A DNA stretch of 64,000 nucleotides, from the IMG/VR virus record IMGVR_UViG_3300044966_000489; one strand, written 5' to 3'. The notes beneath the pieces are model-generated. The model did no database searches and was not told where the DNA came from. It saw only the letters and a list, made by a program, of their open reading frames with translations. The position numbers were made by a program, and so were the translations under genes. This stretch comes from a virus. Positions 1-64,000 of this stretch are shown piece after piece. The first letter of the stretch is position 1. Every line of letters begins with the position of its first letter.

Positions 1-67
1 ATAGTGTCGCCGCTCCAAGGAACGGCGCACTCTTCTAGTTTTGCTTCTTTTTTGACCTTTAAGCAAG

Positions 68-625
68 TCATATCTTCAGCTTTGCAGGAACAAAAGTTCC
101 CTCATTTTCTACAATATTCTCCATGATTAATTGGAGACGCTTTTTGTCAGATGGGTATTTAATATAAAACGCTTTGACGGTATCGTATTCACGATTTTCG
201 TAAAAATATCCATCATTTCCTTCAAAATAAACTTCGATCAATTTTAGCTGCTTGACGCTAAATATTTTATTGAGTTTATTAGACAGTTTTACTTCTTCAA
301 TCAAATCCCCCAACTCTGATGAAGCAAAATCAAGGTCTTCAAGTAAAGTATTATTATTAAAATTTGTGCAACTCATAAACAATCCGCCAAGAGCGCACAC
401 ATTACAAGATTCAATTTTCTGTTCAATAAATAGTTCTTGGACAGAATCGTGATGCGATAATTTTTTTTCCCAAGCAGAATGAATATTTGGTTGCACCCAA
501 CATCCACTCTTAGCAACATATCTCTTAGCCTTGAGTTGGGCAAGGACATCTTGAGCAATCATTACTCTTTTTTGAGCTTTGGTTGCTTTTTTGAATTCTG
601 CGTTTATGTTCTTAATTTTATTCAT
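68..625 (-). CDS. hypothetical phage protein (CxxC motif)
   Basis: 185-aa ORF tightly packed in the minus-strand array; CNVCALGGLF motif. Confidence 0.7.
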   Translation of the reverse strand: MNKIKNINAEFKKATKAQKRVMIAQDVLAQLKAKRYVAKSGCWVQPNIHSAWEKKLSHHDSVQELFIEQKIESCNVCALGGLFMSCTNFNNNTLLEDLDFASSELGDLIEEVKLSNKLNKIFSVKQLKLIEVYFEGNDGYFYENREYDTVKAFYIKYPSDKKRLQLIMENIVENEGTFVPAKLKI

Positions 626-626
626 A

Positions 627-1220
627 TTAATCTACTCCTACGAAACGAGTTCCACCGCCGGGGCTTATTGTTATTTGTTGTTCTACTGCTTCTTTGCTAA
701 GTCCTTGAAAAGACAAAGCTAGATCTTTTAATGTTCCAAGACAAGGAATATATCCTTTGAGTTGATATTTGAAAGCTCTGCGAAGGCTATCTGCTGCAAG
801 TTCAGGAGCAATTTTATGAACTCTCAAATGTCCCCTGAGACAAGAAACTAATGCAGACTCAGTAGCCCAAGCAGTTTCTCCATCCCACCCAAATTGACAA
901 ATAGTAAAATCAAATGAATCAAGCAAATTACTAATATTCTCATAGTAATCATACTTAATTACTTGAATGATTTGCCCATTCAATGAAAAAGAAATAAGAT
1001 GATCGCGCTCAAATAATTTCTTGGCAGAAAAGAGCTTTTCTTTTATGAAATTGTCAAGAGCTTCTTGGTTCTTACCAAAGACATCTATATCAGATGCAGC
1101 TTCGCCGCCCTTGAACCATTGGCGAATTGCTCCGCCAGCAAACCAAACATCTTTACTTGGGGCAATCTGAGGCCGATTGCCAAGAAAGACGCTCTGATCT
1201 AGTTTAATCAAATTGACCAT
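627..1220 (-). CDS. nucleotidyltransferase, CCA-adding/poly(A) polymerase head-domain-like
   Basis: WFAGGAIR...SDIDVF (GG..R, DxD) and LDSFDFTICQF motifs; start moved to ATG at 1220. Confidence 0.7.
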   Translation of the reverse strand: MVNLIKLDQSVFLGNRPQIAPSKDVWFAGGAIRQWFKGGEAASDIDVFGKNQEALDNFIKEKLFSAKKLFERDHLISFSLNGQIIQVIKYDYYENISNLLDSFDFTICQFGWDGETAWATESALVSCLRGHLRVHKIAPELAADSLRRAFKYQLKGYIPCLGTLKDLALSFQGLSKEAVEQQITISPGGGTRFVGVD

Positions 1221-2100
1221 AATAATCTTTGAATTCTCCATATCCGAAATAAGAACGGAAATTTTCTTTGATAGCGTCGAGTTGCGGGTCTATTGTGGGG
1301 GCTTGGACAGGATTGTCAAGGATATATTTTTGACTATGCTGGCTCTTCAATATGTTAGCTTTTTTCATTAATTCATACGCTTGGGCTTCAAGATCAAGAA
1401 CATCTTGACAACCATTAGCATAACGATTTGCAGCTTCATCTTGAGATTGCAAATTGCCTTTATGATTAATAATTTTTTGATATTCTGTCTTGAATAGCTC
1501 GTAAGACTCAACGAGTTTAGGAAAGTCTTGAAGGAAGAAATAGAAGCCAATGTCCATAGGATATTGACCTCCTGCATCGCCGGGGCATCCTGAACTAGTA
1601 TGGAAAGCTCTAAAGCCGGGGCCTCCAGTACCTGCATAATAACTACCAAAAAGAAGAGAACCAACAGACTCGCCGCTGTTCTTACTCTTTTTGTAATTTT
1701 TAATAGATGCTCTAACGCGACCAGACCAGCCAAGAAAACTAGTAGGATAATTTTTATCATTACCGCTCCAATTAGTTTTCTTTCCAATTGGCGCACCGTG
1801 AGAGTTAGCTACTTGCCCAAAAGTAACATTAATATCAACCTCACAATCAAATCCCCAGAATTCTTTTGCTTTTTCTACAATTAGGTTTTCAATTTCTGAA
1901 ACATTTGTGATATTTAAGCGAACCCAATCTTTCTTTTCAAGATTAGATTTTTCAGCCAGCTTTTTTTGTTCTGCTGCAATTACGGCATCTTCTTTAGCCT
2001 TGATTGCTGCGGCAGCACTACGCTCTGCTTCTGCACGGGAACGGCACTTTTTGCCAGTCTCGGGGCAGATATAGACTTTTACTTCTTTAATTTCTTTCAT
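1204..2100 (-). CDS. hypothetical protein
   Basis: ~298-aa ORF; N-terminal YICPETGK motif and a coiled-coil segment. Confidence 0.7.
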   Translation of the reverse strand: MKEIKEVKVYICPETGKKCRSRAEAERSAAAAIKAKEDAVIAAEQKKLAEKSNLEKKDWVRLNITNVSEIENLIVEKAKEFWGFDCEVDINVTFGQVANSHGAPIGKKTNWSGNDKNYPTSFLGWSGRVRASIKNYKKSKNSGESVGSLLFGSYYAGTGGPGFRAFHTSSGCPGDAGGQYPMDIGFYFFLQDFPKLVESYELFKTEYQKIINHKGNLQSQDEAANRYANGCQDVLDLEAQAYELMKKANILKSQHSQKYILDNPVQAPTIDPQLDAIKENFRSYFGYGEFKDYYGQFD

Positions 2101-2102
2101 AA

Positions 2103-2450
2103 TTAGCTCCAAGTTCTATGTTGTTCAGCAATCCATTCGATACCATTGTCATCTTTAATCTCCCATTTAATATCATCAGGCACTTCAACAACCTTCAATT
2201 TAGCATAACGACTATTAGCTAAATCGCCAAGCTGTTCGACAACTTCAATGAGAATTGGATCAGTTCTTTCGATGTCCCATTCGGCAAATCCATTTCCCGG
2301 CTTTTCTTCATTTAGATAGTAATGATTAAGACCTTTGATTACTTTATCTTCTTCGGCTATGATGTTAAGACCTTTCTTCTCACCATATAAGAGAACGGCT
2401 TCTTTGCTAAGACGAAAGCCGCCGTGCTTTTTATTAATTACTATTTTCAT
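2103..2450 (-). CDS. conserved phage hypothetical protein (KIVIN...RTDPILIEVVE family), paralog 1
   Basis: MKIVINKKHGGF...ERTDPILIEVVE...KVVEVPDD...EWIAEQHRTW. Confidence 0.8.
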   Translation of the reverse strand: MKIVINKKHGGFRLSKEAVLLYGEKKGLNIIAEEDKVIKGLNHYYLNEEKPGNGFAEWDIERTDPILIEVVEQLGDLANSRYAKLKVVEVPDDIKWEIKDDNGIEWIAEQHRTWS

Positions 2451-2452
2451 AA

Positions 2453-2788
2453 TTATATCCAAATTCTATGTTTTTCTGCTACCCATTCATGTCCAAGATC
2501 ACCTTGTTTAATTTCCCATTTAACGTCATCAGGAATTTCTACAACTTTTAAACTATTGCCAGTATTTTTATATAATTTCTCTACAACTTCAATGAGAATA
2601 GGATCAGTTCTTTCGATATCCCAATCTGCAAAATAATTATTTTCTTTTATTTCGTTTATGTAGTAATTTGTAAGTTCGCAGCTATCTACTTCCCAAAGTA
2701 AATTAATACCTTTGAGCTTGGCGTATAAAAGCGTAGCTTCGTGATTAAGACAGAATCCGCCGCAACCTCTATTAATTACTATTTTCAT
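2453..2788 (-). CDS. conserved phage hypothetical protein, paralog 2
   Basis: Same motif set as 2103..2450; start at MKIVINRG (2788). Confidence 0.8.
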   Translation of the reverse strand: MKIVINRGCGGFCLNHEATLLYAKLKGINLLWEVDSCELTNYYINEIKENNYFADWDIERTDPILIEVVEKLYKNTGNSLKVVEIPDDVKWEIKQGDLGHEWVAEKHRIWI

Positions 2789-2789
2789 T

Positions 2790-3287
2790 TTATTTCTTTG
2801 AGGGTTGCTTTGTTTGCTTGCGAGTTCCGGTGATTTCATAACAACCCCAGTCAATCTTATTCACGCCAAAGACGTAATCTTCTGGAATAGTTAGATAATG
2901 GACACTAATGAAATGCTTAATTGCTCGCTTGGCATTGTTATCTGAATGATAACGCTTACCAACAATCGGCGGGGAGAACTTAGTATTCTTTCGAGGATCT
3001 TGCAAGCCCTTTTTCTCATTTTTCTTTGCCACCTTTGCGGCTTCCTTGGCAAGCATTTTTTCCTTGCTTTCTCTGGCGAGCTTGTTCCTCAAGGCGTTGC
3101 CGCGAAGAGGCTTGACAGGTTCAGGATCATCAGGATTCTTTTCTTCATCATTTTTGAAACCTCGCCTCTTTTCCCATGCCTTGAACTTTTCATCGAAGTC
3201 TTGGAAAAGACCAATTGGCAAGTCTGCACCTTTAACATCCCACCATGCAAAGCTCTGGCGGATAGTTCCTTTGTATTGGTCGTTCAT
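2790..3287 (-). CDS. hypothetical basic protein
   Basis: 165-aa Lys-rich ORF that fits the gene tiling. Confidence 0.6.
   Translation of the reverse strand: MNDQYKGTIRQSFAWWDVKGADLPIGLFQDFDEKFKAWEKRRGFKNDEEKNPDDPEPVKPLRGNALRNKLARESKEKMLAKEAAKVAKKNEKKGLQDPRKNTKFSPPIVGKRYHSDNNAKRAIKHFISVHYLTIPEDYVFGVNKIDWGCYEITGTRKQTKQPSKK
2977..3005 (-). promoter_or_regulatory. sigma70-type promoter internal to a CDS
   Basis: TTGCAA-17nt-TAAGTT on the minus strand. Confidence 0.35.
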
Positions 3288-3308
3288 TTTAAGTGTTAGT
3301 ATTAAGTA

Positions 3309-3878
3309 TTAATGAATTTCTAATCTGTTGTGACTGACGTAAATATTTTCTTGAATAGTAGCTCTAGAAGTTTTGTACCAATTGTCCATGTTGCTGTCAA
3401 GACCATAAATGTATTCGCTGCCATACTTCTTACATTTAAATAAAGGAAAAGGCCCAATTTCTTGAATCTTTTGGATTTCATTTTTAGCTGGTTGATAAGG
3501 TTGACCAGCTACCTTAACTTCAGGAAGATATAGCCTCTTAGCTTCTACAAAAAGAATAAATAACTCAGCAAAGAATTCAATAACACCATCGCTGCCTTCT
3601 CTAATTTTATGTTGAGTCTCTCCAAGAGAAATAACATAGTAACCAGCATGATTATGATAAATTCCTTCACTGAACTTATAAAAAGTAGAGCTATAATTTT
3701 GATAAACGCCATCAAATCGAATCTTATTATAGATCTCGTTGACAGCAAAACGAGGTTTATAATTATTAATAGCTGCTTCAATAGCCTTCTCTTTGGTGCT
3801 GTAGTTAAGTTTTAAAGGATCAGGAAGACTACCATCATCGTAACTGTCGCTGATACTATAATATTCAATAATATTCAT
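3309..3878 (-). CDS. hypothetical protein
   Basis: 189-aa ORF. Confidence 0.65.
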   Translation of the reverse strand: MNIIEYYSISDSYDDGSLPDPLKLNYSTKEKAIEAAINNYKPRFAVNEIYNKIRFDGVYQNYSSTFYKFSEGIYHNHAGYYVISLGETQHKIREGSDGVIEFFAELFILFVEAKRLYLPEVKVAGQPYQPAKNEIQKIQEIGPFPLFKCKKYGSEYIYGLDSNMDNWYKTSRATIQENIYVSHNRLEIH

Positions 3879-4096
3879 TAGTAATTAAGTGTTTTGTTTT
3901 CTTCTGTATCGTTGTAATTATAAACTACACCGTCTCTGGTGCTTATTATTTTTGCTGAAATCAAGTCCTTCTTGAAGGAGTCTATCAACTCTAGTGCTTG
4001 TGTAAAGCCTTCTCTGTCGTGAGAAAATTGGAGTATGCGGATATTAGAATGAGTGTCAAGTTCCAACTCATAGTTCAGAAATATTTCATTCATCAC
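3878..4096 (-). CDS. hypothetical protein
   Basis: 72-aa ORF coupled to its neighbours. Confidence 0.55.
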   Translation of the reverse strand: MMNEIFLNYELELDTHSNIRILQFSHDREGFTQALELIDSFKKDLISAKIISTRDGVVYNYNDTEENKTLNY

Positions 4097-4250
4097 GAAA
4101 ACAATTTACAATTGATAAAACCGCAAGTATTCCAATTGCCACAACAGGTGGCGCAATGTCTACCCCCAACTTAAAGTGGAGAAGGTAAGAGGTCAAGCAG
4201 GAAAAAAGAAAAATTCCTATGGCCCAAAATAAAAGTCTTGATTCTTTCAT
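4086..4250 (-). CDS. small two-TM membrane protein (not in ORF track)
   Basis: Read manually: MKESRLLFWAIGIFLFSCLTSYLLHFKLGVDIAPPVVAIGILAVLSIVNCFRDE; fills the gap between genes. Confidence 0.5.
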   Translation of the reverse strand: MKESRLLFWAIGIFLFSCLTSYLLHFKLGVDIAPPVVAIGILAVLSIVNCFRDE

Positions 4251-4253
4251 GGG

Positions 4254-4475
4254 TTAGGGCATGATTCTATACTTTTTCAGCTTTTTCTCGCACTCTTCAA
4301 TTCGGGACTTTAATTCTTTTATAGTCTTTTGATCTCTTTCGAGTTGATCACAAACGAAGTAGATATCAGCGGTAACTTGGGCGGGAACAATTCCTACTTC
4401 TTCCATCGTCTGGTCTGTTTTACCAGTTCTCCAGTCGTTTAGATTTCGCAACCTTTTGATAGCTTCTTTTATCAT
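4254..4475 (-). CDS. hypothetical coiled-coil protein
   Basis: Likely start MIKEAIK at 4475. Confidence 0.55.
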   Translation of the reverse strand: MIKEAIKRLRNLNDWRTGKTDQTMEEVGIVPAQVTADIYFVCDQLERDQKTIKELKSRIEECEKKLKKYRIMP

Positions 4476-4531
4476 ATAGTGATCTATACATAGTACACTA
4501 AAGAAGGTAGTGTATTTTATAAGAAACAATA

Positions 4532-5164
4532 TTACAACTCAAAGGCTGCAATTGTATGCTCAAAAGGATTGCCTTCAATATCCTTGACTAGACGCAGCAT
4601 CTCAGCAGCAATTTCTCTAATCTCTTTTTGAGCGTCAGGCTTGTTACGCAAACTCAAGAAATGATAGAAAGAACGCCAATTAAACATAACGTCAGCTTGA
4701 ATTTGTGAATTATAATTCTTGAAATAACGAGCGGATTCTTTCACTCGCTTTCTATCGAAGCCTCGCTCGCATAAATTCTTGATGCACTGATGATAAAGTC
4801 TATTTCCTTCTTCTGTATAATTGGCTAGAGCAAGTTGCCAATCTTCAGGCCAATCACTAGGAATCAAATACTTATCTTCTTTGATTTCTTTGTAGCGAGC
4901 AGACTCACCATTTACAGATGTTCCAACTCGGTGTTTTATTAAATGAATATGACTAGCGATATCAGTATTGACCAAAAAATGAAGAGAAGATTTTTCAAAT
5001 GGGGTATGATGTCCAGCATCCGCAAGCATTTTGAGAAGCTTTGGGATTCTCTGAACTTTATCCTCTGTCAAATCTCGACTTGTTGATGTCCACGCTGAAC
5101 ACGCATGAACCTGATCATTTCCATAGTAGCCAAGTAACTCGACGCTATTCTGATGTTTATTCAT
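4532..5164 (-). CDS. thyX: FAD-dependent thymidylate synthase ThyX
   Basis: HHTPFE, KHR...SVNGESARY ThyX motif, NWRSFYHFLSLR...AQKEIR. Confidence 0.95.
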   Translation of the reverse strand: MNKHQNSVELLGYYGNDQVHACSAWTSTSRDLTEDKVQRIPKLLKMLADAGHHTPFEKSSLHFLVNTDIASHIHLIKHRVGTSVNGESARYKEIKEDKYLIPSDWPEDWQLALANYTEEGNRLYHQCIKNLCERGFDRKRVKESARYFKNYNSQIQADVMFNWRSFYHFLSLRNKPDAQKEIREIAAEMLRLVKDIEGNPFEHTIAAFEL

Positions 5165-5179
5165 TTAATTTGTATTTAT

Positions 5180-5950
5180 TTATATATCTAAAAATTTTTT
5201 AATTTCCAACTTGCCGTTGTTCACTACTATATACTCATTTAATCCATTGTCAATACAAAGATTTTCACACTCTGCGGGATTAACTGATCCATCTAAATGA
5301 TGAGGATTAACTCTACCATTTTTATGGTATGTATGACCGACAATTTGCTTTAAGCCTTCAATAGGCTGAAACTCTTGTTTGAAATCTAACCAAACAATTC
5401 CTCCGCCTTTTTTAGGACCACCTCTGCTTCGGCCAGCATAATAAAACCAATGGTTTTGATCCGTTCTTAAGGCAATGTTCGCACGTTCTATTTCTTTTGT
5501 AAGAAAAAGATTTAGGTCATCATTGTTTTTAACCGTGGGATCTATGTAATCAGGATAAAGTCCAGCATGAGTACAAAGAAAATCATCAACCCAGATTCGC
5601 CATTTGAACTTATTAGTAATATTTTGACGCTCAGATCCTAGCATTTCATCGATAGCAAAATACTTTCTATCTTCATAACCACTACACATTACATAATGAT
5701 TATTAAATAGATAATGCAAATCATGATTGCCAAAAAGAGTATAACTATTTGACGCAGAAAGATACCGCATCAAATAATCAGTAGTCTTTTTATGGTCATC
5801 AGAACTATCAAGATAAAAACTATCAAACCAATCTCCTAAACAGACATTAACATCCGCCGCTTCATGTTTAATAATTTTATCGAACTTTTCAACGTTGTTA
5901 TGAAGATCGGAAACTAATAAGATCTTCTTTCCGTAAGAGCTTAACTTCAT
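5180..5950 (-). CDS. calcineurin-like metallophosphoesterase
   Basis: SDLH, LGDWFD, GNHD, THAG and GHT motifs. Confidence 0.9.
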   Translation of the reverse strand: MKLSSYGKKILLVSDLHNNVEKFDKIIKHEAADVNVCLGDWFDSFYLDSSDDHKKTTDYLMRYLSASNSYTLFGNHDLHYLFNNHYVMCSGYEDRKYFAIDEMLGSERQNITNKFKWRIWVDDFLCTHAGLYPDYIDPTVKNNDDLNLFLTKEIERANIALRTDQNHWFYYAGRSRGGPKKGGGIVWLDFKQEFQPIEGLKQIVGHTYHKNGRVNPHHLDGSVNPAECENLCIDNGLNEYIVVNNGKLEIKKFLDI

Positions 5951-6113
5951 TTTTCTTTATTTGATTGTGAATTACTTTATTGACTTTGCATTCGCAGCTA
6001 TTCATTTCAGGAAAGCCGGGACCAATCAGCTTGCCATTCCAGCTATAACAATGATGCCAACCTTGACTGATTTCTTCAGGAGTTAGCGAATCACAGTAAA
6101 ATTTTTCTTCCAC
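5898..6113 (-). CDS. small Cys/His-rich hypothetical protein
   Basis: 71-aa ORF; GWHHC...CEC. Confidence 0.5.
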   Translation of the reverse strand: MEEKFYCDSLTPEEISQGWHHCYSWNGKLIGPGFPEMNSCECKVNKVIHNQIKKNEVKLLRKEDLISFRSS

Positions 6114-6448
6114 GGATCATCCTTTGGTTGATGAATTACAATATTAGCAGAAGATTCATTTTCTTTGACATCTAACCATTTAATTTCAAAGTCGCCTTTT
6201 TCATCTCCTCCCATTCTCATTTGCCTCTCTCCAACCTGAAAGACAATACTAGATACCACTAATGGAATCTTTGGGCATGAAGTTCCTAATCCAATATTGC
6301 CATCTCCATTCAATGTGAACGGTGTTCGACTTTGAGTCAAGTCTTTTTTTTGCGGTTCTTCTTGGGCTTTAAGAACTACCGGGGCAGCAGTTGCTGCCAA
6401 AAAGCCTCCAAATATAGTCTTGAAAAATCCTTTGCGGTTCATACTCAT
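6083..6448 (-). CDS. hypothetical protein with Tat-like signal peptide
   Basis: MNRKGFFK followed by a hydrophobic segment and LKA cleavage-like site; GNIGLGT motif. Confidence 0.55.
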   Translation of the reverse strand: MSMNRKGFFKTIFGGFLAATAAPVVLKAQEEPQKKDLTQSRTPFTLNGDGNIGLGTSCPKIPLVVSSIVFQVGERQMRMGGDEKGDFEIKWLDVKENESSANIVIHQPKDDPWKKNFTVIR

Positions 6449-6454
6449 ATTATA

Positions 6455-7033
6455 TCAGTCTTCGTCTTCTTCAGCAAATTTTTGTTCTGGATGATAAACG
6501 AATTCTGGCCCAGTGTAGCCATAGCCTGTATCACCATGATCATGATAATCATCAGGAGCTTCGCCATTATAGTAGACTTCTTCAAGATATTTTTGACCAT
6601 CTTGGTCTACGCCATACTGTACGGTTAACTTCTTTGGATCAAACTCTGTAACATTCTCCCAATAGTAGATATAATTAAATTTCATATCATGATACCACCA
6701 GATATTTACTTTGCCTACTTCATCTGGCTCTTGGGGAATGTAATTGCAGCCACCACCTTTTTCAAATTGAAATTGACTCCAATCTGAGGTTGTGAAAATA
6801 GGTTCTTCATTATTTTCTATATGTTCATTGCCGCCAAGATAAACATCTATAGAATCATAACCATCAGCACTAAAATAAGGACAAGTCTCATAGACATCGC
6901 CACCACAAAAACACTCGTCGCTATCTCTAAAAGCATCTTCAAATTGCTCTTGAGTTTGGTCAGGAGTGGGACCATCTATTGTGTCGCGGTTGTACTCATT
7001 GGTCCCGCGCATCCAGATTTTAATCTTTAGCAT
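6455..7033 (-). CDS. acidic hypothetical protein
   Basis: 192-aa Asp/Glu-rich ORF. Confidence 0.7.
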   Translation of the reverse strand: MLKIKIWMRGTNEYNRDTIDGPTPDQTQEQFEDAFRDSDECFCGGDVYETCPYFSADGYDSIDVYLGGNEHIENNEEPIFTTSDWSQFQFEKGGGCNYIPQEPDEVGKVNIWWYHDMKFNYIYYWENVTEFDPKKLTVQYGVDQDGQKYLEEVYYNGEAPDDYHDHGDTGYGYTGPEFVYHPEQKFAEEDED

Positions 7034-7266
7034 GATTTCCAGTTAGGATTATTGGGAGTGCTAGTGCCAGCGGTATAAAAAACTGTTGGATAACTAGGAT
7101 AAGATGGATATGTTGGGTAAGGATAACTAGGCGAAGTCCTTGGCTCTACTATTCCAAGAACTTTATGCAATTGGTTATAAATATCATAAACCTCGTCTCT
7201 TGACAAGACGAACTCTTGATCCTTAATCTTAAGGTTGTATGAAACAGTAACGCATGATGAACTCAT
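7027..7266 (-). CDS. hypothetical protein with YPS/YPT repeats
   Basis: 79-aa ORF; PSYPYPTYPSYPSYPT. Confidence 0.55.
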   Translation of the reverse strand: MSSSCVTVSYNLKIKDQEFVLSRDEVYDIYNQLHKVLGIVEPRTSPSYPYPTYPSYPSYPTVFYTAGTSTPNNPNWKSC

Positions 7267-7278
7267 ACCGTATTATAT

Positions 7279-7389
7279 CTACCTGTTCCATAAATCAAAA
7301 ATAAAAACAAGTATCAAAAACAAAACGCAACCTGCGCCAAATGTAAGCACAAGGTGACAAAACAATTGTTGAAGCTTATGTTTCCTCAT
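7279..7389 (-). CDS. small single-TM protein (not in ORF track)
   Basis: 36-aa MRKHKLQQLFCHLVLTFGAGCVLFLILVFIFDLWNR filling the gap. Confidence 0.35.
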   Translation of the reverse strand: MRKHKLQQLFCHLVLTFGAGCVLFLILVFIFDLWNR

Positions 7390-7873
7390 TTTTTAATTTG
7401 AATGGCTTTAAGTGTTTAATTTCTATATTATAACAATCTGCTTGAAATTTGAAACCAATGTGAGAGCTAGGATCTGGGTCTCCTTTTTTATAGAAGATGG
7501 CTTTGTTATAAAAGTCTTCTTTTAGTACGCCTCCGAGAATCCAAGCTTTACTAAAGTCTTTTAATATTCTAACAAATCCATAAACCTCACAATCTTGACT
7601 TGTATTATAGTCAGCAACAGTGCAGTAATAATTAAGGTTAGGCTTGCTTGTACATTGCTTTGTTTTGACATCTACTGTTCTGCCTGATCTTACCAAGTCA
7701 AAGTCATAAGTATTAGACCGATCTGCTTTAATGTAATCAGCAACAAGTATTTCGCCAAGTACGCCATACACATTGCCTTTGCCGCTAAGGATAGAATTAT
7801 TAAGGACTCCAATCTTCTTGGCTTCTTCTTTAGCAAGAGAAATCTGAGAAAGAGTTGGAACAATTTCTATCAT
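7376..7873 (-). CDS. putative PD-(D/E)XK restriction-like endonuclease
   Basis: GVLGE...YDFD...VDVKTK motif pattern. Confidence 0.6.
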   Translation of the reverse strand: MIEIVPTLSQISLAKEEAKKIGVLNNSILSGKGNVYGVLGEILVADYIKADRSNTYDFDLVRSGRTVDVKTKQCTSKPNLNYYCTVADYNTSQDCEVYGFVRILKDFSKAWILGGVLKEDFYNKAIFYKKGDPDPSSHIGFKFQADCYNIEIKHLKPFKLKNEET

Positions 7874-7874
7874 A

Positions 7875-8096
7875 TTAATCGTGGATATTTATATATCTAA
7901 TAGAAACTTCTTCATGCAAGCGAGTGCGAATAGCTTGAAGGGCTTCTTCTGGAGTTTTAAATGTATGCCCGTATTTCAAATAACTCCGTAAAGTATCTTC
8001 TAAATTACCAATTACACAAAGCATATCTTTGGCTTGATTTGCTATTTGGTATTCTCTTTCTTCCTCTGGCAGATTAAATTCTAGGATTGCTTTCAT
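7875..8096 (-). CDS. conserved phage hypothetical protein
   Basis: MKAILEFNLPEE N-terminus, common in phages. Confidence 0.7.
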   Translation of the reverse strand: MKAILEFNLPEEEREYQIANQAKDMLCVIGNLEDTLRSYLKYGHTFKTPEEALQAIRTRLHEEVSIRYINIHD

Positions 8097-9118
8097 TTGT
8101 AAATTTCAATGACTTTGAGTAAGTTTGCTACAAAGAATTCCTTATTAAGTCTACAAGCGTCCTCGCTTGCCCTTTTCCCCTTTGCTTCTACGATGCTTGG
8201 GTTATTATAGGCGAACCTCATGGATTCTATCAAGTGTTCTTCATCATATTTTGACCATTTTGCGCCGGGAGCTTTCCAATAGCCTTCCGCAGGAACTTCT
8301 TTATAATTGATGCAAAAAGAATTATCTTCTGTCATGAACTCAGAAAGTCCAGCGTACTTAGCAGCGATAACTGGTCTTCCGCAAGCCATACTTTCGTGCT
8401 GCATTAAACCCCAACCTTCTGCACTTACGCAAGAAACAAAACAATCGTTGTTAGAATACCATGATTTCAATTGGTGTCTAGTATAAGATTCTTTACAAAT
8501 TTCTATCTTGTTAGAAGCAAAAACTTTATTGTAGCTTTCTTTAGGGGATATTTTTATCTTGAGTTGAACGTCTTTCTTATCTGGAAAAGCTTTATTAAAA
8601 CATCTAACAACGTCTTCTAATCTCTTGCGAGGATCTTTGTTTGCAGTTCCAAATACAAATCTATCTTTATTTACAGGAGCTTGATAATTAAATATTCCGG
8701 TATCAACAAAGAGATTAACAACATGAATAGGAGTTTCGCACCCTTGCCTCTCAAAATTTGCTTTATTCCACTGGTTAGGGACGATGATTGCTTTCATGTT
8801 ATTCATCTGCTCAATGAATATCTCGTTGATCCTTGTGCTTTCCCACATTGTCAGCATTACTCTATCTTTTCTAGGATTTAAAAAAAAGATAAAGTTTGAA
8901 AAATTTAATTCGTTACAAGGCGGTAAAACTAATAAATCAAGATCTTCTTTAAAGACAGGAAGATTCTCAAAATACTTTTCAAACCTACCAGCATCATTAG
9001 AAAATGACCTTGGTTTTATTAAGCAATTATATTTTGGAAGCTCTTCTAATATACACTCTATCAAGGTGTTATACCCTGATTCAAAATCAAAAAATGTAGA
9101 AACACTTAATTTAGTCAT
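8093..9118 (-). CDS. GT-B (GT4-like) glycosyltransferase
   Basis: TMWES, PRKRLED, EGWGLMQHESMACGRPVI. Confidence 0.9.
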   Translation of the reverse strand: MTKLSVSTFFDFESGYNTLIECILEELPKYNCLIKPRSFSNDAGRFEKYFENLPVFKEDLDLLVLPPCNELNFSNFIFFLNPRKDRVMLTMWESTRINEIFIEQMNNMKAIIVPNQWNKANFERQGCETPIHVVNLFVDTGIFNYQAPVNKDRFVFGTANKDPRKRLEDVVRCFNKAFPDKKDVQLKIKISPKESYNKVFASNKIEICKESYTRHQLKSWYSNNDCFVSCVSAEGWGLMQHESMACGRPVIAAKYAGLSEFMTEDNSFCINYKEVPAEGYWKAPGAKWSKYDEEHLIESMRFAYNNPSIVEAKGKRASEDACRLNKEFFVANLLKVIEIYK

Positions 9119-9720
9119 TTAATAAAATACCATGAAGCAAACCACTCATAACGAGTAGTTTGTAAATTATAATTGTTTTGAGCGCAAAACTCATTTACTG
9201 CTGGGTTAACTCCAAATGCTGCTAATTTAATGCCTTCTTCGTTAAAAACATATTTATCTATTCCGTTTGAAGCAATATCAGGAATATCCTCCCAATTATT
9301 AAAATAATCATGTCCAGATATGATTCCTCCTGCCCTCACTTTCGGAAACCAATATTCTATATCCGCCTTGATAAAACTGTATTTATGATTAGCGTCAATA
9401 TAAACAAAATCTAAAGACTCATTTTCAAAATCATTTGCGGCAAGTGAGGATTTTTTCTTTACTATTGTGTAGCGAGCTTGATATTCTGACAGGTTAGTGA
9501 CGCAATCACAAAGATTAGAGATATGGTCTTCAGAGTTCGTTATGTCCTCATATTCTTGCGGGTCTTGCATTTCCCAAGGGTCCACCAAGTATAAATGACC
9601 CAAATACTTAGAAAGTATTGTCTTGGCGTGTCCCCCTTTTCCAACTCCTACTTCTACACCTTTTCCTAAAGAGTTTTTTTCTTGGAACAGGGAGGATAGT
9701 TCTGATCTGTATTTTATCAT
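9115..9720 (-). CDS. class I SAM-dependent methyltransferase (Methyltransf_24-like)
   Basis: GVEVGV..G, LVDPW, DFVYIDANH, GGIISGHDY. Confidence 0.9.
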   Translation of the reverse strand: MIKYRSELSSLFQEKNSLGKGVEVGVGKGGHAKTILSKYLGHLYLVDPWEMQDPQEYEDITNSEDHISNLCDCVTNLSEYQARYTIVKKKSSLAANDFENESLDFVYIDANHKYSFIKADIEYWFPKVRAGGIISGHDYFNNWEDIPDIASNGIDKYVFNEEGIKLAAFGVNPAVNEFCAQNNYNLQTTRYEWFASWYFIK

Positions 9721-9734
9721 ATTGTTAACTTATT

Positions 9735-9740
9735 TTACAC
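9735..9740 (-). promoter_or_regulatory. phage-specific GTGTAA promoter motif
   Basis: GTGTAAAATA 14 nt upstream of the 9720 start; recurs before several genes. Confidence 0.55.
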
Positions 9741-9758
9741 ATTGTAATATAATTAATT

Positions 9759-10379
9759 GTGAAAGTCTGCCTGACGACATTATATACTGATAATTTTAAA
9801 AGTTTTGCGCCTTTAGCTATAAAATCTTTTGAAAAATTTTGTGAGTATAACAATTTTGAACTTCAAATCTATGATAAAGTGTTCGATCAATCAGTTCATC
9901 CTTCTTGGAATAAGCTACTCGCTGTGAAAGACTGTTTTTTGAAATATGATTATGTGCTTTGGAGCGATATAGATTCTCTGTTTTTAAATAATAAAAAATT
10001 TTTCTTAGACATAACGAATATAAACGAAGAGAGTTCTTTCTTGTGTAGCTCAGACTGGAATGGAATTTGTATGAGTCACTTTTATATCAAAAATAATGAA
10101 TACAATAATAAATTACTAGATACTCTTTTGTTCTTAAAAGACGTTAAGGACAATGATTTTTTTGGTAAAGGTTACGGTATGAAGTGGGAGCAGAACTGTT
10201 TGAAAGCTCTATTCCATCATTTTAACTTAAATGTATCTACGTTTCCTGACAATACCATCCTTGATTGTCGCGTCGAAGATATTAAAGAAAATACTTTTTT
10301 TTACCACTATTGTGTGTTAAATAATCTAGAAAGAAAATTCTTAATGAAGAACCTCTATGAAAGGCTATTCATCCAATAA
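9759..10379 (+). CDS. GT34 (GMA12/MNN10-like) glycosyltransferase
   Basis: HPSWNKL, YDYVLWSDIDS, WEQNCL; only plus-strand gene in the left arm. Confidence 0.75.
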   Translation: MKVCLTTLYTDNFKSFAPLAIKSFEKFCEYNNFELQIYDKVFDQSVHPSWNKLLAVKDCFLKYDYVLWSDIDSLFLNNKKFFLDITNINEESSFLCSSDWNGICMSHFYIKNNEYNNKLLDTLLFLKDVKDNDFFGKGYGMKWEQNCLKALFHHFNLNVSTFPDNTILDCRVEDIKENTFFYHYCVLNNLERKFLMKNLYERLFIQ

Positions 10380-11153
10380 ACCTCTAATGTTTTTGCACAT
10401 CCTAGAAAACAGCGAATTTTGAGACAGAAGAGAACGTCTTGATATTATTTTTAAGACATGGTAAACCTTAGATTCAGCCATGTGCTTGCTATAAATTCCG
10501 CTATCTCCTCCTTCTCTGTCTTCATAATAAAAGTCTAAGTTCCAATCGTACTTGTGAAAAGCCTCTACTGGTTCTATATGTATTAGACTTGGGTTCTCTT
10601 TAGCAAGTTCAAAAGGTTTTCTTACTGACATTTTGTTCCAATCATAGTCATCATAGTCAGATAGATAAGATTCAAACCATAGGTCTAGGAATTTTGAATC
10701 TCTTTTACTAATTATTAAAGCGTTACAAAGACCATTTACTTGCCACTGATTAGAATCCATGTGGAATATAGCTTCTGTTCCTAATACAAAATCTTTATCT
10801 AGGTTAGGAAAAAATGGTTTATAGAAAAGCGTATCTACGTCAGCATAGACTCCACCATATTCTTTCAACACTAGTAGTCTAAAGATATCGGATTGATGTT
10901 CTACTCTCCATACTTTCTTGTTATTGCAATAGTAAACAATATCTGGGAGAGAATCATATTTAATCAATTCAACAAACTGTTTCGCCTTTTCCCACCATTG
11001 ATTATCTTTAGGCTCATAAAGATAATGCATATATATCTTAGGGTTTTCTTGTGTTAAATAACAGCTTTTGATAGACAGATAATGAAAATACTTAAAAGGT
11101 TTTTTGTTAAAATCTTCTGATAGCCCAAATATAAAATGATATATCTTATCCAT
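10365..11153 (-). CDS. GT32-like DxD glycosyltransferase
   Basis: HQSDIFRLLVLKEYGGVYADVD, LCNALI. Confidence 0.85.
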   Translation of the reverse strand: MDKIYHFIFGLSEDFNKKPFKYFHYLSIKSCYLTQENPKIYMHYLYEPKDNQWWEKAKQFVELIKYDSLPDIVYYCNNKKVWRVEHQSDIFRLLVLKEYGGVYADVDTLFYKPFFPNLDKDFVLGTEAIFHMDSNQWQVNGLCNALIISKRDSKFLDLWFESYLSDYDDYDWNKMSVRKPFELAKENPSLIHIEPVEAFHKYDWNLDFYYEDREGGDSGIYSKHMAESKVYHVLKIISRRSLLSQNSLFSRMCKNIRGLLDE

Positions 11154-11811
11154 TTTGGGTTAGCGATTTAAATGATACATCTATTGGATTGTTTATCGAT
11201 ATTTGATCTGCAAGAGGAGGCATCATAACATAGTATTTTAATTTTGGAAGACTTCTCTTTTTAATTTGTATGTCAATATGAGACCAAGCTAGGCTATTTG
11301 TTTCTATTAGAACTGGCAAAGCGGATTTTTTTATCATGTAGGCATGGGTACACATTGGAGGATCAATAGTCTGTATAACGTTTTCACTCACATGGAACCT
11401 TCCTTCTTCTGAGCATAGACAGCAGTGACCTATAAATGCATACTGCCAGTCTTCTGGGAGTTGAGATTTGTAGCGAATCAGTTCCTCCTTAAAATTATCG
11501 CATAGAACTACATCATCTTCAAAAATTATATATTCCCCGAATGGCATATACTGCATAGCTTTCCATAGAGCATAATGAGATAAAATGCAGCCAATATGTC
11601 CCTGACTTATAAAATGAGGAGTCCCATCGTCTGGACTCCAATTAGACACATCGTCTGTGTATGGTATTTTTGTAGAAAGGCCAAATTTTTTACCATGAAT
11701 GCCTTCAAAAAAATCTACTTCTAAATTATGTTGTTTGAAATGGTTTTCTGCGTACTCTCTCCTTTTTGGAGTTTCTTTTAATGTTAAACAGAATATTTTT
11801 GGAAAGATCAT
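11146..11811 (-). CDS. GT25 glycosyltransferase
   Basis: RR near N-terminus, GHIGCILSH, IFEDD, THAYMI. Confidence 0.9.
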   Translation of the reverse strand: MIFPKIFCLTLKETPKRREYAENHFKQHNLEVDFFEGIHGKKFGLSTKIPYTDDVSNWSPDDGTPHFISQGHIGCILSHYALWKAMQYMPFGEYIIFEDDVVLCDNFKEELIRYKSQLPEDWQYAFIGHCCLCSEEGRFHVSENVIQTIDPPMCTHAYMIKKSALPVLIETNSLAWSHIDIQIKKRSLPKLKYYVMMPPLADQISINNPIDVSFKSLTQNG

Positions 11812-12551
11812 AGCAGTCCATCTATCATTTTTTCATCATGATTATATATGTAACTGCATATAATTTCTTTTTTAAAGTCTTTATACCAGTGTTCTGAAAC
11901 GTATTTTATGCCGGGGAAAATAAATTTAGGAGAAATCAAAACAAAAGGATGCTTTTTAGCGCAATGAGTTAAAAAGAAACACCCTATTGCATCTGCTGAA
12001 CCAAACCTTCTTGGATTGCCTTCGCAATCTGTAAAAGATTCATCAAAATATTTTCTATTATTAAAAAAAGAAGAAGGCATTTGTTCTAACATAAAAGATA
12101 AAATATTATTATCTTTTGGAGCAATAAAAAATCCATTTGCTAAATGAAAAGCGCAATCTGTTCTGCCGGGAAAATAGTTGAACTCCATGTGCATTTGGCT
12201 TTTTTTGGGATACCCATTTTCTGTGCAAGCAATAAGCATATTATGGTTTATATTTACTAGTTGTTCTATGTTCGTTTGCCAACTAAAAAAATCTACATCA
12301 CAATAAAGACCACCGAATTGATTAACTATTTCTATCCTAGCTATATCAGACATCCCATGAAAATCATTCTTTGATTTATAATACTGATAAATAGAAGGAT
12401 TTTGCAAGGTTAACTTTTCTATCTCATTCTCTGTCCATAAATGATATTTCCAGCCAAATTTTTCACAATAGTTTACCCATGATTGCATTATTTTCTTAGG
12501 AGGGAGTTTTGCGTTTCCAACCCATATTTGATGAATATTTTTTTGTATCAT
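11808..12551 (-). CDS. GT32-like DxD glycosyltransferase
   Basis: IHQIWVG, SDIARIEIVNQFGGLYCDVD, ANGFF. Confidence 0.85.
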   Translation of the reverse strand: MIQKNIHQIWVGNAKLPPKKIMQSWVNYCEKFGWKYHLWTENEIEKLTLQNPSIYQYYKSKNDFHGMSDIARIEIVNQFGGLYCDVDFFSWQTNIEQLVNINHNMLIACTENGYPKKSQMHMEFNYFPGRTDCAFHLANGFFIAPKDNNILSFMLEQMPSSFFNNRKYFDESFTDCEGNPRRFGSADAIGCFFLTHCAKKHPFVLISPKFIFPGIKYVSEHWYKDFKKEIICSYIYNHDEKMIDGLL

Positions 12552-13963
12552 ATTTTTATAATGCCTGTCTTTTCGTCGTTTAGTCCAAAACTAATAACAA
12601 ATTGATTGTCTTTTTGAATTGCTCCGCATGGAAATACTACTAATGGACTATTATCCGTTAATACTCGCTCGTCTACTTCGTTGCCATATAAGATTGGTTT
12701 TTCAGAAATTTCGGTTATTTTAAAAGGTGGTTTAGCTTCAAATTTGTAATACCCCATGAAGTATCTCCTTTTCGATCCTTTCCAAGGTAAGCTGCTGTGG
12801 AAAAAGCCATTATAATGCCCATCTTTTAAAATAGGATTACTCCCCATCCTACATTCGCCAAATTTCCATAACTTACTTATATCTTGAAAGTGCTTGTATT
12901 CTGCGACGACTTGTCCTTTTATGTGATCTATTTCTAGAACTACATGAGGGTTCATTCTGTATTCTAGCATTAGTTTATCATCATAGACAAACCATGTCCA
13001 GTTTTTTTGATGATTTGTATTGCTCGTTATAAAAGATCCATTGCCATCATAATTAATATGCAGATTATCTATATGATTAAAATACTCGTCAAATACTAAA
13101 ACTTTTTGATGAATGCACCCGCCTTTGTTGGCTATGTAATTAGCACATCCTACATAGTATTTATTTTTAAAAAATATGACTCTGGGGTCTTCGTATTGCT
13201 CGTTCTGAACTTCGTCTCTTATTGTTAAAGGGATTTGTTGTTTGATTTCAAAATTTGAATCTAATTGATAGAGTTTAAGAGTATTATTGAATTCAAGAGG
13301 CTTATCATTAGTAATTTTTGCATGTCTCGCCATTAAATAATGATTTTCGTTTCTTGAGAATATGCAAGGATTGAAGAAGAAATTTTCTTTATCATAAGGA
13401 AGATTTAGTATTTTTACATCTTGCCCTTGGTTAAAGATGCTCCTGTTTAAATATGCTTCTGCCGATACGCCTTCATTTTTTGAATCTACTCCAAAGGTCC
13501 ATAAGTCTACTTCTGGGCATTGGTCTACTATAATAGGTTTATTGATTCCGAATTCAATTAGAGTCTGTTTATTGTATTCGCTAGAAACACTTACTACATT
13601 TACTAAACTATTATTAATCTTTGCGACAAGTTCATCTGGGACAGTGTCAAGATTATCATAAGTCCTTCCTACAATTATCCTGTTTTCTGTTTTTACTTTG
13701 AATTGATCAATTATGATATCCCAGCTTTCTGGATTTGCATCTATTACAACTTCTGAATAAGACAGTAGTCTATGTTTACATTGAGAAAGAAGTTTATTAA
13801 ACTTATTGTCTGCGTCTATAGAGTTATCTATTTTATAAGTCTTCCACAGGACATTGACTTTATTATTTATTAATTTGTAAATATGCCTCTTGGCGTACAT
13901 CGCCAAATCAGAATCTCCTGATGGGCTAATATACAAAACATTTTTATAATTAATAGACTCCAC
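12548..13963 (-). CDS. fusion of a GT4-like N-terminal domain and a GH130-like beta-propeller glycosidase/phosphorylase
   Basis: C-half has FNPCI, YEDPRV, QKNW, VVFPCGAI, SFGLND; N-half resembles the N-terminal domain of the neighbouring GT4. Confidence 0.65.
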   Translation of the reverse strand: MESINYKNVLYISPSGDSDLAMYAKRHIYKLINNKVNVLWKTYKIDNSIDADNKFNKLLSQCKHRLLSYSEVVIDANPESWDIIIDQFKVKTENRIIVGRTYDNLDTVPDELVAKINNSLVNVVSVSSEYNKQTLIEFGINKPIIVDQCPEVDLWTFGVDSKNEGVSAEAYLNRSIFNQGQDVKILNLPYDKENFFFNPCIFSRNENHYLMARHAKITNDKPLEFNNTLKLYQLDSNFEIKQQIPLTIRDEVQNEQYEDPRVIFFKNKYYVGCANYIANKGGCIHQKVLVFDEYFNHIDNLHINYDGNGSFITSNTNHQKNWTWFVYDDKLMLEYRMNPHVVLEIDHIKGQVVAEYKHFQDISKLWKFGECRMGSNPILKDGHYNGFFHSSLPWKGSKRRYFMGYYKFEAKPPFKITEISEKPILYGNEVDERVLTDNSPLVVFPCGAIQKDNQFVISFGLNDEKTGIIKI

Positions 13964-13977
13964 AACTTATTGTATCT

Positions 13978-14021
13978 TAAAAAAGAAAAAAGGTAGCAAG
14001 ATTTTAGCCCCACTACCTTTA
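13978..14021 (-). terminator. probable intrinsic terminator after rIIB
   Basis: Minus strand AAAGGTAG...CTACCTTT followed by a T-run. Confidence 0.5.
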
Positions 14022-14090
14022 TTCACTTCAGTTTTTCTCTTTGAGAGACGTATCCTAAGAACATTATTAGCAGCAAAACTGCTATAACCA

Positions 14091-14966
14091 TTAAGATACT
14101 TTCACTTTCTTAGTAAAGCGTCCCAGTTCGTCTCTGACATTATGAAAAGACATCGGCACAGAGTCGTCTTCGTTTTCATCTTCTGCGGGACACTGATCAC
14201 AGTAGCAAGGATCAGTATAATTATCAAACTCTTCTTTTGGGCTATACTGTTCAGTATAATTGTCAGGAAGCTTCTGAGTGTATTCTGCAATAACCTTGTA
14301 CTTGCAGGTACGGAGCTTCTGGCAATTAGAATCCTTTGGAATACTAACTACGTCAGAGGGGTCGATTTCAACAATTACAAGCTTGCTGCTTCCTCCAAAA
14401 GTTGAAGCGTACTGCAAAGATCCAGCATGGAATCCAGAAGAGCAACCAACTTCAGCATCATCGCAAACAGAATTGCGAGCCATCTCAAGAGTATTACCAA
14501 CACTGTTATCAAAAGTGCCAGTATAGTGATCTTTCCAATCAAGAGAGATTGACTTATAAGCTAAGAAATTACCATTAGGGGTAATAGGCATAGCCTTATG
14601 CTCAAGGAATGAATACAACTCATTCACTGCCCTTCTAGAAGGGTTTTTCATAAGCTTGTCTAAGAACGCAACCAGTGGCTCAAAAGGCAATCCTTCCTTC
14701 ATAAAAGAAAAGATTTTTTCGCAGACATAGTTGTGAACTGGTTGACCAGCGTACTTAATCGCACCATTTTCAACTTCAATGCTACCATAAGTATATCGGC
14801 GCACTGCTTCAGGGATATCGACAAGAGTTGCAATCTTATCGAACTTACGGTCAACGACCGCTTGTCTGACGGCGGCATAATTAGGATGCCCGTCGTTCAG
14901 CGTATAACTTTTACCATTGACAACAACGGTAATTGAGTTGTTTGTTATGATGTATGGGATGTTCAT
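14091..14966 (-). CDS. rIIB: rIIB-like protein
   Basis: NPS..AVNELYSFL, GNFLAYK, CSSGFH, DPSDVVSIP.D...KLRTCKY; downstream of rIIA. Confidence 0.9.
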   Translation of the reverse strand: MNIPYIITNNSITVVVNGKSYTLNDGHPNYAAVRQAVVDRKFDKIATLVDIPEAVRRYTYGSIEVENGAIKYAGQPVHNYVCEKIFSFMKEGLPFEPLVAFLDKLMKNPSRRAVNELYSFLEHKAMPITPNGNFLAYKSISLDWKDHYTGTFDNSVGNTLEMARNSVCDDAEVGCSSGFHAGSLQYASTFGGSSKLVIVEIDPSDVVSIPKDSNCQKLRTCKYKVIAEYTQKLPDNYTEQYSPKEEFDNYTDPCYCDQCPAEDENEDDSVPMSFHNVRDELGRFTKKVKVS

Positions 14967-14976
14967 ATTATTAATT

Positions 14977-17163
14977 TTACTTGACGTAGGACAGGATGCT
15001 CTTTTCGAATTCAGGCTTTCTCATATAACCAAAGTAAGAATCATTTACATAATTCAGCATAGGATTCCTTTCCAGAAAAGACTCCATATTCTTAATAAAG
15101 GGATGAATCTCTTGTGAAGAAAGCTTTTCTAAGAAAGTTTGATAACAATTGAAATAAACAAGACCAGACTTCAATTGAGCAAATGATGTATTCTTCATTA
15201 TGTTGCTTACCTCTTCATAATCTTTGATAAGATTTTTTAAATCTTTTGAATCATCAGGAATTTGATGCTCAATAGACTTCATAAACTTCATCAATGAAAC
15301 ATAAGAGTAAGGAAGCTCAAAGTTAGATAGTTTTAAGAAGCAGTTGAATTCATTGATTGCGCCGTCATTTTCTAATTTCTTAAATGAGGTTTCTACAACC
15401 CACTTCTTGACTTCTACAAAATTAGCATTCTTTTCTAGACCTTTTGGAACTTCTTTGAAGCCGTAGATCTTGGGCGTAGAGTTCGTAATTCCCAAGGCAG
15501 ACACAAAAGAAGATAGATTTTTATTAAAATAATTAAGCGACTGGTCTTCGTATTTAAACCTATCGATTTGAATCCAAACGCCTGAATCGTTTTTAATGTC
15601 AACAACTGCCGCATCCCAGTAGTCTGAAGCAGTTGGAGAATAACTAGTCATAGAAGTGTTCAGGACAAAAGCTTTTTTGGTATGCTTTTCGTTCTTCTGT
15701 TTAGAGCCAGAATATAGATTTGAGACTTTTTCACTAATATTGGCTGGATATTCAAGCTCAGAAAGTTTGGCGAAAGGATAATTCTCCATACCTCTAGTCT
15801 TGAGAGCTTTCTCCCAAAGAGCTTGGTCACGAACTTTTATTACATTAATTTCCTTATAAGTCTTTTTGTCTATGATGGTATGACGCATTCTCTTTAAGAG
15901 ATTCTTTCCATCGCAGTCATCAATAACATTTAATGTTTCTTTCTCTGACGAAAGACGGTTGGATAAATAAAAGTTTACCGATTTCCTAGAGCGACGAGTT
16001 GATCCATAGCAGTTAATAGAAGCAGCTTCTTTTCCATCAGCAAGGCATTCATCTTTAGAAAAGATAAATTCAACAATAGGAGAGTCTACTTCATGCCCAT
16101 TCCAATTACACTCTTTAGAAAGAAAACTCAGCGCACTATAACAACCAAAAAGATCTCCAAAGAAATCTTTATAGACTCTCTTGGCTTCAAGCAGGTTGCT
16201 GGCACAATTTATCTTATCATTGACTCTTGAAACAAGTTCATCATTGAAAGCTTTAAAGATCTTGCCAATATTCTTCTTGGTGTAATCAGTATACTGAAGA
16301 TCTTCTCTGGAAGCAGAGACTTCAAGGGTTCCAATATCAGTATAAAAGACAAACCCACTCAACATCGGAGCGTAAAAAGTCTTTTGATTGCAAGCTTCAA
16401 CAAACTCCTGAGATACCTCATTAGGAACGAGAGGATAAGCAACGTTTCCCATCACAATAACAGGAGAAGAAGTGATGCCTTTATTATTAACAAAATACTT
16501 CCAATTAGAACCCTCAATAACAGGAGCAGGGTTTTCAGCGGGGAAACCTTCGATGCCCCTAACATCAGGGATCGGATTCCAATACTTAAAGAACTCCTTT
16601 ATCTTTGAATGAAAAGAGGAGATGTCTTTAGACTTGACAGGGACGCAAATCTCAACTCCATTCGGCTCACAAGTATCCTCCTCATACATCTTAGCAATCA
16701 TGCCAATCTGAGTAGGATCAATGTAAGCATTGTAGGTGACCTTCTTACCATTCACAAAAGAATTGATAAGGAAGTTGTCGCCATAAGCAAAAGCTGACTT
16801 GGAACCAAGCCCAAGCTGACCAATTAACTTATTAGAGTTTCTCTTGGTAGATTCTCCATAGTTGGAGTAAATGTCACGAATCTCATCTTCATTGAGACCG
16901 GAGCCGTAGTCTCTTACCTTGAAGACTGGATCAAGAGGGTTGGGAGCGGTGACGACTATGGGCTTGTCGCTGCCAGCCTCGACGTTTGCGTCCAAGGCAT
17001 TGGCGGAATATTCTCTGATGACCGCAAGGATCTTGTCAGAGTACAGTTGGTTGCGGAGAACGCCAAAGATATGGGCAAGCCCATCCTGCTTGATGCCGAA
17101 AGATACGGACTTGAAGTTGTCCGACAGCAGCACAGAATTCTCGTTTTTCGGAGCAATTTGCAT
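14977..17163 (-). CDS. rIIA: rIIA-like protein with N-terminal GHKL ATPase
   Basis: LYSDKILAVIREYSANALDA, RDYGSGL, STKRNSN, GQLGLGSKS, SREDLQY. Confidence 0.9.
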   Translation of the reverse strand: MQIAPKNENSVLLSDNFKSVSFGIKQDGLAHIFGVLRNQLYSDKILAVIREYSANALDANVEAGSDKPIVVTAPNPLDPVFKVRDYGSGLNEDEIRDIYSNYGESTKRNSNKLIGQLGLGSKSAFAYGDNFLINSFVNGKKVTYNAYIDPTQIGMIAKMYEEDTCEPNGVEICVPVKSKDISSFHSKIKEFFKYWNPIPDVRGIEGFPAENPAPVIEGSNWKYFVNNKGITSSPVIVMGNVAYPLVPNEVSQEFVEACNQKTFYAPMLSGFVFYTDIGTLEVSASREDLQYTDYTKKNIGKIFKAFNDELVSRVNDKINCASNLLEAKRVYKDFFGDLFGCYSALSFLSKECNWNGHEVDSPIVEFIFSKDECLADGKEAASINCYGSTRRSRKSVNFYLSNRLSSEKETLNVIDDCDGKNLLKRMRHTIIDKKTYKEINVIKVRDQALWEKALKTRGMENYPFAKLSELEYPANISEKVSNLYSGSKQKNEKHTKKAFVLNTSMTSYSPTASDYWDAAVVDIKNDSGVWIQIDRFKYEDQSLNYFNKNLSSFVSALGITNSTPKIYGFKEVPKGLEKNANFVEVKKWVVETSFKKLENDGAINEFNCFLKLSNFELPYSYVSLMKFMKSIEHQIPDDSKDLKNLIKDYEEVSNIMKNTSFAQLKSGLVYFNCYQTFLEKLSSQEIHPFIKNMESFLERNPMLNYVNDSYFGYMRKPEFEKSILSYVK

Positions 17164-17197
17164 GATTTACAAGTGTTGAGTTCCTACCGACAGGGAC

Positions 17198-17226
17198 ACT
17201 TTAGGCGAGGCCAAAGCGGAGCGCAA
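17198..17226 (-). promoter_or_regulatory. sigma70-type promoter of rIIA-rIIB
   Basis: TTGCGC-17nt-TAAAGT. Confidence 0.55.
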
Positions 17227-17242
17227 GGGATTTTTCGAAAAT

Positions 17243-17446
17243 TTATTTCTTCGACAAGTTGAGGATCTGGTCGAGGCTTTCTTTGACTTTGATGCCGCCA
17301 GCACTGCCATTATTAGTATAAATGATAGTGTGGACTTTGCTTGGCTCTATAGACGTTACATCATCTAAATTAATAAGAATAGGAATATAATCCTTTCCAT
17401 TATCGTGATTCAGGTCAAGTGCGTGAACTTTGATTAAGTGCGCCAT
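17243..17446 (-). CDS. small FlbD-like protein
   Basis: ILINLDDVTSIE...IKVKESLDQI pattern. Confidence 0.55.
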   Translation of the reverse strand: MAHLIKVHALDLNHDNGKDYIPILINLDDVTSIEPSKVHTIIYTNNGSAGGIKVKESLDQILNLSKK

Positions 17447-17447
17447 A

Positions 17448-17786
17448 TTAATTGTTAGTATTTAATAGTTTCTGATAACCGTCTTCAACCGTCGAGAAAA
17501 ACTTCTTCTGAAGGTAAAGTCCCTCTACTGTCTGGGATTCATCCTCCAAAGTCAAGGGATTAAATTGCTCTATCGTAAAATTTCCTTCGGCATCTTCAAT
17601 ATAATTTGCAAACATTACATTAAAATGCTTATCACTCAAATAATCTTCGGCATCTTTAAATTCACCAGAGATGTAAAACGTAGAGCTTTCATCCCATGCG
17701 CCATCTTTTCGAAGGCAGACGCAAATTCTAGAGTTTATTTCGTCTATCTTGCCTCGAAATAAGAAGGCGTTTATTTTTTGTATCAT
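17448..17786 (-). CDS. hypothetical protein
   Basis: Start moved to ATG at 17786 because the longer ORF overlaps the tRNA. Confidence 0.6.
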   Translation of the reverse strand: MIQKINAFLFRGKIDEINSRICVCLRKDGAWDESSTFYISGEFKDAEDYLSDKHFNVMFANYIEDAEGNFTIEQFNPLTLEDESQTVEGLYLQKKFFSTVEDGYQKLLNTNN

Positions 17787-17792
17787 AAAAAT

Positions 17793-17866
17793 TGGAGCGG
17801 GAAACCAGAATCGAACTGGCACATAAACTTTGGAAGAGTTTTAGGCTACCATTACATCATTCCCGC
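17793..17866 (-). tRNA. tRNA-Gly(TCC)
   Basis: GCGGGAA/TTCCCGC acceptor stem, AAACT-CTTCCAA-AGTTT anticodon arm, GCCAG-TTCGATT-CTGGT T arm, encoded CCA. Confidence 0.93.
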
Positions 17867-17908
17867 AAGGAGCGGTTTTAAGGATCACCGCAAACCTTTA
17901 TCCCCATT

Positions 17909-18604
17909 TTAGAAGTTCCACCTAAGTCCACCAACTGCAACCACAGAATCATTCAACTCCTTGATTGCAAAATTATACTTGCTTACACCGAAGTTGTTAT
18001 CATAATAGCCAACTTCAGCAAAAGGCTCAAGATGATTGAATAGGAGCTTTGAAACAGTTAGCTTCGCCGTCTTGAAATCATAATCAGTGAACTTGCCATA
18101 CTCAACGAGAGGAGTGATAGTAAACCAACCAAATACATCAGTAGGACGCTTCAAGCCAACAACATAACCAGTCTGATCAAGATCTAGATCATGAGTACCC
18201 TTAACATAAGGAGTTGCGACGATATTCTCAAGAGCAAGAATACCTGCTACCTCCGTTGAATTTGGCGCACCGGGAATCGCAGTCAAGTGGCGAAATGCCT
18301 GACCGTCTAGGCGAACCGTTACGCCTTCTACAATCTTAAATCCCTTTCCTACGCCAGCAGTCCAGTGAGACTCGTCTAGAGCGGAAGAAACGGGAATAAT
18401 CGTTCCTCCAAGATAGGCATCAACTCCAAAATAAGTTGCGCCAATATTTACTGCACCAAAAGCTTGCGCTTCAGTACGAGCAACGCCGTTTACGATGTAG
18501 TGAGACATATAGCCAGCCTCTGTACTCGCCTTTACGTTTTCGGCTAAAGCCTTAGTTGCGAATAGTGAGACGACCAACGACAATAATGTTAGAATTCTTT
18601 TCAT
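17909..18604 (-). CDS. outer-membrane beta-barrel protein (TIGR02001/Gcw_chp-like)
   Basis: Sec signal peptide ending ALA, alternating amphipathic strands, C-terminal GLRWNF beta-signal. Confidence 0.75.
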   Translation of the reverse strand: MKRILTLLSLVVSLFATKALAENVKASTEAGYMSHYIVNGVARTEAQAFGAVNIGATYFGVDAYLGGTIIPVSSALDESHWTAGVGKGFKIVEGVTVRLDGQAFRHLTAIPGAPNSTEVAGILALENIVATPYVKGTHDLDLDQTGYVVGLKRPTDVFGWFTITPLVEYGKFTDYDFKTAKLTVSKLLFNHLEPFAEVGYYDNNFGVSKYNFAIKELNDSVVAVGGLRWNF

Positions 18605-18612
18605 AACACCTT

Positions 18613-18641
18613 ATTTTACGCAAGCCATCAAGATTTGTCAA
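18613..18641 (-). promoter_or_regulatory. sigma70 promoter, near-leaderless
   Basis: TTGACA-17nt-TAAAAT, ATG 8 nt downstream. Confidence 0.75.
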
Positions 18642-18645
18642 AAAT

Positions 18646-18930
18646 TTATTCGTACCCTTCAATTTCAAAACAACCAAATCCTGCTTGATGCTCAAAAGTA
18701 AGGAGTCCACACCTCTTGCTGCGAAGATTAGTGCAGACTCCATAGTCTAAATTCAAATCTCTGTTCGCTTTATCATACAAAGGAATAAAATGCTTGCAGC
18801 CAGCACTACAATCAAGATAGCGATAATTGCCATCCGCTCTTGTTATTTTCCCCCCATATTCAGCGTAATCAGTATCTAATACTTTACAAAAGTCAAAAAG
18901 GTTGATTTGATTCTTCTTCTTTTTCTTCAT
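18646..18930 (-). CDS. Cys-rich hypothetical protein
   Basis: DCSAGCKHF...YGVCTN...LTFEHQAG.GCF. Confidence 0.65.
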   Translation of the reverse strand: MKKKKKNQINLFDFCKVLDTDYAEYGGKITRADGNYRYLDCSAGCKHFIPLYDKANRDLNLDYGVCTNLRSKRCGLLTFEHQAGFGCFEIEGYE

Positions 18931-19855
18931 AACGCTTCAGGTACTCTTGACCTTTACCTGTAAGCATTCTACCCTTTTCTGCAATTTGTATCAGATTATT
19001 TCTCAATAACCAAGTTTCAAAATCCTTTTGCAAGCTGGAACGAGTCATTCCAATAATCGCAGAAAGATTAGTGAGAGTCATTTCTGGTTTGCTCTTTAAA
19101 GTTTGCAGGATTCTCAATTCAATTTGATTGAGTCCCAGAGGTAAGATACTAAGCTTGTCTTTTAGAAGCTGCCAGTCATCACTAGTAAAGATCCTCTCTT
19201 GCTTTGTTTTTAAATAAGAGTCAATCTTGTTAGCCATGACTTGAGCCTGTCGAGCGTTGCCCCTCAAACAAGAAGAAATGTCATAAAGAGATTCTTCATC
19301 AAATTCACAATTCACACTCTTCTTAATTATCTGAGAAAGATCACCGTGAGAATACTCTTGAAGCTCAACTCTCTCAAGGCGATCAAGAAGAGCATGAAAA
19401 ATCAACTGAGGCTCAGTTGTGCAGAACAAGAAGCTCTGAACAGCAAAATCAAAATCAACAGAATAATCTGGAAGATTAAGAGTGTTTCTATTAGCAGGAT
19501 TAGGATTAAAAAGACTCAAGAAATTAATCTGAAGGCTTTTGGGCAATTCGCTGGCTTCATCAAAAAGCACAGTGACTTCTTTATTGGCTATCGCAGGAAC
19601 ATAGACATCATTAAAGAAACTCTCGGATGAAGCGATAGTTGCACAGTTAATCTCAATAAGTGGCTTGCACTTAGATTTATCTGCCTTGATAAGATTTCTA
19701 GCATACTGCTTTGCAATGGTAGTCTTGCCAGACCCTCGCGGAGCGACAAAAAGAAAATTAGGAGAGATTTGACTTTTCTCGTAAATATCAAGATAAAAAT
19801 CTAACTTATTCTTAACTGCATCCTGACCAATGATTGAATCAAAGCGATTACTCAT
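18893..19855 (-). CDS. ruvB: RuvB-like Holliday junction branch-migration AAA+ ATPase
   Basis: FDSIIGQ, PRGSGKTT Walker A, LFDE Walker B, ALLDR, RGNAR, C-terminal winged helix with E.WL and KGRMLT. Confidence 0.85.
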   Translation of the reverse strand: MSNRFDSIIGQDAVKNKLDFYLDIYEKSQISPNFLFVAPRGSGKTTIAKQYARNLIKADKSKCKPLIEINCATIASSESFFNDVYVPAIANKEVTVLFDEASELPKSLQINFLSLFNPNPANRNTLNLPDYSVDFDFAVQSFLFCTTEPQLIFHALLDRLERVELQEYSHGDLSQIIKKSVNCEFDEESLYDISSCLRGNARQAQVMANKIDSYLKTKQERIFTSDDWQLLKDKLSILPLGLNQIELRILQTLKSKPEMTLTNLSAIIGMTRSSLQKDFETWLLRNNLIQIAEKGRMLTGKGQEYLKRYEEKEEESNQPF

Positions 19856-19856
19856 A

Positions 19857-20105
19857 TTAAAATTCTTCCGAAACTGAAAAAGAAACGACTGGCTTTTCTT
19901 CCTTCGCAGGAGCTACCTGATTGGAAGGGGTTGGGGTTTGAGGGATGCTTTCGCCATCATCGACTAGGTTCACCTGTTTGGCGAACTTGATGCTGACTGG
20001 AATTCTCGCTGCATCGGTCATCTTCTCACGAAGCTGCGAAATGCTAACGAATACAAGGTTTTTGCCTCCCGTAGGACGGCCTCTGGTCTTCAAGAGTTCA
20101 CTCAT
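19857..20105 (-). CDS. hypothetical protein (RGRP AT-hook-like N-terminus)
   Basis: 82-aa ORF directly after a promoter. Confidence 0.6.
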   Translation of the reverse strand: MSELLKTRGRPTGGKNLVFVSISQLREKMTDAARIPVSIKFAKQVNLVDDGESIPQTPTPSNQVAPAKEEKPVVSFSVSEEF

Positions 20106-20113
20106 CGGCAGAC

Positions 20114-20142
20114 AGGCTAAACTAAGCTTTTGAAAAGGTCAA
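20114..20142 (-). promoter_or_regulatory. sigma70 promoter, near-leaderless
   Basis: TTGACC-17nt-TAGCCT, ATG 8 nt downstream. Confidence 0.6.
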
Positions 20143-20151
20143 GAGGGGAGT

Positions 20152-20379
20152 TTAGAAAATCTTTCCGAATCTGATCTGCTCGTTTTTCCCGCAGACCAGC
20201 ACCTCCAAACCAAAAACCATATTCTTCGATTCAGTAGTTGATGTACTCAAATGAGAGTTTAATTCTTTCTCAAATTCGTCAAGAAGATTAGAAGGAATGA
20301 TCACGGCATTAAAATGCTCGCCCAACTTGTACCCTCTGCCTTGAGCTTCTTGGATTGATTGCTGAATCTTTTGTAACAT
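20152..20379 (-). CDS. hypothetical protein
   Basis: 75-aa ORF. Confidence 0.55.
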   Translation of the reverse strand: MLQKIQQSIQEAQGRGYKLGEHFNAVIIPSNLLDEFEKELNSHLSTSTTESKNMVFGLEVLVCGKNEQIRFGKIF

Positions 20380-20380
20380 A

Positions 20381-20983
20381 TTAGTAAAGAAACCACTGCC
20401 AGTCTCTGTGCTTTTTTTCTATATTAATAATAAATGGGTGAGAATTGGGTTTCTTGGGCTTTTTAATTAAAGGAATCCCAAATTCTTCAAGAGTTTTATT
20501 AGATTTTAAACTATTAATTCTTTTATCGCAAGCTACCATGTTTTCCCAAGTGTTCTTGCCGTTTCTTGAGACGGGAATCAGGTGGTCTATATTTGCTTCT
20601 TCCTTTGACAATCTTCGGCCTGTATACTGGCAGGTCCAGTTGTCTCTTTCAAGGATTGCTTTTTTAGTTAATTTAGTGTGGTAGATCGGAACTTTTGAAA
20701 AGTTCTTGCTGATGACGACCGTCGGAATTCGAAAGGTCTGATAAGGAGAGGAGATCGAATAATCGAAATGGCGCACTGGCAAAGTCTCCCAAATTTCCCA
20801 TGAAACTGGTCTATAGTCTGGGTTTTCAAAATCATATTCTCCATCTACTAAAGGATAATTAATATCCATAGCAAGATATGAACCTTTGAATACCTTACTG
20901 ATGGCAGTTTCAATGCCTTCAGTCCCGATACCCATCCAATTTTTATTTAATTTTAGACAGGTTAGATTATCAAGGTTGAACAT
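20381..20983 (-). CDS. HNH endonuclease (McrA-like)
   Basis: ILERDNWTCQYTG, NIDHLIPVSRNG, WENMVAC..IN..KSN. Confidence 0.9.
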   Translation of the reverse strand: MFNLDNLTCLKLNKNWMGIGTEGIETAISKVFKGSYLAMDINYPLVDGEYDFENPDYRPVSWEIWETLPVRHFDYSISSPYQTFRIPTVVISKNFSKVPIYHTKLTKKAILERDNWTCQYTGRRLSKEEANIDHLIPVSRNGKNTWENMVACDKRINSLKSNKTLEEFGIPLIKKPKKPNSHPFIINIEKKHRDWQWFLY

Positions 20984-21398
20984 ATTCTTCAAATTTATTG
21001 TCTCCGTTTGAATCAACGGAGTAAAATATTTTCTTTGGATTCAGAAATTTAATCAAATTCTGGCAGGAAGTGCAAGGTTTAGAGTTTCTAATCTTGCCGT
21101 TTCTGTCAATCCTAGTGGTGACAAGATTGGTTTTAGTAAAGTCAATATTAGTAAGATTTTTAAACTTGATAAAAGCGTTAAGCTCAGAGCAGGTATATTT
21201 ATCCTTTACTAATTCACCATTTAAACCAGTCTTAGGATTCTTTTGATTGGTTGGATTGCTCTTATTAGAATTTTTGCCAATAGTAATTATTCTGTTCTTG
21301 TGAAAGATAAATGAAAAGTGTTGGCACCTCAGTTTAGAGTCTGTCTCTCGCAAAGCTTTTGTAAGACTTACGCACTTTTCTAAATGAGATTTTTTCAC
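20970..21398 (-). CDS. zinc-dependent cytidine/deoxycytidylate deaminase-fold protein
   Basis: HFSFIF..NRII..G.N, CSE (instead of HAE), SKPCTSC. Confidence 0.7.
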   Translation of the reverse strand: MKKSHLEKCVSLTKALRETDSKLRCQHFSFIFHKNRIITIGKNSNKSNPTNQKNPKTGLNGELVKDKYTCSELNAFIKFKNLTNIDFTKTNLVTTRIDRNGKIRNSKPCTSCQNLIKFLNPKKIFYSVDSNGDNKFEEYVQP

Positions 21399-21404
21399 AA
21401 GAGA

Positions 21405-21581
21405 TTACTTTTCGGCTTTTCTAATAACTTCTTTTATGAACTCGACGTAAAACGAATCCTCTTTCTTAGATTCTTTTGCCATGTCAATGATGTCTTTCTT
21501 CCACTTGGGCAGATCCTTGTATAGATCGTCCCAAGCTCGGGAATATTCATTGTTAATTTTTTTGCTCTTTGATTTTTGCAT
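21405..21581 (-). CDS. small hypothetical protein (not in ORF track)
   Basis: 58-aa MQKSKSKKINNEYSRAWDDLYKDLPKWKK... Confidence 0.55.
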   Translation of the reverse strand: MQKSKSKKINNEYSRAWDDLYKDLPKWKKDIIDMAKESKKEDSFYVEFIKEVIRKAEK

Positions 21582-21729
21582 ACTCTTCTTCCATGCAATT
21601 CTTAAGAACCTTCAAGTAATGAGTAAAGAAAGATTCTCCAATTTTAGAATTATCAGCGAGTTTATCTTGGCGATCTTTCTCATAACTAGCTTCTATAAGC
21701 TGTTGAACGAGTTTTAATGAATTGTCCAT
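21553..21729 (-). CDS. small hypothetical protein (not in ORF track)
   Basis: 58-aa MDNSLKLVQQLIEASYEKDRQDK..., directly after a promoter. Confidence 0.55.
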   Translation of the reverse strand: MDNSLKLVQQLIEASYEKDRQDKLADNSKIGESFFTHYLKVLKNCMEEEYAKIKEQKN

Positions 21730-21738
21730 ATATTTGGA

Positions 21739-21768
21739 ATATTATCGGGCAAACTTGATGGTTGTCAA
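21739..21768 (-). promoter_or_regulatory. sigma70 promoter
   Basis: TTGACA-18nt-TAATAT. Confidence 0.5.
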
Positions 21769-22091
21769 CTTTTTCTTGGTTTTCTTTTTTTAATTTTTCC
21801 TTTTGAAGATCCGTTAATTTTTTCTAAGAATTTTTCGCTTATTAATTCTACAAGTTTCAAGCCTAAAAATCCAGCAATAAAAGCAACGCCATTTTGGTGC
21901 TTGACATTAGCGATATTTAGAGCATCAACCAGAACAGGAGTCAAGAAGTTTGCGGCAGACATTCCGCCAACAAGAGACAAGACTACAGATTTTACATCGG
22001 TTTTTTCATTTTTTGTAGCCATCAAAATGGCCCCAAATAAACCGCTAATCAAGAACCCTAATTGAATTCCCATCTTTTGCAACTGTTCCAT
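21765..22091 (-). CDS. putative holin (3 TM, basic C-terminal tail)
   Basis: Three hydrophobic segments, AFIAGFLG motif, KKRKPRKS tail. Confidence 0.65.
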   Translation of the reverse strand: MEQLQKMGIQLGFLISGLFGAILMATKNEKTDVKSVVLSLVGGMSAANFLTPVLVDALNIANVKHQNGVAFIAGFLGLKLVELISEKFLEKINGSSKGKIKKRKPRKS

Positions 22092-22092
22092 A

Positions 22093-22713
22093 TTACTTTT
22101 TCTTTTTCTTTATAGGCTTCTTTTGGGCGACGGGATGGTTATCATGTTTAATTAAATACACTAACGCAATAATAATTAAACACAAACTATATAAGTATAT
22201 ATTTAATAATTGCGTTTCTTCTTTGATTTTCGTTTCTGAGCTATCATTAATCAAGGTTCTAAATTTATCTTTGCTCTCGTATATTCTCTTTTTGTAATCT
22301 AAATATTTTTCACTAAAGAACGCTTTGCTGTCCATTTTTTCAAAAGCTGGTCCTTCTACATCTTTTGCTAATTCATTGCTTATATCCAAGCAAACTCGAA
22401 ACTCTTTTAATTCCTCTTGAGTAAGTATTTTGGAAATAAAAACTTCGTTATTAAAATACTTTTCTCTTTCTTTCAGATGACCGTTGAATTGCTCTATAAA
22501 CTTTTTATCACCAGTAGCCGTATATGCAGCACCAAGATATGTTAAATGGTCTGTAGACTTTCTAAGGTAGAGAGTTATATCTCTACCAAATCTAAATCTA
22601 ACAAATGCTTTTTCTATATCTTTTAAACAAGATATTGAAAGAATAACTAAAAGCGCAGTTGGTAAAAGGATAACTAATAAATATTTCTTTATATTTGAGA
22701 ATATTTCGTTCAT
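22093..22713 (-). CDS. two-TM membrane protein with chemoreceptor/histidine-kinase-type periplasmic sensor domain and no cytoplasmic output domain
   Basis: TM-LRKSTDHLT...YTATGDKKF...LTQEEL...SNELA..E..AF...FSEKY...K..I-TM, then a short poly-Lys tail. Confidence 0.6.
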   Translation of the reverse strand: MNEIFSNIKKYLLVILLPTALLVILSISCLKDIEKAFVRFRFGRDITLYLRKSTDHLTYLGAAYTATGDKKFIEQFNGHLKEREKYFNNEVFISKILTQEELKEFRVCLDISNELAKDVEGPAFEKMDSKAFFSEKYLDYKKRIYESKDKFRTLINDSSETKIKEETQLLNIYLYSLCLIIIALVYLIKHDNHPVAQKKPIKKKKK

Positions 22714-22721
22714 TTTAGTTT

Positions 22722-23678
22722 TTATTTAATCCACTTTTGTTCTTTTAGAATTTCGTCTATTAGGTCTTTTTCATCTCTATCCATTTCTTTATCGAATCTT
22801 TTTAGTGCTTCTGTTATTGGATAAACTCTATCTGGAAATTCTTTTTGTCTTTCTTTAAGATCTTGTATAACGTCAACAATCTTAACAAGTGGGGCTTTAA
22901 ATTCTTCTACTTTGTCTTTTGAAGTGAAATTAGACATTTCAAAAGCTTTAGGAGTTAAAGCTTTTAATACAGAAATCAATGCTGACCCTAACATATTAAA
23001 GATTGAAAATGCAGCAGCGGCAGCAGGGTGAACTGTTGCTAGAAGACGAAGAATAACAAATAGGACTACAAATATAATAATTGTAGTTAATGTGCTAATA
23101 ACAAACTTCTTTAATCCCCATAATACAGCATTAAGACCAAACATTCCGCTCATTGAGTCTAACACTGCTTTATTTTGATCTGCTTCTTTGGCGACTTCTT
23201 TGGCTTTGTCAGTTAGTTGCCAAAGTTGATCATCGTATTTTTGATTTAGCTCTGACTTTTCTTTCTGTAATTTATTAATTATGTCGTCGCGTTGAGCTAA
23301 AAGTTCTTCTCCTTTTTTGCGCTCTTCAACTAAAGCAGAGTTTAAAAGATCAACTGTAGCCTTTATTCTCTTCATTTCATCAATATGAGGAGAACCAACA
23401 ATAGAGATTACTCTTTCATTTAACTTTCTGGCAGTATCTACTTGAACGGGGGCATTAGTTATCTGATTGAGAGAATGCTGAATTCCGACAGAAAGACCAG
23501 AGGTTTGAATCCTCTTGCCTTTGTCGTTTTTCTCCATTTCAACTAGAGTATTATCTACTTTCTTCTCTTCTTTAGCAATGACCTTTTGATTGTCGTCTAT
23601 CTGTTTAGAAGGTTTAATTGTAGAGAAGCATCCAGTTAGTATTAACAGGACGAAAGGCAGGAACAGAAGTTTCTTCAT
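22722..23678 (-). CDS. lipoprotein with coiled coil and C-proximal TM helices (spanin-like)
   Basis: Lipobox LTGC, long coiled coil, hydrophobic segment FVISTLTTIIIFVVLFVILRLL. Confidence 0.6.
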   Translation of the reverse strand: MKKLLFLPFVLLILTGCFSTIKPSKQIDDNQKVIAKEEKKVDNTLVEMEKNDKGKRIQTSGLSVGIQHSLNQITNAPVQVDTARKLNERVISIVGSPHIDEMKRIKATVDLLNSALVEERKKGEELLAQRDDIINKLQKEKSELNQKYDDQLWQLTDKAKEVAKEADQNKAVLDSMSGMFGLNAVLWGLKKFVISTLTTIIIFVVLFVILRLLATVHPAAAAAFSIFNMLGSALISVLKALTPKAFEMSNFTSKDKVEEFKAPLVKIVDVIQDLKERQKEFPDRVYPITEALKRFDKEMDRDEKDLIDEILKEQKWIK

Positions 23679-23686
23679 GCCTATTA

Positions 23687-23692
23687 TTACAC
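23687..23692 (-). promoter_or_regulatory. phage-specific GTGTAA promoter motif
   Basis: GTGTAATAATA 8 nt upstream of the ATG. Confidence 0.6.
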
Positions 23693-23713
23693 AATATAAT
23701 TAAAACAGCTTAA

Positions 23714-24997
23714 TTAATTAAATTCCCTATAATTGATAGCACCATATACCACAGAATCAGAAGAACCTAAAGGCAAGCAAGACAGAACAAGGACATCTCT
23801 TTTACCCGTAATGGAACATCCTAATTTCATTAAAGACTTTAAAGAATCAGCTTGGATGCTTGTTTTTGCTTGAGCATACCCACCAGCGATACTAAATCCT
23901 CCAGAAATAAGAGTTCCATTTGCTGCAACACTGTATTCTAATGCAGAATTAGTAACGCCAGTGAATGTTAATCCATTTATCCCAGAGGGATTTAAATATA
24001 ATTGCCATTCATAATTATCATTGCTAGTAGTGAGCAAACTAAGGTCTAAGATATCAATTGTAGCTCCTAAAAATCCTGTCTTTAATCTTGTCGCTAATAC
24101 TGCATTTGTAACGTTTTTAGTAGCTTGGACAGATGTACCTCCTGTTGAAATATAAGAATTTGTAGCGACTTCTTCTCTGCCTCCTTCGCTAATTACCGCA
24201 GAACAAATACAATTAATTGAAGAAACTATCCCTGTCCCGTCATTAATTATTTGATATCGCAAAGGTAGGTTAGGAGTAGACATGTAAACTGTCGTTAAGC
24301 TGTTCGCAGCAGAAAGCTCATGGACATAATAAGTAGTTCCTTCAACATTAAATCCAAATCTAACTCTTCCAACTCCAAGCCATTCAAAGTCCATCATGAA
24401 AATTTGAGTTTTTGTAAAATCTAAAGAAATCCTACTTGATCCTGTGCCATCCATTTTGTCAAGATTCCAAGAAGATTGAGGAATTGTGTTGTCTTGCGCT
24501 GAACCAGAAGTTTTTGTTCTCCTTACTAAATTAATAATTCCAGCATTGCATTCTAAAAATAATCCATTATCATCATCAAAATATCCCATTCTGGTAATAA
24601 TTCCTGCCCCGCCGCCAGATGCTTTAAGTATTCCTGTTATGAATATTAATTGACTCTTAGAAGGTTGATAATTAAACCTCATAAAAGTCTGACGAGTCCT
24701 TTTGCCAGCGGTAGTAGCAGATACTGAAAGAGTAGAAGAAGCGGTATTTACAGAATAGACTGAGGAAGTTCCAGACCCGCTCTCTTGAATGTCGTCCCAA
24801 TAAAGAGGTTGGTTATCGAATATTTGTTTACTGTTGAAGATCATCTCAGGATTAGAGATCCTAAGTCTACCAAAAGCGTCTTTACCGCCAACGCCGCCAC
24901 CAAAATCAGAGTCTAATATTGGTCGCCATTTTTCCAAAAGTGTATCATAAATATAATTCGATGATACATGGGGAAGATTTGGAGTTAGATCGTACAT
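23714..24997 (-). CDS. putative virion structural protein (beta-rich)
   Basis: DAFGRLRISNP, YQPSKSQ, DFEWLGVGRVRFG, NLPLRY motifs typical of a widespread phage family; Ser/Thr/Gly-rich. Confidence 0.65.
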   Translation of the reverse strand: MYDLTPNLPHVSSNYIYDTLLEKWRPILDSDFGGGVGGKDAFGRLRISNPEMIFNSKQIFDNQPLYWDDIQESGSGTSSVYSVNTASSTLSVSATTAGKRTRQTFMRFNYQPSKSQLIFITGILKASGGGAGIITRMGYFDDDNGLFLECNAGIINLVRRTKTSGSAQDNTIPQSSWNLDKMDGTGSSRISLDFTKTQIFMMDFEWLGVGRVRFGFNVEGTTYYVHELSAANSLTTVYMSTPNLPLRYQIINDGTGIVSSINCICSAVISEGGREEVATNSYISTGGTSVQATKNVTNAVLATRLKTGFLGATIDILDLSLLTTSNDNYEWQLYLNPSGINGLTFTGVTNSALEYSVAANGTLISGGFSIAGGYAQAKTSIQADSLKSLMKLGCSITGKRDVLVLSCLPLGSSDSVVYGAINYREFN

Positions 24998-25007
24998 ATA
25001 CACTTTA

Positions 25008-25013
25008 TTACAC
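25008..25013 (-). promoter_or_regulatory. phage-specific GTGTAA promoter motif
   Basis: GTGTAATAAA immediately after a terminator, 10 nt before the ATG. Confidence 0.6.
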
Positions 25014-25014
25014 T

Positions 25015-25037
25015 AAAAAGCCGCCTTTCGGCGGCTT
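25015..25037 (-). terminator. intrinsic terminator
   Basis: AAGCCGCC-GAAA-GGCGGCTT followed by T-run. Confidence 0.85.
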
Positions 25038-25046
25038 GAGTGTTTT

Positions 25047-25298
25047 TTAATCTGGTCTTGAAGGAAATATCCCTTGAGTACAAATTATATACTTCAAAGT
25101 AGTTCCTTGAATGACTGGAGTTTTATTTAAATTAGGAAGAGCAAAAGTATGAATCTTATCTCCTCCATATTGATTTCCTATTAGCGCATACAAGGCTTGG
25201 TATTGCGAGATTTGTAAAATTTGCCCATCACAATACATATAGTCATGAGGGCAAAAGTTTCCAGCGATTAGTTTTACTGCTCCTAAAAGTTCATCCAT
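25047..25298 (-). CDS. phage tail collar domain protein
   Basis: LGAVKLIAGNFCP..YMYCDGQIL.I.QYQALYALIGNQYGGD...FALPNL; YIICTQGIFPSR. Confidence 0.9.
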   Translation of the reverse strand: MDELLGAVKLIAGNFCPHDYMYCDGQILQISQYQALYALIGNQYGGDKIHTFALPNLNKTPVIQGTTLKYIICTQGIFPSRPD

Positions 25299-25308
25299 AG
25301 ACTATTTA

Positions 25309-25815
25309 TTACACCAATTTAAAAACATCACTAGGCTTACCTCTGATATTTTTTCTTTCCCCGACTTTCTTAATAGTGTTTCCAAGAACCATTTCTTTAA
25401 TTTTAAGATATAGTTTTGGGTATGGAATCTTATTTGTAACGAGGAGATCTTTCATGGTAAACTCTCCTTTTGGAATCTTTAATTCAGCTTGAGTGTTTTC
25501 AACTTGTTCTTGCTTATTAGCCAAGATTTCTTTATGCCTATTGATGGCAATATCAAGAGAAAGGCAATCAAAGCCAATCCTGCCGAAAGCATTATCATTA
25601 GGATAAACCCACTTGGCTTCAATAGTTTTGCCATGAAACACGAATTGATCTTGTCTCTTAGGCTTAACCAATTCATATTTTTTAGTTTTAGTAGACTCTT
25701 TTGTCTTTTCGTAGATCATCCAGCCGCCTTCAAGCTTTTTTATGAACTTGAACTGGTAACCTTTGTGAGTGAATTCTTTGGGAACCAAGAGATAACCGTC
25801 CTTATCTTTTTCCAT
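25309..25815 (-). CDS. hypothetical protein with probable C-terminal winged helix
   Basis: C-terminal FTMKDL...IKKVGE..RGKP..VF; its Val-stop forms a GTGTAA motif. Confidence 0.65.
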   Translation of the reverse strand: MEKDKDGYLLVPKEFTHKGYQFKFIKKLEGGWMIYEKTKESTKTKKYELVKPKRQDQFVFHGKTIEAKWVYPNDNAFGRIGFDCLSLDIAINRHKEILANKQEQVENTQAELKIPKGEFTMKDLLVTNKIPYPKLYLKIKEMVLGNTIKKVGERKNIRGKPSDVFKLV

Positions 25816-26005
25816 TTTTTCTATATACTTTGTTATACTTGCTGATAGTCTGCTTCATCAGGATATTATCTTTTGAAACGACAACATATTCGTCGTCAAT
25901 CAAATGAAGTAAGTCTCCTGCTTGGAAATTATCCCCCACTTTGGGTTGGTGGTATTTTTTTAAGTCTTTTTCTTTGAGTTCCATGATGTTTACTGGTCTG
26001 TTCAT
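25802..26005 (-). CDS. hypothetical protein
   Basis: ORF in the array; start uncertain. Confidence 0.5.
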   Translation of the reverse strand: MNRPVNIMELKEKDLKKYHQPKVGDNFQAGDLLHLIDDEYVVVSKDNILMKQTISKYNKVYRKNGKR

Positions 26006-26096
26006 TGTTAACTGGTTTATTCCAGTTAATCTCATCATAGTTAGATTTGAACTGTTTACTAAAACAATTTCTAGGATTGCTTCCTTTTCCGTTCAT
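25929..26096 (-). CDS. small phage protein, GKGSxPR family (not in ORF track)
   Basis: MNGKGSNPRNCFSKQFKSNYDEINW..., 55 aa. Confidence 0.5.
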   Translation of the reverse strand: MNGKGSNPRNCFSKQFKSNYDEINWNKPVNNEQTSKHHGTQRKRLKKIPPTQSGG

Positions 26097-26262
26097 TTTG
26101 TTCGTTTGATAACAGAGATTCCATTATTTCAAGTCTTGTTTTCTCAGAATACTGAGTCCAATCAGCGATTTGCTGCCAAGACCTGTTGCAACCTGTACAG
26201 AAACCATCTTTTAATTTACAAAGTCTGATGCAAGGGGTTGAAACCTTAGCAGCAGTGTCCAT
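26071..26262 (-). CDS. DUF1289-like Cys-rich protein
   Basis: TPCIRLCKL..GFCTGCNRS..QIADW. Confidence 0.8.
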   Translation of the reverse strand: MDTAAKVSTPCIRLCKLKDGFCTGCNRSWQQIADWTQYSEKTRLEIMESLLSNEQNERKRKQS

Positions 26263-26431
26263 TCTTTTGTTGAGTTATCTGCTTTCTACCATCAACCATG
26301 TCGTAGAATTTAGTATAATAGTCTTGAATAATCTTATCAATATTCTTAACTATGCGGTTTGGTTGTTCGCTGGCATCAATACTGCGAATATTTTTTGCCA
26401 GTTCGTTCAATAGTTTTTTATTTTGCGACAC
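26246..26431 (-). CDS. hypothetical protein
   Basis: GTG start at 26431 next to the cupin stop. Confidence 0.45.
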   Translation of the reverse strand: MSQNKKLLNELAKNIRSIDASEQPNRIVKNIDKIIQDYYTKFYDMVDGRKQITQQKNGHCC

Positions 26432-26432
26432 T

Positions 26433-26783
26433 TTAGTCTCCTTTTTCAATTCTGTAGCTGTCTTCATCGAAGTGCTGAGTGCTAATTTCAATAATTTCGC
26501 TATCTTTAAGAGCAGAGAATTGGTGGATCATCCCTACTGGGATATGAAAACTATCACCTCTAGACAAGGTAATCCAGTGACTTCTTGCAGTTTTTTCGTC
26601 CATGCCATAATGCAAGACAATTTTTCCGCTTTGAACGTAGAATGTTTCATCTTTTATCTTATGATAATGAAGACTACACTTGCGATCTTTAACAACGAAA
26701 AGAATTTTGCCGCAATACTTGTCATTGTTAACGATCCACTTCTCATATCCCCAGCCTTTGGGCACAAAATGCAGTTTTGACAT
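26433..26783 (-). CDS. cupin protein (sugar isomerase/mannose-6-phosphate isomerase-like)
   Basis: KGWGYE, SLHYHKIKDETFYV, HQF, EISTQHF.EDSYR. Confidence 0.85.
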   Translation of the reverse strand: MSKLHFVPKGWGYEKWIVNNDKYCGKILFVVKDRKCSLHYHKIKDETFYVQSGKIVLHYGMDEKTARSHWITLSRGDSFHIPVGMIHQFSALKDSEIIEISTQHFDEDSYRIEKGD

Positions 26784-26784
26784 A

Positions 26785-26988
26785 TTACTTAAGAAAAGAT
26801 TCTATTTTCTTTATCGTCCCATAATTGTTATAAACATAATCAAATATCCAATCCTCTGCCCTTTCAGACATATCTAATTGAGAAAGTAAATTACTATACA
26901 AAATATGCTGCTCGTCTTTTAGTTTATTAATTTTTCTGCGCGTTTCTTTAATTAGTTCGCGCTGTTCATCAGTAAATTTCATATCCAA
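26785..26988 (-). CDS. hypothetical protein
   Basis: 67-aa ORF. Confidence 0.55.
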   Translation of the reverse strand: MDMKFTDEQRELIKETRRKINKLKDEQHILYSNLLSQLDMSERAEDWIFDYVYNNYGTIKKIESFLK

Positions 26989-27632
26989 AGAATGTCGTAA
27001 TATTTAGCAAAAAGCATAAGACCGTTTTCTTTTCTTTCGTTAAGTTTGTTAGCTTTTTCCATATACCGCTTCCAATCTTCTTTTTCTTCTATACTCTTTT
27101 CGGAGTTGAAGTCGAAATCCTTGCCTTTAAAAGAAAGACTCTCTGGCAATTCGCACATTTTATCTCCATCAATAATATACTCAAAAGCAAAAATCATTTC
27201 ATCAAGAGCAGCTTCCATTTCTTTGATGCCTTTTTCTTCAGCGGCTGTCTGCTCGTCGCCCTCAAGGAGATGAAAATTGTCTGGTAAGAAACAAACAGGG
27301 ATTCCAGTTTTTCCCTTTTCCTTAAAATACTTAAGGCGAGGCAAAACAAAAAGAGCTATATTATAGCCTAAAGAATAAACATCATCATCAGAAACCCCAT
27401 AGCGAATCTTCTGGTATTTGCATTTTATCCACCACCTAATATTTCCCGGCCAGTATCTGGCTTTCCATGCCAGTCTGAAGGGAACGAGATCAAGCAAAAA
27501 ATCTACATACTTATTGTAAACATATCCATCATCAGAGAACATCTCGTCAAAAACCTTTTCGTTTTCTTCTGCGATTTTTCTCTGTCTAGCAACCTCTTCT
27601 GGAGATCTAAAATCAAATTCTAATTGATGCAT
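26979..27632 (-). CDS. conserved phage hypothetical protein
   Basis: ILPRL..FK, LDEMIFAFE, GL.LFAKYY..LW pattern. Confidence 0.7.
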   Translation of the reverse strand: MHQLEFDFRSPEEVARQRKIAEENEKVFDEMFSDDGYVYNKYVDFLLDLVPFRLAWKARYWPGNIRWWIKCKYQKIRYGVSDDDVYSLGYNIALFVLPRLKYFKEKGKTGIPVCFLPDNFHLLEGDEQTAAEEKGIKEMEAALDEMIFAFEYIIDGDKMCELPESLSFKGKDFDFNSEKSIEEKEDWKRYMEKANKLNERKENGLMLFAKYYDILWI

Positions 27633-28002
27633 TGTAATTGTCTATGTATTTTTTAATGTTTTCTGCACCCACAGGATTCATTGAGTGGACTTCGTATTCT
27701 GGGTGAGGAATGCCTTGATCTTGACAAACCTCAACCAAATACTTAGCACAATCGTAGCCAGTCTTTTCTTTATATTTAGAGTAGTCAATTTTATTAGTTT
27801 CTAGGATGGTTTTAAGATCACGATAGTGCTGCGCCCCAAGATCATGATCATAGCAGATAAAAGCAGGAATGCCCTTTATCTTTATTATATCCCGAAACTG
27901 AAAAAAATCACGGGCAATTGTCCATTCGTATTTTGGAATTTGAACCCATGTGACATCTTCTGGATATCTTATATCGTCTAAAAATATGTAATAACTTTTC
28001 AC
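27613..28002 (-). CDS. cyclic-phosphate-processing receiver-like (cREC) domain protein
   Basis: IFLDDIR, YDHDLG, TGYDCAK, VHSMNPVG; GTG start just downstream of the tRNA. Confidence 0.8.
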   Translation of the reverse strand: MKSYYIFLDDIRYPEDVTWVQIPKYEWTIARDFFQFRDIIKIKGIPAFICYDHDLGAQHYRDLKTILETNKIDYSKYKEKTGYDCAKYLVEVCQDQGIPHPEYEVHSMNPVGAENIKKYIDNYNASIRI

Positions 28003-28008
28003 TTGATA

Positions 28009-28083
28009 TGGAGCCACGCTACGGAATCGAACCGTACTCTGAGGTTTACAAAACCCCTGCATCGCCGACTATGCTTGCGCGGC
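28009..28083 (-). tRNA. tRNA-Thr(TGT)
   Basis: GCCGCGC/GCGTGGC acceptor stem, GGGGT-TTTGTAA-ACCTC anticodon arm, TACGG-TTCGATT-CCGTA T arm, CCA. Confidence 0.9.
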
Positions 28084-28974
28084 AAACTCTTTGAGTTTAA
28101 AGATCGCCAAATCCTTACTCTTCAATTCTATGTCAAAGTCTACATTCTGTCCAAAGTTTTTTGGATGATTAAGCGGCATATCTGCGTGTTTGCGAGAACC
28201 ATCTATGCCTTCAGAATAATGGAACAGGGGTTTAGTAGGCCAAGTGCGATAAGCGTCATTGAAAGCCTCTTCATCAGATTGATCGCCGTGCAGCAAAGAC
28301 TGGTGCAAGGAATCGAATGTAATAGGAATCCCATGTCGCTCATAAAAGTACTTTATAAGATTCTTGATTGACCAAGTGCCATTCTTGTTGTCATTGACCT
28401 CAAGCACCAATCTATCTTTTACACTAGGATTGAGACGATTGTAAACTGAAATAAACTTCTGAGAAAGTTCTTCTGGGTCGCCATCTTGTCTAATATGAAT
28501 GTTGAGAGGAGAGCGGTAATCTTTTGGGCAGTCAAACAGATCAAACAAGAGAGCGTGTTCATTTAGATCTCTGATTGAGTTGTTAATGACTTCTTCTTTC
28601 TGACTGGTGAAGCTTACAAACTCTGGGGGGTGAGCGGAGATTCTGATGCCCGATGTCTTGATCTGATTTTTAATCTTGTCAATAATAGAAAAAATCTCTT
28701 CCGCATCGTTAAGTTCAGTGAGATCAAAATTAAGATCAGGATGACTAAGAAGAGGAGTAATTTCGCTAGAAAGTCGATAAGCTCCGATTTGATTTTCATT
28801 GCAATGAGTTATCGTTTTGAGAGTGATGTTGAAATTATTGAGGATTCTCTTGGAGAGAACCTTCATGCCTTCTTCTCTGCCAAGGGTTTTGAATCTGGTG
28901 TACGTCAGGGTTTGAAATTTCTCGCCCTTTTCGGACAAAACAAGGGAAATGCAGCAAAGTCCATAATTTATCAC
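28069..28974 (-). CDS. uvsE: UV damage repair endonuclease (UVDE)
   Basis: YGLCCIS, YRLSSE..PL.SH, RISAHP, RLVLE.ND, ITFD.LH, HYSEG, HAD, DIELKSKD.A. Confidence 0.92.
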   Translation of the reverse strand: MINYGLCCISLVLSEKGEKFQTLTYTRFKTLGREEGMKVLSKRILNNFNITLKTITHCNENQIGAYRLSSEITPLLSHPDLNFDLTELNDAEEIFSIIDKIKNQIKTSGIRISAHPPEFVSFTSQKEEVINNSIRDLNEHALLFDLFDCPKDYRSPLNIHIRQDGDPEELSQKFISVYNRLNPSVKDRLVLEVNDNKNGTWSIKNLIKYFYERHGIPITFDSLHQSLLHGDQSDEEAFNDAYRTWPTKPLFHYSEGIDGSRKHADMPLNHPKNFGQNVDFDIELKSKDLAIFKLKEFAAQA

Positions 28975-28980
28975 GCCCCC

Positions 28981-29008
28981 ATCCTAGCGGCTCGCAAGAG
29001 GAAAGCAA
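28981..29008 (-). promoter_or_regulatory. sigma70 promoter, leaderless uvsE
   Basis: TTGCTT-16nt-TAGGAT, GTG start 6 nt downstream. Confidence 0.55.
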
Positions 29009-29010
29009 GG

Positions 29011-29238
29011 TCAAAATTCGAAATCTTCTTCTTCCATGCGCTTGATCAAGTTGTCGATTCGGGCAACCTCTGCCCCAGCCTTGTTCTTCAAACAGATAAG
29101 ATTATTTAAATGAAGAAGAGTTTCTTTATCATCCTTTGCTTCATCAAGAAGTTTCATTGTCGCTGCAATTTCCTTCTTCAGCCAAATAGAAGTCTTCTTA
29201 ATCATAAGACACTGATTTTTTGCTTCTCTTTCAGTCAT
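29011..29238 (-). CDS. hypothetical coiled-coil protein
   Basis: 75-aa ORF. Confidence 0.55.
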   Translation of the reverse strand: MTEREAKNQCLMIKKTSIWLKKEIAATMKLLDEAKDDKETLLHLNNLICLKNKAGAEVARIDNLIKRMEEEDFEF

Positions 29239-29687
29239 TTTTCAGCCTTTATTTCTTCTAGGATAGCAAGCAGATCATTATCATAATTACTAATCCAACC
29301 ACTATTAAATCCAGCTTGATCTTTGCAAAGTGTTTTAATCCAACCTTTTGAATTGATTCCTACAGTTTCGTTAAAAACTCCACTCTCCTCGCAAATGAAA
29401 CAGCTTAAAGATTCTGCCGCAGATACATGATTAAAAATTTCTTCGTTGTCAGTTCCAGTGTGGTAAACTCTAAGAGATCCAAATTTTTCTTTAACTTGCA
29501 GAACGATGAAAGAATCTTTCTCCTCTGGCGACTTGTCTTTGTTTATGTAATTGAGAGAGTTTTCAACTCGCAAAAACATCCAATTTAAGATAAAAAACCA
29601 CCCATCAGAGCAATCAAATGAAAGTCCTTTAGAGTCAAAGAACGAGGAGAAACGATTGCAAAGATAATTTTCTAGTTTTGCGTTCAT
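29235..29687 (-). CDS. conserved phage hypothetical protein (QVKEKFG.LR family)
   Basis: DGWF, QVKEKFGSLRVY, CEESG, GWIKTLC. Confidence 0.75.
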   Translation of the reverse strand: MNAKLENYLCNRFSSFFDSKGLSFDCSDGWFFILNWMFLRVENSLNYINKDKSPEEKDSFIVLQVKEKFGSLRVYHTGTDNEEIFNHVSAAESLSCFICEESGVFNETVGINSKGWIKTLCKDQAGFNSGWISNYDNDLLAILEEIKAEK

Positions 29688-29983
29688 ACCTTTTCAGATA
29701 AGTCTTCGATTACAGTATTTGATGTATCCCATTTAAGATACTTAGCTAAACCCATTATATCAAATAATTCATCTTTTGCCCAAAGAATTTCTTTATATGC
29801 GCCAAGGTTAGACTCTCTTTCGCTTATAGATCCCATTGCAGCACAAGAAGAATAATTGTAAGCGAAGTCAACAGAGAAATATTCGTTCTCTGTTTCTCCC
29901 TTCCATATCTCAACTAAAAGTTCTAAATCAGTATTAAAAAATTTCTCCATCAAAGTCAGGCGGCTAATTTTTAATTGCCTCAT
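29684..29983 (-). CDS. hypothetical protein
   Basis: Start MRQLKIS coupled to the upstream stop. Confidence 0.55.
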   Translation of the reverse strand: MRQLKISRLTLMEKFFNTDLELLVEIWKGETENEYFSVDFAYNYSSCAAMGSISERESNLGAYKEILWAKDELFDIMGLAKYLKWDTSNTVIEDLSEKV

Positions 29984-30645
29984 GTACTTAGAAGGATTTT
30001 CTTTTCGTGCTTCACTATTACTTGTGGATGTATCCATACTTTATGACCTTTTTCTTTAGCTTTGAGGCAGAAGCCTACGTCTTCCATGCAGAAGTCGTGA
30101 GCGTTGCCAATATTAAAAAAGATCGGCTGGAACCAAGGATAATCCAAACTCTCAAAAACGCCTTTCTTAATTAAGATAAAACCAAATCCAGTGTAGTCAG
30201 CTACAAAGGGTTCCGTTTTACCCACTACATCTTCTCTCTGAACGAACTTAAAGTAACCATTTTTTTCAAAAAACTTTTCGTCCCAATCGACCACAGTGGC
30301 AAATTGATTTGGCTCTCTTGAACCATTAGTCATTAAGTAAAGACCTGAAGCAATATCCTTCTCCATTTGAAGAAGCCTAATAAAGTCTTGAGGCTTGAAA
30401 ACAATATCGGAATCTATCCAAAGCATATAATCATAATCAAAAGACCCTCCCCAAGGTTTTTGACTCTTGCCAGCTTGGACATTGCCGCCAAGGCACATAT
30501 TCCTTACATAGTAAATGTTACAAGATTCCTTTCTTGAAAGAAATACCTTGATGTTGTTGTGAAGACACCAATGATAAAATTCTAGAAAAGAATCAAAAAA
30601 AGACCCGGAAAAGTTATTTCCGGGGATGCAGATAACTAACTTCAT
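29980..30645 (-). CDS. GT-A fold (GT2-like) glycosyltransferase
   Basis: YDYMLWIDSDIVF, YTGFGFILIK.GVFE, MEDVGFC, V.HEK. Confidence 0.8.
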   Translation of the reverse strand: MKLVICIPGNNFSGSFFDSFLEFYHWCLHNNIKVFLSRKESCNIYYVRNMCLGGNVQAGKSQKPWGGSFDYDYMLWIDSDIVFKPQDFIRLLQMEKDIASGLYLMTNGSREPNQFATVVDWDEKFFEKNGYFKFVQREDVVGKTEPFVADYTGFGFILIKKGVFESLDYPWFQPIFFNIGNAHDFCMEDVGFCLKAKEKGHKVWIHPQVIVKHEKKILLST

Positions 30646-30653
30646 AATAAGAA

Positions 30654-30800
30654 TTACTTCTTCGGCTTCTTCTTATCTTGAGTCAGGCAAATCGCAACAC
30701 GTTGCTTTGGATTTGGATATTCGTCCTTTGGAATGTCGGTCATACAACGTCCCATGAACTTTTTTGAGTCTTCACCTTTGCGTTTATTTGGTATTGGCAT
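30654..30800 (-). CDS. small conserved phage protein (not in ORF track)
   Basis: MPIPNKRKGEDSKKFMGRCM...EYPNQKQRVAIC, 48 aa. Confidence 0.6.
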   Translation of the reverse strand: MPIPNKRKGEDSKKFMGRCMTDIPKDEYPNPKQRVAICLTQDKKKPKK

Positions 30801-30801
30801 A

Positions 30802-30963
30802 TTATTTAATTTTGATTTTTAACTGCAAATTTTTATTTGATTTTTCTTGGATGTAATTTTTTGCTGCGGCTTTTCCTTCTTTTGTATGAGGGAAAGCTCC
30901 GTAAGTGTAATTATTTTTCTTTGAAATTACAATATAGAATTTTTCACGTTTTAGTTTTGGCAT
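30802..30963 (-). CDS. small basic protein (not in ORF track)
   Basis: MPKLKREKFYIVISKKNNYTYGAFPHTKEG..., 53 aa. Confidence 0.55.
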   Translation of the reverse strand: MPKLKREKFYIVISKKNNYTYGAFPHTKEGKAAAKNYIQEKSNKNLQLKIKIK

Positions 30964-31231
30964 TTTTTCCCTTTTCCTTTTTTTCTACCTTGTCGATCTT
31001 AATGAGAAGATCTTCAATTTTCTTTTCTTCTATTTTCTTACGAGCCAAAAAAGTGCCAAGCTTATGACGAAGATCTTCTAATTCACTTTCGTTTTCTAAA
31101 GAGAAATCTTGTTTTTCAAGATCGTCTATTTTTTGGATAATCTTAGATGTTTGATTAATCCACCAATTGGTGCTTTTCTGAAGTAAAATAGCTTCTCTAA
31201 AAATTTCATTCTCTTCAGCAGTCATATTCAA
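30944..31231 (-). CDS. hypothetical coiled-coil protein
   Basis: ~95-aa ORF after a GTGTAA motif. Confidence 0.6.
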   Translation of the reverse strand: MNMTAEENEIFREAILLQKSTNWWINQTSKIIQKIDDLEKQDFSLENESELEDLRHKLGTFLARKKIEEKKIEDLLIKIDKVEKKEKGKNAKTKT

Positions 31232-31243
31232 TTACATCTTATA

Positions 31244-31249
31244 TTACAC
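31244..31249 (-). promoter_or_regulatory. phage-specific GTGTAA promoter motif
   Basis: GTGTAATATA in the intergenic gap. Confidence 0.55.
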
Positions 31250-31266
31250 ATTCTATTTTATCGTGT

Positions 31267-31926
31267 TTATTTGGCTAACTCTGGCTCATTCTTGAACTCA
31301 TAATACATAAGTTCTTCATCGCCAGCAGTCCACTTATAAGCAAGCCCTTCGCAAGAGAACTCATGTCCGAAAGGTTTCCAATTTTTTGCCTCTAGAGGAA
31401 GCGGGGAACCAATAAATGCTCCTGAATCTCTCCAAACTATTCTGTTGTTTGGTTGAGCGAACATTTGTCCCCCTTCTCCCCAGAAGATGTGAGCGCATTT
31501 ATGTCCAGCAGATATCTCAGAATAACCTAAATTATAATCATCACCATTACACCAATCAATCGTGAAGCAATATTTGCCAACGTGTTTACTTTTATCTTTC
31601 AAAAGTATATAAGCAGAAGCATTTTTTAAATAATCAAATCTCTGAATAGTGAAATAGTAACTAAAACTATCCCACAATTGCAACCAATGTAATTCGTAAT
31701 CAGTAGTTGGGTTGGCATCAAAGGACAAGTAGTGAATTGGAACCCTTGCGAACTGTGCGCCAAACTCACTCATCACATTAAACATTAAACATCTCTTAGG
31801 TATTGAAACCACAGAGAATATCTCAACAGGAATCCATTCGTTCATGGTCCTAGGTTTTGCATTATGAAGAAAGGAAACGTCAAGGTATCCAATCTGAACT
31901 GGTATTGATGAACTTAGATAACTCAT
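31267..31926 (-). CDS. conserved phage hypothetical protein
   Basis: GAQFARVPI, QLWDSFSY, YCFTIDW, HKCAH, QPNNRI motifs. Confidence 0.75.
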   Translation of the reverse strand: MSYLSSSIPVQIGYLDVSFLHNAKPRTMNEWIPVEIFSVVSIPKRCLMFNVMSEFGAQFARVPIHYLSFDANPTTDYELHWLQLWDSFSYYFTIQRFDYLKNASAYILLKDKSKHVGKYCFTIDWCNGDDYNLGYSEISAGHKCAHIFWGEGGQMFAQPNNRIVWRDSGAFIGSPLPLEAKNWKPFGHEFSCEGLAYKWTAGDEELMYYEFKNEPELAK

Positions 31927-31955
31927 AAAATAAAAACCCCGCCCGAAGGCGGAGA
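31926..31955 (-). terminator. intrinsic terminator after hsp20
   Basis: CCGCC-TTCG-GGCGG followed by GGTTTTTATTTT. Confidence 0.8.
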
Positions 31956-31960
31956 GTAAC

Positions 31961-32299
31961 TTAGGTTACTTTAACTTTCTTCGGCTGATAGGCTCCCTTA
32001 ACAGGAACCGACAAAGTAAGCAGTCCGTTCTCAGCAGAAGCTTTCAAAAGAGAAGCGTCCGCTGCGGAAGGAATCCATAGCGAAGCTTCAGCTTTCCTCT
32101 TCGCGTTAGAGGCTTTAACTGTGACTAAATCGCCAATCTCATCTCTCTTTACTGTAATATCTAAATCTTCTTTACTGAAACCCGGCACTTCAATTTCAGA
32201 AACATATTCGTTGCTCATTTTGTCTAGCACGAATGAATCTTTATTGTAAAGATCTAGTTTTTGAGTTTGACCATTGCTTGATTGAATATAGTATATCAT
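31961..32299 (-). CDS. small heat-shock protein (Hsp20/alpha-crystallin)
   Basis: EIEVPGFSKEDLDI, ASAENGLLTLSVP, PKKVKV. Confidence 0.85.
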   Translation of the reverse strand: MIYYIQSSNGQTQKLDLYNKDSFVLDKMSNEYVSEIEVPGFSKEDLDITVKRDEIGDLVTVKASNAKRKAEASLWIPSAADASLLKASAENGLLTLSVPVKGAYQPKKVKVT

Positions 32300-32313
32300 A
32301 GAGTTTTTCCTCT

Positions 32314-32330
32314 AGCAAAAACTGTGCCAA
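32314..32330 (-). promoter_or_regulatory. sigma54 (RpoN) -24/-12 promoter of hsp20
   Basis: TTGGCAC-AGTTT-TTGCT matches TGGCAC-N5-TTGCW; predicted +1 near 32303. Confidence 0.75.
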
Positions 32331-32357
32331 CTTTAAAAGCCGCCTTTTTACTGCTTA

Positions 32358-32399
32358 TTTGAGACATTCTGAGACAAAATTAGCTGTCACAGTGACAGA
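32358..32399. promoter_or_regulatory. candidate enhancer-binding-protein sites upstream of the sigma54 promoter
   Basis: Perfect inverted repeat CTGTCAC-A-GTGACAG and tandem TGAGACA x2. Confidence 0.5.
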
Positions 32400-32400
32400 G

Positions 32401-32886
32401 TTACACTCCTGTACTTCCAAATCCGCCCGTTCTTTCGGTTGTAGACAAAGATTCAACCTGCTGCCAATCAACAGCATGATACTTTTCAATAATTAATTGA
32501 GCGATCCGATCTCCAGCTTTAATATTAAAATCAAAATTTGAACCAGCAATGTTTGGAGTAAGCCCCATCATGCTTGCAAGATCAATACTTAGATTCATTA
32601 ATACAACTTTAACTTCTCCACGATAGCTAGAGTCTACAACGCCAGCAAGGACATCAATGCCATTCTTAACTGCCAATCCGCTGCGAGGAGCAATTCTTGC
32701 ATAATACCCTTGAGGCACTTCGATTGAAAGACCAGTGCTAACCAAAGCGCGACTCATTGGCTTGATCCTTACGCTCTCAGTTGCATAAAGATCGTAACCA
32801 GCATCTCCAGTCTTTTGACGAGACGGGACAATTGCTAGATTGTTTAGTTTAACGAATTTAACTGGGACTATTGTTTCTATATCCAT
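32401..32886 (-). CDS. dut: trimeric dUTPase
   Basis: AGYDL, RIAPRSGLA, GVVDSSYRGE, GDRIAQL, RTGGFGSTG. Confidence 0.97.
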   Translation of the reverse strand: MDIETIVPVKFVKLNNLAIVPSRQKTGDAGYDLYATESVRIKPMSRALVSTGLSIEVPQGYYARIAPRSGLAVKNGIDVLAGVVDSSYRGEVKVVLMNLSIDLASMMGLTPNIAGSNFDFNIKAGDRIAQLIIEKYHAVDWQQVESLSTTERTGGFGSTGV

Positions 32887-33335
32887 AATTGTAAATGAGA
32901 TTTAATTTTAGAAAAACTTTCGGGATTCAATTCCTTATAGTAAATTTTGTAATATTCAAATATTTCTTTGAACTTATTACATTGATCGTATTCCTTAATA
33001 TAAAATACTCTTTGAATTTCATGAGAAACTATATCCTTCGCGCAAGCGAAGCAAGGCGATATCGTCAAACATATAGTATCTGCATCTCCTTTTCTTATCA
33101 AAGACAAAGCGTTGGTTTCTGCATGGAGCATTATTTCGCGCTTCTTAGGACGATTTTTCTCCTCCTTCATCCAGTCTTTAACAGGGAAGCCTTTTTTAAG
33201 ACCGTTGTATCCTGTTGAAATTATTCTGCCCTCTTTATTTAAGATGCAAGCTCCAACCTTGGTGTGCGGATCTTCACTTCTAGACGAAGCAGCAAGAGCC
33301 ATCATGCACCCGTACTCATGCCAAGAAAGTCTCAT
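32877..33335 (-). CDS. dCMP deaminase
   Basis: RSEDPHTKVGACI, TGYNG, HAETNAL, SPCFACAK; start MRLSW at 33335. Confidence 0.92.
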   Translation of the reverse strand: MRLSWHEYGCMMALAASSRSEDPHTKVGACILNKEGRIISTGYNGLKKGFPVKDWMKEEKNRPKKREIMLHAETNALSLIRKGDADTICLTISPCFACAKDIVSHEIQRVFYIKEYDQCNKFKEIFEYYKIYYKELNPESFSKIKSHLQLWI

Positions 33336-33342
33336 GGAAAGT

Positions 33343-33407
33343 ATTCTCGCTGGAGCAAAACAAAAGATCAAGTTTATTTGGACCTTTTTCTGGCATTCTT
33401 GTATCAT
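33343..33407. promoter_or_regulatory. divergent sigma70 promoter pair at the strand switch
   Basis: Minus: TTGATC-17-GAGAAT (33371-33343); plus: TGGACC-17-TATCAT (33379-33407); both lie 5-7 nt from an ATG. Confidence 0.55.
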
Positions 33408-33412
33408 TGATT

Positions 33413-33832
33413 ATGACAATCGCTGATGCTTCAATTAAGTTATACCAATGGTATTTTAAAAATGATAGTTTTTGTGAAAATAATTTTATAAAGATTCTTG
33501 AGATTTCTGAACAACCAGAATCTGAAAGAGCTTGCATTTTATGCGCCCTTGAGGAATTTGAGAAAAATGGAGTCGTAAAGAAAGCCGTCTTTAATGAAAA
33601 TAATTATTGGATTCTTTCTAAGAAGTTCGATGCTTATGAACAGAATATCACAATCTCTCCTAAAACTGCTTTCGTAATCGCAGAAATTATTAATTCTTAC
33701 TGCACTTTAATTGAAAATGAATCTGAAAGATGCAACCCTGCTTCAGTCAGCGAGAAGGACATCAAGAACCTTCTGGTGATTTTCAACGAGATGCGCGAAA
33801 AGATTTTTGACAAAACCAAAAACCCTGAATAG
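33413..33832 (+). CDS. hypothetical protein, possible winged-helix DNA-binding protein
   Basis: First plus-strand gene; ALEEFEKNGVVKK...YWIL resembles a wHTH recognition helix and wing. Confidence 0.65.
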   Translation: MTIADASIKLYQWYFKNDSFCENNFIKILEISEQPESERACILCALEEFEKNGVVKKAVFNENNYWILSKKFDAYEQNITISPKTAFVIAEIINSYCTLIENESERCNPASVSEKDIKNLLVIFNEMREKIFDKTKNPE

Positions 33833-33835
33833 GAT
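33807..33835 (+). promoter_or_regulatory. sigma70 promoter driving the non-coding element
   Basis: TTGACA(33807-12)-17nt-TAGGAT(33830-35); +1 about 33841. Confidence 0.75.
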
Positions 33836-33840
33836 GAGCT

Positions 33841-34165
33841 AGTTCTTTGTCTGGGTGAATAGCCTACTGGGGATATCCCAGTTTGAACGCATCAGAGACA
33901 TCAGGCCCGTAAAAAGACCCTAGTCAACTGGATCTAAGAAATCCAACGCCATTTCGGGAAAAGGCGACGTTCCGCAAGGAGAAGACTTTGAAAAGCTGAA
34001 ACCTCATTTTTCTCAAAAGAAAAAGCTGGCAGTTCGTCCTAAGAGAAATCCCACCCGTGAAGACAAAGAACTTAAACAAAGAGTTAGTCATTAGCTAGGC
34101 TCTCTTGAGAGGGCCGAAAGCCTGAGAAGCAGGTTGCGAAGGATTGAAATGGGTAACTCTTGATT
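33841..34165 (+). ncRNA. candidate large structured non-coding RNA (unassigned family)
   Basis: 12-bp closing helix 33841-52/34061-72, several internal hairpins, second domain closed by 34079-92/34148-61; no ORF; starts at predicted TSS. Confidence 0.65.
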
Positions 34166-34249
34166 ATTTTAAAACTCTATAATTATTTTTAGAGATGACA
34201 GCCTTTTCCTATTTTAACTCAAAGAAAAATCATAAAGCTGGCAGTTCTC

Positions 34250-34278
34250 TTTACAAACACATCTCTTCTGAATACTAT
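34250..34278 (+). promoter_or_regulatory. sigma70 promoter, near-leaderless
   Basis: TTTACA-17nt-TACTAT, ATG 8 nt downstream. Confidence 0.65.
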
Positions 34279-34286
34279 GTTTTACT

Positions 34287-34919
34287 ATGTCTAACTTATT
34301 CCTAGGAATTGCTGGTGCTGCAACTGTAGGTAAGGATACTTACTATAGATTACTAAAGCAGATTTGCTCAGAAGAGTTTGGAGTGAATGTAATAAGATTT
34401 GCTCTTGCTGATTCGTTAAAGAATGATTTATATTCTTTGATCTTATATAAATACGGAGTTGACATTTTTAATTGTTCAACTGAGGATAAGAACAAGGTAA
34501 GACATTTATTAGTAAGTCACGCTAGAGTAATGCGTCAAAATACTAAAGGTAGGTATTGGATAGAAAAGCTTCAGTCTGAAATTGATGAGTACAAGAAATC
34601 TGAAAATTTTAAACCTTCAGATATTTTTTGTGTAACAGATATTAGACACTTCGAATATTCAAAAGACGAAGTTGTCTGGATAAAGGAAGAAAATAAAGGA
34701 GTTTTAATTTATGTTGAAAAATATTTTTCAGACGGTTCAATTTGCAATCCTGCAAACACTGATGAAAGCAGAAACGATCCCGCTCTTAGAGAACATTGCG
34801 ATTATTTGCTTCGTTGGATGCATGGATCTGACGAACAAACTTTGAAAATTTCCGTCAAAAAAAGTATTGACAACTTGATAAAACAAGGTAAGCTTTACAC
34901 ACATGATAGAATCAACTGA
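34287..34919 (+). CDS. deoxynucleoside monophosphate kinase-like P-loop protein
   Basis: GIAGAATVGKDT, FALADSLK, R.LLV, YWI, VTDIRH. Confidence 0.75.
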   Translation: MSNLFLGIAGAATVGKDTYYRLLKQICSEEFGVNVIRFALADSLKNDLYSLILYKYGVDIFNCSTEDKNKVRHLLVSHARVMRQNTKGRYWIEKLQSEIDEYKKSENFKPSDIFCVTDIRHFEYSKDEVVWIKEENKGVLIYVEKYFSDGSICNPANTDESRNDPALREHCDYLLRWMHGSDEQTLKISVKKSIDNLIKQGKLYTHDRIN

Positions 34920-35490
34920 CAACGAACTTGTAACGAAGGTAAAACTTCATCAATGCAACCAATCATTAAAGACTCTGATAGATAGGCACTCTCCTCTCTG
35001 TTTTGATATATTTAAAAAGTATAATAAGATTCTTCAAGAAAGAGGCGTAAGCCCAGAAGATCTTGCTAATGAAAAAGATTACATTATTTACAAGTGTACT
35101 CTTAATTTTGACGAAACTCAAAATAGTAAATTCTCAACTTGGCTTGCTAATCACGTTAAATACAAATGCTTAACAAACATTACTAAACATAAGTGGACGC
35201 TTTCCATAGACGATGAAAACCAAAAGAATCTTGTAGCAAATCTTAGTCAAGAAACTAATGATTTTGAAGAGAAGAAGGAATATATATTTAATCTCCTTTC
35301 TCAAATGAAAGACAAGCGATTAGAGAAGATTATCATGTTGAGATACTATGGAGACAAACCTTCTCGTAAGTGGAAGAATATTTCAAAAGAACTAGGCGTA
35401 ACTTACCAGACGGCAATCACTTTACACAAAAAAGCCCTTGAGTTCTTGAAAACAAAAATAGAGAGTAAAGAAATGCAAGATTTTGTGTAA
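34903..35490 (+). CDS. sigma-70 family RNA polymerase sigma factor
   Basis: Region 2 FDETQNSKFSTWL; region 4 IIMLRYY...WKNISKELGVTYQ....HKKAL. Confidence 0.85.
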   Translation: MIESTDNELVTKVKLHQCNQSLKTLIDRHSPLCFDIFKKYNKILQERGVSPEDLANEKDYIIYKCTLNFDETQNSKFSTWLANHVKYKCLTNITKHKWTLSIDDENQKNLVANLSQETNDFEEKKEYIFNLLSQMKDKRLEKIIMLRYYGDKPSRKWKNISKELGVTYQTAITLHKKALEFLKTKIESKEMQDFV

Positions 35491-35540
35491 AAACTCTTTA
35501 CTTTTTTTGTTGGTACAGGTAGTATTTATTTGCATATCTT

Positions 35541-35897
35541 ATGCCTACTCCTAATACTAACAATACTGACAGTAATTCAATTCGACGCGAACTTGGCGCA
35601 CTTTGGAGCCGCAAAGGCTCTAGTGGTTCTGAGTATCTAACTGGTAAGTTCCGACTTAAGGACATCAAGGATAACTTTGATGAAGTTAAGATCATTGTGT
35701 TCCCAAATAACAAGAAGAAGAATGATGGGTCTCCCGATTTTCAGATCTTCATGGAGAAGGCTCAGTACGAAACCCTCACTGGAACTCAAGGCTCTCCCAC
35801 TCCTGCTCCAGCAGCAAAGGTCGCTCCTCGCGCAGTAGTTAAGCCTCTTGTAAAGGCCGCAGTCAGCCAAGTCAGCGCAGATGATGATTTGATCTAA
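35541..35897 (+). CDS. DUF736-like putative ssDNA-binding protein
   Basis: ELGALWSRKG..G.EYLTG, FPN.KK..SPDFQI, Pro/Ala linker, acidic DDDLI tail. Confidence 0.65.
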   Translation: MPTPNTNNTDSNSIRRELGALWSRKGSSGSEYLTGKFRLKDIKDNFDEVKIIVFPNNKKKNDGSPDFQIFMEKAQYETLTGTQGSPTPAPAAKVAPRAVVKPLVKAAVSQVSADDDLI

Positions 35898-35898
35898 C

Positions 35899-36978
35899 AT
35901 GAAATTTGCCCTGCATCTTCCGATTAATACGACCAGTTTTGGTCAGGTCTCAATTCAGCTTCTCAAAGAGATTTATTCTTTGAAGTTGGAGCCATCTCTG
36001 TTTATGATTGGCAATCCTGATTTCGGTCAGGAAGAGATTACGGAAGATTTTAAGAATTGGTTTAATTCTTGTTTGAAGAAGGGTCTCCGATACCATTCAA
36101 GAAAAGATCCAGTTTTTAAACTGTGGCACATTAACGGCTCACTTGAGTCTTATAGTGATCGGCAGTTTTTACTTACTTTCCATGAACTTGATGCCCTCAC
36201 TCAGACTGAGATTAATATCTTAAAGAATAATGACAAGGTATTAGTTTCTTCCCCTTATTCAGTGAAGGTATTCAGTGAACATGGGGTAGGTAATGTAAGT
36301 TATTTACCCCTGTTCTTTGACGCAAAGAATTTCAAAGCTACAAACAAGACTTACTTTAATGACGGCAGAATCACTTTTAATCTTTGTGGCAAGTTTGAAA
36401 AGCGCAAGCATCATGTAAAGGCGATCCGTGCATGGATCAATAAGTACGCTAATAATAACAGCTACTCTTTACAGTGCGCTCTTTATAATAATTTTCTATC
36501 TCAAGAAGATAACACTAAATTGATTAACATGGCAGTTGAAGGCAAGAAATTCTTCAATGTCAGCTTCTTTGGGCATATGGCTCAAGTTAATCTTTATAAT
36601 GAATTTCTAAATTCAGCAGACGTTATTCTTGGAGCTTCAGGAGGTGAAGGTTGGGCTTTACCAGAATTTCAATCAGTTGCAATTGGAAAGCATTCTGTAA
36701 TTATTAATGCTCATGCTTATTCTGCTTGGGCTAATGATAAGAATTCAGTTTTAGTAAACCCCTCAAGCAAAATTCCTGCTTATGACAATATGTTCTTTCA
36801 CCAAGGACAAGAATTTAATCAGGGAAATATTTTTGACTGGTCAGAAGATGCTTTTATTGAAGGCTGCGAAAAGGCAATCGCAAGAGTAAAGCAAAGCAGA
36901 ATAAATCAAGAAGGTTTGAAGCTTCAAGAGCAGTTCACCGTCAGAAAGACAACTGAACAGATCCTTTCTCTTTTTTAA
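35899..36978 (+). CDS. GT4-like glycosyltransferase
   Basis: GKFEKRK, SGGEGWALPEFQ. Confidence 0.85.
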   Translation: MKFALHLPINTTSFGQVSIQLLKEIYSLKLEPSLFMIGNPDFGQEEITEDFKNWFNSCLKKGLRYHSRKDPVFKLWHINGSLESYSDRQFLLTFHELDALTQTEINILKNNDKVLVSSPYSVKVFSEHGVGNVSYLPLFFDAKNFKATNKTYFNDGRITFNLCGKFEKRKHHVKAIRAWINKYANNNSYSLQCALYNNFLSQEDNTKLINMAVEGKKFFNVSFFGHMAQVNLYNEFLNSADVILGASGGEGWALPEFQSVAIGKHSVIINAHAYSAWANDKNSVLVNPSSKIPAYDNMFFHQGQEFNQGNIFDWSEDAFIEGCEKAIARVKQSRINQEGLKLQEQFTVRKTTEQILSLF

Positions 36979-36979
36979 T

Positions 36980-37324
36980 ATGCCAGTTTATATTTTTCAA
37001 AATCCTAAAACTAAAGAATACAAAGAAGTTTTTCTTTCTGTTGACGCAGAGAAAGTGTATTCTGAAGGAGGAGTAAAATGGCAAAGAATTTTCATCTCTC
37101 CTAATGTAAGTGTAGATACACAGATAGATGCGAACTCTGAGCGAGATTTTATTGAAAAAACTGCGAGAAAGAATTATAACGTTGGTGAGATGTGGGATTC
37201 CTCTAAAGAACTTTCTGAAAAACGAGAAAGAGAAAAAGGAATAGACCCCATTAAGGAAAAATCTCTAAAAGAGTATTCTAAGGTCCGTCGTGGCGCAAAA
37301 CACACGAACAAGGCTGGTATCTAA
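36980..37324 (+). CDS. FmdB-like small protein lacking Cys
   Basis: MPVYIFQNP.T.EY.EV...WQRIF pattern. Confidence 0.6.
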   Translation: MPVYIFQNPKTKEYKEVFLSVDAEKVYSEGGVKWQRIFISPNVSVDTQIDANSERDFIEKTARKNYNVGEMWDSSKELSEKREREKGIDPIKEKSLKEYSKVRRGAKHTNKAGI

Positions 37325-37354
37325 TTTTTCGTTTCCCAAATCGGTTTTTCTTCG

Positions 37355-37360
37355 GTGTAA
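37355..37360 (+). promoter_or_regulatory. phage-specific GTGTAA promoter motif
   Basis: GTGTAATTA 13 nt upstream of the nrdJ ATG. Confidence 0.55.
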
Positions 37361-37373
37361 TTATTATCCCTAT

Positions 37374-39341
37374 ATGAGCAAAGCTATTAACTTCCTAGAC
37401 GAAATGGCGAACTTTACGTTCGTAACAAAATACGCAAAATATGACGAAAAGAAGAAGCGCAGAGAGACATGGGACGAGACTGTTACAAGAGTCGAGACCA
37501 TGCACTTGAAGAGATTCAAGCACCTACCAAAAGAAGACAAGTATGAAATTTCAAGAGCTTTCGACTTGGTTAGAGAAAGGAAGGTTACTCCTTCAATGCG
37601 TAGTATGCAATTCGGCGGTAAAGCGGTTGAAGCGCATAATGGAAGAATCTTTAATTGCGCTGTACGTCATATTGATTCTATTCGTTCTTTTGCTGAATCT
37701 TTTTATACTTTGCTTTGTGGTACTGGCGTTGGATTTGGTATCACTGATAAGTTCCTCAATCGCCTACCTGATCTCGTTAACGCTAAAGATAAGACTGGGA
37801 CGGTAATTACTTATACAGTTAATGATAGCATTGAAGGGTGGGGCGACTCAATTGAAGCTTTGCTAAACTGCTATTTTAAGAATACCGCTTATTCTGGCCG
37901 TAAGATCGTATTTGATTACAGCAAAATTCGCCCAAAGGGAGCGAAGCTTAAGACTGGTGGAGGAAAAGCTCCCGGCTATAAAGGTCTCAAGAACTGCCAT
38001 TTCAAGGTTAAATTGCTACTTGATACTATTATTGAAGATAGCAATCAAACCCGCCTTAAGACTGTCAATGCTTATGATATTTTGATGCATTGTGCTGATG
38101 CCGTATTGTCTGGAGGTATTCGCCGTTCTGCTTGCAGCGTTATCTTTGACGCTCAAGATAAGGACATGATGAACGCCAAGACTGGCAATTGGTTCCTTGA
38201 TAACCCTCAGAGAGCTAGATCAAATAACTCTGCAATTATTATTCGCGGCAAGACTTCTTATGACGAGTTTGAAACTCTAATTAATAAGACTAAGGAATTT
38301 GGTGAGCCGGGATTCTTATATGTTGTTGATGAGAATCAGCTTTTGAATCCTTGTTTTGAGATTTCTTTTATTCCAATTACTAAAGATGGACGTTGCGGAT
38401 TCCAGTTCTGCAATCTCACTTCTATCAATGGAGCGAAAGTTAAGTCTCTAGAAGATTTTAAAAATGCTTCTTGGGCTGCGTCATTGATTGGAACGTTGCA
38501 AGCTGCATATACGACCTTCCCTTATCTCGGTCATACTTCCGAAGAGTTGACCGAAGAAGAAGCTCTGCTTGGAGTTTCTATTACTGGAATGATGGATAAT
38601 CCAGATATCCTTTTCAATCCAGAGTATCAAAGAGAAGCCGCCAAGGTTTCAGTAAACACTAACATTGAATGGGCCAAGAAGATTGGAATCAATCAAGCTT
38701 CTAGAGTTACTTGCATCAAGCCAGAGGGAACTAATTCCATTGTATTGTCTGCTGCTTCTGGAATTCATCCTCACCACGCTCGTAAGTACTTCCGCCGCAT
38801 TCAGGTCAATAAGGAAGATAATGTCTATAAGTTCTTCAAGATGTTTAATGAACACGCTTGCGAAGAGAGCGTTTGGAGCGCAAATAAGGTTGATGATGTT
38901 ATTACATTCCCTATTGAAGTAAGTGAGAATGTCAAGATTAAGTCTGAACTAAATGCAATTGAGCATTTGGAACTTATTAAATTGACACAAACTAACTGGG
39001 TTAATTGCGGCACAACTGCTTCAAACAAGAAGCCACTAAACCATTCAGTTAGCTGCACCGTTATTGTTAAAGACGACGAATGGAAGACCGTTACAGAGTA
39101 CCTTTATAACAATCAAGAGTACTTTACTGCCGTTTCTTTGCTTCCTTATTCTGGAGATAAGATCTATCAACAGGCTCCAATGGAAGCAATTGTAACGCCT
39201 GAAGATGAAGTTAAATTTAATAAACTTCAAGAAGAGTGGTCAAAGGTTGACTTTACTAAGCTTATTGAAGATGAGGATGAAACTAGTCATACTCAGGAAG
39301 TTGCTTGCGCTGGCGGAAAATGTGAGCCAGTAAGTCTATAA
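37374..39341 (+). CDS. nrdJ: class II (adenosylcobalamin-dependent) ribonucleotide reductase
   Basis: RRETWDETV, FNCA, GGIRRSA, NPCFEI, FCNL, TCIKPEGT, C-terminal ACAGGKCE; no beta-subunit gene. Confidence 0.92.
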   Translation: MSKAINFLDEMANFTFVTKYAKYDEKKKRRETWDETVTRVETMHLKRFKHLPKEDKYEISRAFDLVRERKVTPSMRSMQFGGKAVEAHNGRIFNCAVRHIDSIRSFAESFYTLLCGTGVGFGITDKFLNRLPDLVNAKDKTGTVITYTVNDSIEGWGDSIEALLNCYFKNTAYSGRKIVFDYSKIRPKGAKLKTGGGKAPGYKGLKNCHFKVKLLLDTIIEDSNQTRLKTVNAYDILMHCADAVLSGGIRRSACSVIFDAQDKDMMNAKTGNWFLDNPQRARSNNSAIIIRGKTSYDEFETLINKTKEFGEPGFLYVVDENQLLNPCFEISFIPITKDGRCGFQFCNLTSINGAKVKSLEDFKNASWAASLIGTLQAAYTTFPYLGHTSEELTEEEALLGVSITGMMDNPDILFNPEYQREAAKVSVNTNIEWAKKIGINQASRVTCIKPEGTNSIVLSAASGIHPHHARKYFRRIQVNKEDNVYKFFKMFNEHACEESVWSANKVDDVITFPIEVSENVKIKSELNAIEHLELIKLTQTNWVNCGTTASNKKPLNHSVSCTVIVKDDEWKTVTEYLYNNQEYFTAVSLLPYSGDKIYQQAPMEAIVTPEDEVKFNKLQEEWSKVDFTKLIEDEDETSHTQEVACAGGKCEPVSL

Positions 39342-39425
39342 AATTTTTAGACTTTTTTGTGCTATAGTATTTTACAGAGTGTAGAATACTATATGCACAT
39401 CATGATGGCTTTAAATAAGTAAAAT

Positions 39426-39710
39426 ATGAATACACCAGCAGCATCCATAGATTGGCAAACCTTATTTAATATTGCTTTCATGATCGCCGGTTTTTTAGCT
39501 GGATGGATCTTCAAAAGGACTTTTCATTTAATTGACAAGCAAGAGCAAAAGACGGAAGATCTTTCAAACAAACTTCACGCCATTGAAATATCTCTTCCAA
39601 AAGAATACGTTAACAAAGAAGATCTCAATAAATTCTCAGAACATATTAACGCTAGATTTGATAAAATAGAAGCTAAACTTGATAATATCATTGAGAGAAG
39701 CAAAACATGA
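39426..39710 (+). CDS. single-TM coiled-coil protein
   Basis: N-terminal TM; LPKEYV.KED...RFDKIEAKLD. Confidence 0.7.
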   Translation: MNTPAASIDWQTLFNIAFMIAGFLAGWIFKRTFHLIDKQEQKTEDLSNKLHAIEISLPKEYVNKEDLNKFSEHINARFDKIEAKLDNIIERSKT

Positions 39711-40510
39711 TTTCATTTTTAGTTTTAAATTACAATAGACCTAAAGAAACAGAACTTTGTTTAAAATCAATTAAAAAATTTACTACCTTCTCTCACGAAG
39801 TAGTTTTACTAAATAATGGCGGACAAGATCACGATGCCATTTTTCAGTTTTTCAAAGATGGCTTGATTGACAAGCTAACTTTAAGATCAAAAAATTCAGG
39901 ATGTGGACTTGGCACAAGAGAACTATTCAATGATTTCAATTTAAGTAACGAATACGTTATTTACGTTCAGTGCGATCAGTTCATGATCCGTGAGTTCTCA
40001 GAGCAGGAAATAGCTAGTTACATTAACATTTTAAAGTCAGACGAATCAGTAAGCCATATTGATTTATCTGGAAATCAAGGAAACGGCAACTATTCTGAAA
40101 GAGCGCACCTAATAAACAAAAAGTTTTATAACAGTATCCCAAATACAATTGGTGGCCCCGGTCCATACGCAAATGAGATGTGGACTGAAGAAAGCCTTCA
40201 GAAATTCTTGAAAGCTAACAATAAGAGGTTTCTCGTTTCAAAGAATCTTTTATTTGCAGACAATGGTAAAGTATCTATTCGTGAATACCCTTGTGGCGGC
40301 GAATTGATACAATATACAGATACTAAAGAAGTATTTATTACAAAACCAATTAAGGCAAGAGTAGACTTTCCAAATATCCATTTAACTGATAAAGAATGGG
40401 AAATGATACTGTCTAATACATGGGTCGATGGAACTATTCCTCACAAGCATAGGGAAAACTCTTTTTTATTTTGGAAAAAACCATTCTATTCTGATATAAT
40501 GAATGGATGA
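39707..40510 (+). CDS. GT2-like glycosyltransferase
   Basis: ISFLVLNYNRP, LLNNGG, NSGCG, YVQCDQ. Confidence 0.8.
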   Translation: MISFLVLNYNRPKETELCLKSIKKFTTFSHEVVLLNNGGQDHDAIFQFFKDGLIDKLTLRSKNSGCGLGTRELFNDFNLSNEYVIYVQCDQFMIREFSEQEIASYINILKSDESVSHIDLSGNQGNGNYSERAHLINKKFYNSIPNTIGGPGPYANEMWTEESLQKFLKANNKRFLVSKNLLFADNGKVSIREYPCGGELIQYTDTKEVFITKPIKARVDFPNIHLTDKEWEMILSNTWVDGTIPHKHRENSFLFWKKPFYSDIMNG

Positions 40511-41352
40511 AGGTCTATCTTTGCGGTATAACGCAAAATCAACTTAAAAACATAGACGACCTAACTAAAAATTGCTATCAAGCTTTTGATGGTTTAATTT
40601 ATGTTGATGGTGGATCTACAGACGGTACAAAAGAACTTCTAGAAGAGAGAAAAGGCTGTGGTCAAGTTATTTACCGCAAATGGACTAACGACCATGACTT
40701 TCAAATGAATGAATTCTTGCGCCAAGGACCAATGGAAATTGGCGATTGGTTCGTCCTTAGAGATTCTAGAGAGAGATTCAATACTGAATGGATTGCCGAT
40801 ATCAAGAATCTCATTTCCAAAGCCAAGAACTCAGGAATTAGATCAATATATAATTACGGCAAAGGATTCGCTTTTGAATACTACGACGATATGTTCTTTC
40901 ATGGTTCTCCTCATTGGGGATTAGTTGGAGCCAGAAATCAAGCAGTAGACTTAAGTCAATTCTTTGATGAAAACAAGAAAGAGCATACTTGGAGATTAAG
41001 AGATGGAGAAGATGATCCAGAAAGAGACGAGTCTTACTATATCGATCACTTTTTTAAATATTACTACGTCTACGGAAGAAGTAATCATCTTCTATTGGGT
41101 CGAGAAAATGATAGAGAAGGTTTTCAGAAAGCTGAAGCTAGAAGAGTAGAGTTTAGAATGTATTGTCATTCTATCGGTTTAGAGTTTACAGCAGAGTCAT
41201 TTCTAAACTATTCAAAAAATTCTGGAGCAAATGATTTTAAGTTTAAGTCATTTATTAATTCAGAGGTTATTCTTAAAGATTTTTATAGAAAGAAAGTCCT
41301 AAACGAGCCTCTCAAAAGCATACAGGAAAACAAATTTTTAATCGTGACATGA
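40507..41352 (+). CDS. GT2-like glycosyltransferase
   Basis: YVDGGSTDGT, WFVLRDSRE. Confidence 0.8.
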   Translation: MKVYLCGITQNQLKNIDDLTKNCYQAFDGLIYVDGGSTDGTKELLEERKGCGQVIYRKWTNDHDFQMNEFLRQGPMEIGDWFVLRDSRERFNTEWIADIKNLISKAKNSGIRSIYNYGKGFAFEYYDDMFFHGSPHWGLVGARNQAVDLSQFFDENKKEHTWRLRDGEDDPERDESYYIDHFFKYYYVYGRSNHLLLGRENDREGFQKAEARRVEFRMYCHSIGLEFTAESFLNYSKNSGANDFKFKSFINSEVILKDFYRKKVLNEPLKSIQENKFLIVT

Positions 41353-42110
41353 AATTTTCTTCATATACTTCCGCCTTTAATCTCATCAAGATGGGATTCG
41401 ATTGGCAGAACTCGCTTCTAAACTATTCTCAGTTTATGGACGAGGTAGTCCTAGCTATTAATAAATCAGAAGATAATACATTTGAAATAGTTAATCAGTT
41501 CATAGTTGATAGAGATATTTCAAACATTACTCTTTGTCAATGTAATTTTGATTATGATGACTTAGCGTTTGATGGCAAGATAAAGAATTTCGCTCTTCAG
41601 CACACTATTGGAGATATAAAAATTTCATGCGATATTGATGAAAGATTTCCGTTGTATCAGAAAGATCTGTGGAGAAGAGCCGCCGAATATCTACTTTCAC
41701 AAAACCAAGCTTCTGCATTTCTAATTCCAAGTATTAATTTATGCGGTGACATTTATCATTATAAAGATATTGGCTATAAGTGGTATATGCACAAAGATGG
41801 TTTATATCGTGGTGTTGTTAACTTTGCCAAGAAACAAGACGGAAAGATAGATACAGACAAAAGCGACACCTGTGAATTAATCGACGCAAACGGAAACCTT
41901 GTACAAACCCTTATGTTCAATAATTCAATAGAAAAGCTTAGAGAAGGAGAAACTCCTTATGTTTTCCATTATTGGGCCGTAGATAAAAAACAGAGAGAAA
42001 GACAAAATGAATTCTGGCAACCTGTTTGGTCTAATCGCGCAGGGAAAGAAATAAATACAAAAACTGATTTTTCAAAGATAGAAATAAAAGAGCATAGTTT
42101 AAAGATATGA
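41349..42110 (+). CDS. GT2-like glycosyltransferase
   Basis: DEVVLA..SEDNT, KNFALQ, CDIDE, VFHY. Confidence 0.8.
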   Translation: MKFSSYTSAFNLIKMGFDWQNSLLNYSQFMDEVVLAINKSEDNTFEIVNQFIVDRDISNITLCQCNFDYDDLAFDGKIKNFALQHTIGDIKISCDIDERFPLYQKDLWRRAAEYLLSQNQASAFLIPSINLCGDIYHYKDIGYKWYMHKDGLYRGVVNFAKKQDGKIDTDKSDTCELIDANGNLVQTLMFNNSIEKLREGETPYVFHYWAVDKKQRERQNEFWQPVWSNRAGKEINTKTDFSKIEIKEHSLKI

Positions 42111-42769
42111 AAAATTTTTTAATAAATCAGTGTATAGAATCTGTTTATAATTCAGACAGAAATATTTCAAAAGTCAGCAATGATATTTTAAATATAGAAG
42201 GGATGAGCAGTCCCAAAGTTAGACACTTAATGAATAATCTTTGCTCTTTTGATAATTGTAGATATTTAGAAGTAGGAAGCTGGATGGGATCAACCTTATG
42301 CTCTGCCGCATTTAAAAATAAAGGTCATTTTATAGGAGTAGATAATTTTAGCGAATTCCATTCTTCAGTAAATAGCGGACATAAAAACAGTCAAGAAACG
42401 ATAAAAAATAAATTAATAACCAATATCAGTTCTTTAAATCAAAGAAATATAGATTTCCAAGAAAAAGATTTTTTTAGTTCTAATCTTGAAATAAAAGATA
42501 AAATAAATGTCTTTTTTTATGACGGTGTTCACAGTAAGAAAAGTCAATACGAGAATTTAAGCATAGCAAAACCTTTTCTTGATGAGTATTTTATTTATCT
42601 TGTTGATGATTTTTATTGCCAAGTCAGTCTTCCAAAAGCTTGTTCTTTATTTGCAATAAACGATTTTAAATTTGAAGTCTTTTTCTACTGCGAATTGCCC
42701 AGTAATAAAAAGGATGAACCGCTTTATCATGGAGGAATAGGAATGTTTGTTTTGAAAAATTATTTTTAA
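42107..42769 (+). CDS. class I SAM-dependent methyltransferase
   Basis: YLEVGSWMGST, VDNFS, FFYDGVH, VDD. Confidence 0.85.
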   Translation: MKNFLINQCIESVYNSDRNISKVSNDILNIEGMSSPKVRHLMNNLCSFDNCRYLEVGSWMGSTLCSAAFKNKGHFIGVDNFSEFHSSVNSGHKNSQETIKNKLITNISSLNQRNIDFQEKDFFSSNLEIKDKINVFFYDGVHSKKSQYENLSIAKPFLDEYFIYLVDDFYCQVSLPKACSLFAINDFKFEVFFYCELPSNKKDEPLYHGGIGMFVLKNYF

Positions 42770-42772
42770 TAT

Positions 42773-43522
42773 ATGAATCAGCTCCCATTAAATTTATTAA
42801 TTTTTACTACTACTAGAGGTCACTTTGGATTTCAAGATGTTTACAAGACCTCTATTAATTTCATGGAAAAAAAGCTTGGAAGCTTAAATGTATTTTCCAA
42901 TCGCATTGCTCATATAAAGGTTAGAGGGAATGAAGTAGAAAGAGAAAGATTACCAGAGATGGTATCTTTTTTTAATTCAAAGAATATTGAGACAATAGTT
43001 ACTCATGGCGACTGGGAAAGAGGAATGTCTCATCAGAACGAATATCTTAAAGATATAAACAAGAGCGTTAACACTAAACAAATTCAATCTTCTCCATACA
43101 CTCTTTGGTTTGAAGACGATTCGCCAATAGAAGGCAAAGATGTTTTTGATTCTCTTTTTAAATCAATTCGCATTCTTGAGCAAAATCAAGAAGTCTTAAA
43201 TATAAGATACATAAGAGAAGGTCTAAAAGAAAACGAGCATTTTTATAAAATAGATCAGGAAATCTGCTTTTCAAATACTTTTGATTTTCAACCAAATGTT
43301 TCTAGATCTAGAGACCTACTGTGTGCTTCTAATTTAATAAATAGGAATTGGGAATACTTTAAAAATATACAGTGCGAAATGGCTTTTAGATTGGCGATGG
43401 AAAACTTCAGTGCTTCAAAATTTAAATTCTTAGGATTTAATCCTGATTTATATTTTTCGTATCATATTGGGACTCCAGAATATAATAAGTTTTTACAAGA
43501 TCATGCTGACTATCTCAAATAA
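42773..43522 (+). CDS. putative GT-A fold glycosyltransferase
   Basis: LWFEDD motif and C-terminal HIG; cluster context. Confidence 0.6.
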   Translation: MNQLPLNLLIFTTTRGHFGFQDVYKTSINFMEKKLGSLNVFSNRIAHIKVRGNEVERERLPEMVSFFNSKNIETIVTHGDWERGMSHQNEYLKDINKSVNTKQIQSSPYTLWFEDDSPIEGKDVFDSLFKSIRILEQNQEVLNIRYIREGLKENEHFYKIDQEICFSNTFDFQPNVSRSRDLLCASNLINRNWEYFKNIQCEMAFRLAMENFSASKFKFLGFNPDLYFSYHIGTPEYNKFLQDHADYLK

Positions 43523-44219
43523 CGCAGGTTCGTTAGGTGATTATCTAAGTTTAACCCCTTTATTTAATCACACTCAGTGTACTGTACAAATATTTGAAAA
43601 CGAAAGATCAAGAGAACTGTCAAAAGTTTACGATGGTCTTGCAGATATTGAATTTGTAAATCATCCCGTTCCTCCTGTTAATCAGACAGATGAAGAAGTC
43701 TGTTTTTCACAAAGAATCTTAAATTATTACAAAGCATTTGATCAAAGCCCAATTCCCAAAATAAAGATAACGAAAGAAGAAGAAGAATGGGCTACTGAGT
43801 TTTTGTCTAAGTATAAAAATCCAATATGTTTCAATAGAACGGTTGGCAAACCAGACACGGGACATCCTTTAGCCAAGTATAGACAGATCTCAGTAAACAT
43901 ATCTAAACAAATAATCTCTCAGTGCGAAAGCTCTGGATATACAGTTTTAAATTTTTGTCTATCTTCTAATTATGAAAAAATAAGCGATGAAATCCCTGTT
44001 TTAGATTTACCAATAAGAAAACTAGCCGCTTGTTTCTATAAAATAAAAAAGTACATTGGCTCAGACACAGGAGATTATCATTTAATGCTTTCTGTCGGTG
44101 GAAACGTAAAAGTTTTGGTTCCTCCATCTGACTGGCACTATGATCATAAAAAGCATTTGTATTTAGATTACGCTTGGAAAAACGAACCAAAGAGAGCAGA
44201 TTACTATTTAATAAAATGA
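43503..44219 (+). CDS. GT9 (heptosyltransferase-like) glycosyltransferase
   Basis: GSLGD..SLTP, YIGSDTGDYHL. Confidence 0.75.
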   Translation: MLTISNNAGSLGDYLSLTPLFNHTQCTVQIFENERSRELSKVYDGLADIEFVNHPVPPVNQTDEEVCFSQRILNYYKAFDQSPIPKIKITKEEEEWATEFLSKYKNPICFNRTVGKPDTGHPLAKYRQISVNISKQIISQCESSGYTVLNFCLSSNYEKISDEIPVLDLPIRKLAACFYKIKKYIGSDTGDYHLMLSVGGNVKVLVPPSDWHYDHKKHLYLDYAWKNEPKRADYYLIK

Positions 44220-44866
44220 ATATACAATCAAAAAACCAATACGCAAGATTTTCTGCGTTAAAACAAATAGGCTTTAATCCTAAAAGAATACTAGATATTG
44301 GAGCTTATCAAGGAGAATGGGCATTAATGGCGAAAAATATTTGGCCCGATTCAGAAATAACATTATTTGAAGCAAACAAATTTTGCGAAGCTAAGATAAA
44401 AGAAAATGGATTTACCAATTACTATATAGAGGTTCTTGGGGACGAGAATAAAGAAGTGGATTTCAACGTGTGCCTAACTGGATGCGGAGAAGGGAACTCT
44501 ATCTATAAAGAGCAATCTGTATTTCCATTTGACACAGTGAAGCGTCAAATGAAGCGACTTGATGACATAATCCAAAGTAAATTTGACTTTGTAAAAATGG
44601 ACACTCAAGGTTCTGAAAAAGCAATTATTGAAGGAGGGAAAAATGTTATTGCTAATGCTCCGCTAGTTCAAATAGAAACTCAAGTACAAGAATATAATAA
44701 AAATGCGCCTTTTGTAAACGATATTATTAATTATATGATGTCTTTAGACTATAGGATTCTTGATATAACTGATTTTCATTATAATTCAAGCAATGTTCTG
44801 ATTCAGGTAGACATTCTTTTTGCTAAGAAAAATATGCAGATTTTTAATTTGCCTTGCTATAGCTAA
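44216..44866 (+). CDS. FkbM family methyltransferase
   Basis: ILDIGAYQG, FEAN, RLDD, FVKMDTQGSE, QVDILF. Confidence 0.9.
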   Translation: MNIQSKNQYARFSALKQIGFNPKRILDIGAYQGEWALMAKNIWPDSEITLFEANKFCEAKIKENGFTNYYIEVLGDENKEVDFNVCLTGCGEGNSIYKEQSVFPFDTVKRQMKRLDDIIQSKFDFVKMDTQGSEKAIIEGGKNVIANAPLVQIETQVQEYNKNAPFVNDIINYMMSLDYRILDITDFHYNSSNVLIQVDILFAKKNMQIFNLPCYS

Positions 44867-44867
44867 T

Positions 44868-45419
44868 ATGAAAAACGGCAAAACAGTACTAGCAGAAATT
44901 GGAGTTGGGCCTCTAAGCATGGCTTTTGGAAAATTAGTTTGGGACAGGCCAGACTTAGAAGTTTTAATGTTTGAACCTCATCCAAAATACTATGCAGATA
45001 TAGTTAAAGAGTGTAATGGAAGACCAAACGTTAAAATATTTAATTATGCAATTGGAGATTTTGATGGAGAATCATTTTTTTATGATGACGAAACATCGTC
45101 TTCTCTTGATGGCATCCAATCTCCCATAATTCAAAACGATACTCCAGAGCGAAATAAAAACAAAATAAAAGTAAACGTAAGGAAGATATCTAATTTTGAC
45201 GATGGTTCAATAGACTACTTAAGATTAGATACAGAAGGCGCAGAGTGGTTTACTTTAAAACATCTCGTTAGCAGACCAAGACAAATAACTGTAGAAATCT
45301 ATAACGATCTAGCAACATATATTAATCCTTACTTGCTTGAAATAGAACAATGGGCAGCATTAAACGGATACACTAGAGTAGCTGTACAAGATTCTGATTT
45401 TATTTATGAAAGACAGTAA
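44868..45419 (+). CDS. FkbM family methyltransferase
   Basis: AEIGVG, FEPHP, AIGD, LRLDTEGAEW. Confidence 0.85.
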   Translation: MKNGKTVLAEIGVGPLSMAFGKLVWDRPDLEVLMFEPHPKYYADIVKECNGRPNVKIFNYAIGDFDGESFFYDDETSSSLDGIQSPIIQNDTPERNKNKIKVNVRKISNFDDGSIDYLRLDTEGAEWFTLKHLVSRPRQITVEIYNDLATYINPYLLEIEQWAALNGYTRVAVQDSDFIYERQ

Positions 45420-45696
45420 GCCAATAGAATTTTATCACGAACAAGTTAGCAAAATGATAACTATTACAATTATTAGATCTTTTATAAAAGACTCTAGTTG
45501 TAAAGAGCTTTCCGACATTTTATGGAGAATTTTTCATAAAAAAGAAAGGATTGTTAACAATATAGCTAAGTACGTTAAAGTAATGGTTGAAGAAAAAGAT
45601 AAAAACATTGATGATGTGTTAAACTCTGTTTCATTTTTTGCTTTTATTTTAAAAGAATATGCGTACAAAAACATAGGTCAACCTATTAATAAATAA
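45406..45696 (+). CDS. hypothetical protein
   Basis: 96-aa ORF within the operon. Confidence 0.55.
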   Translation: MKDSKPIEFYHEQVSKMITITIIRSFIKDSSCKELSDILWRIFHKKERIVNNIAKYVKVMVEEKDKNIDDVLNSVSFFAFILKEYAYKNIGQPINK

Positions 45697-45697
45697 T

Positions 45698-46306
45698 ATG
45701 TATCACGAAATCATTCCTTCTTTTATAGATGTGCCTTTTAAATTTCACAAACAGGCTGTCTTAGGGTCAAGCGACAATGATATTCTTTGCGAAGTTAACT
45801 GTTCTTTTTTTGGAAAGACATCTTGTTACGCTTTAGAGCTAATGTATTTAAATCAAAAAAAATGCAAGTTCTACTGTTTTGATTTATTTAATTGCGTTCC
45901 TCACCCTGTTGATGGAGAACCGATAAGAGAAAAAACCCCTTGGGGTGAAGATACTAATAAATGGTTAGATAGAGTTGGCGGCAATCATAAACTTTTAGAT
46001 GCTTTTGATTTTTATTTAGAAAACTTTCCTCATAATAAGCTTCTTACAAGCAGGGCGCAGTTTACTTCATGGCAAGCCGCTCATGAGTTTTTAGATAATT
46101 CCGTCTTCTATGTATTTATCAGATGCTCTGAAAACTATCAGCATACAAGAAATGATTTAATAGATTGGTTCAAAAAAATAAAGACTGGCGGCTCTATCGT
46201 TCTTTTCAATGCCAACAGCGAAGCAGTTAGAGCAATACACGATGTATCAAGAGAATTCGGTCTTAATAGTTCTTTTGAAGAAAACTGTTTTGTATTTAAT
46301 AAATGA
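45698..46306 (+). CDS. degenerate class I methyltransferase-like protein
   Basis: CEVNCSFFGKT, YCFDLF, WFKKIKTGG; the usual D-x-x-H is replaced by RCSEN. Confidence 0.55.
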   Translation: MYHEIIPSFIDVPFKFHKQAVLGSSDNDILCEVNCSFFGKTSCYALELMYLNQKKCKFYCFDLFNCVPHPVDGEPIREKTPWGEDTNKWLDRVGGNHKLLDAFDFYLENFPHNKLLTSRAQFTSWQAAHEFLDNSVFYVFIRCSENYQHTRNDLIDWFKKIKTGGSIVLFNANSEAVRAIHDVSREFGLNSSFEENCFVFNK

Positions 46307-47124
46307 ATAGAATAATCTTAGGAAACCAAGGTCAATTTGGAGACCTATGTATAAATACAGTTGCCTTTAAAAAAATAAAGGAATTGAACCCAGAATCTTT
46401 TCTGGTAATGTCTATTAATAAAAAATATACTGAAATCTCTCCTATATTTTTAAACAATCCATTTATCGATTCTTTAATCGTTTGGGATCAATACGATGGC
46501 TGGCCTAACGAAAAAGATTTGCTGTTAATAAAAAATTATAAAAACACCACTTTATACCATCCCATGCCGCCGCATACTAATAACGCATGGTTTTTAAACT
46601 CTCATCAAACAGAAGAAGCGGCGTTCATGAACGGATACAGCGGGAATAGATTTCCAAATGGCGAGCAATGCATCTTAACAAAATGGTTCGATACTGATAA
46701 AAATTTAAACTTTGTGGCCTTTTCTCCTTTTGCGGGTTTCTATAGTCCCAATAATAAGAAAATGCTATCTATTGAAAACGCTCAAAAAATTGTTAATTTA
46801 ATTAAATCTAAAGGCTATAATGTAATACAATTAGGTGGGTCAAATGAACCTGTTCTTGATGGGGTAATAAAAGAAAACGGTTCCTTTTTCTCTTCGATTA
46901 AAACTGCTCTTTCTTGTAAATTTTATATTGGCACAGACACAGGGATGACTTGGATTTTGTCCGCTTACTCTCATCCAAGTCTTGGTCTTTATTCGTATGA
47001 ATATTACACAAAAGATTATGTAAAAAATATTCAACCAATAAATCCAAATGCAATTTATTTAAGTGAACCCAATGTAAATCAAATAACAATAGAACAAATA
47101 GAAGAATCAATAAAGAATTTTTAA
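46303..47124 (+). CDS. GT9 (heptosyltransferase-like) glycosyltransferase
   Basis: GQFGDL, NNPFID, VIQLG, YIGTDTG. Confidence 0.8.
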   Translation: MNRIILGNQGQFGDLCINTVAFKKIKELNPESFLVMSINKKYTEISPIFLNNPFIDSLIVWDQYDGWPNEKDLLLIKNYKNTTLYHPMPPHTNNAWFLNSHQTEEAAFMNGYSGNRFPNGEQCILTKWFDTDKNLNFVAFSPFAGFYSPNNKKMLSIENAQKIVNLIKSKGYNVIQLGGSNEPVLDGVIKENGSFFSSIKTALSCKFYIGTDTGMTWILSAYSHPSLGLYSYEYYTKDYVKNIQPINPNAIYLSEPNVNQITIEQIEESIKNF

Positions 47125-47125
47125 T

Positions 47126-47725
47126 ATGGGAAATCTAAAAACATTTAATGTAGGATATTTTAAGTCAAAAGTAAATGCAACAGCGTTTTTTGAAACCGGA
47201 TTAGGATCTGGATCAGGATTATTATATGCTTCGATATTTGGATTTCAAACTCTTATTTCTACTGATATTGATAAAAATGCAATTCTAAGATTCAAAAGCC
47301 AATACGCCGAAGCTTTACAAAAAACAAACCAAGTTTTTTTATTTGAGGGCAATAGTGCAGAAGTTTTGGATAAAACGCTTCCTATTATAAGTAACCACAA
47401 TTCATGCATTTTTTGGTTAGATGCTCATTTCCCCGGAGAGACAAGCGGATACTCTTACGAGCATGAAAAAGATATATCGGTAAGACTTCCCCTAGAACAA
47501 GAAATAGAAATTATTTTAAAGCACAGGAAGTCTAATAAGGATATTTTAATAATTGATGATTTGCGTATTTATGAAAAAAGAAATTACGAAGCCAAGTCAT
47601 TAGACGATATAGGTCTTGGACATCTTGCTAAATACGATAATAAAGTAAATGAACTCTTAGCTCAAAAGTTTGATATTTATAAGTTTGATCTAGATACTGG
47701 ATTTGTAGTTTGCCTACCTAAATAA
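47126..47725 (+). CDS. class I methyltransferase-like protein
   Basis: FFETGLG.G, GNS, FWLDAH, PLEQE, ILIIDDLR. Confidence 0.75.
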   Translation: MGNLKTFNVGYFKSKVNATAFFETGLGSGSGLLYASIFGFQTLISTDIDKNAILRFKSQYAEALQKTNQVFLFEGNSAEVLDKTLPIISNHNSCIFWLDAHFPGETSGYSYEHEKDISVRLPLEQEIEIILKHRKSNKDILIIDDLRIYEKRNYEAKSLDDIGLGHLAKYDNKVNELLAQKFDIYKFDLDTGFVVCLPK

Positions 47726-47726
47726 T

Positions 47727-48392
47727 ATGAAAAAATTTGGAATAAGAATGGATGGAAATGAAACTTCTATCGAAGAATCATTTAAGAAATATTTAGAAAC
47801 CAATGAAAGTGATTTTAAATATTTAGAAATTGGTGCCGCTGGCACAGTTTCTATGAAATCAATTTATGAAATTGTTTCTGAAAATATTAAACACAATAAC
47901 TGGGAAATTCATGGTTTGGATTTGCCAAATGGCTGGAGCTTAGATTGGAATCAAATTGCAAACTTTAATCATCCTCTTTGTCTATATATTAATGGAATTC
48001 AGAATTTAGCTAGATTTGATACTTTTGCTAAAGCTTCTTTGTGGCTTCAAAGTGATCCAAGAAAGTGGATTTCTGAACTAAAAGATGAGTCTATTGATGT
48101 GTGCTTTATTGATGGATGTCATGGCGCACCGTGCGTAACAGCAGATTTTAAAGCCGTGCAATCCAAAATTAAAAAAGGCGGAATTGTCTTTTTTCATGAT
48201 GCAGGAGAACCAGAGCAAGGAACAGACTGGCAAGGTCACTGTAATGAATATATCAATGTTAGAAAAGCTATAATAAACCTTGGATTATTTGAAAACAAAC
48301 TTGAAAACTGGCAATTTGTAAACGAAACAAACGGAAGCAGAAAAAATGGAGGAGACGGCAACAGTTGCGTTTTTATTAAAAAAATTAAATAA
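47727..48392 (+). CDS. class I SAM-dependent methyltransferase (Methyltransf_24-like)
   Basis: YLEIG, FIDGCH, GGIVFFHD. Confidence 0.8.
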   Translation: MKKFGIRMDGNETSIEESFKKYLETNESDFKYLEIGAAGTVSMKSIYEIVSENIKHNNWEIHGLDLPNGWSLDWNQIANFNHPLCLYINGIQNLARFDTFAKASLWLQSDPRKWISELKDESIDVCFIDGCHGAPCVTADFKAVQSKIKKGGIVFFHDAGEPEQGTDWQGHCNEYINVRKAIINLGLFENKLENWQFVNETNGSRKNGGDGNSCVFIKKIK

Positions 48393-48394
48393 AT

Positions 48395-48952
48395 ATGAAT
48401 CAATATCTTAATCATTTTTTAAACTCAAAGGGAAATAGAGATTTAATATTTCAAGACGCATTAAACTCTTTTTCTGGAAAGTCTATTCGCATTCTTGAAA
48501 TTGGAGCCACAAGAAATTTAGACAATTATTCTAGAATGGCTGATGGCTGGAGTTCTCTGCATTATTATTCTTATATAAAAAAGAATGGAGGATCTTTGAC
48601 TATTTGCGACATAAGCGAATCTTCATTGAGCAATTGCAAAAAACTTTTTGAAAACCTAACATCAGATGTTGATGTAAAGTTTCTTTTAGCTGATGGTACA
48701 GCTTTAATAGATGATTCGTATGATCTTATTTATTTAGATGGAGGAGATGATCCAAAAGACATGGTAACTCAGCTTTCCAAAATTAATCTTAATTCTCAAA
48801 AAGTCCTATGCGATGACTTTCATACAAAAGGGTCTATAGCTAGAAATATTTTTTCAAATTGTACTCTTTATAAATGGGAAGGTCATAGTCACGAAATGGC
48901 TTTTTACAGACAGAATTACAAAGGGGTTATTTTTTGCAGTACCATACAGTAA
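48395..48952 (+). CDS. class I SAM-dependent methyltransferase
   Basis: ILEIGATR, DGWSS, DLIYLDG, LCDD. Confidence 0.75.
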   Translation: MNQYLNHFLNSKGNRDLIFQDALNSFSGKSIRILEIGATRNLDNYSRMADGWSSLHYYSYIKKNGGSLTICDISESSLSNCKKLFENLTSDVDVKFLLADGTALIDDSYDLIYLDGGDDPKDMVTQLSKINLNSQKVLCDDFHTKGSIARNIFSNCTLYKWEGHSHEMAFYRQNYKGVIFCSTIQ

Positions 48953-49807
48953 ATGAAAATTGCAAGCTTTGGTGCCGAACATTTTCTTGGTCAACTTCCT
49001 AGGATAAGAGAAGGTTGGCAATTTTTAGGTCATGAATGCTGCGAAGGCAAGACCGATATAATCTATTCTAATGACCCTTCTGGGTACGACAAAGCAATAC
49101 AAGCAAAAGAAGTTTATGGCGGAATACTTATTTTAAATGTTTTAGATATCCCTTTTCATCTTAATGAAATAAACAAAATACTTAATGAACTAAAACCAAA
49201 ACTTCAAAAAGCAGACATAATAACATCAATAAGTAAAACTACCGCTTTAGCTTTAAAAAAATACTTAGGGCTAAACTCTTATGTAATTTATAACCCAATA
49301 AAAGATGTAAGCTTTTTTAATTTAAAAAAAGAACACGCTTTTATGTCTGTTGGAAGACTAGCGGACCCAAATAAAAGATTTTATTTGACATTAAACTCTG
49401 TAAGCTTATTCAATCAAAAAATAAATATATTTGGATCAGATACTATTAATGTTCAAAACGACAAAATAAATGGACACGGCATAGTCTCAGACGAAGTGCT
49501 AGAAAAGTTTTATAACACCACAAAATTTTATCTAGCCACTTCTTATAACGAAGGATTGTGCCTCCCGATGATAGAGGCATTAGTTTGCGGCTGCATTCCA
49601 ATCGTATGCCGAGACATGACTACAGCAGAGGAATTTATTCCAGAAGAATTTTTATGTGATCCAGATCACAATAAAATAGCAGAAAAAATCTCAATAATTA
49701 ATCAAGAGTATGATTTATACCTTAAAATAGCATTAGCATTTGGAAAAAAGTACTCTAAAATATTTAACAAAAACTCTATAGCTAATAATATATTAAATCT
49801 ACTATGA
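48953..49807 (+). CDS. GT4-like glycosyltransferase
   Basis: VGRL.DPNKR, SYNEGLCLPMIEALVCG. Confidence 0.85.
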   Translation: MKIASFGAEHFLGQLPRIREGWQFLGHECCEGKTDIIYSNDPSGYDKAIQAKEVYGGILILNVLDIPFHLNEINKILNELKPKLQKADIITSISKTTALALKKYLGLNSYVIYNPIKDVSFFNLKKEHAFMSVGRLADPNKRFYLTLNSVSLFNQKINIFGSDTINVQNDKINGHGIVSDEVLEKFYNTTKFYLATSYNEGLCLPMIEALVCGCIPIVCRDMTTAEEFIPEEFLCDPDHNKIAEKISIINQEYDLYLKIALAFGKKYSKIFNKNSIANNILNLL

Positions 49808-50565
49808 AAATAGGAATTCTAGGTTGTGGATATGACTGTGTTAACGATTTGGAACAGAGGCTAAAACCTTGGTTTGAAGCAGCGAAAGAATTTAATATTG
49901 TCTTTTCTTTTGTGTCTTGTATGTTTAAGGAATATAAAGACTTAAACGTTAACATAGACAATTCAAAAACAATTGAGTATTTTAACAATTTAAAAAGCAA
50001 TGGCACGATACAGCATTTCAATACCTCTTCAGAAGCTCTGCTTGAATCTGATGCAAGAAACTTAGCTTTATTTCCTCTATTATCTGACAATGTTGACTGC
50101 GTTTGGTTGCTAGATCTAAGTGATGAGTATTATTCTTTGAATGATATTAAGTCGATTATTTCTTATATTAAAAACGATAAGTTCAATCAATGGTACGGAA
50201 TTAATTTTAAAAACTACATCCTAGACGGAAAGCAATGGGTTGATGATTTCTGCCCACCAAGAATTTTCTTTAATTCAAGAGGATTAAAGATTGCTAAGTT
50301 TTACTGGGATAATGATCTTATTTATTCTAATGGTCGTGATGAATTAAACTATAAGTACTTAGTTAATCAAAAAATACCAAAACATTTTGCCCACGTTCGC
50401 CATATGACTTGGCTTCATTCCAATGGCAAACTAAAAGTAGAATATCAGAACAGGCACTTTGGGCATTGTTCATATAAATGGAATGATGCAAAAAATGAAT
50501 TAGAAATCGATAGAAACTTTTTTGTAAAAAATAATATCCCGCAACCTATAATACATTTAGATTAA
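49804..50565 (+). CDS. putative GT-A fold glycosyltransferase
   Basis: E.DARN.AL, WLLDLSDE, PPRIF, VRHMTW. Confidence 0.6.
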   Translation: MKIGILGCGYDCVNDLEQRLKPWFEAAKEFNIVFSFVSCMFKEYKDLNVNIDNSKTIEYFNNLKSNGTIQHFNTSSEALLESDARNLALFPLLSDNVDCVWLLDLSDEYYSLNDIKSIISYIKNDKFNQWYGINFKNYILDGKQWVDDFCPPRIFFNSRGLKIAKFYWDNDLIYSNGRDELNYKYLVNQKIPKHFAHVRHMTWLHSNGKLKVEYQNRHFGHCSYKWNDAKNELEIDRNFFVKNNIPQPIIHLD

Positions 50566-50904
50566 ATGATTAACATTTGCGTAGATGAAGCTTATGCTTT
50601 TGATTATTTAAGCATATTACAAATAAAGAGCAGTCGTTCAGAACAAGCTAAACAAGCTTGGCAAAACTGCTATAATTATCTAAAAGCGCAATTGCCAAAT
50701 GACTTGTTTATCCAAATTATTAACTCACAAGAATATGAAAATCTGCTATCAGTTAATAAGAAAACTTTTGATGCTGTTGAGCTTGCTAGATATGGTAATA
50801 TCTCAGCAAAAGAAGTTGATAACGCAAACATGGAAAGACATCACGCGAAAGTAGTGTTACAAAAAAGATTTTTTCTCACTAATCTAACGGAACAAAAAAC
50901 ATGA
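50566..50904 (+). CDS. hypothetical helical protein of glycan clusters
   Basis: DYLSILQIK...VN...N.ER..AK pattern. Confidence 0.6.
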   Translation: MINICVDEAYAFDYLSILQIKSSRSEQAKQAWQNCYNYLKAQLPNDLFIQIINSQEYENLLSVNKKTFDAVELARYGNISAKEVDNANMERHHAKVVLQKRFFLTNLTEQKT

Positions 50905-51950
50905 AAAACGTAATAATTACAGGAATTTCTGGCCAAGATGGTTCTTACATGGTAGACTATCTTATTGAGAATACTAATCTTAATATATTTGGAGCCGTTA
51001 GGAGACTTTCTAAACCAAACTATTCTAATTTTCAACAGCATCTTAATAATAAAAGATTTAACTTGGTGACTCTTGATCTTTCTGATTCTCAATCTATTGA
51101 TAATGTGGTAAGAGAAGTTAAGCCTGATTATTTTATTAATTTCGCTGCTCAATCTTTCGTAGGCTCAAGCTGGCAAATTCCAGAACAAACGTTTGACGCA
51201 GGAGCTATGGGCGTGATAAGATGCCTTGAGGCCATTCATAAACACTCTCCTTCTTGCAGATTTTATAACGCTGGAAGCTCTGAAGAGTTTGGAGATGTAA
51301 AGTATGCTCCTCAAGATGAAAAGCATCCTCTTTCACCAAGATCTCCTTATGGTGCTGCAAAATGCGCCGCAAGACACATTGTTAAAGTGTATCGTGAGTC
51401 TTACAATCTTTTTGCAATTCAAGGATATCTTTTTAATCACGAATCTCCAAGAAGAGGAGAAGAGTTTGTAACTAGAAAAGTTACTAAAGGCGTATCAAGA
51501 ATTATTAAGGCCATTAAAAAAGGAGAATCATTTGAACCAATTCGTCTTGGAAATGTTGACGCAAAGAGAGACTGGAGTCATGCTTTTGATTTCGTAGATG
51601 GTGTTTGGAAGATGTTAAATCAAGAAAAGCCAAACGAATACGTTCTCTCTAGCAATGAAACTCATACAATTAGAGAATTTATTGAGCTTGCTTTTAAAGA
51701 AGTAGGAGTAGAAGGTTTTTGGCATGGACAAGGCACTAATGAAGAATATTCTATTTCGACTGAATACGCCATCAGGAACGAAGTCAACTCATCTGTACTG
51801 GTCAAAATCGATCCAAAGTTCTTTCGACCAGCAGAAGTTGAGCTTTTGCTTGGTGACTCAAATAGAGCTAGACAAGAACTTGGCTGGAATCCAAAATGGT
51901 CCTTCCGCCAATTAGTAAAGGATATGGTCGCTTCTGATTTGAACTCTTAA
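50901..51950 (+). CDS. gmd: GDP-mannose 4,6-dehydratase
   Basis: ITGISGQDGSY, AAQSFV, SSEEFG, PRSPYGAAK, FNHESPRRG.EFVTRK, RDWSHA, RPAEV. Confidence 0.96.
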   Translation: MKNVIITGISGQDGSYMVDYLIENTNLNIFGAVRRLSKPNYSNFQQHLNNKRFNLVTLDLSDSQSIDNVVREVKPDYFINFAAQSFVGSSWQIPEQTFDAGAMGVIRCLEAIHKHSPSCRFYNAGSSEEFGDVKYAPQDEKHPLSPRSPYGAAKCAARHIVKVYRESYNLFAIQGYLFNHESPRRGEEFVTRKVTKGVSRIIKAIKKGESFEPIRLGNVDAKRDWSHAFDFVDGVWKMLNQEKPNEYVLSSNETHTIREFIELAFKEVGVEGFWHGQGTNEEYSISTEYAIRNEVNSSVLVKIDPKFFRPAEVELLLGDSNRARQELGWNPKWSFRQLVKDMVASDLNS

Positions 51951-51951
51951 A

Positions 51952-52344
51952 ATGGCAAATTGTAAAGACATTGTTGTAAAATTTGTAAAAGAAGGACATA
52001 TAGACTGGTCTAGGGATATGAAAGCCGCTTCAAGGCTTTTGAAAAAATTCCCTAATAAGGATTTTTGGGATTGGGTCGAGCCTTATCCCTTGGTTCCTAA
52101 TCTTCACTTTTTACAGTCCAAAGAGAGTTTAGAAATACTAAACAATAGATATAAGCTTTTTCTTCAACAAAAAGACCTCAAGGAGTCTAAAGAAAAGCTC
52201 AAAGAAAGCTTTGACTCAAAGCTTGCGGTAGGCTATAATGAACTAAGCGGCAAAGTGGGCGAAGATATTCCCATTGTAAAAAAGCCCAAAACTTTAAAAG
52301 AATTCCTGAATTATGGCAAGACCTCCGAAACAGCAGCAAGCTGA
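51952..52344 (+). CDS. hypothetical protein
   Basis: 130-aa ORF. Confidence 0.65.
   Translation: MANCKDIVVKFVKEGHIDWSRDMKAASRLLKKFPNKDFWDWVEPYPLVPNLHFLQSKESLEILNNRYKLFLQQKDLKESKEKLKESFDSKLAVGYNELSGKVGEDIPIVKKPKTLKEFLNYGKTSETAAS
52211..52239 (+). promoter_or_regulatory. sigma70 promoter for the recombination/replication operon
   Basis: TTGACT-17nt-TATAAT upstream of recA, inside the preceding ORF. Confidence 0.7.
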
Positions 52345-53464
52345 AGAAAAAGTATCAACAGTTGGAGCTTCAAGCAGACTCCAAGCGATTTTAAATAATA
52401 AAGATCATAAAGATGATCATTTTAATTTTGAAGAAGCAGTTACTTGGAAGATCTCGACTGGCAGTCTTCTCTTGGATGCAGCAGTTGGTGGAGGCATCAC
52501 TCCTTCTCTAATTCGTCTTTGCGGACCAAATAACGAAGGCAAAACTCCGCAAGCTCTAGAAATTTGCAGAAATTTCCTTGCAGAAATCCCCAAGAGCAGA
52601 GTAGTTTGGGTGTTGGCAGAAGGACGTTTGTCCAAGGAGAACAGAGAGCGTTGCGGGATGAAGTTCGTTACCGACGCTTCTGAATGGACTGACGGCTCTG
52701 TCTTCATTCTAGAATCAAATGTCTATGATTTAGTAATTGACGTTATTAAAGATCTTGTTCTTAATAATGCAGAAGATCATCGCTATTGTTTTGTAATTGA
52801 TTCGATGGATGGCCTTATCTTGAAGAGAGACAAGGACACTAGTCCAGCAGATGCAAGCAAAGTCGCTGGAACTCAAGTCATCAGTAAAAAGCTTTTGCAG
52901 TCACTAAGTATTGGAATGTTCAAGCACGGTCACTTGATGATTGCTATTAGTCAGATTACTTCTGAAATTAAGATCGATCCTTATGCCAAGAATGCTCCAA
53001 GAGGAGGAATGTTTAGCGGCGGAAATGCGCTCTTGCATTGGGCAGACTTCATCCTAGAGTATAGCCCAACAGCGATGGGAGACTACATTCTCGACAATCC
53101 ATCTGGCAAAATGAATGATGGTAAGACTAAATCAATTGGAAAATATTCCAAAGTAATGATTCAGAAGTCTACCAGCGAAGCTACTCGCAAGAACATTATT
53201 CAGTATCCAATTAAATTCGGTAAAAAGCCCTCCGGTATTTGGGTCGAGTATGAGATTCTTGATTGCTTGTTGATGTGGGATCTTGTTGTTGCAAAAGGCG
53301 CATGGATCACCGTTGATGATTCTTTAATTGAAGAATTGAAGACTGTTGGAATTGATATGCCAAAGCAACATCAAGGAAGAGAGAATTTCAGAAAATGGCT
53401 TGAAGAAAATGCTGACGCAACTAAGCATTTGTTCAATAAGCTTAAAGCTGTTCAATCAAAATGA
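52313..53464 (+). CDS. recA: RecA/UvsX-like recombinase
   Basis: ISTGSLLLD..VGGG, GPNNEGKT Walker A, VIDS Walker B, ISQ, GGNAL, KGAW. Confidence 0.88.
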   Translation: MARPPKQQQAEEKVSTVGASSRLQAILNNKDHKDDHFNFEEAVTWKISTGSLLLDAAVGGGITPSLIRLCGPNNEGKTPQALEICRNFLAEIPKSRVVWVLAEGRLSKENRERCGMKFVTDASEWTDGSVFILESNVYDLVIDVIKDLVLNNAEDHRYCFVIDSMDGLILKRDKDTSPADASKVAGTQVISKKLLQSLSIGMFKHGHLMIAISQITSEIKIDPYAKNAPRGGMFSGGNALLHWADFILEYSPTAMGDYILDNPSGKMNDGKTKSIGKYSKVMIQKSTSEATRKNIIQYPIKFGKKPSGIWVEYEILDCLLMWDLVVAKGAWITVDDSLIEELKTVGIDMPKQHQGRENFRKWLEENADATKHLFNKLKAVQSK

Positions 53465-53880
53465 AGCTTTATTCTGTAACCGGCAGAATAATTAACAAAA
53501 ATGTTTCTCAATTTTTAATAGATTGGGAAAAAGAGTCTCGTTCTAAAATTCAATTTCAAGTAAAGCAATTCTTGAAACCATTTTGGAAGACTCACGTTTG
53601 TTATGAAGAGTTTCCGGTTTTCGGAAGCAGAATGAAGGTTGATTTCATTAACATCTCTCGCAAAATAGCAATAGAAGTAAATGGCGACCAGCATTCTTCT
53701 TTTAATAAATTCTTTCATAACAACTCAAGATTAAATTACCTTAATTCTATTAAGAGAGACTACAAAAAGTCTGTGTGGCTAGAGAAGAATGGCTTTCAAC
53801 TAATAGAATTAGAGACCAGCGACTTAAATAAATTAAGCTATGATTACATAAATCATACATTTAATATATCGTTGGTGTAA
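53461..53880 (+). CDS. DUF559/Vsr-like endonuclease
   Basis: EEFP, VDF, IAIEVNGDQH, RDYKK..W...NG. Confidence 0.8.
   Translation: MKLYSVTGRIINKNVSQFLIDWEKESRSKIQFQVKQFLKPFWKTHVCYEEFPVFGSRMKVDFINISRKIAIEVNGDQHSSFNKFFHNNSRLNYLNSIKRDYKKSVWLEKNGFQLIELETSDLNKLSYDYINHTFNISLV
53875..53880 (+). promoter_or_regulatory. phage-specific GTGTAA promoter motif
   Basis: GTGTAATATA overlapping the upstream stop codon, 8 nt before the next start. Confidence 0.5.
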
Positions 53881-53888
53881 TATAATCT

Positions 53889-54170
53889 GTGGCAAAAAAT
53901 AAAGAATTTCATTTCCCAGATAGCATTCTATCACAGATAGATGAATGCTCGCAGGGAGGATTCTTGCTGTTTACCTTTGACAAAAAGGGTATGCCTGAAG
54001 TAAGGTCTAAATTCGATAATGCACAAAACGCAATGGCGATGCATTATTATATTAATAATTGGCTTAGTGCTGTTGAGCAGATTAATTTAGAGAACACTAT
54101 TCACAACATTATTGCCTCTGATCAAGAAGATGAAGACGGTGAAGATGAAGACGGTCCTACTAGTAAGTAA
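53889..54170 (+). CDS. hypothetical protein with acidic tail
   Basis: 93-aa ORF. Confidence 0.65.
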   Translation: MAKNKEFHFPDSILSQIDECSQGGFLLFTFDKKGMPEVRSKFDNAQNAMAMHYYINNWLSAVEQINLENTIHNIIASDQEDEDGEDEDGPTSK

Positions 54171-54186
54171 CTCTTTTTTTAGTTAA

Positions 54187-55671
54187 ATGAAGCTTTCCTC
54201 TATTAAAGTAGAGCAGCACTTGCTTGGTGCGCTCATTAAAAACCCAGAAGCATTCTACGATTTAGATCATTTTATATCAGAAATTGATTTTACAAATGAT
54301 GTAAATGGAACAGTTTATTCTGTAATTCGACAACTTTGTAATTCCAAAGAGAAAATTGACAAAGTAATATTAGCTCAAAAGATTCAGAATCTTGGAATCT
54401 CATTTCAAGAAGATCTTGATATATATGATTATATTGACTGTATTTCTTTGCCAGTATCAAATAAAGAATCTGCTCTTAAATACGCTCAAGAGTTAAAGCA
54501 GTTTTCTATTCGCCGTGATATAAAAGGGATGGCGCAAAGAATCATAGAAACTGTTTCTACTAATCCTGATAAAAATGTTAATCAATTAATAGCTGAAGTA
54601 GATTCAATATATGGCGAAAAGATTAATTCTTTTGATGCTACTGAAGAGATTAGGAATATCTTTGAGGACATAGAGGCGTTCATAGAAGAAAAAGGCAATA
54701 ATCCTCAAGATGAAGCAGGCATAGAATTACATTATCCAGAGTTTGCAAGACTCTATGGCGGGTTAAGAAATGGAAACGTCTACGCTATTGTAAGCCGCCC
54801 CGGTCAAGGCAAAAGCTCCTTCTTAGTTGAGATGTCTCTCGGAGCTTATTTAAAGAATAAAAAAGTTAGCGTTCTTTACCTTGATACTGAAATGTTCTCA
54901 GAAGATGTTAAACTTCGTATTGCAGCAGCAAAGACCGGAGTTCCTTTCTGGTACATTGACACAGGAAACTGGCGTAAGAATCCTGAAATGGTAACTAAAG
55001 TCAGAGGCTTCTTAAAAGAATTTAGTAAATATAATTATACTCATCATTGTGTTGGTAATAAAGGTATTGATGAGATTGTTTCTTTTATTCGTAGATGGTA
55101 TTATAGCAAAGTTGGAAGAGGAAACCCTGCTCTTATTTGCTATGATTATGTTAAGCTCACCGGAGAAAAGGTAGGCCAAAACTGGGCAGAACATCAAGTA
55201 ATTGGCGAAAAGATAGATAAACTTAAAAAGATTTCAGAAGAAATTAATGCCACTCTATTCACTGCAATGCAAATGAATAGATCTGGCGAAAATTTTAATA
55301 GAAATGCTGGAGATGTAACCGATGATAGCTCCGCAATCGCCTTGTCTGATCGGCTTCAATGGTTCGCCAGCTATGTTGCGATTTTCCGAAGAAAAACTCT
55401 TGACGAAATAGAGCGCGATACGCCAGACTTTGGGACTCATAAGTTGATAACTTTGAAGAGTCGATTCCAAGGCAAAGATGCCGCTGGACATCAAGATCTT
55501 CTTAGAAGAAGGAATGAACATGGTGATGAAAAATATGTTCAGAACTTTATCAACTTTCAGATCAACAATTTCAGTGTAGAAGAGAGAGGTTCCTTGGGCG
55601 ATATCATTGAGAGAGAGCGTCAAACATTCTCGTTGAATGATGCTAATCCCAATGACGGCACTTTGTTATGA
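54187..55671 (+). CDS. dnaB: replicative DNA helicase DnaB
   Basis: EQHLLGALI N-domain, RPGQGKS Walker A, DTEM, YDYVKL, QMNR, KSR. Confidence 0.92.
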   Translation: MKLSSIKVEQHLLGALIKNPEAFYDLDHFISEIDFTNDVNGTVYSVIRQLCNSKEKIDKVILAQKIQNLGISFQEDLDIYDYIDCISLPVSNKESALKYAQELKQFSIRRDIKGMAQRIIETVSTNPDKNVNQLIAEVDSIYGEKINSFDATEEIRNIFEDIEAFIEEKGNNPQDEAGIELHYPEFARLYGGLRNGNVYAIVSRPGQGKSSFLVEMSLGAYLKNKKVSVLYLDTEMFSEDVKLRIAAAKTGVPFWYIDTGNWRKNPEMVTKVRGFLKEFSKYNYTHHCVGNKGIDEIVSFIRRWYYSKVGRGNPALICYDYVKLTGEKVGQNWAEHQVIGEKIDKLKKISEEINATLFTAMQMNRSGENFNRNAGDVTDDSSAIALSDRLQWFASYVAIFRRKTLDEIERDTPDFGTHKLITLKSRFQGKDAAGHQDLLRRRNEHGDEKYVQNFINFQINNFSVEERGSLGDIIERERQTFSLNDANPNDGTLL

Positions 55672-56585
55672 GCGATATAAAAGAAATACTTCAAAACATC
55701 GGTTATCAAAATCTTAAAGACTTCGGCGGTTGGTACAGAACTAGACCAATCTACAGGAGTTCAGATAATGATACAGTTCTAGCAATCAATAAAAATACTG
55801 GTTATTGGTATGATTATAAACTTTGCCGAGGGGGTAAGTTAAGCGAATTAGTTCAAATCACACTTAATCTAAACGATCTAGATTATGCGGATAAGATGCT
55901 CGCCGAGAAGTTTAACTTCACGGGAATTGTCGTAAATCAAGAAAAAAATACCATCAATCAAGTAAAGATTTACGATGAATCAATGCTCGTCAGCCTTGAA
56001 AAGAATCATGGATACTGGCTTAATAGAGGAGTCAAAGAAGAGATCGTAGCAGAGTTTAAAGGTGGAATAGCTAAAAAAGGAAACATGATTAATCGTTATG
56101 TGTTTCCTATTTATAATCCATCTGGAAAAATTGTAGGATTTAGTGGCAGGTCACTGGTTGATTCAAAAAGACCTGATTTCATTAAATGGAAACACCTTGG
56201 AACCAAGAAGGAATGGGTCTATCCAGCCTTCTTTAGTAAAAATGCTATATCTGAAAGCGGCAGAGTTTTCTTGATTGAAAGTATTGGAGATATGCTGGCT
56301 TTGTGGCAAGCTGGCTACAAGAATGTAATTATTACTTTTGGATTGGCAATCTCTCCCAAGATCACAAAATTTCTATTAGAGAACTCTGTCCAAGAAGTGG
56401 TTATTGCTTTTAATAATGATTCTTTTAATAATTCTGCTGGTAATGAAGCGGCGAAAAAAGCAAAGTCTAAGCTCTTGATGTTCTTCGACGAAAATCAAGT
56501 TAAGATAAAGTTGCCTTCCAAAAAAGATTTTGGATTAATGAGCAAAAATGAGATAGACTTATATATGAAGGAATTCAATGGATAA
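55668..56585 (+). CDS. dnaG: DnaG-like DNA primase (TOPRIM)
   Basis: RYVFPI, IVGFSGR, KWKH, LIESIGD, AFNND, AG..AA, KDFG. Confidence 0.85.
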   Translation: MSDIKEILQNIGYQNLKDFGGWYRTRPIYRSSDNDTVLAINKNTGYWYDYKLCRGGKLSELVQITLNLNDLDYADKMLAEKFNFTGIVVNQEKNTINQVKIYDESMLVSLEKNHGYWLNRGVKEEIVAEFKGGIAKKGNMINRYVFPIYNPSGKIVGFSGRSLVDSKRPDFIKWKHLGTKKEWVYPAFFSKNAISESGRVFLIESIGDMLALWQAGYKNVIITFGLAISPKITKFLLENSVQEVVIAFNNDSFNNSAGNEAAKKAKSKLLMFFDENQVKIKLPSKKDFGLMSKNEIDLYMKEFNG

Positions 56586-57504
56586 AAAAGAAGTCTACCT
56601 ATCTGCCTCGCGCATTAAAGCTCTTGAGACTTGTTCATGGTCTTACTATTGCAAGTACCATTTAAATATTCCTGAGAAGTCTAATTCAGGAGCAAAGCGC
56701 GGCACAATTTGCCATTTAGTATTTGAGGTGCTTCTTAATCCTCGTCATAAGGATATCTATAAGCAGATTATCTCTTCTGGCGATGCTCTTTCTTGCCCAC
56801 CAATATCCAGATTAGTAAATAAACACGCAACAAAGGAAGGTATTAATAACCCTGAAGACATGGCGTTAATCAATAAAATGATTCTTGTCGGTCTTAAAAG
56901 CGACTTCTTTCCAAAAGGCGGCGACATTCAAGAACCAGAGTTCGAATTTAAAATCGAAAGAGACGGCTACAAGGCTAGAGGGTTCATTGATCTTCCCATC
57001 CTTTATAAAAAAGAAAAGAAGAGCAAGATTAGAGATTACAAGTCTAGCAAAGCGAAATTCAAGGGAGAAGAGTTGACAGCCAATGTACAGGCCATGCTAT
57101 ACTCTATTGCTTCTAAGATCTATTGGCCTGACTATGACCCAGAAGTAGAATTCGTATTTCTCAGGTTTCCTAAAGAACCAGTTCAGCCGGTAAAATTCTC
57201 TGATGATGAATTGTCTGGATTTGAAACTTATCTTAAGTATGTTTACGAAAAAGTAACTAATTTCACTGAGCAAGATGCAAAGCAAAATTTCGCCGCAGAT
57301 GACATAAAGAGCAAATGGCTTTGCCAAGCAGGAGCTACTTGGGTTTGCCCATTTAAGAATGAGATGTGGTTTTATTCTATTTACGATAAGGATGATAATT
57401 TTGTAAAGAGCTACTTTACCGCAGAAGAAGCTAAAGCAGCAAAGAAAGACGACGCTCAAGTCATCAAAAAGTTTAAGTATGAAGGTTGCCCCAGATGGAA
57501 ATAA
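56578..57504 (+). CDS. PD-(D/E)XK exonuclease (RecB/Cas4-like)
   Basis: LSASRI..C...YY, GTICH, EFEF, GFID, DYKS, Q...Y; C-terminal Cys residues. Confidence 0.85.
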   Translation: MDKKEVYLSASRIKALETCSWSYYCKYHLNIPEKSNSGAKRGTICHLVFEVLLNPRHKDIYKQIISSGDALSCPPISRLVNKHATKEGINNPEDMALINKMILVGLKSDFFPKGGDIQEPEFEFKIERDGYKARGFIDLPILYKKEKKSKIRDYKSSKAKFKGEELTANVQAMLYSIASKIYWPDYDPEVEFVFLRFPKEPVQPVKFSDDELSGFETYLKYVYEKVTNFTEQDAKQNFAADDIKSKWLCQAGATWVCPFKNEMWFYSIYDKDDNFVKSYFTAEEAKAAKKDDAQVIKKFKYEGCPRWK

Positions 57505-57513
57505 CTCTTAATC

Positions 57514-58266
57514 ATGAAAATACTACCGCTTTTTAAAAGCCATTACAGCATAGGTAAGTCAATCTTAACTCTAGACAAAGCAGGGACTTCATCCAAAGAA
57601 GGATCTTCTTCAATCGTAGACATAGCTAAAGATAATAAACTAGAGCAAATATTCTTAGTAGAAGAGAATATGAGTTCTTTTCTTGATGCTTTTAAGAACT
57701 TTAAGATTCCATTTTATTATGGCTTGAGGCTTGAATTATGCCCTGACATTAATGACAAGACAGAAGAGTCTCTTAAAAAATCTAGTAAAATTATAGTCTT
57801 TGCAAAAAATGGGAGTGGCTACAAGAAACTAATTAAGATATTTAGTATTGCCGCCACAAATGGTTTTTATTACGCCCCAAGAATAGACGAAAAGACCTTG
57901 ACTCAAGAGTGGGATGAGTCTAGCCTGAAGTTGTGTGTGCCATTCTATGATTCATTCTTGTTTAATAACACAATGTCTTATTCCTTGTGCTGCCCAGAAT
58001 TAAAGTTCACTAAACCTACGTTTCTGGTAGAAGATAACGGTCTTCCATTTGATCACATTGTAAAACAGAAAGTAATTAACTTCTGCAAAGATGAGTACGA
58101 GATGGTTCCTGCAAAAAGTATTTACTATAACACAAGAGAAGATTTTAAATCGTATCTGACGTTTAGATGCATCAATAATAGAACAACTCTTAATAAGCCA
58201 AACTTAGAACATATGTGTAGCGCAGAATTTAGCTTTGAAAGCTGGAAGGAGGCCAATGCTGTATGA
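57514..58266 (+). CDS. stand-alone PHP domain of DNA polymerase III alpha
   Basis: KSHYSIGKS, YGL, FAKNGSGYKKLIKI.S.A...GFYY.PRID resemble the DnaE N-terminus. Confidence 0.8.
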   Translation: MKILPLFKSHYSIGKSILTLDKAGTSSKEGSSSIVDIAKDNKLEQIFLVEENMSSFLDAFKNFKIPFYYGLRLELCPDINDKTEESLKKSSKIIVFAKNGSGYKKLIKIFSIAATNGFYYAPRIDEKTLTQEWDESSLKLCVPFYDSFLFNNTMSYSLCCPELKFTKPTFLVEDNGLPFDHIVKQKVINFCKDEYEMVPAKSIYYNTREDFKSYLTFRCINNRTTLNKPNLEHMCSAEFSFESWKEANAV

Positions 58267-58901
58267 TGGAGAATTTACTTCGTTACGATAAGGATAAAGT
58301 TTACACTTTTATAGACTTAGAAACCGAGAATCTTTGTCTAAGTTTTATTAATAATCGCCCTTGGCAGTGCGGCATGATTAGAGTCAAGGGAAATGAAATT
58401 TTAGAAACTTCTGATATCTACATCAAATGGGATAAGCCTATTAATGTCAGCAAAGAGGCGGCAGTAATTACCCGTTTTGATCAGTATAAATATAATAAAA
58501 TTGCAGTACACTCAAGCGAAGCAATCAAGACGATTGATCAGTGGCTAGAGAAGTGCGATTATATTGTTGGGCATAATGTCCTTAATTTTGATATTTATTT
58601 AATCAAGGACTATTACGAAACATATGGAAAAGAATGGAAGCATTTAGTTAATAAGGTTATCGACACAAATTGCCTAGCCAAAGGCATCAAATACGAGATC
58701 CCTTATTCTAAGGATATTAGCCTAATTGAATATCAGTATAGAATACTGAACGAAAGACGCAAAGGAGTAAAAACTAATTTAACTGCACTTGGAAAAGAAT
58801 ACGATATTGATCACGATTACGAAACCTTGCACGACGCACTTAACGACTTACATTTAAACATCAAAGTATGGAACAAGCTCAAATTCCAGATCGCAATATG
58901 A
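58263..58901 (+). CDS. dnaQ: DEDDh 3'-5' exonuclease (Pol III epsilon-like)
   Basis: IDLETE, GHNVLNFD, IDT, HDALND. Confidence 0.85.
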   Translation: MMENLLRYDKDKVYTFIDLETENLCLSFINNRPWQCGMIRVKGNEILETSDIYIKWDKPINVSKEAAVITRFDQYKYNKIAVHSSEAIKTIDQWLEKCDYIVGHNVLNFDIYLIKDYYETYGKEWKHLVNKVIDTNCLAKGIKYEIPYSKDISLIEYQYRILNERRKGVKTNLTALGKEYDIDHDYETLHDALNDLHLNIKVWNKLKFQIAI

Positions 58902-61456
58902 ATTTTACTAAAGACTTTCAAAAGTATGACCTTGGCTTGCACGGTCTTAGAATGCCTGTCTTTGAAATTGATCAAAGGCATAAGGCTAGGCTTAATCTAG
59001 TCGCCGCTACTTCTAATTATGACTTCTTAAGGAGTCTAGCTAGAGAAGGGTTTTATAAGCTTAATCTTGAAAAAGGTAGCGAGCTTTATAAGAGGTATGT
59101 TGATCGCGTTAATTATGAATTGCAAATTCTGCAAGAGCTAGAGTTCATTGATTACATTATCCTTATTTGGGATGTAATTAACTATTGCAGAGAGAATAAC
59201 ATTCCCACTGGACCGGGAAGAGGATCTTGCGCTGGTTCACTTCTATTATTTCTCATTGACGTAACCAAAATTGACCCCATTAAGTATGAACTGTTCTTTG
59301 AGCGTTTCATCTCTAAAGCTAGAGCAAAGAAAACTGTGATAGAAGGAGTTACATATTTCGATGGCTCCCTATTCCCTGACGTTGACCTAGATATCTGTTA
59401 TTATAATCGCCATAAAGTTATTACTTATCTTGAAGAAAAGTTCAAGGGCAAGACTTCTAAAATCTTAACTCTTAATACTTTAAGTTCAAAACTCTGCATT
59501 AAGGAATCAGGAAAAGTAGTGGCGGAAAAGCAGGAAAGCGAGATGAATGATGTCTCGTCTTATATTCCAAAACTATTCGGACAAGTTAAGAGTCTTGAGG
59601 ATGCGATTACAGAAAGCGAAAAGTTCGCTGAGTGGGCAGGAGATAATGAAGAGGTTTATAAAATCGCCTTAAAACTTCAAAATCTTAACAAGAACAAAGG
59701 CGTTCACCCTTCTGGTCTTTTGCTCGCCCACTCTCCTCTTGAAGAGTCTTGTCCTGTAGAGCTTTCTTCTGATAAGCAGATTGTATCCAGCTATGACATG
59801 AATAATGTTACGGCATACAATATCAAACTTGATTTGCTAGGTTTAAGAGGCGTTTCGGTTGTTGATGACGTTTGTAAATCTCTTGGTATTAGATATGAGG
59901 ACATTGATGTAAATGATGTTTTCATATATCAGCAACTGCAAGATTTCAAACTTCCTCATGGGTTATTCCAAATTGAGGCAGAAACGAACTTTAAAGTCTG
60001 CCAAAAGGTAAAACCAAAAAACCTTGAGCAACTAAGCGGCGTATTGGCTCTTGCTCGCCCCGGCGCACTTCAGTTCATTGATAAGTACGCCAACTATACT
60101 AACAATGATCATTATGAAAGCATCCATCCTTTCTTTGATGACATCTTAGGTGTAACTGGAGGCGTTTGCTTGTATCAAGAACAGTTGATGAAGATGGTGA
60201 GCAAAGTTGGCTTTTCTCTTGACGAAGCAGAAATCGTTCGACGCTGCGTAGGCAAAAAGAAGGTCGAAGAGATGAAAGAATGGGAGCAGAAGATTAAAGA
60301 CAAGATTTCTGAACAAAAGCTTGATCCTAAGATTGGCGAAGTCCTCTGGAGAATTGCTAATGACTCTGCTAATTACCAATTCAATAAATCTCATTCTGTG
60401 GCTTATGCTGCTCTCGCCGCAATCTCAATCTATCTAAAATTCAAATACCCCCAGCAGTTCTTCTTGTCTCTCCTCAAGATGAGCAAGCATGAACCAGATC
60501 CAATTGGAGAAATTTCTAAAATTGAAAAGGAACTTGTGTATTTCAATATTAAACTTCTTCCCCCTCATCTATTAAAATCAAAAGAAGAGTTCTGTATTGA
60601 AGGCGAGAATATTCGTTTTGGACTTCTGTCTGTTAAAGGAATCAGCGAGAAGACTGTCAAAGCTGTTAATGAGTTCAGAAAAGAATTTCAAAACAAGTTC
60701 GACATCTTTGAGACTGCATCTCAAGCCAATCTGAATATTGGAGTCCTTTGCGCCTTGATTCAAGCTGGTGCTTTGGATGGTGACTTCAAGCAGTCTAGAA
60801 GTAAAATAGTATATGAAGCCCAGCTTTGGAACGTCTTAACTAATAAGGAGAAGATTAATGCAAAGCTATTTGGTGAGACTTTTGATTATGACTTAGTTAA
60901 AATCCTTATGCACATGAAGGACAATAAGGATGTTCAAGGCAAACCTTATATTAAAGAATCAAGACTTCAGACCCTGCGAACCAAAGCAGATCCCTATAAA
61001 AAGATCTATGAAATCAATAGCAAGTCAGAGAGTTTTGCTAATTGGTTTTATGAGAATTCTATTATTGGATATAGCGTCAGAAATAAACTGAGAGAAGTTT
61101 TTATTTCAAAGAAAGATGATCTAGTTTACATTAAAGACATCGCGGACTTTGCCGAGAAAGATGAAGTCTCATTTATTGGAGTTATTCAAGAGTGTAAGTC
61201 AGGAGTTTCAAGAGAGAAGAAGACTAGATACTTCAAGATGCAAATCTCAGATGAAACTGCATCAGTCAACGTCATGATCTTCTCTGACAAGATCGATGAT
61301 ATGCAGAATCTGAATAATAGAATGCCAAAAGAAGAAGATATCGTTATCGTTACTGGACAGAAGTTTGGAGACTCTGTATTTGCAAGACTTGTCGCCATTC
61401 AAACTCATACAGTTTACACTAAGCTTTCCCAATTAAAAGCCGAAAAAAATAATTGA
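58898..61456 (+). CDS. dnaE: DNA polymerase III alpha catalytic subunit lacking PHP
   Basis: GPGRGSCAGSL, LFFERF, PDVDLD, HPSG, KLDLLGL, RPG, YQEQ, FNKSH, C-terminal OB fold. Confidence 0.95.
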   Translation: MNFTKDFQKYDLGLHGLRMPVFEIDQRHKARLNLVAATSNYDFLRSLAREGFYKLNLEKGSELYKRYVDRVNYELQILQELEFIDYIILIWDVINYCRENNIPTGPGRGSCAGSLLLFLIDVTKIDPIKYELFFERFISKARAKKTVIEGVTYFDGSLFPDVDLDICYYNRHKVITYLEEKFKGKTSKILTLNTLSSKLCIKESGKVVAEKQESEMNDVSSYIPKLFGQVKSLEDAITESEKFAEWAGDNEEVYKIALKLQNLNKNKGVHPSGLLLAHSPLEESCPVELSSDKQIVSSYDMNNVTAYNIKLDLLGLRGVSVVDDVCKSLGIRYEDIDVNDVFIYQQLQDFKLPHGLFQIEAETNFKVCQKVKPKNLEQLSGVLALARPGALQFIDKYANYTNNDHYESIHPFFDDILGVTGGVCLYQEQLMKMVSKVGFSLDEAEIVRRCVGKKKVEEMKEWEQKIKDKISEQKLDPKIGEVLWRIANDSANYQFNKSHSVAYAALAAISIYLKFKYPQQFFLSLLKMSKHEPDPIGEISKIEKELVYFNIKLLPPHLLKSKEEFCIEGENIRFGLLSVKGISEKTVKAVNEFRKEFQNKFDIFETASQANLNIGVLCALIQAGALDGDFKQSRSKIVYEAQLWNVLTNKEKINAKLFGETFDYDLVKILMHMKDNKDVQGKPYIKESRLQTLRTKADPYKKIYEINSKSESFANWFYENSIIGYSVRNKLREVFISKKDDLVYIKDIADFAEKDEVSFIGVIQECKSGVSREKKTRYFKMQISDETASVNVMIFSDKIDDMQNLNNRMPKEEDIVIVTGQKFGDSVFARLVAIQTHTVYTKLSQLKAEKNN

Positions 61457-61490
61457 TAAATCACGTTTTTTCAGGCAAAATAATGTCTGA

Positions 61491-62075
61491 ATGAACCTAC
61501 AATTTTATAAGGGAAATGCAAAAGTAACTGGAACCGCTTGCTCTTTTCAAACGAAGGATACCTCTTTGTTTGTTAATTTTATCAAGCAGCACTCTTGGAA
61601 CGAAGCCAAGAAGCTTGGGTCTTTTCGTGAGAACGCAAAGAACCCAGAGAAGACTACTGTATTAAAGTTTAATGCAGTCGAAGCAGCAGGTATCGTAGAT
61701 GCAATCAACAGAAATGCTGAGTACAAGTTCTATCATACCGCTCCTAACTCAAATGCAATGGGCAAATTCTGCCCGTATCTCAGAGACAATAATCAGATTG
61801 GATTTTCTTTCAATGCCTCAAAGGAGCAAAAGGGAGATTCAGTTAATAAGGTTAGCTTTTTGATTGGCTTCACTTTTGCAGAAGCAATTCTCGTCAAAGA
61901 GTTCTTGCAAGAGTTTATCAGAAACTCTTTCTATGCTCAAGACAAAGCCGCTTCAGCCCCAAAGGAGGCTCAAGAAGAGGAAGCCCCAAAGAAGCCAGCT
62001 TATAATAAAATTCAACTAAATCAAACTGCTGCCCAAACTGAAGCAGAGGCTCAAGCAGAAGAACTCGTATTCTAA
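61491..62075 (+). CDS. hypothetical protein, possible ssDNA-binding protein
   Basis: Beta-rich N-domain with an acidic/flexible tail ending EELVF; follows dnaE. Confidence 0.6.
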   Translation: MNLQFYKGNAKVTGTACSFQTKDTSLFVNFIKQHSWNEAKKLGSFRENAKNPEKTTVLKFNAVEAAGIVDAINRNAEYKFYHTAPNSNAMGKFCPYLRDNNQIGFSFNASKEQKGDSVNKVSFLIGFTFAEAILVKEFLQEFIRNSFYAQDKAASAPKEAQEEEAPKKPAYNKIQLNQTAAQTEAEAQAEELVF

Positions 62076-63982
62076 TGCGAAAGAAAAAGATAGTAATTCA
62101 AACGGATTGGTGCCTCGCTAAAACTGGATTCGGTAGGGCAGCGAAGGAACTAGTCTCTTACCTGTATAACACTGGTAAGTATGATATTATCCATTACTGC
62201 GGGGGAACCCAAGTGGGTTCTCCCGCTTTATCCAAGACTCCTTGGAAGAGTCTTGGAAGTGTCCCTACCGATCCCAATGAGATCAATAGGATAAATGCTG
62301 ATCCCGCCCTCGCTAGAGATGTATCCTATGGATCTTATTATATTGATCAAGTAATCAAGGAAGAGAAGCCTGATATTTGGATTGGAGCGCAAGATCCTTG
62401 GGCTTTCACTCAATACTATAATAAACACTGGTATAAGAATATCACTTCTCTTCTTTGGGTTACCCTTGATTCTCTTCCGATCTATGATGAAGCAATAAAT
62501 CAAGCAAAAAAGTCTTCTCAATACTGGATCTGGAGTGAGTTTGCTACAAAAGAAATGCATAAAATTGGCATCAATAATGCCAGAACCATGCATGGTCCAG
62601 TAAATCATTCTAAATTTAGTTATTTGGGAGCCGAGAAAAAGAAGCAACTTAAGGCACGTTTTGGTCTTAGTGATTCTTTTATTGTCGGTTTCGTATTTAG
62701 AAATCAACTTCGCAAGTCTGTACCTAACCTGTTAGAAGGTTTTAGAGACTTTACTAAAAATCATCCCGATGTAAAAAACGCAAAGCTATTACTCCATACT
62801 CATTGGGGCGAAGGCTGGGATATTCATAAGCTTGCAGACGAATATCAAATAGATAAAAAAGATATCTATACGACTTATGTTTGCAATAAATGTAAAAATT
62901 ACTTCATTACGCCTTTTCAAGGCCAAGAATTAAAGTGTCCATCTTGTAATTCTGATAAAAGCTGTTCTACAACAAATACTGGATTTGGTGTAACCGAAGA
63001 ACAGTTGTGTGAGGTTTATAATTTGATGGATGTTTATTGTCATCCGTTTACTAGCGGCGGACAAGAGATTCCAATCCAAGAAGCAAAATATTGTGAGCTT
63101 GTAACTTTAGTAACTAACTATAGTTGCGGAGAAGATATGTGTCACCCTGATGCTGCTTCTATTGCTCTTGAATGGTCAGAGTATAGAGAGCATGGCACTC
63201 AGTTTAGAAAAGCTTCTACTTATCCTCAGTCTATAGCAAAACAGTTGTATCATGTCTACAAGATGCCAGAGTCTGAAAAGAGACAAATGGGTCAAAAGGC
63301 TAGAAAATGGGCTATAGAAAACTATTCTGTTCCTGTTATTGGAAAGATGTTCGAACAGTATATCGACTCTATTCCTTTCACATCTTATGACTTCTCCTTG
63401 AAGGAAGAAGAAAAAGACCCTAATGCCAGCGTCCCAAATATTACCGATAATGGAGAATGGCTAATCTTCATGTATCATAATATTCTGAAGATGAAGCAGG
63501 TCAATCAGAATGATGATGGATACAAGCATTGGATGAAAAAACTTTCTGAAGGAGAAAGCCGCCAGAATGTTGAAAACTATTTCCGCCAAGTAGCCGCACA
63601 AGAAAATCAAAAAAATAGGAAAATTGATTTTGAAGAAATTCTAGATCCTAATGACAAAGGAAAGAGAATTCTTTTTGTAATGCCAGAAAGCATTGGAGAT
63701 ATTTATCTCTGTACCGCTCTTCTTGAGTCAATAAAAGAAACCTATCCTGACCATAATCTATACTTCGCCACTAAGAAAGATTATTTCTCTATCATCGAAG
63801 GTAATCCTTATGTCCATAGAATTATAGAATATATTCCTCAAATGGATAGCTTGCTGTGGCTAGAAGGATATGGAGACCATCAGGGGTATTTTGAAATAGC
63901 TTTCTTGCCTCACATAGGTACTCAAAAAATGCTAAACTATCTTCATAACGGCAAAGACAAGATCGCATTCGATATTAAATAA
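62075..63982 (+). CDS. multidomain glycosyltransferase (GT4 + Zn ribbon + DUF4214-like + GT9-like N-domain)
   Basis: TGFGR, RNQLRK, CNKC/CPSC, GGQEIPIQEA, DGYKHW...GESRQ.V..YF, PESIGD...NPYV. Confidence 0.85.
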   Translation: MRKKKIVIQTDWCLAKTGFGRAAKELVSYLYNTGKYDIIHYCGGTQVGSPALSKTPWKSLGSVPTDPNEINRINADPALARDVSYGSYYIDQVIKEEKPDIWIGAQDPWAFTQYYNKHWYKNITSLLWVTLDSLPIYDEAINQAKKSSQYWIWSEFATKEMHKIGINNARTMHGPVNHSKFSYLGAEKKKQLKARFGLSDSFIVGFVFRNQLRKSVPNLLEGFRDFTKNHPDVKNAKLLLHTHWGEGWDIHKLADEYQIDKKDIYTTYVCNKCKNYFITPFQGQELKCPSCNSDKSCSTTNTGFGVTEEQLCEVYNLMDVYCHPFTSGGQEIPIQEAKYCELVTLVTNYSCGEDMCHPDAASIALEWSEYREHGTQFRKASTYPQSIAKQLYHVYKMPESEKRQMGQKARKWAIENYSVPVIGKMFEQYIDSIPFTSYDFSLKEEEKDPNASVPNITDNGEWLIFMYHNILKMKQVNQNDDGYKHWMKKLSEGESRQNVENYFRQVAAQENQKNRKIDFEEILDPNDKGKRILFVMPESIGDIYLCTALLESIKETYPDHNLYFATKKDYFSIIEGNPYVHRIIEYIPQMDSLLWLEGYGDHQGYFEIAFLPHIGTQKMLNYLHNGKDKIAFDIK

Positions 63983-64000
63983 TATGCACCTTTTAGAGCA

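What the first reader, a model, noticed from the sequence alone, without database searches (positions are those of the whole stretch)
21765..23692. Lysis-like cassette containing an orphan chemoreceptor-type sensor: possible signal-controlled lysis
Seen: three tightly packed genes follow a GTGTAA motif. They encode a lipoprotein with coiled coil and TM (spanin-like), a 2-TM protein and a 3-TM holin-like protein. The periplasmic part of the middle protein (LRKSTDHLT..AAYTATGDKKF...LTQEEL...SNELAK..E..AF...FSEKYLDYKKRI) follows the pattern I recall from helical-bundle sensor domains of MCPs/histidine kinases (LRQSSDDLT..AR.Y..TGD..Y...FT.EE...SD.L...E..A). It stops ~15 aa after TM2, with no HAMP, kinase or signalling domain. 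Inference: a captured sensor acting as a ligand-responsive antiholin (conceptually like T4 RI lysis inhibition; rIIA/rIIB are also present) or as a dominant-negative decoy of host receptors.
Basis: partly seen in the sequence, partly recalled or inferred. Interest (0 to 1): 0.75.

Follow-up and report, generated by a model that had tools for sequence, protein, structure and literature searches.

The report
Sensor-shaped partner of a phage holin
An uncultured freshwater phage encodes, directly beside its predicted holin (the protein that times cell bursting), a membrane protein shaped like the outward-facing sensor of bacterial chemoreceptors but with no signalling part, so this phage group may tie lysis to something sensed in the cell envelope; this has not been tested.

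Summary
Three tightly packed minus-strand genes encode a lipoprotein with a coiled coil and a membrane hairpin (lipo318), a TM-helical domain-TM protein ending 16 residues after TM2 (mid206), and a 3-TM protein with a basic tail (hol108).

- **Holin:** hol108 matches PHROG 2359 'holin'. In other phages its relatives lie beside endolysins of five unrelated classes.
- **Fold of mid206:** the model is confident (pLDDT 85.5) and shows TM1, an antiparallel four-helix bundle and TM2. The best solved match is a CHASE3 sensor domain (Z 14.2). Further matches are chemoreceptor and kinase sensors, including NarQ. Predicted sensor modules of signalling proteins match at TM 0.80-0.82 over about 195 residues.
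- **No sequence kinship:** Pfam finds nothing, a profile-profile comparison with real CHASE3 domains gives 5%, and no bacterial or longer relative was found. 'Captured sensor' is therefore not shown.
- **Linkage:** mid206 and hol108 are neighbours in 41 of 42 distinct pairs, in either order, mostly with a 4-base overlap.
- **Best reading (about 0.45):** an output-less, sensor-like regulator of the holin.
- **Not tested or not found:** ligand sensing, antiholin activity and binding. No endolysin was found in this clade.

First readers of this scan flagged the same family, and similar output-less sensors in lysis cassettes, on other DNA. None of those notes has been checked.

The parts
23685..23692 (-). 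GTGTAATA motif, 6 bases before the lipoprotein start codon. The same 8-mer precedes the two upstream virion genes.
   Evidence: 6 matches against 1.46 expected. Three of them lie directly before consecutive minus-strand gene starts (23678, 25003, 25298). Its function as a promoter or translation signal is not shown.
22722..23678 (-). lipo318: lipoprotein with a long helical periplasmic region, a membrane hairpin (about residues 191-241) and a 77-residue C-terminal part. It is a candidate envelope-spanning (spanin-like) component.
   Evidence: invariant G16-C17 lipobox; AF2 model all-helical but pLDDT 55.6; hydropathy. No Pfam, PHROG or NCBIfam family. It lies next to the pair only in part of the window's clade and in the L005 lineage.
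22093..22713 (-). mid206: the sensor-shaped holin partner (whole gene).
22627..22683 (-). mid206 TM1 (residues about 11-29): a signal anchor or possibly a cleavable signal peptide.
   Evidence: hydropathy peak 2.77; conserved small-x-small at residues 26-28. (the helix runs continuously into alpha-1).
22210..22626 (-). mid206 periplasmic four-helix bundle (residues 30-168). The invariant residues cluster in the membrane-distal halves of all four helices.
   Evidence: helices 2-67, 70-91, 99-126 and 135-190; pLDDT about 90. (3va9 CHASE3: Z 14.2, rmsd 2.3, 121 of 127 residues). (invariant L50 R51 S53 T54 D55 L57 T58 A63 Y64 T65 T67 F72 F76 N77 H79 R83 S112 L115 A116 E120 A123 F124 A131 Y137 Y140 K141 I144).
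22144..22209 (-). mid206 TM2 (residues about 169-190), continuous with helix alpha-4.
22096..22143 (-). mid206 cytoplasmic Lys/Pro-rich tail (16 residues), of the same kind as the holin's tail.
   Evidence: Tail length varies from 16 to about 45 residues among relatives, and nothing follows the tail.
21765..22091 (-). hol108: predicted class-I-like holin (3 hydrophobic segments, basic C-terminal tail).
   Evidence: phrog_2359 'holin', E 8e-13; relatives lie next to endolysins of five classes; conserved glycine-rich TM motifs.

Best explanation
The conserved unit is a two-gene module: a small 3-TM holin (hol108) and an inner-membrane partner (mid206).

mid206 places a four-helix bundle in the periplasm between two transmembrane helices. 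It ends in a short Lys-rich cytoplasmic tail. This is the input half of a chemoreceptor or histidine kinase, closest in shape to CHASE3, without any output half.

The most likely role is regulation of holin triggering, either as an antiholin or as a gate. In that model the bundle's state is passed down the continuous alpha4-TM2 helix. The state could be set by ligand binding, by a partner protein or by the condition of the envelope. TM2 would then contact the holin within the membrane, so the holin takes the place of the missing signalling domain.

In this phage a lipoprotein with a coiled coil and a membrane hairpin (lipo318) has joined the module, possibly as a spanin-like envelope component. 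The three genes share an upstream motif with the neighbouring virion genes, which would fit late expression.

**Shown:** the genes, the predicted fold, the linkage, and the holin's association with endolysins.
**Inferred:** physical contact, the direction of regulation, and any sensing.
For: **Fold**
- The AF2 model has pLDDT 85.5 and shows TM1-alpha1, alpha2, alpha3 and alpha4-TM2.
- Independent ESM Atlas models of three virus-only clusters match it at TM 0.89-0.91.
- TM-sensor-TM modules of HAMP-GGDEF, HAMP and MCP proteins match at TM 0.79-0.82 over 191-201 residues.
- The seven best solved structures are all bacterial sensor domains: CHASE3 3va9 (Z 14.2), Vc1313, McpN, MCP2201, Adeh_2942, PcaY and LytS-N. 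NarQ, Tsr, Tar and QseE follow lower in the list. Entry 3va9 is CHASE3 according to PMC6381276.
- Foldseek's best hits are the NarQ sensor-plus-TM fragments.
- 28 of 30 named language-model hits are CHASE3 clusters.

**Linkage**
- Of 42 distinct mid-hol pairs, 29 run hol then mid, mostly with a 4-base overlap.
- 12 run mid then hol, with gaps of 0-3 bases. One is rearranged but stays within 1 kb.
- There is one copy per complete genome.

**Lysis context**
- hol108 matches phrog_2359 'holin'.
- hol-family genes lie within about 1-2 kb of endolysins of five classes: GH19 plus PG_binding_1, Peptidase_M15_3, Peptidase_M15_4/VanY, Phage_lysozyme and Amidase_2. A Phage_holin_10 gene and lipoproteins with a C-terminal TM also lie nearby.
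- In clades without mid206, the slot after the holin holds a different small membrane protein of about 95 residues.

**Conservation:** invariant polar and aromatic residues cluster in the membrane-distal half of the bundle. Helix alpha-1 residues 50-67 are conserved on all faces.

**Precedents**
- Antiholins are usually encoded next to holins and can act within the membrane (PMC7182436).
- GlnX is an output-less 4HB/CHASE3-like membrane protein that signals through its TM helices to a separate partner (PMC9769921).
Against: - There is no sequence homology to any sensor family.
- Helical bundles often reach Z of about 14 by arrangement alone, as the tool's own note warns. The fold match therefore shows architecture, not descent or function.
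- Nothing shows that mid206 binds a ligand or the holin, or in which direction it would act.
- hol108 has almost no periplasmic part, so a T4 RI-type periplasmic contact is unlikely.
- No endolysin was found near the cassette, or anywhere in two complete genomes of close relatives, with eight Pfam families.
- Cassettes of distant relatives hold up to four small membrane proteins, so it is not settled which one is 'the' holin.
- TM1 may be a cleaved signal peptide, which would change the topology.
Confidence: 0.45

Rival explanations
1. mid206 is a constitutive structural co-factor of the holin, a second holin subunit or scaffold needed for hole formation or for holin stability. It senses nothing, and its four-helix bundle is only a periplasmic spacer or an oligomerisation domain.
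For: It shows the same strict adjacency and overlap with the holin. Its basic C-terminal tail is of the holin type. In other clades the same slot holds a small 3-TM protein with no periplasmic domain.
Against: A mere spacer would not be expected to keep about 27 invariant residues across clades that share only about 40% identity. Many of these residues are polar, and they sit in the membrane-distal half of the bundle. The whole TM-bundle-TM arrangement matches signalling receptors at TM 0.8.
Confidence: 0.22
2. mid206 belongs to the last step of lysis, envelope disruption. It would act as an inner-membrane, spanin-like component together with the lipoprotein lipo318 or with the small secreted protein found in distant clades.
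For: In the window it lies between a lipoprotein and the holin. It is helical and periplasmic, like i-spanins. In distant clades a 101-residue signal-peptide protein always lies nearby.
Against: - It has two TMs and a compact antiparallel bundle, whereas i-spanins have one TM and an extended coiled coil.
- lipo318 is absent from most clades that keep mid206.
- The gene it overlaps is the holin, not a lipoprotein.
- Some relatives without mid206 carry their own lipoprotein with a C-terminal TM, which looks like a unimolecular spanin.
Confidence: 0.1
3. mid206 is not a lysis protein. It could be a superinfection-exclusion protein or an envelope modifier. It could also be a dominant-negative decoy that pairs with a host four-helix-bundle receptor. 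In any of these cases it merely travels with the holin gene.
For: Phage membrane proteins in accessory slots often act in exclusion. The region between the lipoprotein and mid206 takes variable inserts in relatives. The output-less sensor shape would suit a decoy.
Against: - Translational coupling and adjacency are kept through a gene-order swap and across five clades.
- It has no detectable similarity to any bacterial protein that it could heterodimerise with.
- It is single-copy and conserved, so it does not look like optional cargo.
Confidence: 0.1

Closest known systems
Phage T4 lysis inhibition: holin T with antiholin RI (PMC8385771, PMC11413866)
   Same: A membrane-tethered protein with a periplasmic domain controls a holin. 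The idea is that a periplasmic cue delays lysis. rIIA and rIIB are present in the same genome.
   Different: - There is no sequence or fold relationship, since RI is not a four-helix bundle between two TMs.
- T carries the large periplasmic domain that RI binds, whereas hol108 has almost none, so any contact would have to occur within the membrane.
- T4 rI and t are not adjacent (from my own knowledge). Here the two genes overlap.
Antiholins encoded beside or within holin genes: lambda S107/S105, P1 LydB/LydA, ICP1 ArrA/TeaA (PMC7182436)
   Same: The gene lies next to or overlaps the holin gene, and the protein is membrane-embedded. Action on the holin within the membrane is plausible.
   Different: Those antiholins have no receptor-like periplasmic domain. 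No homology was found to any of them.
CHASE3 / 4HB_MCP-type sensor domains (PDB 3VA9 HK9; NarQ 5IJI; Tar 1LIH; McpN 6GCV)
   Same: It shares the TM1, antiparallel four-helix bundle, TM2 topology, with alpha-4 running into TM2. These give the best structural and language-model matches. A Y..TG...[FY][IL]E.[FY] motif at the alpha1-alpha2 turn resembles the CHASE3 motif.
   Different: It has no HAMP or other output domain. Sequence similarity is not significant. The family is found only in viruses.
GlnX of Corynebacterium glutamicum (PMC9769921)
   Same: GlnX is a membrane protein with periplasmic four-helix bundles, one of them borderline CHASE3, and no enzymatic output of its own. It passes the signal through its TM helices to a separate partner protein.
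   Different: GlnX is cellular, has four TMs and two bundles, and its partner is a Ser/Thr kinase. It has nothing to do with lysis.
Unimolecular spanin (T1 gp11 type), compared with lipo318
   Same: It has an N-terminal lipobox plus a membrane anchor in one chain, and it lies in a lysis-type cassette.
   Different: - lipo318 is more than twice as long and is helical.
- Its anchor is an internal hairpin followed by 77 residues, not a C-terminal TM.
- No family match was found.

Membership tests
Four-helix-bundle periplasmic sensor modules (Pfam 4HB_MCP clan: CHASE3, 4HB_MCP_1, TarH, HBM) | TM1, antiparallel four-helix bundle, TM2 topology, with the last helix continuous with TM2 | tested here: met
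   AF2 model with pLDDT 85.5. TM 0.79-0.82 to sensor modules of HAMP/GGDEF/MCP proteins. Z 14.2 to 10.5 to CHASE3, MCP and HK sensor domains. This rests on a predicted structure only.
Four-helix-bundle periplasmic sensor modules (Pfam 4HB_MCP clan: CHASE3, 4HB_MCP_1, TarH, HBM) | Sequence-profile match to a family of the clan | tested here: not met
   No clan member was hit in any of 13 family members at E <= 10. hhalign against 15 genuine CHASE3 domains gave probability 5-6%. The profile search against PDB gave only noise.
Four-helix-bundle periplasmic sensor modules (Pfam 4HB_MCP clan: CHASE3, 4HB_MCP_1, TarH, HBM) | A cytoplasmic transmitter (HAMP, kinase, MCP signalling or GGDEF domain) after TM2 | tested here: not met
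   The protein ends 16 residues after TM2. Relatives carry tails of 16 to about 45 Lys/Pro-rich residues. No longer relatives were found (the three hits there match only a chimeric row).
Four-helix-bundle periplasmic sensor modules (Pfam 4HB_MCP clan: CHASE3, 4HB_MCP_1, TarH, HBM) | Binds a ligand or partner at the bundle and works as a homodimer | not testable with these tools
   The only indirect hint is that invariant polar residues cluster in the membrane-distal half of the bundle.
Antiholins | Encoded next to, or overlapping, the holin gene | tested here: met
   41 of 42 distinct pairs are directly adjacent, with 4- or 23-base overlaps or gaps of 0-23 bases.
Antiholins | Homology to a known antiholin (RI, RIII, LydB, ArrA, S107) | tested here: not met
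   No Pfam, PHROG or NCBIfam match. No tblastn match in 50,697 phage records.
Antiholins | Binds the holin and delays its triggering | not testable with these tools
   This needs expression and interaction assays.
Holins (for hol108) | Small protein with at least one TM and a charged C-terminal tail, matching a holin family | tested here: met
   108 residues, three hydrophobic segments and a Lys/Arg tail. It matches phrog_2359 'holin' at E 8e-13. No Pfam holin family matches.
Holins (for hol108) | Encoded beside an endolysin | tested here: inconclusive
   This is met in relatives, with five endolysin classes within about 1-2 kb. It is not met in the window's own clade, where no endolysin was found near the cassette or in two complete genomes.
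Holins (for hol108) | Forms lethal membrane holes that release endolysin | not testable with these tools
   This needs expression in a host.
Spanins (for lipo318) | Outer-membrane lipoprotein signal plus an inner-membrane anchor (unimolecular type: C-terminal TM) | tested here: inconclusive
   The lipobox is invariant. The anchor, however, is an internal hairpin followed by 77 residues. The model has low confidence (pLDDT 55.6), and no spanin family is matched.

The most novel reading that the evidence does not exclude
Some phages time lysis with a receptor-like device. An output-less periplasmic four-helix-bundle sensor reads a chemical or envelope cue, and its 'output domain' is a separate holin contacted within the membrane. 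This family would be one example of a wider, undescribed class of sensor-type domains (4HB, Cache-like, PAS) placed in phage lysis cassettes. First readers of this scan flagged such cases in at least four other genomes, and none has been checked.
Probability: 0.25. Interest if true: 0.85.

Novelty: new variant of a known kind. Interest (0 to 1): 0.62.

Why it matters
Mechanisms of lysis inhibition are known from very few phages (T4 and ICP1; N4 also shows it). In none of them is the cue read by a recognisable receptor fold.

If mid206 really gates its holin in response to a periplasmic signal, it would give a simple two-protein model for how phages decide when to burst their host. It would also show how a transmembrane sensor can act on a partner purely within the membrane, and it would be a compact ligand-controlled lysis switch for engineering.

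The family is abundant in freshwater viromes: 659 relatives at 90% clustering, and five clades. It has no annotation at all, so even the modest result, a conserved holin partner, fills a gap.

The work also gives independent genomic support for an unannotated holin family that occurs next to five classes of endolysin.

Tried and rejected
- **Complex prediction, mid206 with hol108.** Run with alignments; the result was no answer (score 0.00 in both runs, and the partner's own fold was uncertain). It counts neither for nor against binding.
- **DNA and protein searches of 50,697 cultured-phage records.** No match for the region, for mid206 or for hol108.
- **Whole-genome access.** No genome is held for this window, and L001 is not in a held record.
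- **Longer, fused relatives.** Three 700-residue hits match only the N-terminal half of P0136. That protein is a chimera from locus L007 and is unrelated to mid206 itself. P0136 was dropped from later alignments.
- **Sequence link to CHASE3.** The Pfam scan of 13 members was negative. hhalign against 15 CHASE3 domains taken from bacterial genomes gave no significant match.
- **Profile search of PDB sequences.** Only noise: RNase P protein and ribosomal protein L22.
- **lipo318.** The model is too poor for a fold search (pLDDT 55.6). The language-model search gave only unnamed viral clusters.
- **Endolysin hunt in complete relatives.** Eight Pfam families and one protein query found nothing. 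GH19 and GH108 rang in no control genome either, so those two answers are uninformative.
- **Extended motif TTGTGTAATAAT with 2 mismatches.** Not enriched. Only the exact 8-mer is.
- **Sigma-70 promoter and terminator scan.** At chance level.
- **Literature.** No paper was found on a four-helix-bundle antiholin or a phage CHASE3 domain.
Full report
**What is there**

The window comes from a large, low-GC (about 35%) uncultured phage. It carries rIIA, rIIB, a family-B DNA polymerase, a ribonucleotide reductase and a clamp loader. One virion protein is 33% identical to proteins of T4-like cyanophages and of phage HMO-2011.

Three minus-strand ORFs fill 21765-23678:

| Gene | Coordinates | Length |
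|---|---|---|
| lipo318 | 23678..22722 | 318 aa |
| mid206 | 22713..22093 | 206 aa |
| hol108 | 22091..21765 | 108 aa |

They are separated by 8 bases and 1 base. GTGTAATA lies 6 bases before the first ATG and also directly before the two upstream virion genes. The 8-mer occurs 6 times against 1.46 expected.

**The 3-TM gene behaves as a holin**

hol108 has three hydrophobic segments and a Lys/Arg tail. It matches phrog_2359 'holin' at E 8e-13, but no Pfam holin family.

I tested the label through genome context. A profile of the family found 1,127 relatives and 80 IMG/VR loci. In these loci the gene lies within about 1-2 kb of endolysins of five unrelated classes:
- GH19 with PG_binding_1 (L026)
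- Peptidase_M15_3 (L169, L184, L192)
- Peptidase_M15_4/VanY (L170, L191)
- Phage_lysozyme (L163)
- Amidase_2 (L181)

A Phage_holin_10 gene (L029) and lipoproteins with a C-terminal TM (L163, L168) lie beside it as well. Repeated association with interchangeable endolysins is the classic signature of a holin, although lethality is untested.

**The middle gene has the shape of a receptor input module**

mid206 has no Pfam, PHROG, NCBIfam or PDB sequence match. Its family is narrow: 659 clusters at 90% identity, but only 18 representatives at 50% among 1.8 billion proteins, none of them a receptor.

- **Model.** AlphaFold2 gives a confident model (pLDDT 85.5). Helix 2-67 is TM1 running into alpha-1. 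Helices 70-91 and 99-126 follow. Helix 135-190 is alpha-4 running into TM2.
- **Foldseek.** Its best solved hits are the NarQ sensor-plus-TM fragments (TM 0.52-0.57).
- **Exhaustive alignment.** The CHASE3 domain 3va9 ranks first (Z 14.2, rmsd 2.3, 121 of 127 residues). Vc1313, McpN, MCP2201, Adeh_2942, PcaY and LytS-N fill the next six places. NarQ, Tsr, Tar and QseE follow lower in the list. Entry 3va9 is CHASE3 according to PMC6381276.
- **ESM Atlas.** Three virus-only clusters match at TM 0.89-0.91. The N-terminal TM-sensor-TM parts of HAMP-GGDEF, HAMP and MCP proteins match at 0.79-0.82 over 191-201 residues.
- **Language-model search.** 28 of 30 named hits are CHASE3 clusters.

The tool warns that helical bundles can reach Z of about 14 by arrangement alone. 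I therefore take this as solid evidence of architecture, not of descent.

**It is not demonstrably a captured sensor**

- No clan member is hit in any of 13 family members, even at E <= 10.
- I fetched 15 genuine CHASE3 domains from bacterial genomes. They show the motif DAETGQRGYLLTG..YLEPY, which the mid206 stretch AYTATGDKKFIEQF does resemble. Profile-profile comparison nevertheless gives only 5-6% probability.
- No relative was found in one genome for each of 185,579 bacterial and archaeal species.
- No longer, fused form exists among the candidates. The three hits are an artefact of a chimeric row.

The family is, as far as can be seen, viral and old.

**Linkage is the strongest functional clue**

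Across loci from metagenomes and IMG/VR, mid206 relatives fall into about five clades that are 39-98% identical. Every one has the holin gene beside it.

Of 42 distinct pairs:
- 12 run mid then hol, with gaps of 0-3 bases. This is the window's clade.
- 29 run hol then mid. Of these, 25 have a 4-base overlap, 3 have a 23-base overlap and 1 has a 23-base gap.
- 1 (L005) is rearranged, with hol then lipo running convergently towards mid.

The pair has thus survived a swap of gene order. There is one copy per complete genome.

The lipoprotein accompanies the pair only in part of the window's clade and in L005. The space between lipo and mid takes variable inserts. In the distant clades the pair sits inside a clear lysis cassette. 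That cassette holds an endolysin or endolysin-domain protein, a 2-TM protein, a 101-residue secreted protein, then hol and mid. Where mid206 is absent, the slot after the holin is filled by an unrelated 3-TM protein of about 95 residues.

**Conservation**

Across all clades about 27 periplasmic residues are invariant, and they lie in the membrane-distal halves of the four helices:

| Helix | Invariant residues |
|---|---|
| alpha-1 | L50 R51 S53 T54 D55 L57 T58 A63 Y64 T65 T67 |
| alpha-2 | F72 F76 N77 H79 R83 |
| alpha-3 | S112 L115 A116 E120 A123 F124 |
| alpha-4 | A131 Y137 Y140 K141 I144 |

Helix alpha-1 is conserved on every face there. In Tar-type receptors this region forms the dimer interface and the ligand site (from my own knowledge). 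By inference, the pattern suggests an interaction surface rather than a spacer.

Both proteins end in similar Lys/Pro-rich tails, which change in step between genomes.

**Most likely mechanism**

mid206 is an output-less, receptor-shaped partner that regulates holin triggering. Because hol108 has almost no periplasmic part, any contact would be within the membrane or through the tails. The state of the bundle would then be relayed through the continuous alpha4-TM2 helix.

Two precedents exist:
- Antiholins are usually encoded next to holins and can act within the membrane (PMC7182436).
- GlnX is a four-helix-bundle, CHASE3-like membrane protein with no output domain of its own. It signals through its TM helices to a separate partner (PMC9769921).

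I give this reading about 0.45. The rivals are a constitutive co-holin (0.22), a spanin-type role (0.10) and an unrelated exclusion or decoy role (0.10).

**Weak points**

- Binding, the direction of regulation and sensing are all untested.
- The complex prediction gave no answer.
- TM1 may be a cleaved signal peptide.
- The lipoprotein model is poor.
- No endolysin was found for the window's own clade, even in two complete genomes of relatives.

**Novelty**

I found no paper describing a four-helix-bundle or CHASE3-like holin partner. No annotated viral protein has this fold apart from an uncharacterised family member.

First readers of this scan noted the same family in another genome. They also noted other output-less sensor-like genes (Cache-like, PAS, helical) in lysis cassettes of at least four further genomes. 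These are unchecked leads, but they hint at a wider pattern.

I class the finding as a new variant of a known kind, namely holin regulators.

Noticed in passing
L001:4997-6001 (also L015:7087-7968 and L016:7068-7991): In some close relatives a gene of about 300 residues is inserted between the lipoprotein and mid206. Its product is an Ala/Gly/Glu/Val-rich repeat protein with an Ala/Glu/Lys-rich helical C-terminus that ends in F(K/R)F. It matches no Pfam or PHROG family.
   Followed up: partly
L021:7628-8008 and L022:7637-8008: Other relatives carry, in the same slot, a protein of about 125 residues with one TM and a beta-rich C-terminal part. The space between the lipoprotein and mid206 seems to be a hot spot for envelope-related cargo.
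   Followed up: no
L007:64-684 (protein P0136): This is a chimeric relative. Its C-terminal half (alpha-3, alpha-4, TM2 and tail) is mid206-like. Its N-terminal half matches residues about 371-486 of unrelated 700-residue phage proteins (P0139-P0141).
   Followed up: partly
Relatives G006 (IMGVR_UViG_3300042516_005475, 230 kb) and G007 (IMGVR_UViG_3300008259_000013, 174 kb): Eight common endolysin Pfam families found no endolysin in two relatives that CheckV rates as complete. This clade's endolysin is unknown and may be of an unrecognised type.
   Followed up: partly
window 25006-25013, 25307-25314, 31242-31249 (all minus strand); also 47002-47009 (minus) and 53875-53882 (plus): GTGTAATA recurs, and three of its copies lie a few bases before consecutive minus-strand gene starts. 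It is a candidate late-gene promoter or translation signal of this phage group.
   Followed up: partly
L163:1103-1393, L171:6275-6562, L184:2089-2382 and others: In clades without mid206, a conserved 3-TM protein of about 95 residues always follows the hol-family gene. It carries the motif ...GSLFN.L...N[IV]GLA..F.WA..FH.K.FVK and matches no Pfam family. It is probably another holin partner.
   Followed up: partly
L163:1592-2047 and L168:4158-4547: These lipoproteins have a C-terminal TM, the architecture of a unimolecular spanin. They lie inside lysis cassettes that contain a hol-family gene.
   Followed up: no
L026:5500-6102 and homologues in L027-L040: This 200-residue protein matches phrog_3000 (unknown function) and the C-terminal part of phrog_33083 'endolysin', but no Pfam family. 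It is a possible undescribed cell-wall hydrolase domain lying next to the cassette.
   Followed up: partly
L005:1-969: A relative carries a GDP-mannose 4,6-dehydratase next to its mid206 gene. Its best bacterial matches (up to 73% identity) are mostly Verrucomicrobiota, which weakly hints at the host range of this phage group.
   Followed up: no
window 20381-21016 and 20970-21398 (minus strand): An HNH endonuclease gene lies just downstream of the cassette. It overlaps by 47 bases the end of a gene with a weak cytidine/dCMP deaminase zinc-binding match (E 2e-4, below the Pfam cut-off).
   Followed up: no

Follow-up and report, generated by a model that had tools for sequence, protein, structure and literature searches.

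The window, the whole stretch of 64,000 nucleotides analysed here, is part of a large aquatic bacteriophage genome; it carries two tRNAs (ARAGORN), and related genomes measure 158–178 kb. The ORF list leaves one gap of 454 nt, at 33833–34286, the largest of the window, with runners-up of 298 and 284 nt, in agreement with the first-pass annotation, which had described this as the only large ORF-free gap. To the left of the gap lies a gene for a 139-aa winged-helix protein, preceded by the dCMP deaminase gene that opens the leftward arm and marks the strand switch, and a dUTPase gene also stands at the start of this arm. To the right lie the genes of a deoxynucleoside monophosphate kinase and of a phage sigma factor, and the rightward arm further contains ribonucleotide reductase, helicase, primase and DnaE-type polymerase genes, as read from the ORF translations. 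The element had been placed beside the genome strand switch; it does lie near the switch, but the GC-skew minimum, at 33322, coincides with the gene divergence, away from the element. Among cultured phages, neither the DNA of the gap nor the kinase had a match, and a search for the host by sigma factor, phage tmRNA and tag peptide in samples of Verrucomicrobiota returned nothing usable. Elsewhere in the leftward arm, strong intrinsic terminators were seen at 25018–25037, 31937–31954 and 13989–14020, and the sole sizeable plus-strand gene of that arm (9759–10379) has a GC skew at fourfold sites opposite to that of its neighbours. On the other side, 35541–35897 holds a small DUF736-like gene, possibly for a single-strand-binding protein, which in several of the river RNA runs was covered by the contigs of greatest depth, a quantity that cannot rank genes.

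The gap is occupied by a gene for a non-coding RNA, here called type A (Table 1). Its sigma-70-type promoter, found where the first-pass annotation had put it, is the top-scoring site of the region and keeps its position across homologues with a variable spacer: a score of at least 8/12 was obtained in 38 of 49 type A loci, compared with 7% in the random control. The promoter spacing predicts a +1 at 33841. Behind the RNA, ahead of the kinase operon, a second promoter-like site is present, and 22 of 50 homologues have a 9/12 site in this place (control, 9%). A 9/12 promoter-like site on the minus strand (34256–34229) is, judged by eye, kept only in the closest relatives. Coding potential is absent, the median longest ATG frame being 31 aa. 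The element had been given a length of ~320 nt; the RNA extends to ~34247 instead, because its third pseudoknot, which shows compensatory changes, pairs a strand of the core with one far beyond the former end.

Table 1 Features of the locus; positions refer to the window unless a locus is named
Feature	Position	Strand	Remarks
dCMP deaminase gene	32877..33407	-	PF00383, E 3e-17; opens leftward arm, marks strand switch
Winged-helix protein gene, 139 aa	33407..33832 (ATG 33413)	+	C-terminal helical domain; model pLDDT 77
Sigma-70-type promoter	33807..33835	+	-35 33807-12, 17-nt spacer, -10 33830-35; overlaps end of winged-helix gene
Non-coding RNA gene, type A, ~407 nt	33841..34247	+	ends inferred, not mapped
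Domain 1	33841..34072	+	closed by P1 33841-52/34061-72 and P2 33853-57/34052-56
pk1	33906-09/33955-58	+	100% paired; 3 pairs invariant, 1 pair C-G to U-A in 3 sequences
pk2	33862-65/33962-65	+	99% paired, 4/4 pairs compensated; 33864-33963 exceeds every null value
pk3	33899-902/34194-97	+	97.5% paired; 33900-34196 exceeds every null value; ties core to 3' domain
pk4	34047-51/34141-45	+	98% paired, 4/5 pairs compensated; ties domain 1 to domain 2
P4, 5' strand	33916-18	+	partner 34032-34; RNAalifold, covariation
P5	33922-25/33984-87	+	pairing in the window's lineage; RNAalifold, covariation
P5a	33929-45	+	5-bp hairpin, 7-nt loop, size of an anticodon arm
P6	33946-50/33966-70	+	covariation
GNRA hairpin	33971-80	+	lineage-specific
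Module M1, first copy	33995..34035	+	bulged helix, apical hairpin, A-tract; exact repeat 34022-35
Domain 2	34079..34161	+	P10 (34079-92/34148-61), P11 (34098-115), optional P12 (34120-34)
Module M2, second copy	34198..34247	+	exact repeat 34234-47, 212 nt past the first
Second promoter-like site	34250..34278	+	precedes kinase operon
Deoxynucleoside monophosphate kinase gene	34287..34919	+	phrog_139, E 1.7e-11; usual neighbour downstream of RNA
Phage sigma factor gene	34903..35490	+	phrog_351, E 5.8e-10; Sigma70_r2 below cut-off
Type B RNA, example	L052:2374-2772	+	
Type B RNA, example	L019:3576-3932		
Type B RNA, example	L020:2763-3127		

Homologous loci were collected by a search with a kinase alignment, which gave 67 loci, most of them with a gap of 350–590 nt directly behind a gene for a protein of ~140 aa. 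DNA patterns run on viral and metagenome contigs, with the matches filtered by nhmmer, enlarged the sets of type A and of a second RNA, type B, described below. Type A comprises 62 distinct full-length copies, 50 of them at <97% identity, with a mean identity of 64%, from freshwater and marine phages. Between close relatives the RNA gene is 90–95% identical, compared with 74–83% for the flanking genes. The same pattern search in GTDB bacterial genomes, which would miss diverged homologues, produced 45 matches, all attributable to chance by nhmmer, and five of these were also negative by covariance model. Of 78 loci, 66 have the end of the winged-helix gene <100 nt from the RNA, nine have a gene inserted before the RNA and three have the RNA inverted; in L066 a tRNA stands immediately behind the RNA. 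The distance from the RNA to the strand switch is always ≤1.6 kb for type A and ≤2.4 kb for type B.

To derive the fold, we combined RNAalifold with a covariation scan (G-test with APC, the null consisting of substitutions shuffled along the tree). Seven column pairs exceeded every null value; five are Watson–Crick pairs, the sixth neighbours a Watson–Crick pair and the seventh links two repeats by identity. The resulting structure has 78 pairs in 19 helices. When it was assessed on 30 sequences of <88% identity, 90.9% of the cells were paired and 60 pairs showed double-sided changes, a result equalled by none of 500 shuffles. Sliding the partners by 1–3 columns lowered pairing to 31–41%, a comparison that favours the structure since the fold was drawn from the same sequences. 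Folding energy alone is only mildly unusual and is weak evidence for an RNA: z is -2.1 for 33841–34170 and -1.0 at full length, where the opposite strand gives -1.2. Substitutions to G-U at paired sites are frequent and GNRA loops occur; therefore the conserved entity is probably a plus-strand RNA and not folded DNA.

The main helices of the first-pass fold are present, but its author had missed four pseudoknots and a duplicated module. Both long helices, the 12-bp P1 and P10, exist, P1 being shorter or imperfect in many homologues; P2 is paired in 99% of cells with a compensatory change in all five pairs. P2, P3, P5, P5a, the GNRA hairpin and a hairpin at 34007–24 were likewise recovered, and those shared by the family covary, as do the family-wide hairpins of domain 2, where P12 is missing in most members. 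Two proposed helices fell away: GCCT/AGGC (33903–06) and CGCC/GGCG have a covariation score that 220 of 500 shuffles reached, and their place is taken by pk2 and P6. In P5a, loop positions 3–4 are nearly fixed and position 5 is free. The four pseudoknots are 97.5–100% paired across the 30 sequences. Support for pk1 is mostly conservation, with a single compensated pair; pk1, together with the nearly invariant A-run (33910–15) directly after its first strand, is the most conserved part of the RNA. The alignment of the 30 sequences has 35 invariant columns, clustered in the pseudoknotted core. Type A is almost certainly a functional structured RNA; the analysis establishes its gene, its conserved promoter, a covariation-backed fold, the plus-strand orientation and the single copy.

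The identity link found by the scan, 34030/34242, joins the two copies of a module, M1 and M2. An exact M1/M2 repeat of at least 12 nt (12–18 nt) occurs in 92% of loci, compared with 1.8% of random phage segments. The repeat is itself variable, with 27 distinct strings among 47 loci, and for 13 of 19 lineages M1 matches the M2 of its own locus better than any other M2. As judged by eye, the 5' strands of the modules also change in concert, shared mismatches included, and a purine versus pyrimidine difference in the bulge is fixed. The spacing between M1 and M2 ranges from 177 to 243 nt and the apical part of the module varies in length. Concerted change of both module strands, together with variable apical length, fits a folded RNA site rather than a DNA operator of fixed spacing. 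In about half of the loci folded, M2 can adopt an alternative 3' hairpin. In two loci (L316:10895-11287 and L362:3943-4330) both modules have been lost, and the core, pk3 and pk4 are kept. We also considered other roles for the repeat. A genome-wide operator or phage promoter was ruled out, since in the four genomes searched the repeat has just two copies in each type A genome and none elsewhere, and a DNA palindrome for a winged-helix dimer was discarded because the half-site spacing varies.

Other phages carry a different RNA, type B, in this slot next to the winged-helix gene; 38 distinct copies of type B were found. Type B is ~380 nt long and has strong covariation of its own, long-range pairs and a purine-rich motif in two copies tied by an identity link; between these twin copies lies a terminator-like hairpin formed by a C-run and a G-run. 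Of 33 type B loci, 27 have a sigma-70 promoter at the distance seen in type A. No homology between the two RNAs was detected by cross-HMM or by covariance model with filters off. A short motif precedes copy 2 in 23 of 25 type A and 13 of 28 type B representatives (24–29% in shuffles), which as a sign of relationship between their sequences is suggestive only. All seven genomes examined contain a single RNA, either A or B; the type A genomes among them are partial. On protein trees the types are interleaved: the kinase tree requires nine A/B changes, compared with ~19–24 for shuffled labels. Swapping of A and B is nevertheless not shown, because the test does not reject a monophyletic type A (p-AU 0.059). 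Occupation of one slot and mutual exclusion imply that the two RNAs share a job, probably an important one. Two further loci differ. In a more distant phage (L068:2310-2790) an unrelated, folded-looking gap precedes the kinase gene and one for RNase HI, with a folding energy of about -152 kcal/mol, compared with -127 ± 6 in rough shuffles, and no Rfam match. In a 205-kb relative (L092:2937-3431) the winged-helix gene lies directly before the kinase gene, and the 7.6-kb locus contains neither A nor B RNA.

Neither RNA matches a known family in the catalogues searched. Rfam 15, searched at gathering threshold with the window and more than 30 loci, returned no match for A or B, tRNAs elsewhere in the loci being the only hits; the best sub-threshold rows reached 16 of 40 bits, and UptR reached 31 of 100 bits on the terminator-like hairpin of type B. 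No match to the core motif was found in the literature searched. A published set of 8,495 IMG/VR RNA candidates (PMC10690425) consists of unvalidated segments 29–151 nt long, among which fragments of type A could be present. The first-pass annotator had recognised no tmRNA, RNase P, SRP or group I/II core, and the defining features of each, when tested, were indeed absent. ARAGORN was negative for tmRNA, with a T-loop in one of 30 sequences and a CCA end in none. The CR-I and CR-V motifs of RNase P were found in 0/30 each, and the U of pk4 is paired and once compensated to C-G. The tetraloop and symmetric-loop motif of SRP helix 8 occurred in 0/30, with no Rfam match, and the group II signature was absent. 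The hammerhead core was likewise missing from all 30 sequences, and no Rfam ribozyme matched. For retrons, DGRs and DRTs, no RVT_1 match was obtained in three type B genomes that are 96–100% complete, and type A loci contain no unexplained neighbour of reverse-transcriptase size.

The closest resemblance to group I introns is in pk4, whose GACU/AGUC pairing and A-rich flanks recall P7. However, the strand order is reversed, with the AGUC strand upstream, the bulge is absent, and the G-C pair is not invariant (G-C in 26 of 30 sequences, A-U in 4). P4 stacked on P6 has no counterpart, the P6-like helix P12 being missing in most members, and there are no flanking exons and no interrupted gene. 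Type A is also comparable to GOLLD, ROOL, OLE and the raiA motif, which are large, multi-junction, phage-borne, non-coding and rich in pseudoknots; ROOL, of 581 nt, contains three pseudoknots and 10 nucleotides of high conservation (bioRxiv 10.1101/2024.12.08.627333; PMC5737381). None of GOLLD, ROOL, OLE, raiA and ARRPOF matched at gathering or E-value thresholds. At ~410 nt, type A is smaller than ROOL or GOLLD (>800 nt), and it adjoins a winged-helix gene at a strand switch, whereas GOLLD/ROOL-like RNAs lie in tRNA islands; unlike them it has twin co-evolving modules and shares its slot with an unrelated RNA. The likeness to GOLLD, ROOL and raiA is thus one of kind only. Type A is a real family of large phage RNAs with pseudoknots, apparently an undescribed one and new in sequence and in fold; the slot also houses a second family of this sort.

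RNA libraries were consulted for transcription of the locus. Twenty runs on record as RNA contain a small share of the region, and four were examined. One metatranscriptome contig of 264 nt is identical to 33856–34119, with a depth of 18.9 and no loose ends, and a contig from run X20 (33611–34098) spans the winged-helix gene into the RNA. Runs X1 and X11 yielded no contig across the RNA core; contigs attest presence, not absence. The same runs also cover phage genes, and contigs give neither strand, ends nor level. These contigs are compatible with transcription of the locus and are not proof of it. Covariation, the conserved promoter, lack of coding potential, absence from Rfam and the 264-nt contig together lend strong support to the original proposal of a phage RNA that is undescribed, structured, driven by a promoter and read from the plus strand.

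The winged-helix protein is a candidate partner of the RNA. Searches of Pfam, PHROGs, PDB, BFVD and the ESM Atlas gave nothing significant for it, and a Foldseek search with its model placed MecI/BlaI in the top rows at E values of 0.01–0.04, which are not significant. The gene is a core gene, present in all seven genomes compared. Its tree fits RNA type no better than the kinase tree does (12 versus 9 changes), and the seven genomes, of which those of type A are partial, yielded no gene confined to one RNA type.

An invariant core combined with lineage-specific twin modules suggests two partners, and for this reason we favour, tentatively and with less than even confidence, a stand-alone early ribonucleoprotein whose core would bind a host machine and whose twin modules would dock a phage protein dimer. 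According to this model, host sigma-70 polymerase would transcribe the RNA gene early, and the ~410-nt product would fold into a compact structure with four pseudoknots and act as a ribonucleoprotein. The near-invariant core would contact a slowly changing partner, most likely the host RNA polymerase or ribosome, or a replication machine, in an early takeover. M1 and M2 would be identical docking sites for one fast-evolving dimeric phage protein, for which the winged-helix protein is the first candidate, and the docked dimer may switch or titrate the RNA; type B would do the same job with a different fold. In favour of the model are the loss of modules with retention of the core in L316 and L362, and the independence of the RNA from its neighbours, seen in its own promoter, the second promoter often present behind it, the insertions and inversions, and the tRNA in L066. 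The concerted change of both module strands, the single copy per genome and the mutual exclusion of A and B in the seven genomes count in its favour as well. Against it stand the tree of the winged-helix protein, the failure to find an RNA-type-specific gene in the seven genomes with their partial type A members, and L092, which has the protein gene without the RNA. Identity of the 3' strands would also be maintained if the copies exchanged strands, or if copy 1 paired with the template DNA of copy 2.

The latter pairing belongs to an origin RNA, a reading that had been offered in the first-pass annotation and that we rate only a little below the ribonucleoprotein. By analogy with ColE1 RNA II, type A may be a cis-acting transcript that opens or primes a phage replication origin through an R-loop, in which copy 1 of the repeat could nucleate a hybrid with the template strand of copy 2; the winged-helix protein would then be an initiator or copy-number regulator, and A and B would be interchangeable replicons. 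ColE1 RNA II, MRB RNA II and ARRPOF offer precedents (PMC5043065, PMC3035462, PMC5737381), in that they too are structured non-coding transcripts of 400–550 nt with their own promoters in a replication region. Type A lies near the strand switch in phages with DnaB-, DnaG- and DnaE-like core genes, A and B are single-copy and mutually exclusive, and in L068 a folded gap precedes an RNase H gene and the same kinase gene. However, there is no homology to the three precedents, no conserved antisense RNA I promoter was found, the lone antisense promoter-like site being kept, as judged by eye, in the closest relatives only, and unlike ColE1-type replicons the type A phage encodes its own primase- and helicase-like genes. 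The position of the RNA is not special, because the whole gene block is syntenic, and GC skew gives the origin no support: its minimum tracks gene strand in seven of seven genomes and does not mark an origin, and the fourfold-site skew of the winged-helix gene is intermediate. An AT-rich tract often lies downstream of the RNA (median in the top 2–3% of windows), but it is absent from several loci and unremarkable in this window. Four genomes were found to have no RNase H gene, for which the host enzyme could serve. Finally, both module strands change in concert, and a DNA hybrid would not need that.

We consider a new ribozyme improbable. In such an RNA the pseudoknotted core would be the active site and M1 and M2 copies of a substrate or docking helix, with self-cleavage, excision or circularisation as the outcome. 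Its size, four pseudoknots and invariant core residues are typical of large ribozymes on general grounds (PMC5737381), pk4 has its group I-like features, and the helices, if the RNA is read as a circle between the repeats, would fall in an order like that of group I. The first-pass suggestion of ribozyme function finds the known cores absent, however: group I, RNase P, hammerhead and group II signatures are all missing, and the would-be G-binding pair is A-U in four of 30 sequences. In addition, both modules are dispensable in one lineage, and the four RNA runs contained no repeat–repeat joint, contigs again showing presence and not absence. Of a similarly low order is the chance that type A may be, by analogy with put, EAR and conAn2, a cis leader that modifies RNA polymerase or attenuates the long early operon; the winged-helix protein would then be a ConAn1-like cofactor. 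The layout of a small protein gene, a structured RNA of ~400 nt and a long operon resembles conAn1/conAn2 of pLS20 (conAn2, 383 bp), HK022 put and EAR, whose RNAs span 260–600 nt (PMC8191782); in each of the 48 type A loci the gene that follows has the orientation of the RNA, and copy 2 can form its alternative 3' hairpin in about half of the loci folded. Unlike these leaders, type A has a promoter of its own, is often followed by a second one and can be inverted. The downstream 20 kb has no excess of terminators (10 intrinsic terminators in 34300–54000 against 10.4 expected), in five of the 33 type B loci the neighbouring gene is convergent, and a terminator-like hairpin closes the type B RNA. 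A decoy of sigma-70 polymerase resembling 6S RNA, which would favour the phage sigma factor, was another of the original suggestions and is very unlikely. The sigma factor is indeed a core gene two genes downstream, but the multibranch fold with four pseudoknots lacks the long rod and central bubble of 6S RNA, and no 6S match was obtained.

Highly tertiary-structured large RNAs of bacteria and phages are rare, and those solved are ribozymes or have unusual roles (PMC5737381). Here two such families came to light together, and the members of both are numerous and diverse enough for modelling, probing and cryo-EM. A new functional class, either a ribozyme with the modules as substrates or an RNA-built phage origin, with two interchangeable folds exchanged at one slot, is conceivable, although we would not expect it. 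The module-less lineage, the three inverted loci and the relative with the protein gene and no adjacent RNA provide natural controls. The Rfam search and the collection of homologues with their covariation had been proposed from the outset as ways to examine the element, and the outcome was no matching family, 62 distinct homologues and double-sided changes at 60 pairs.

Outside the slot, several related phages were seen to carry tmRNA genes of their own (L403:16002-16402 on the minus strand, G001, G002 and G006), at varying positions and with unusually long tags of 21–31 aa. In another genome, a single ORF of 8077 codons lies within the block of structural genes (G004:69167-93400, loci L406-L407).
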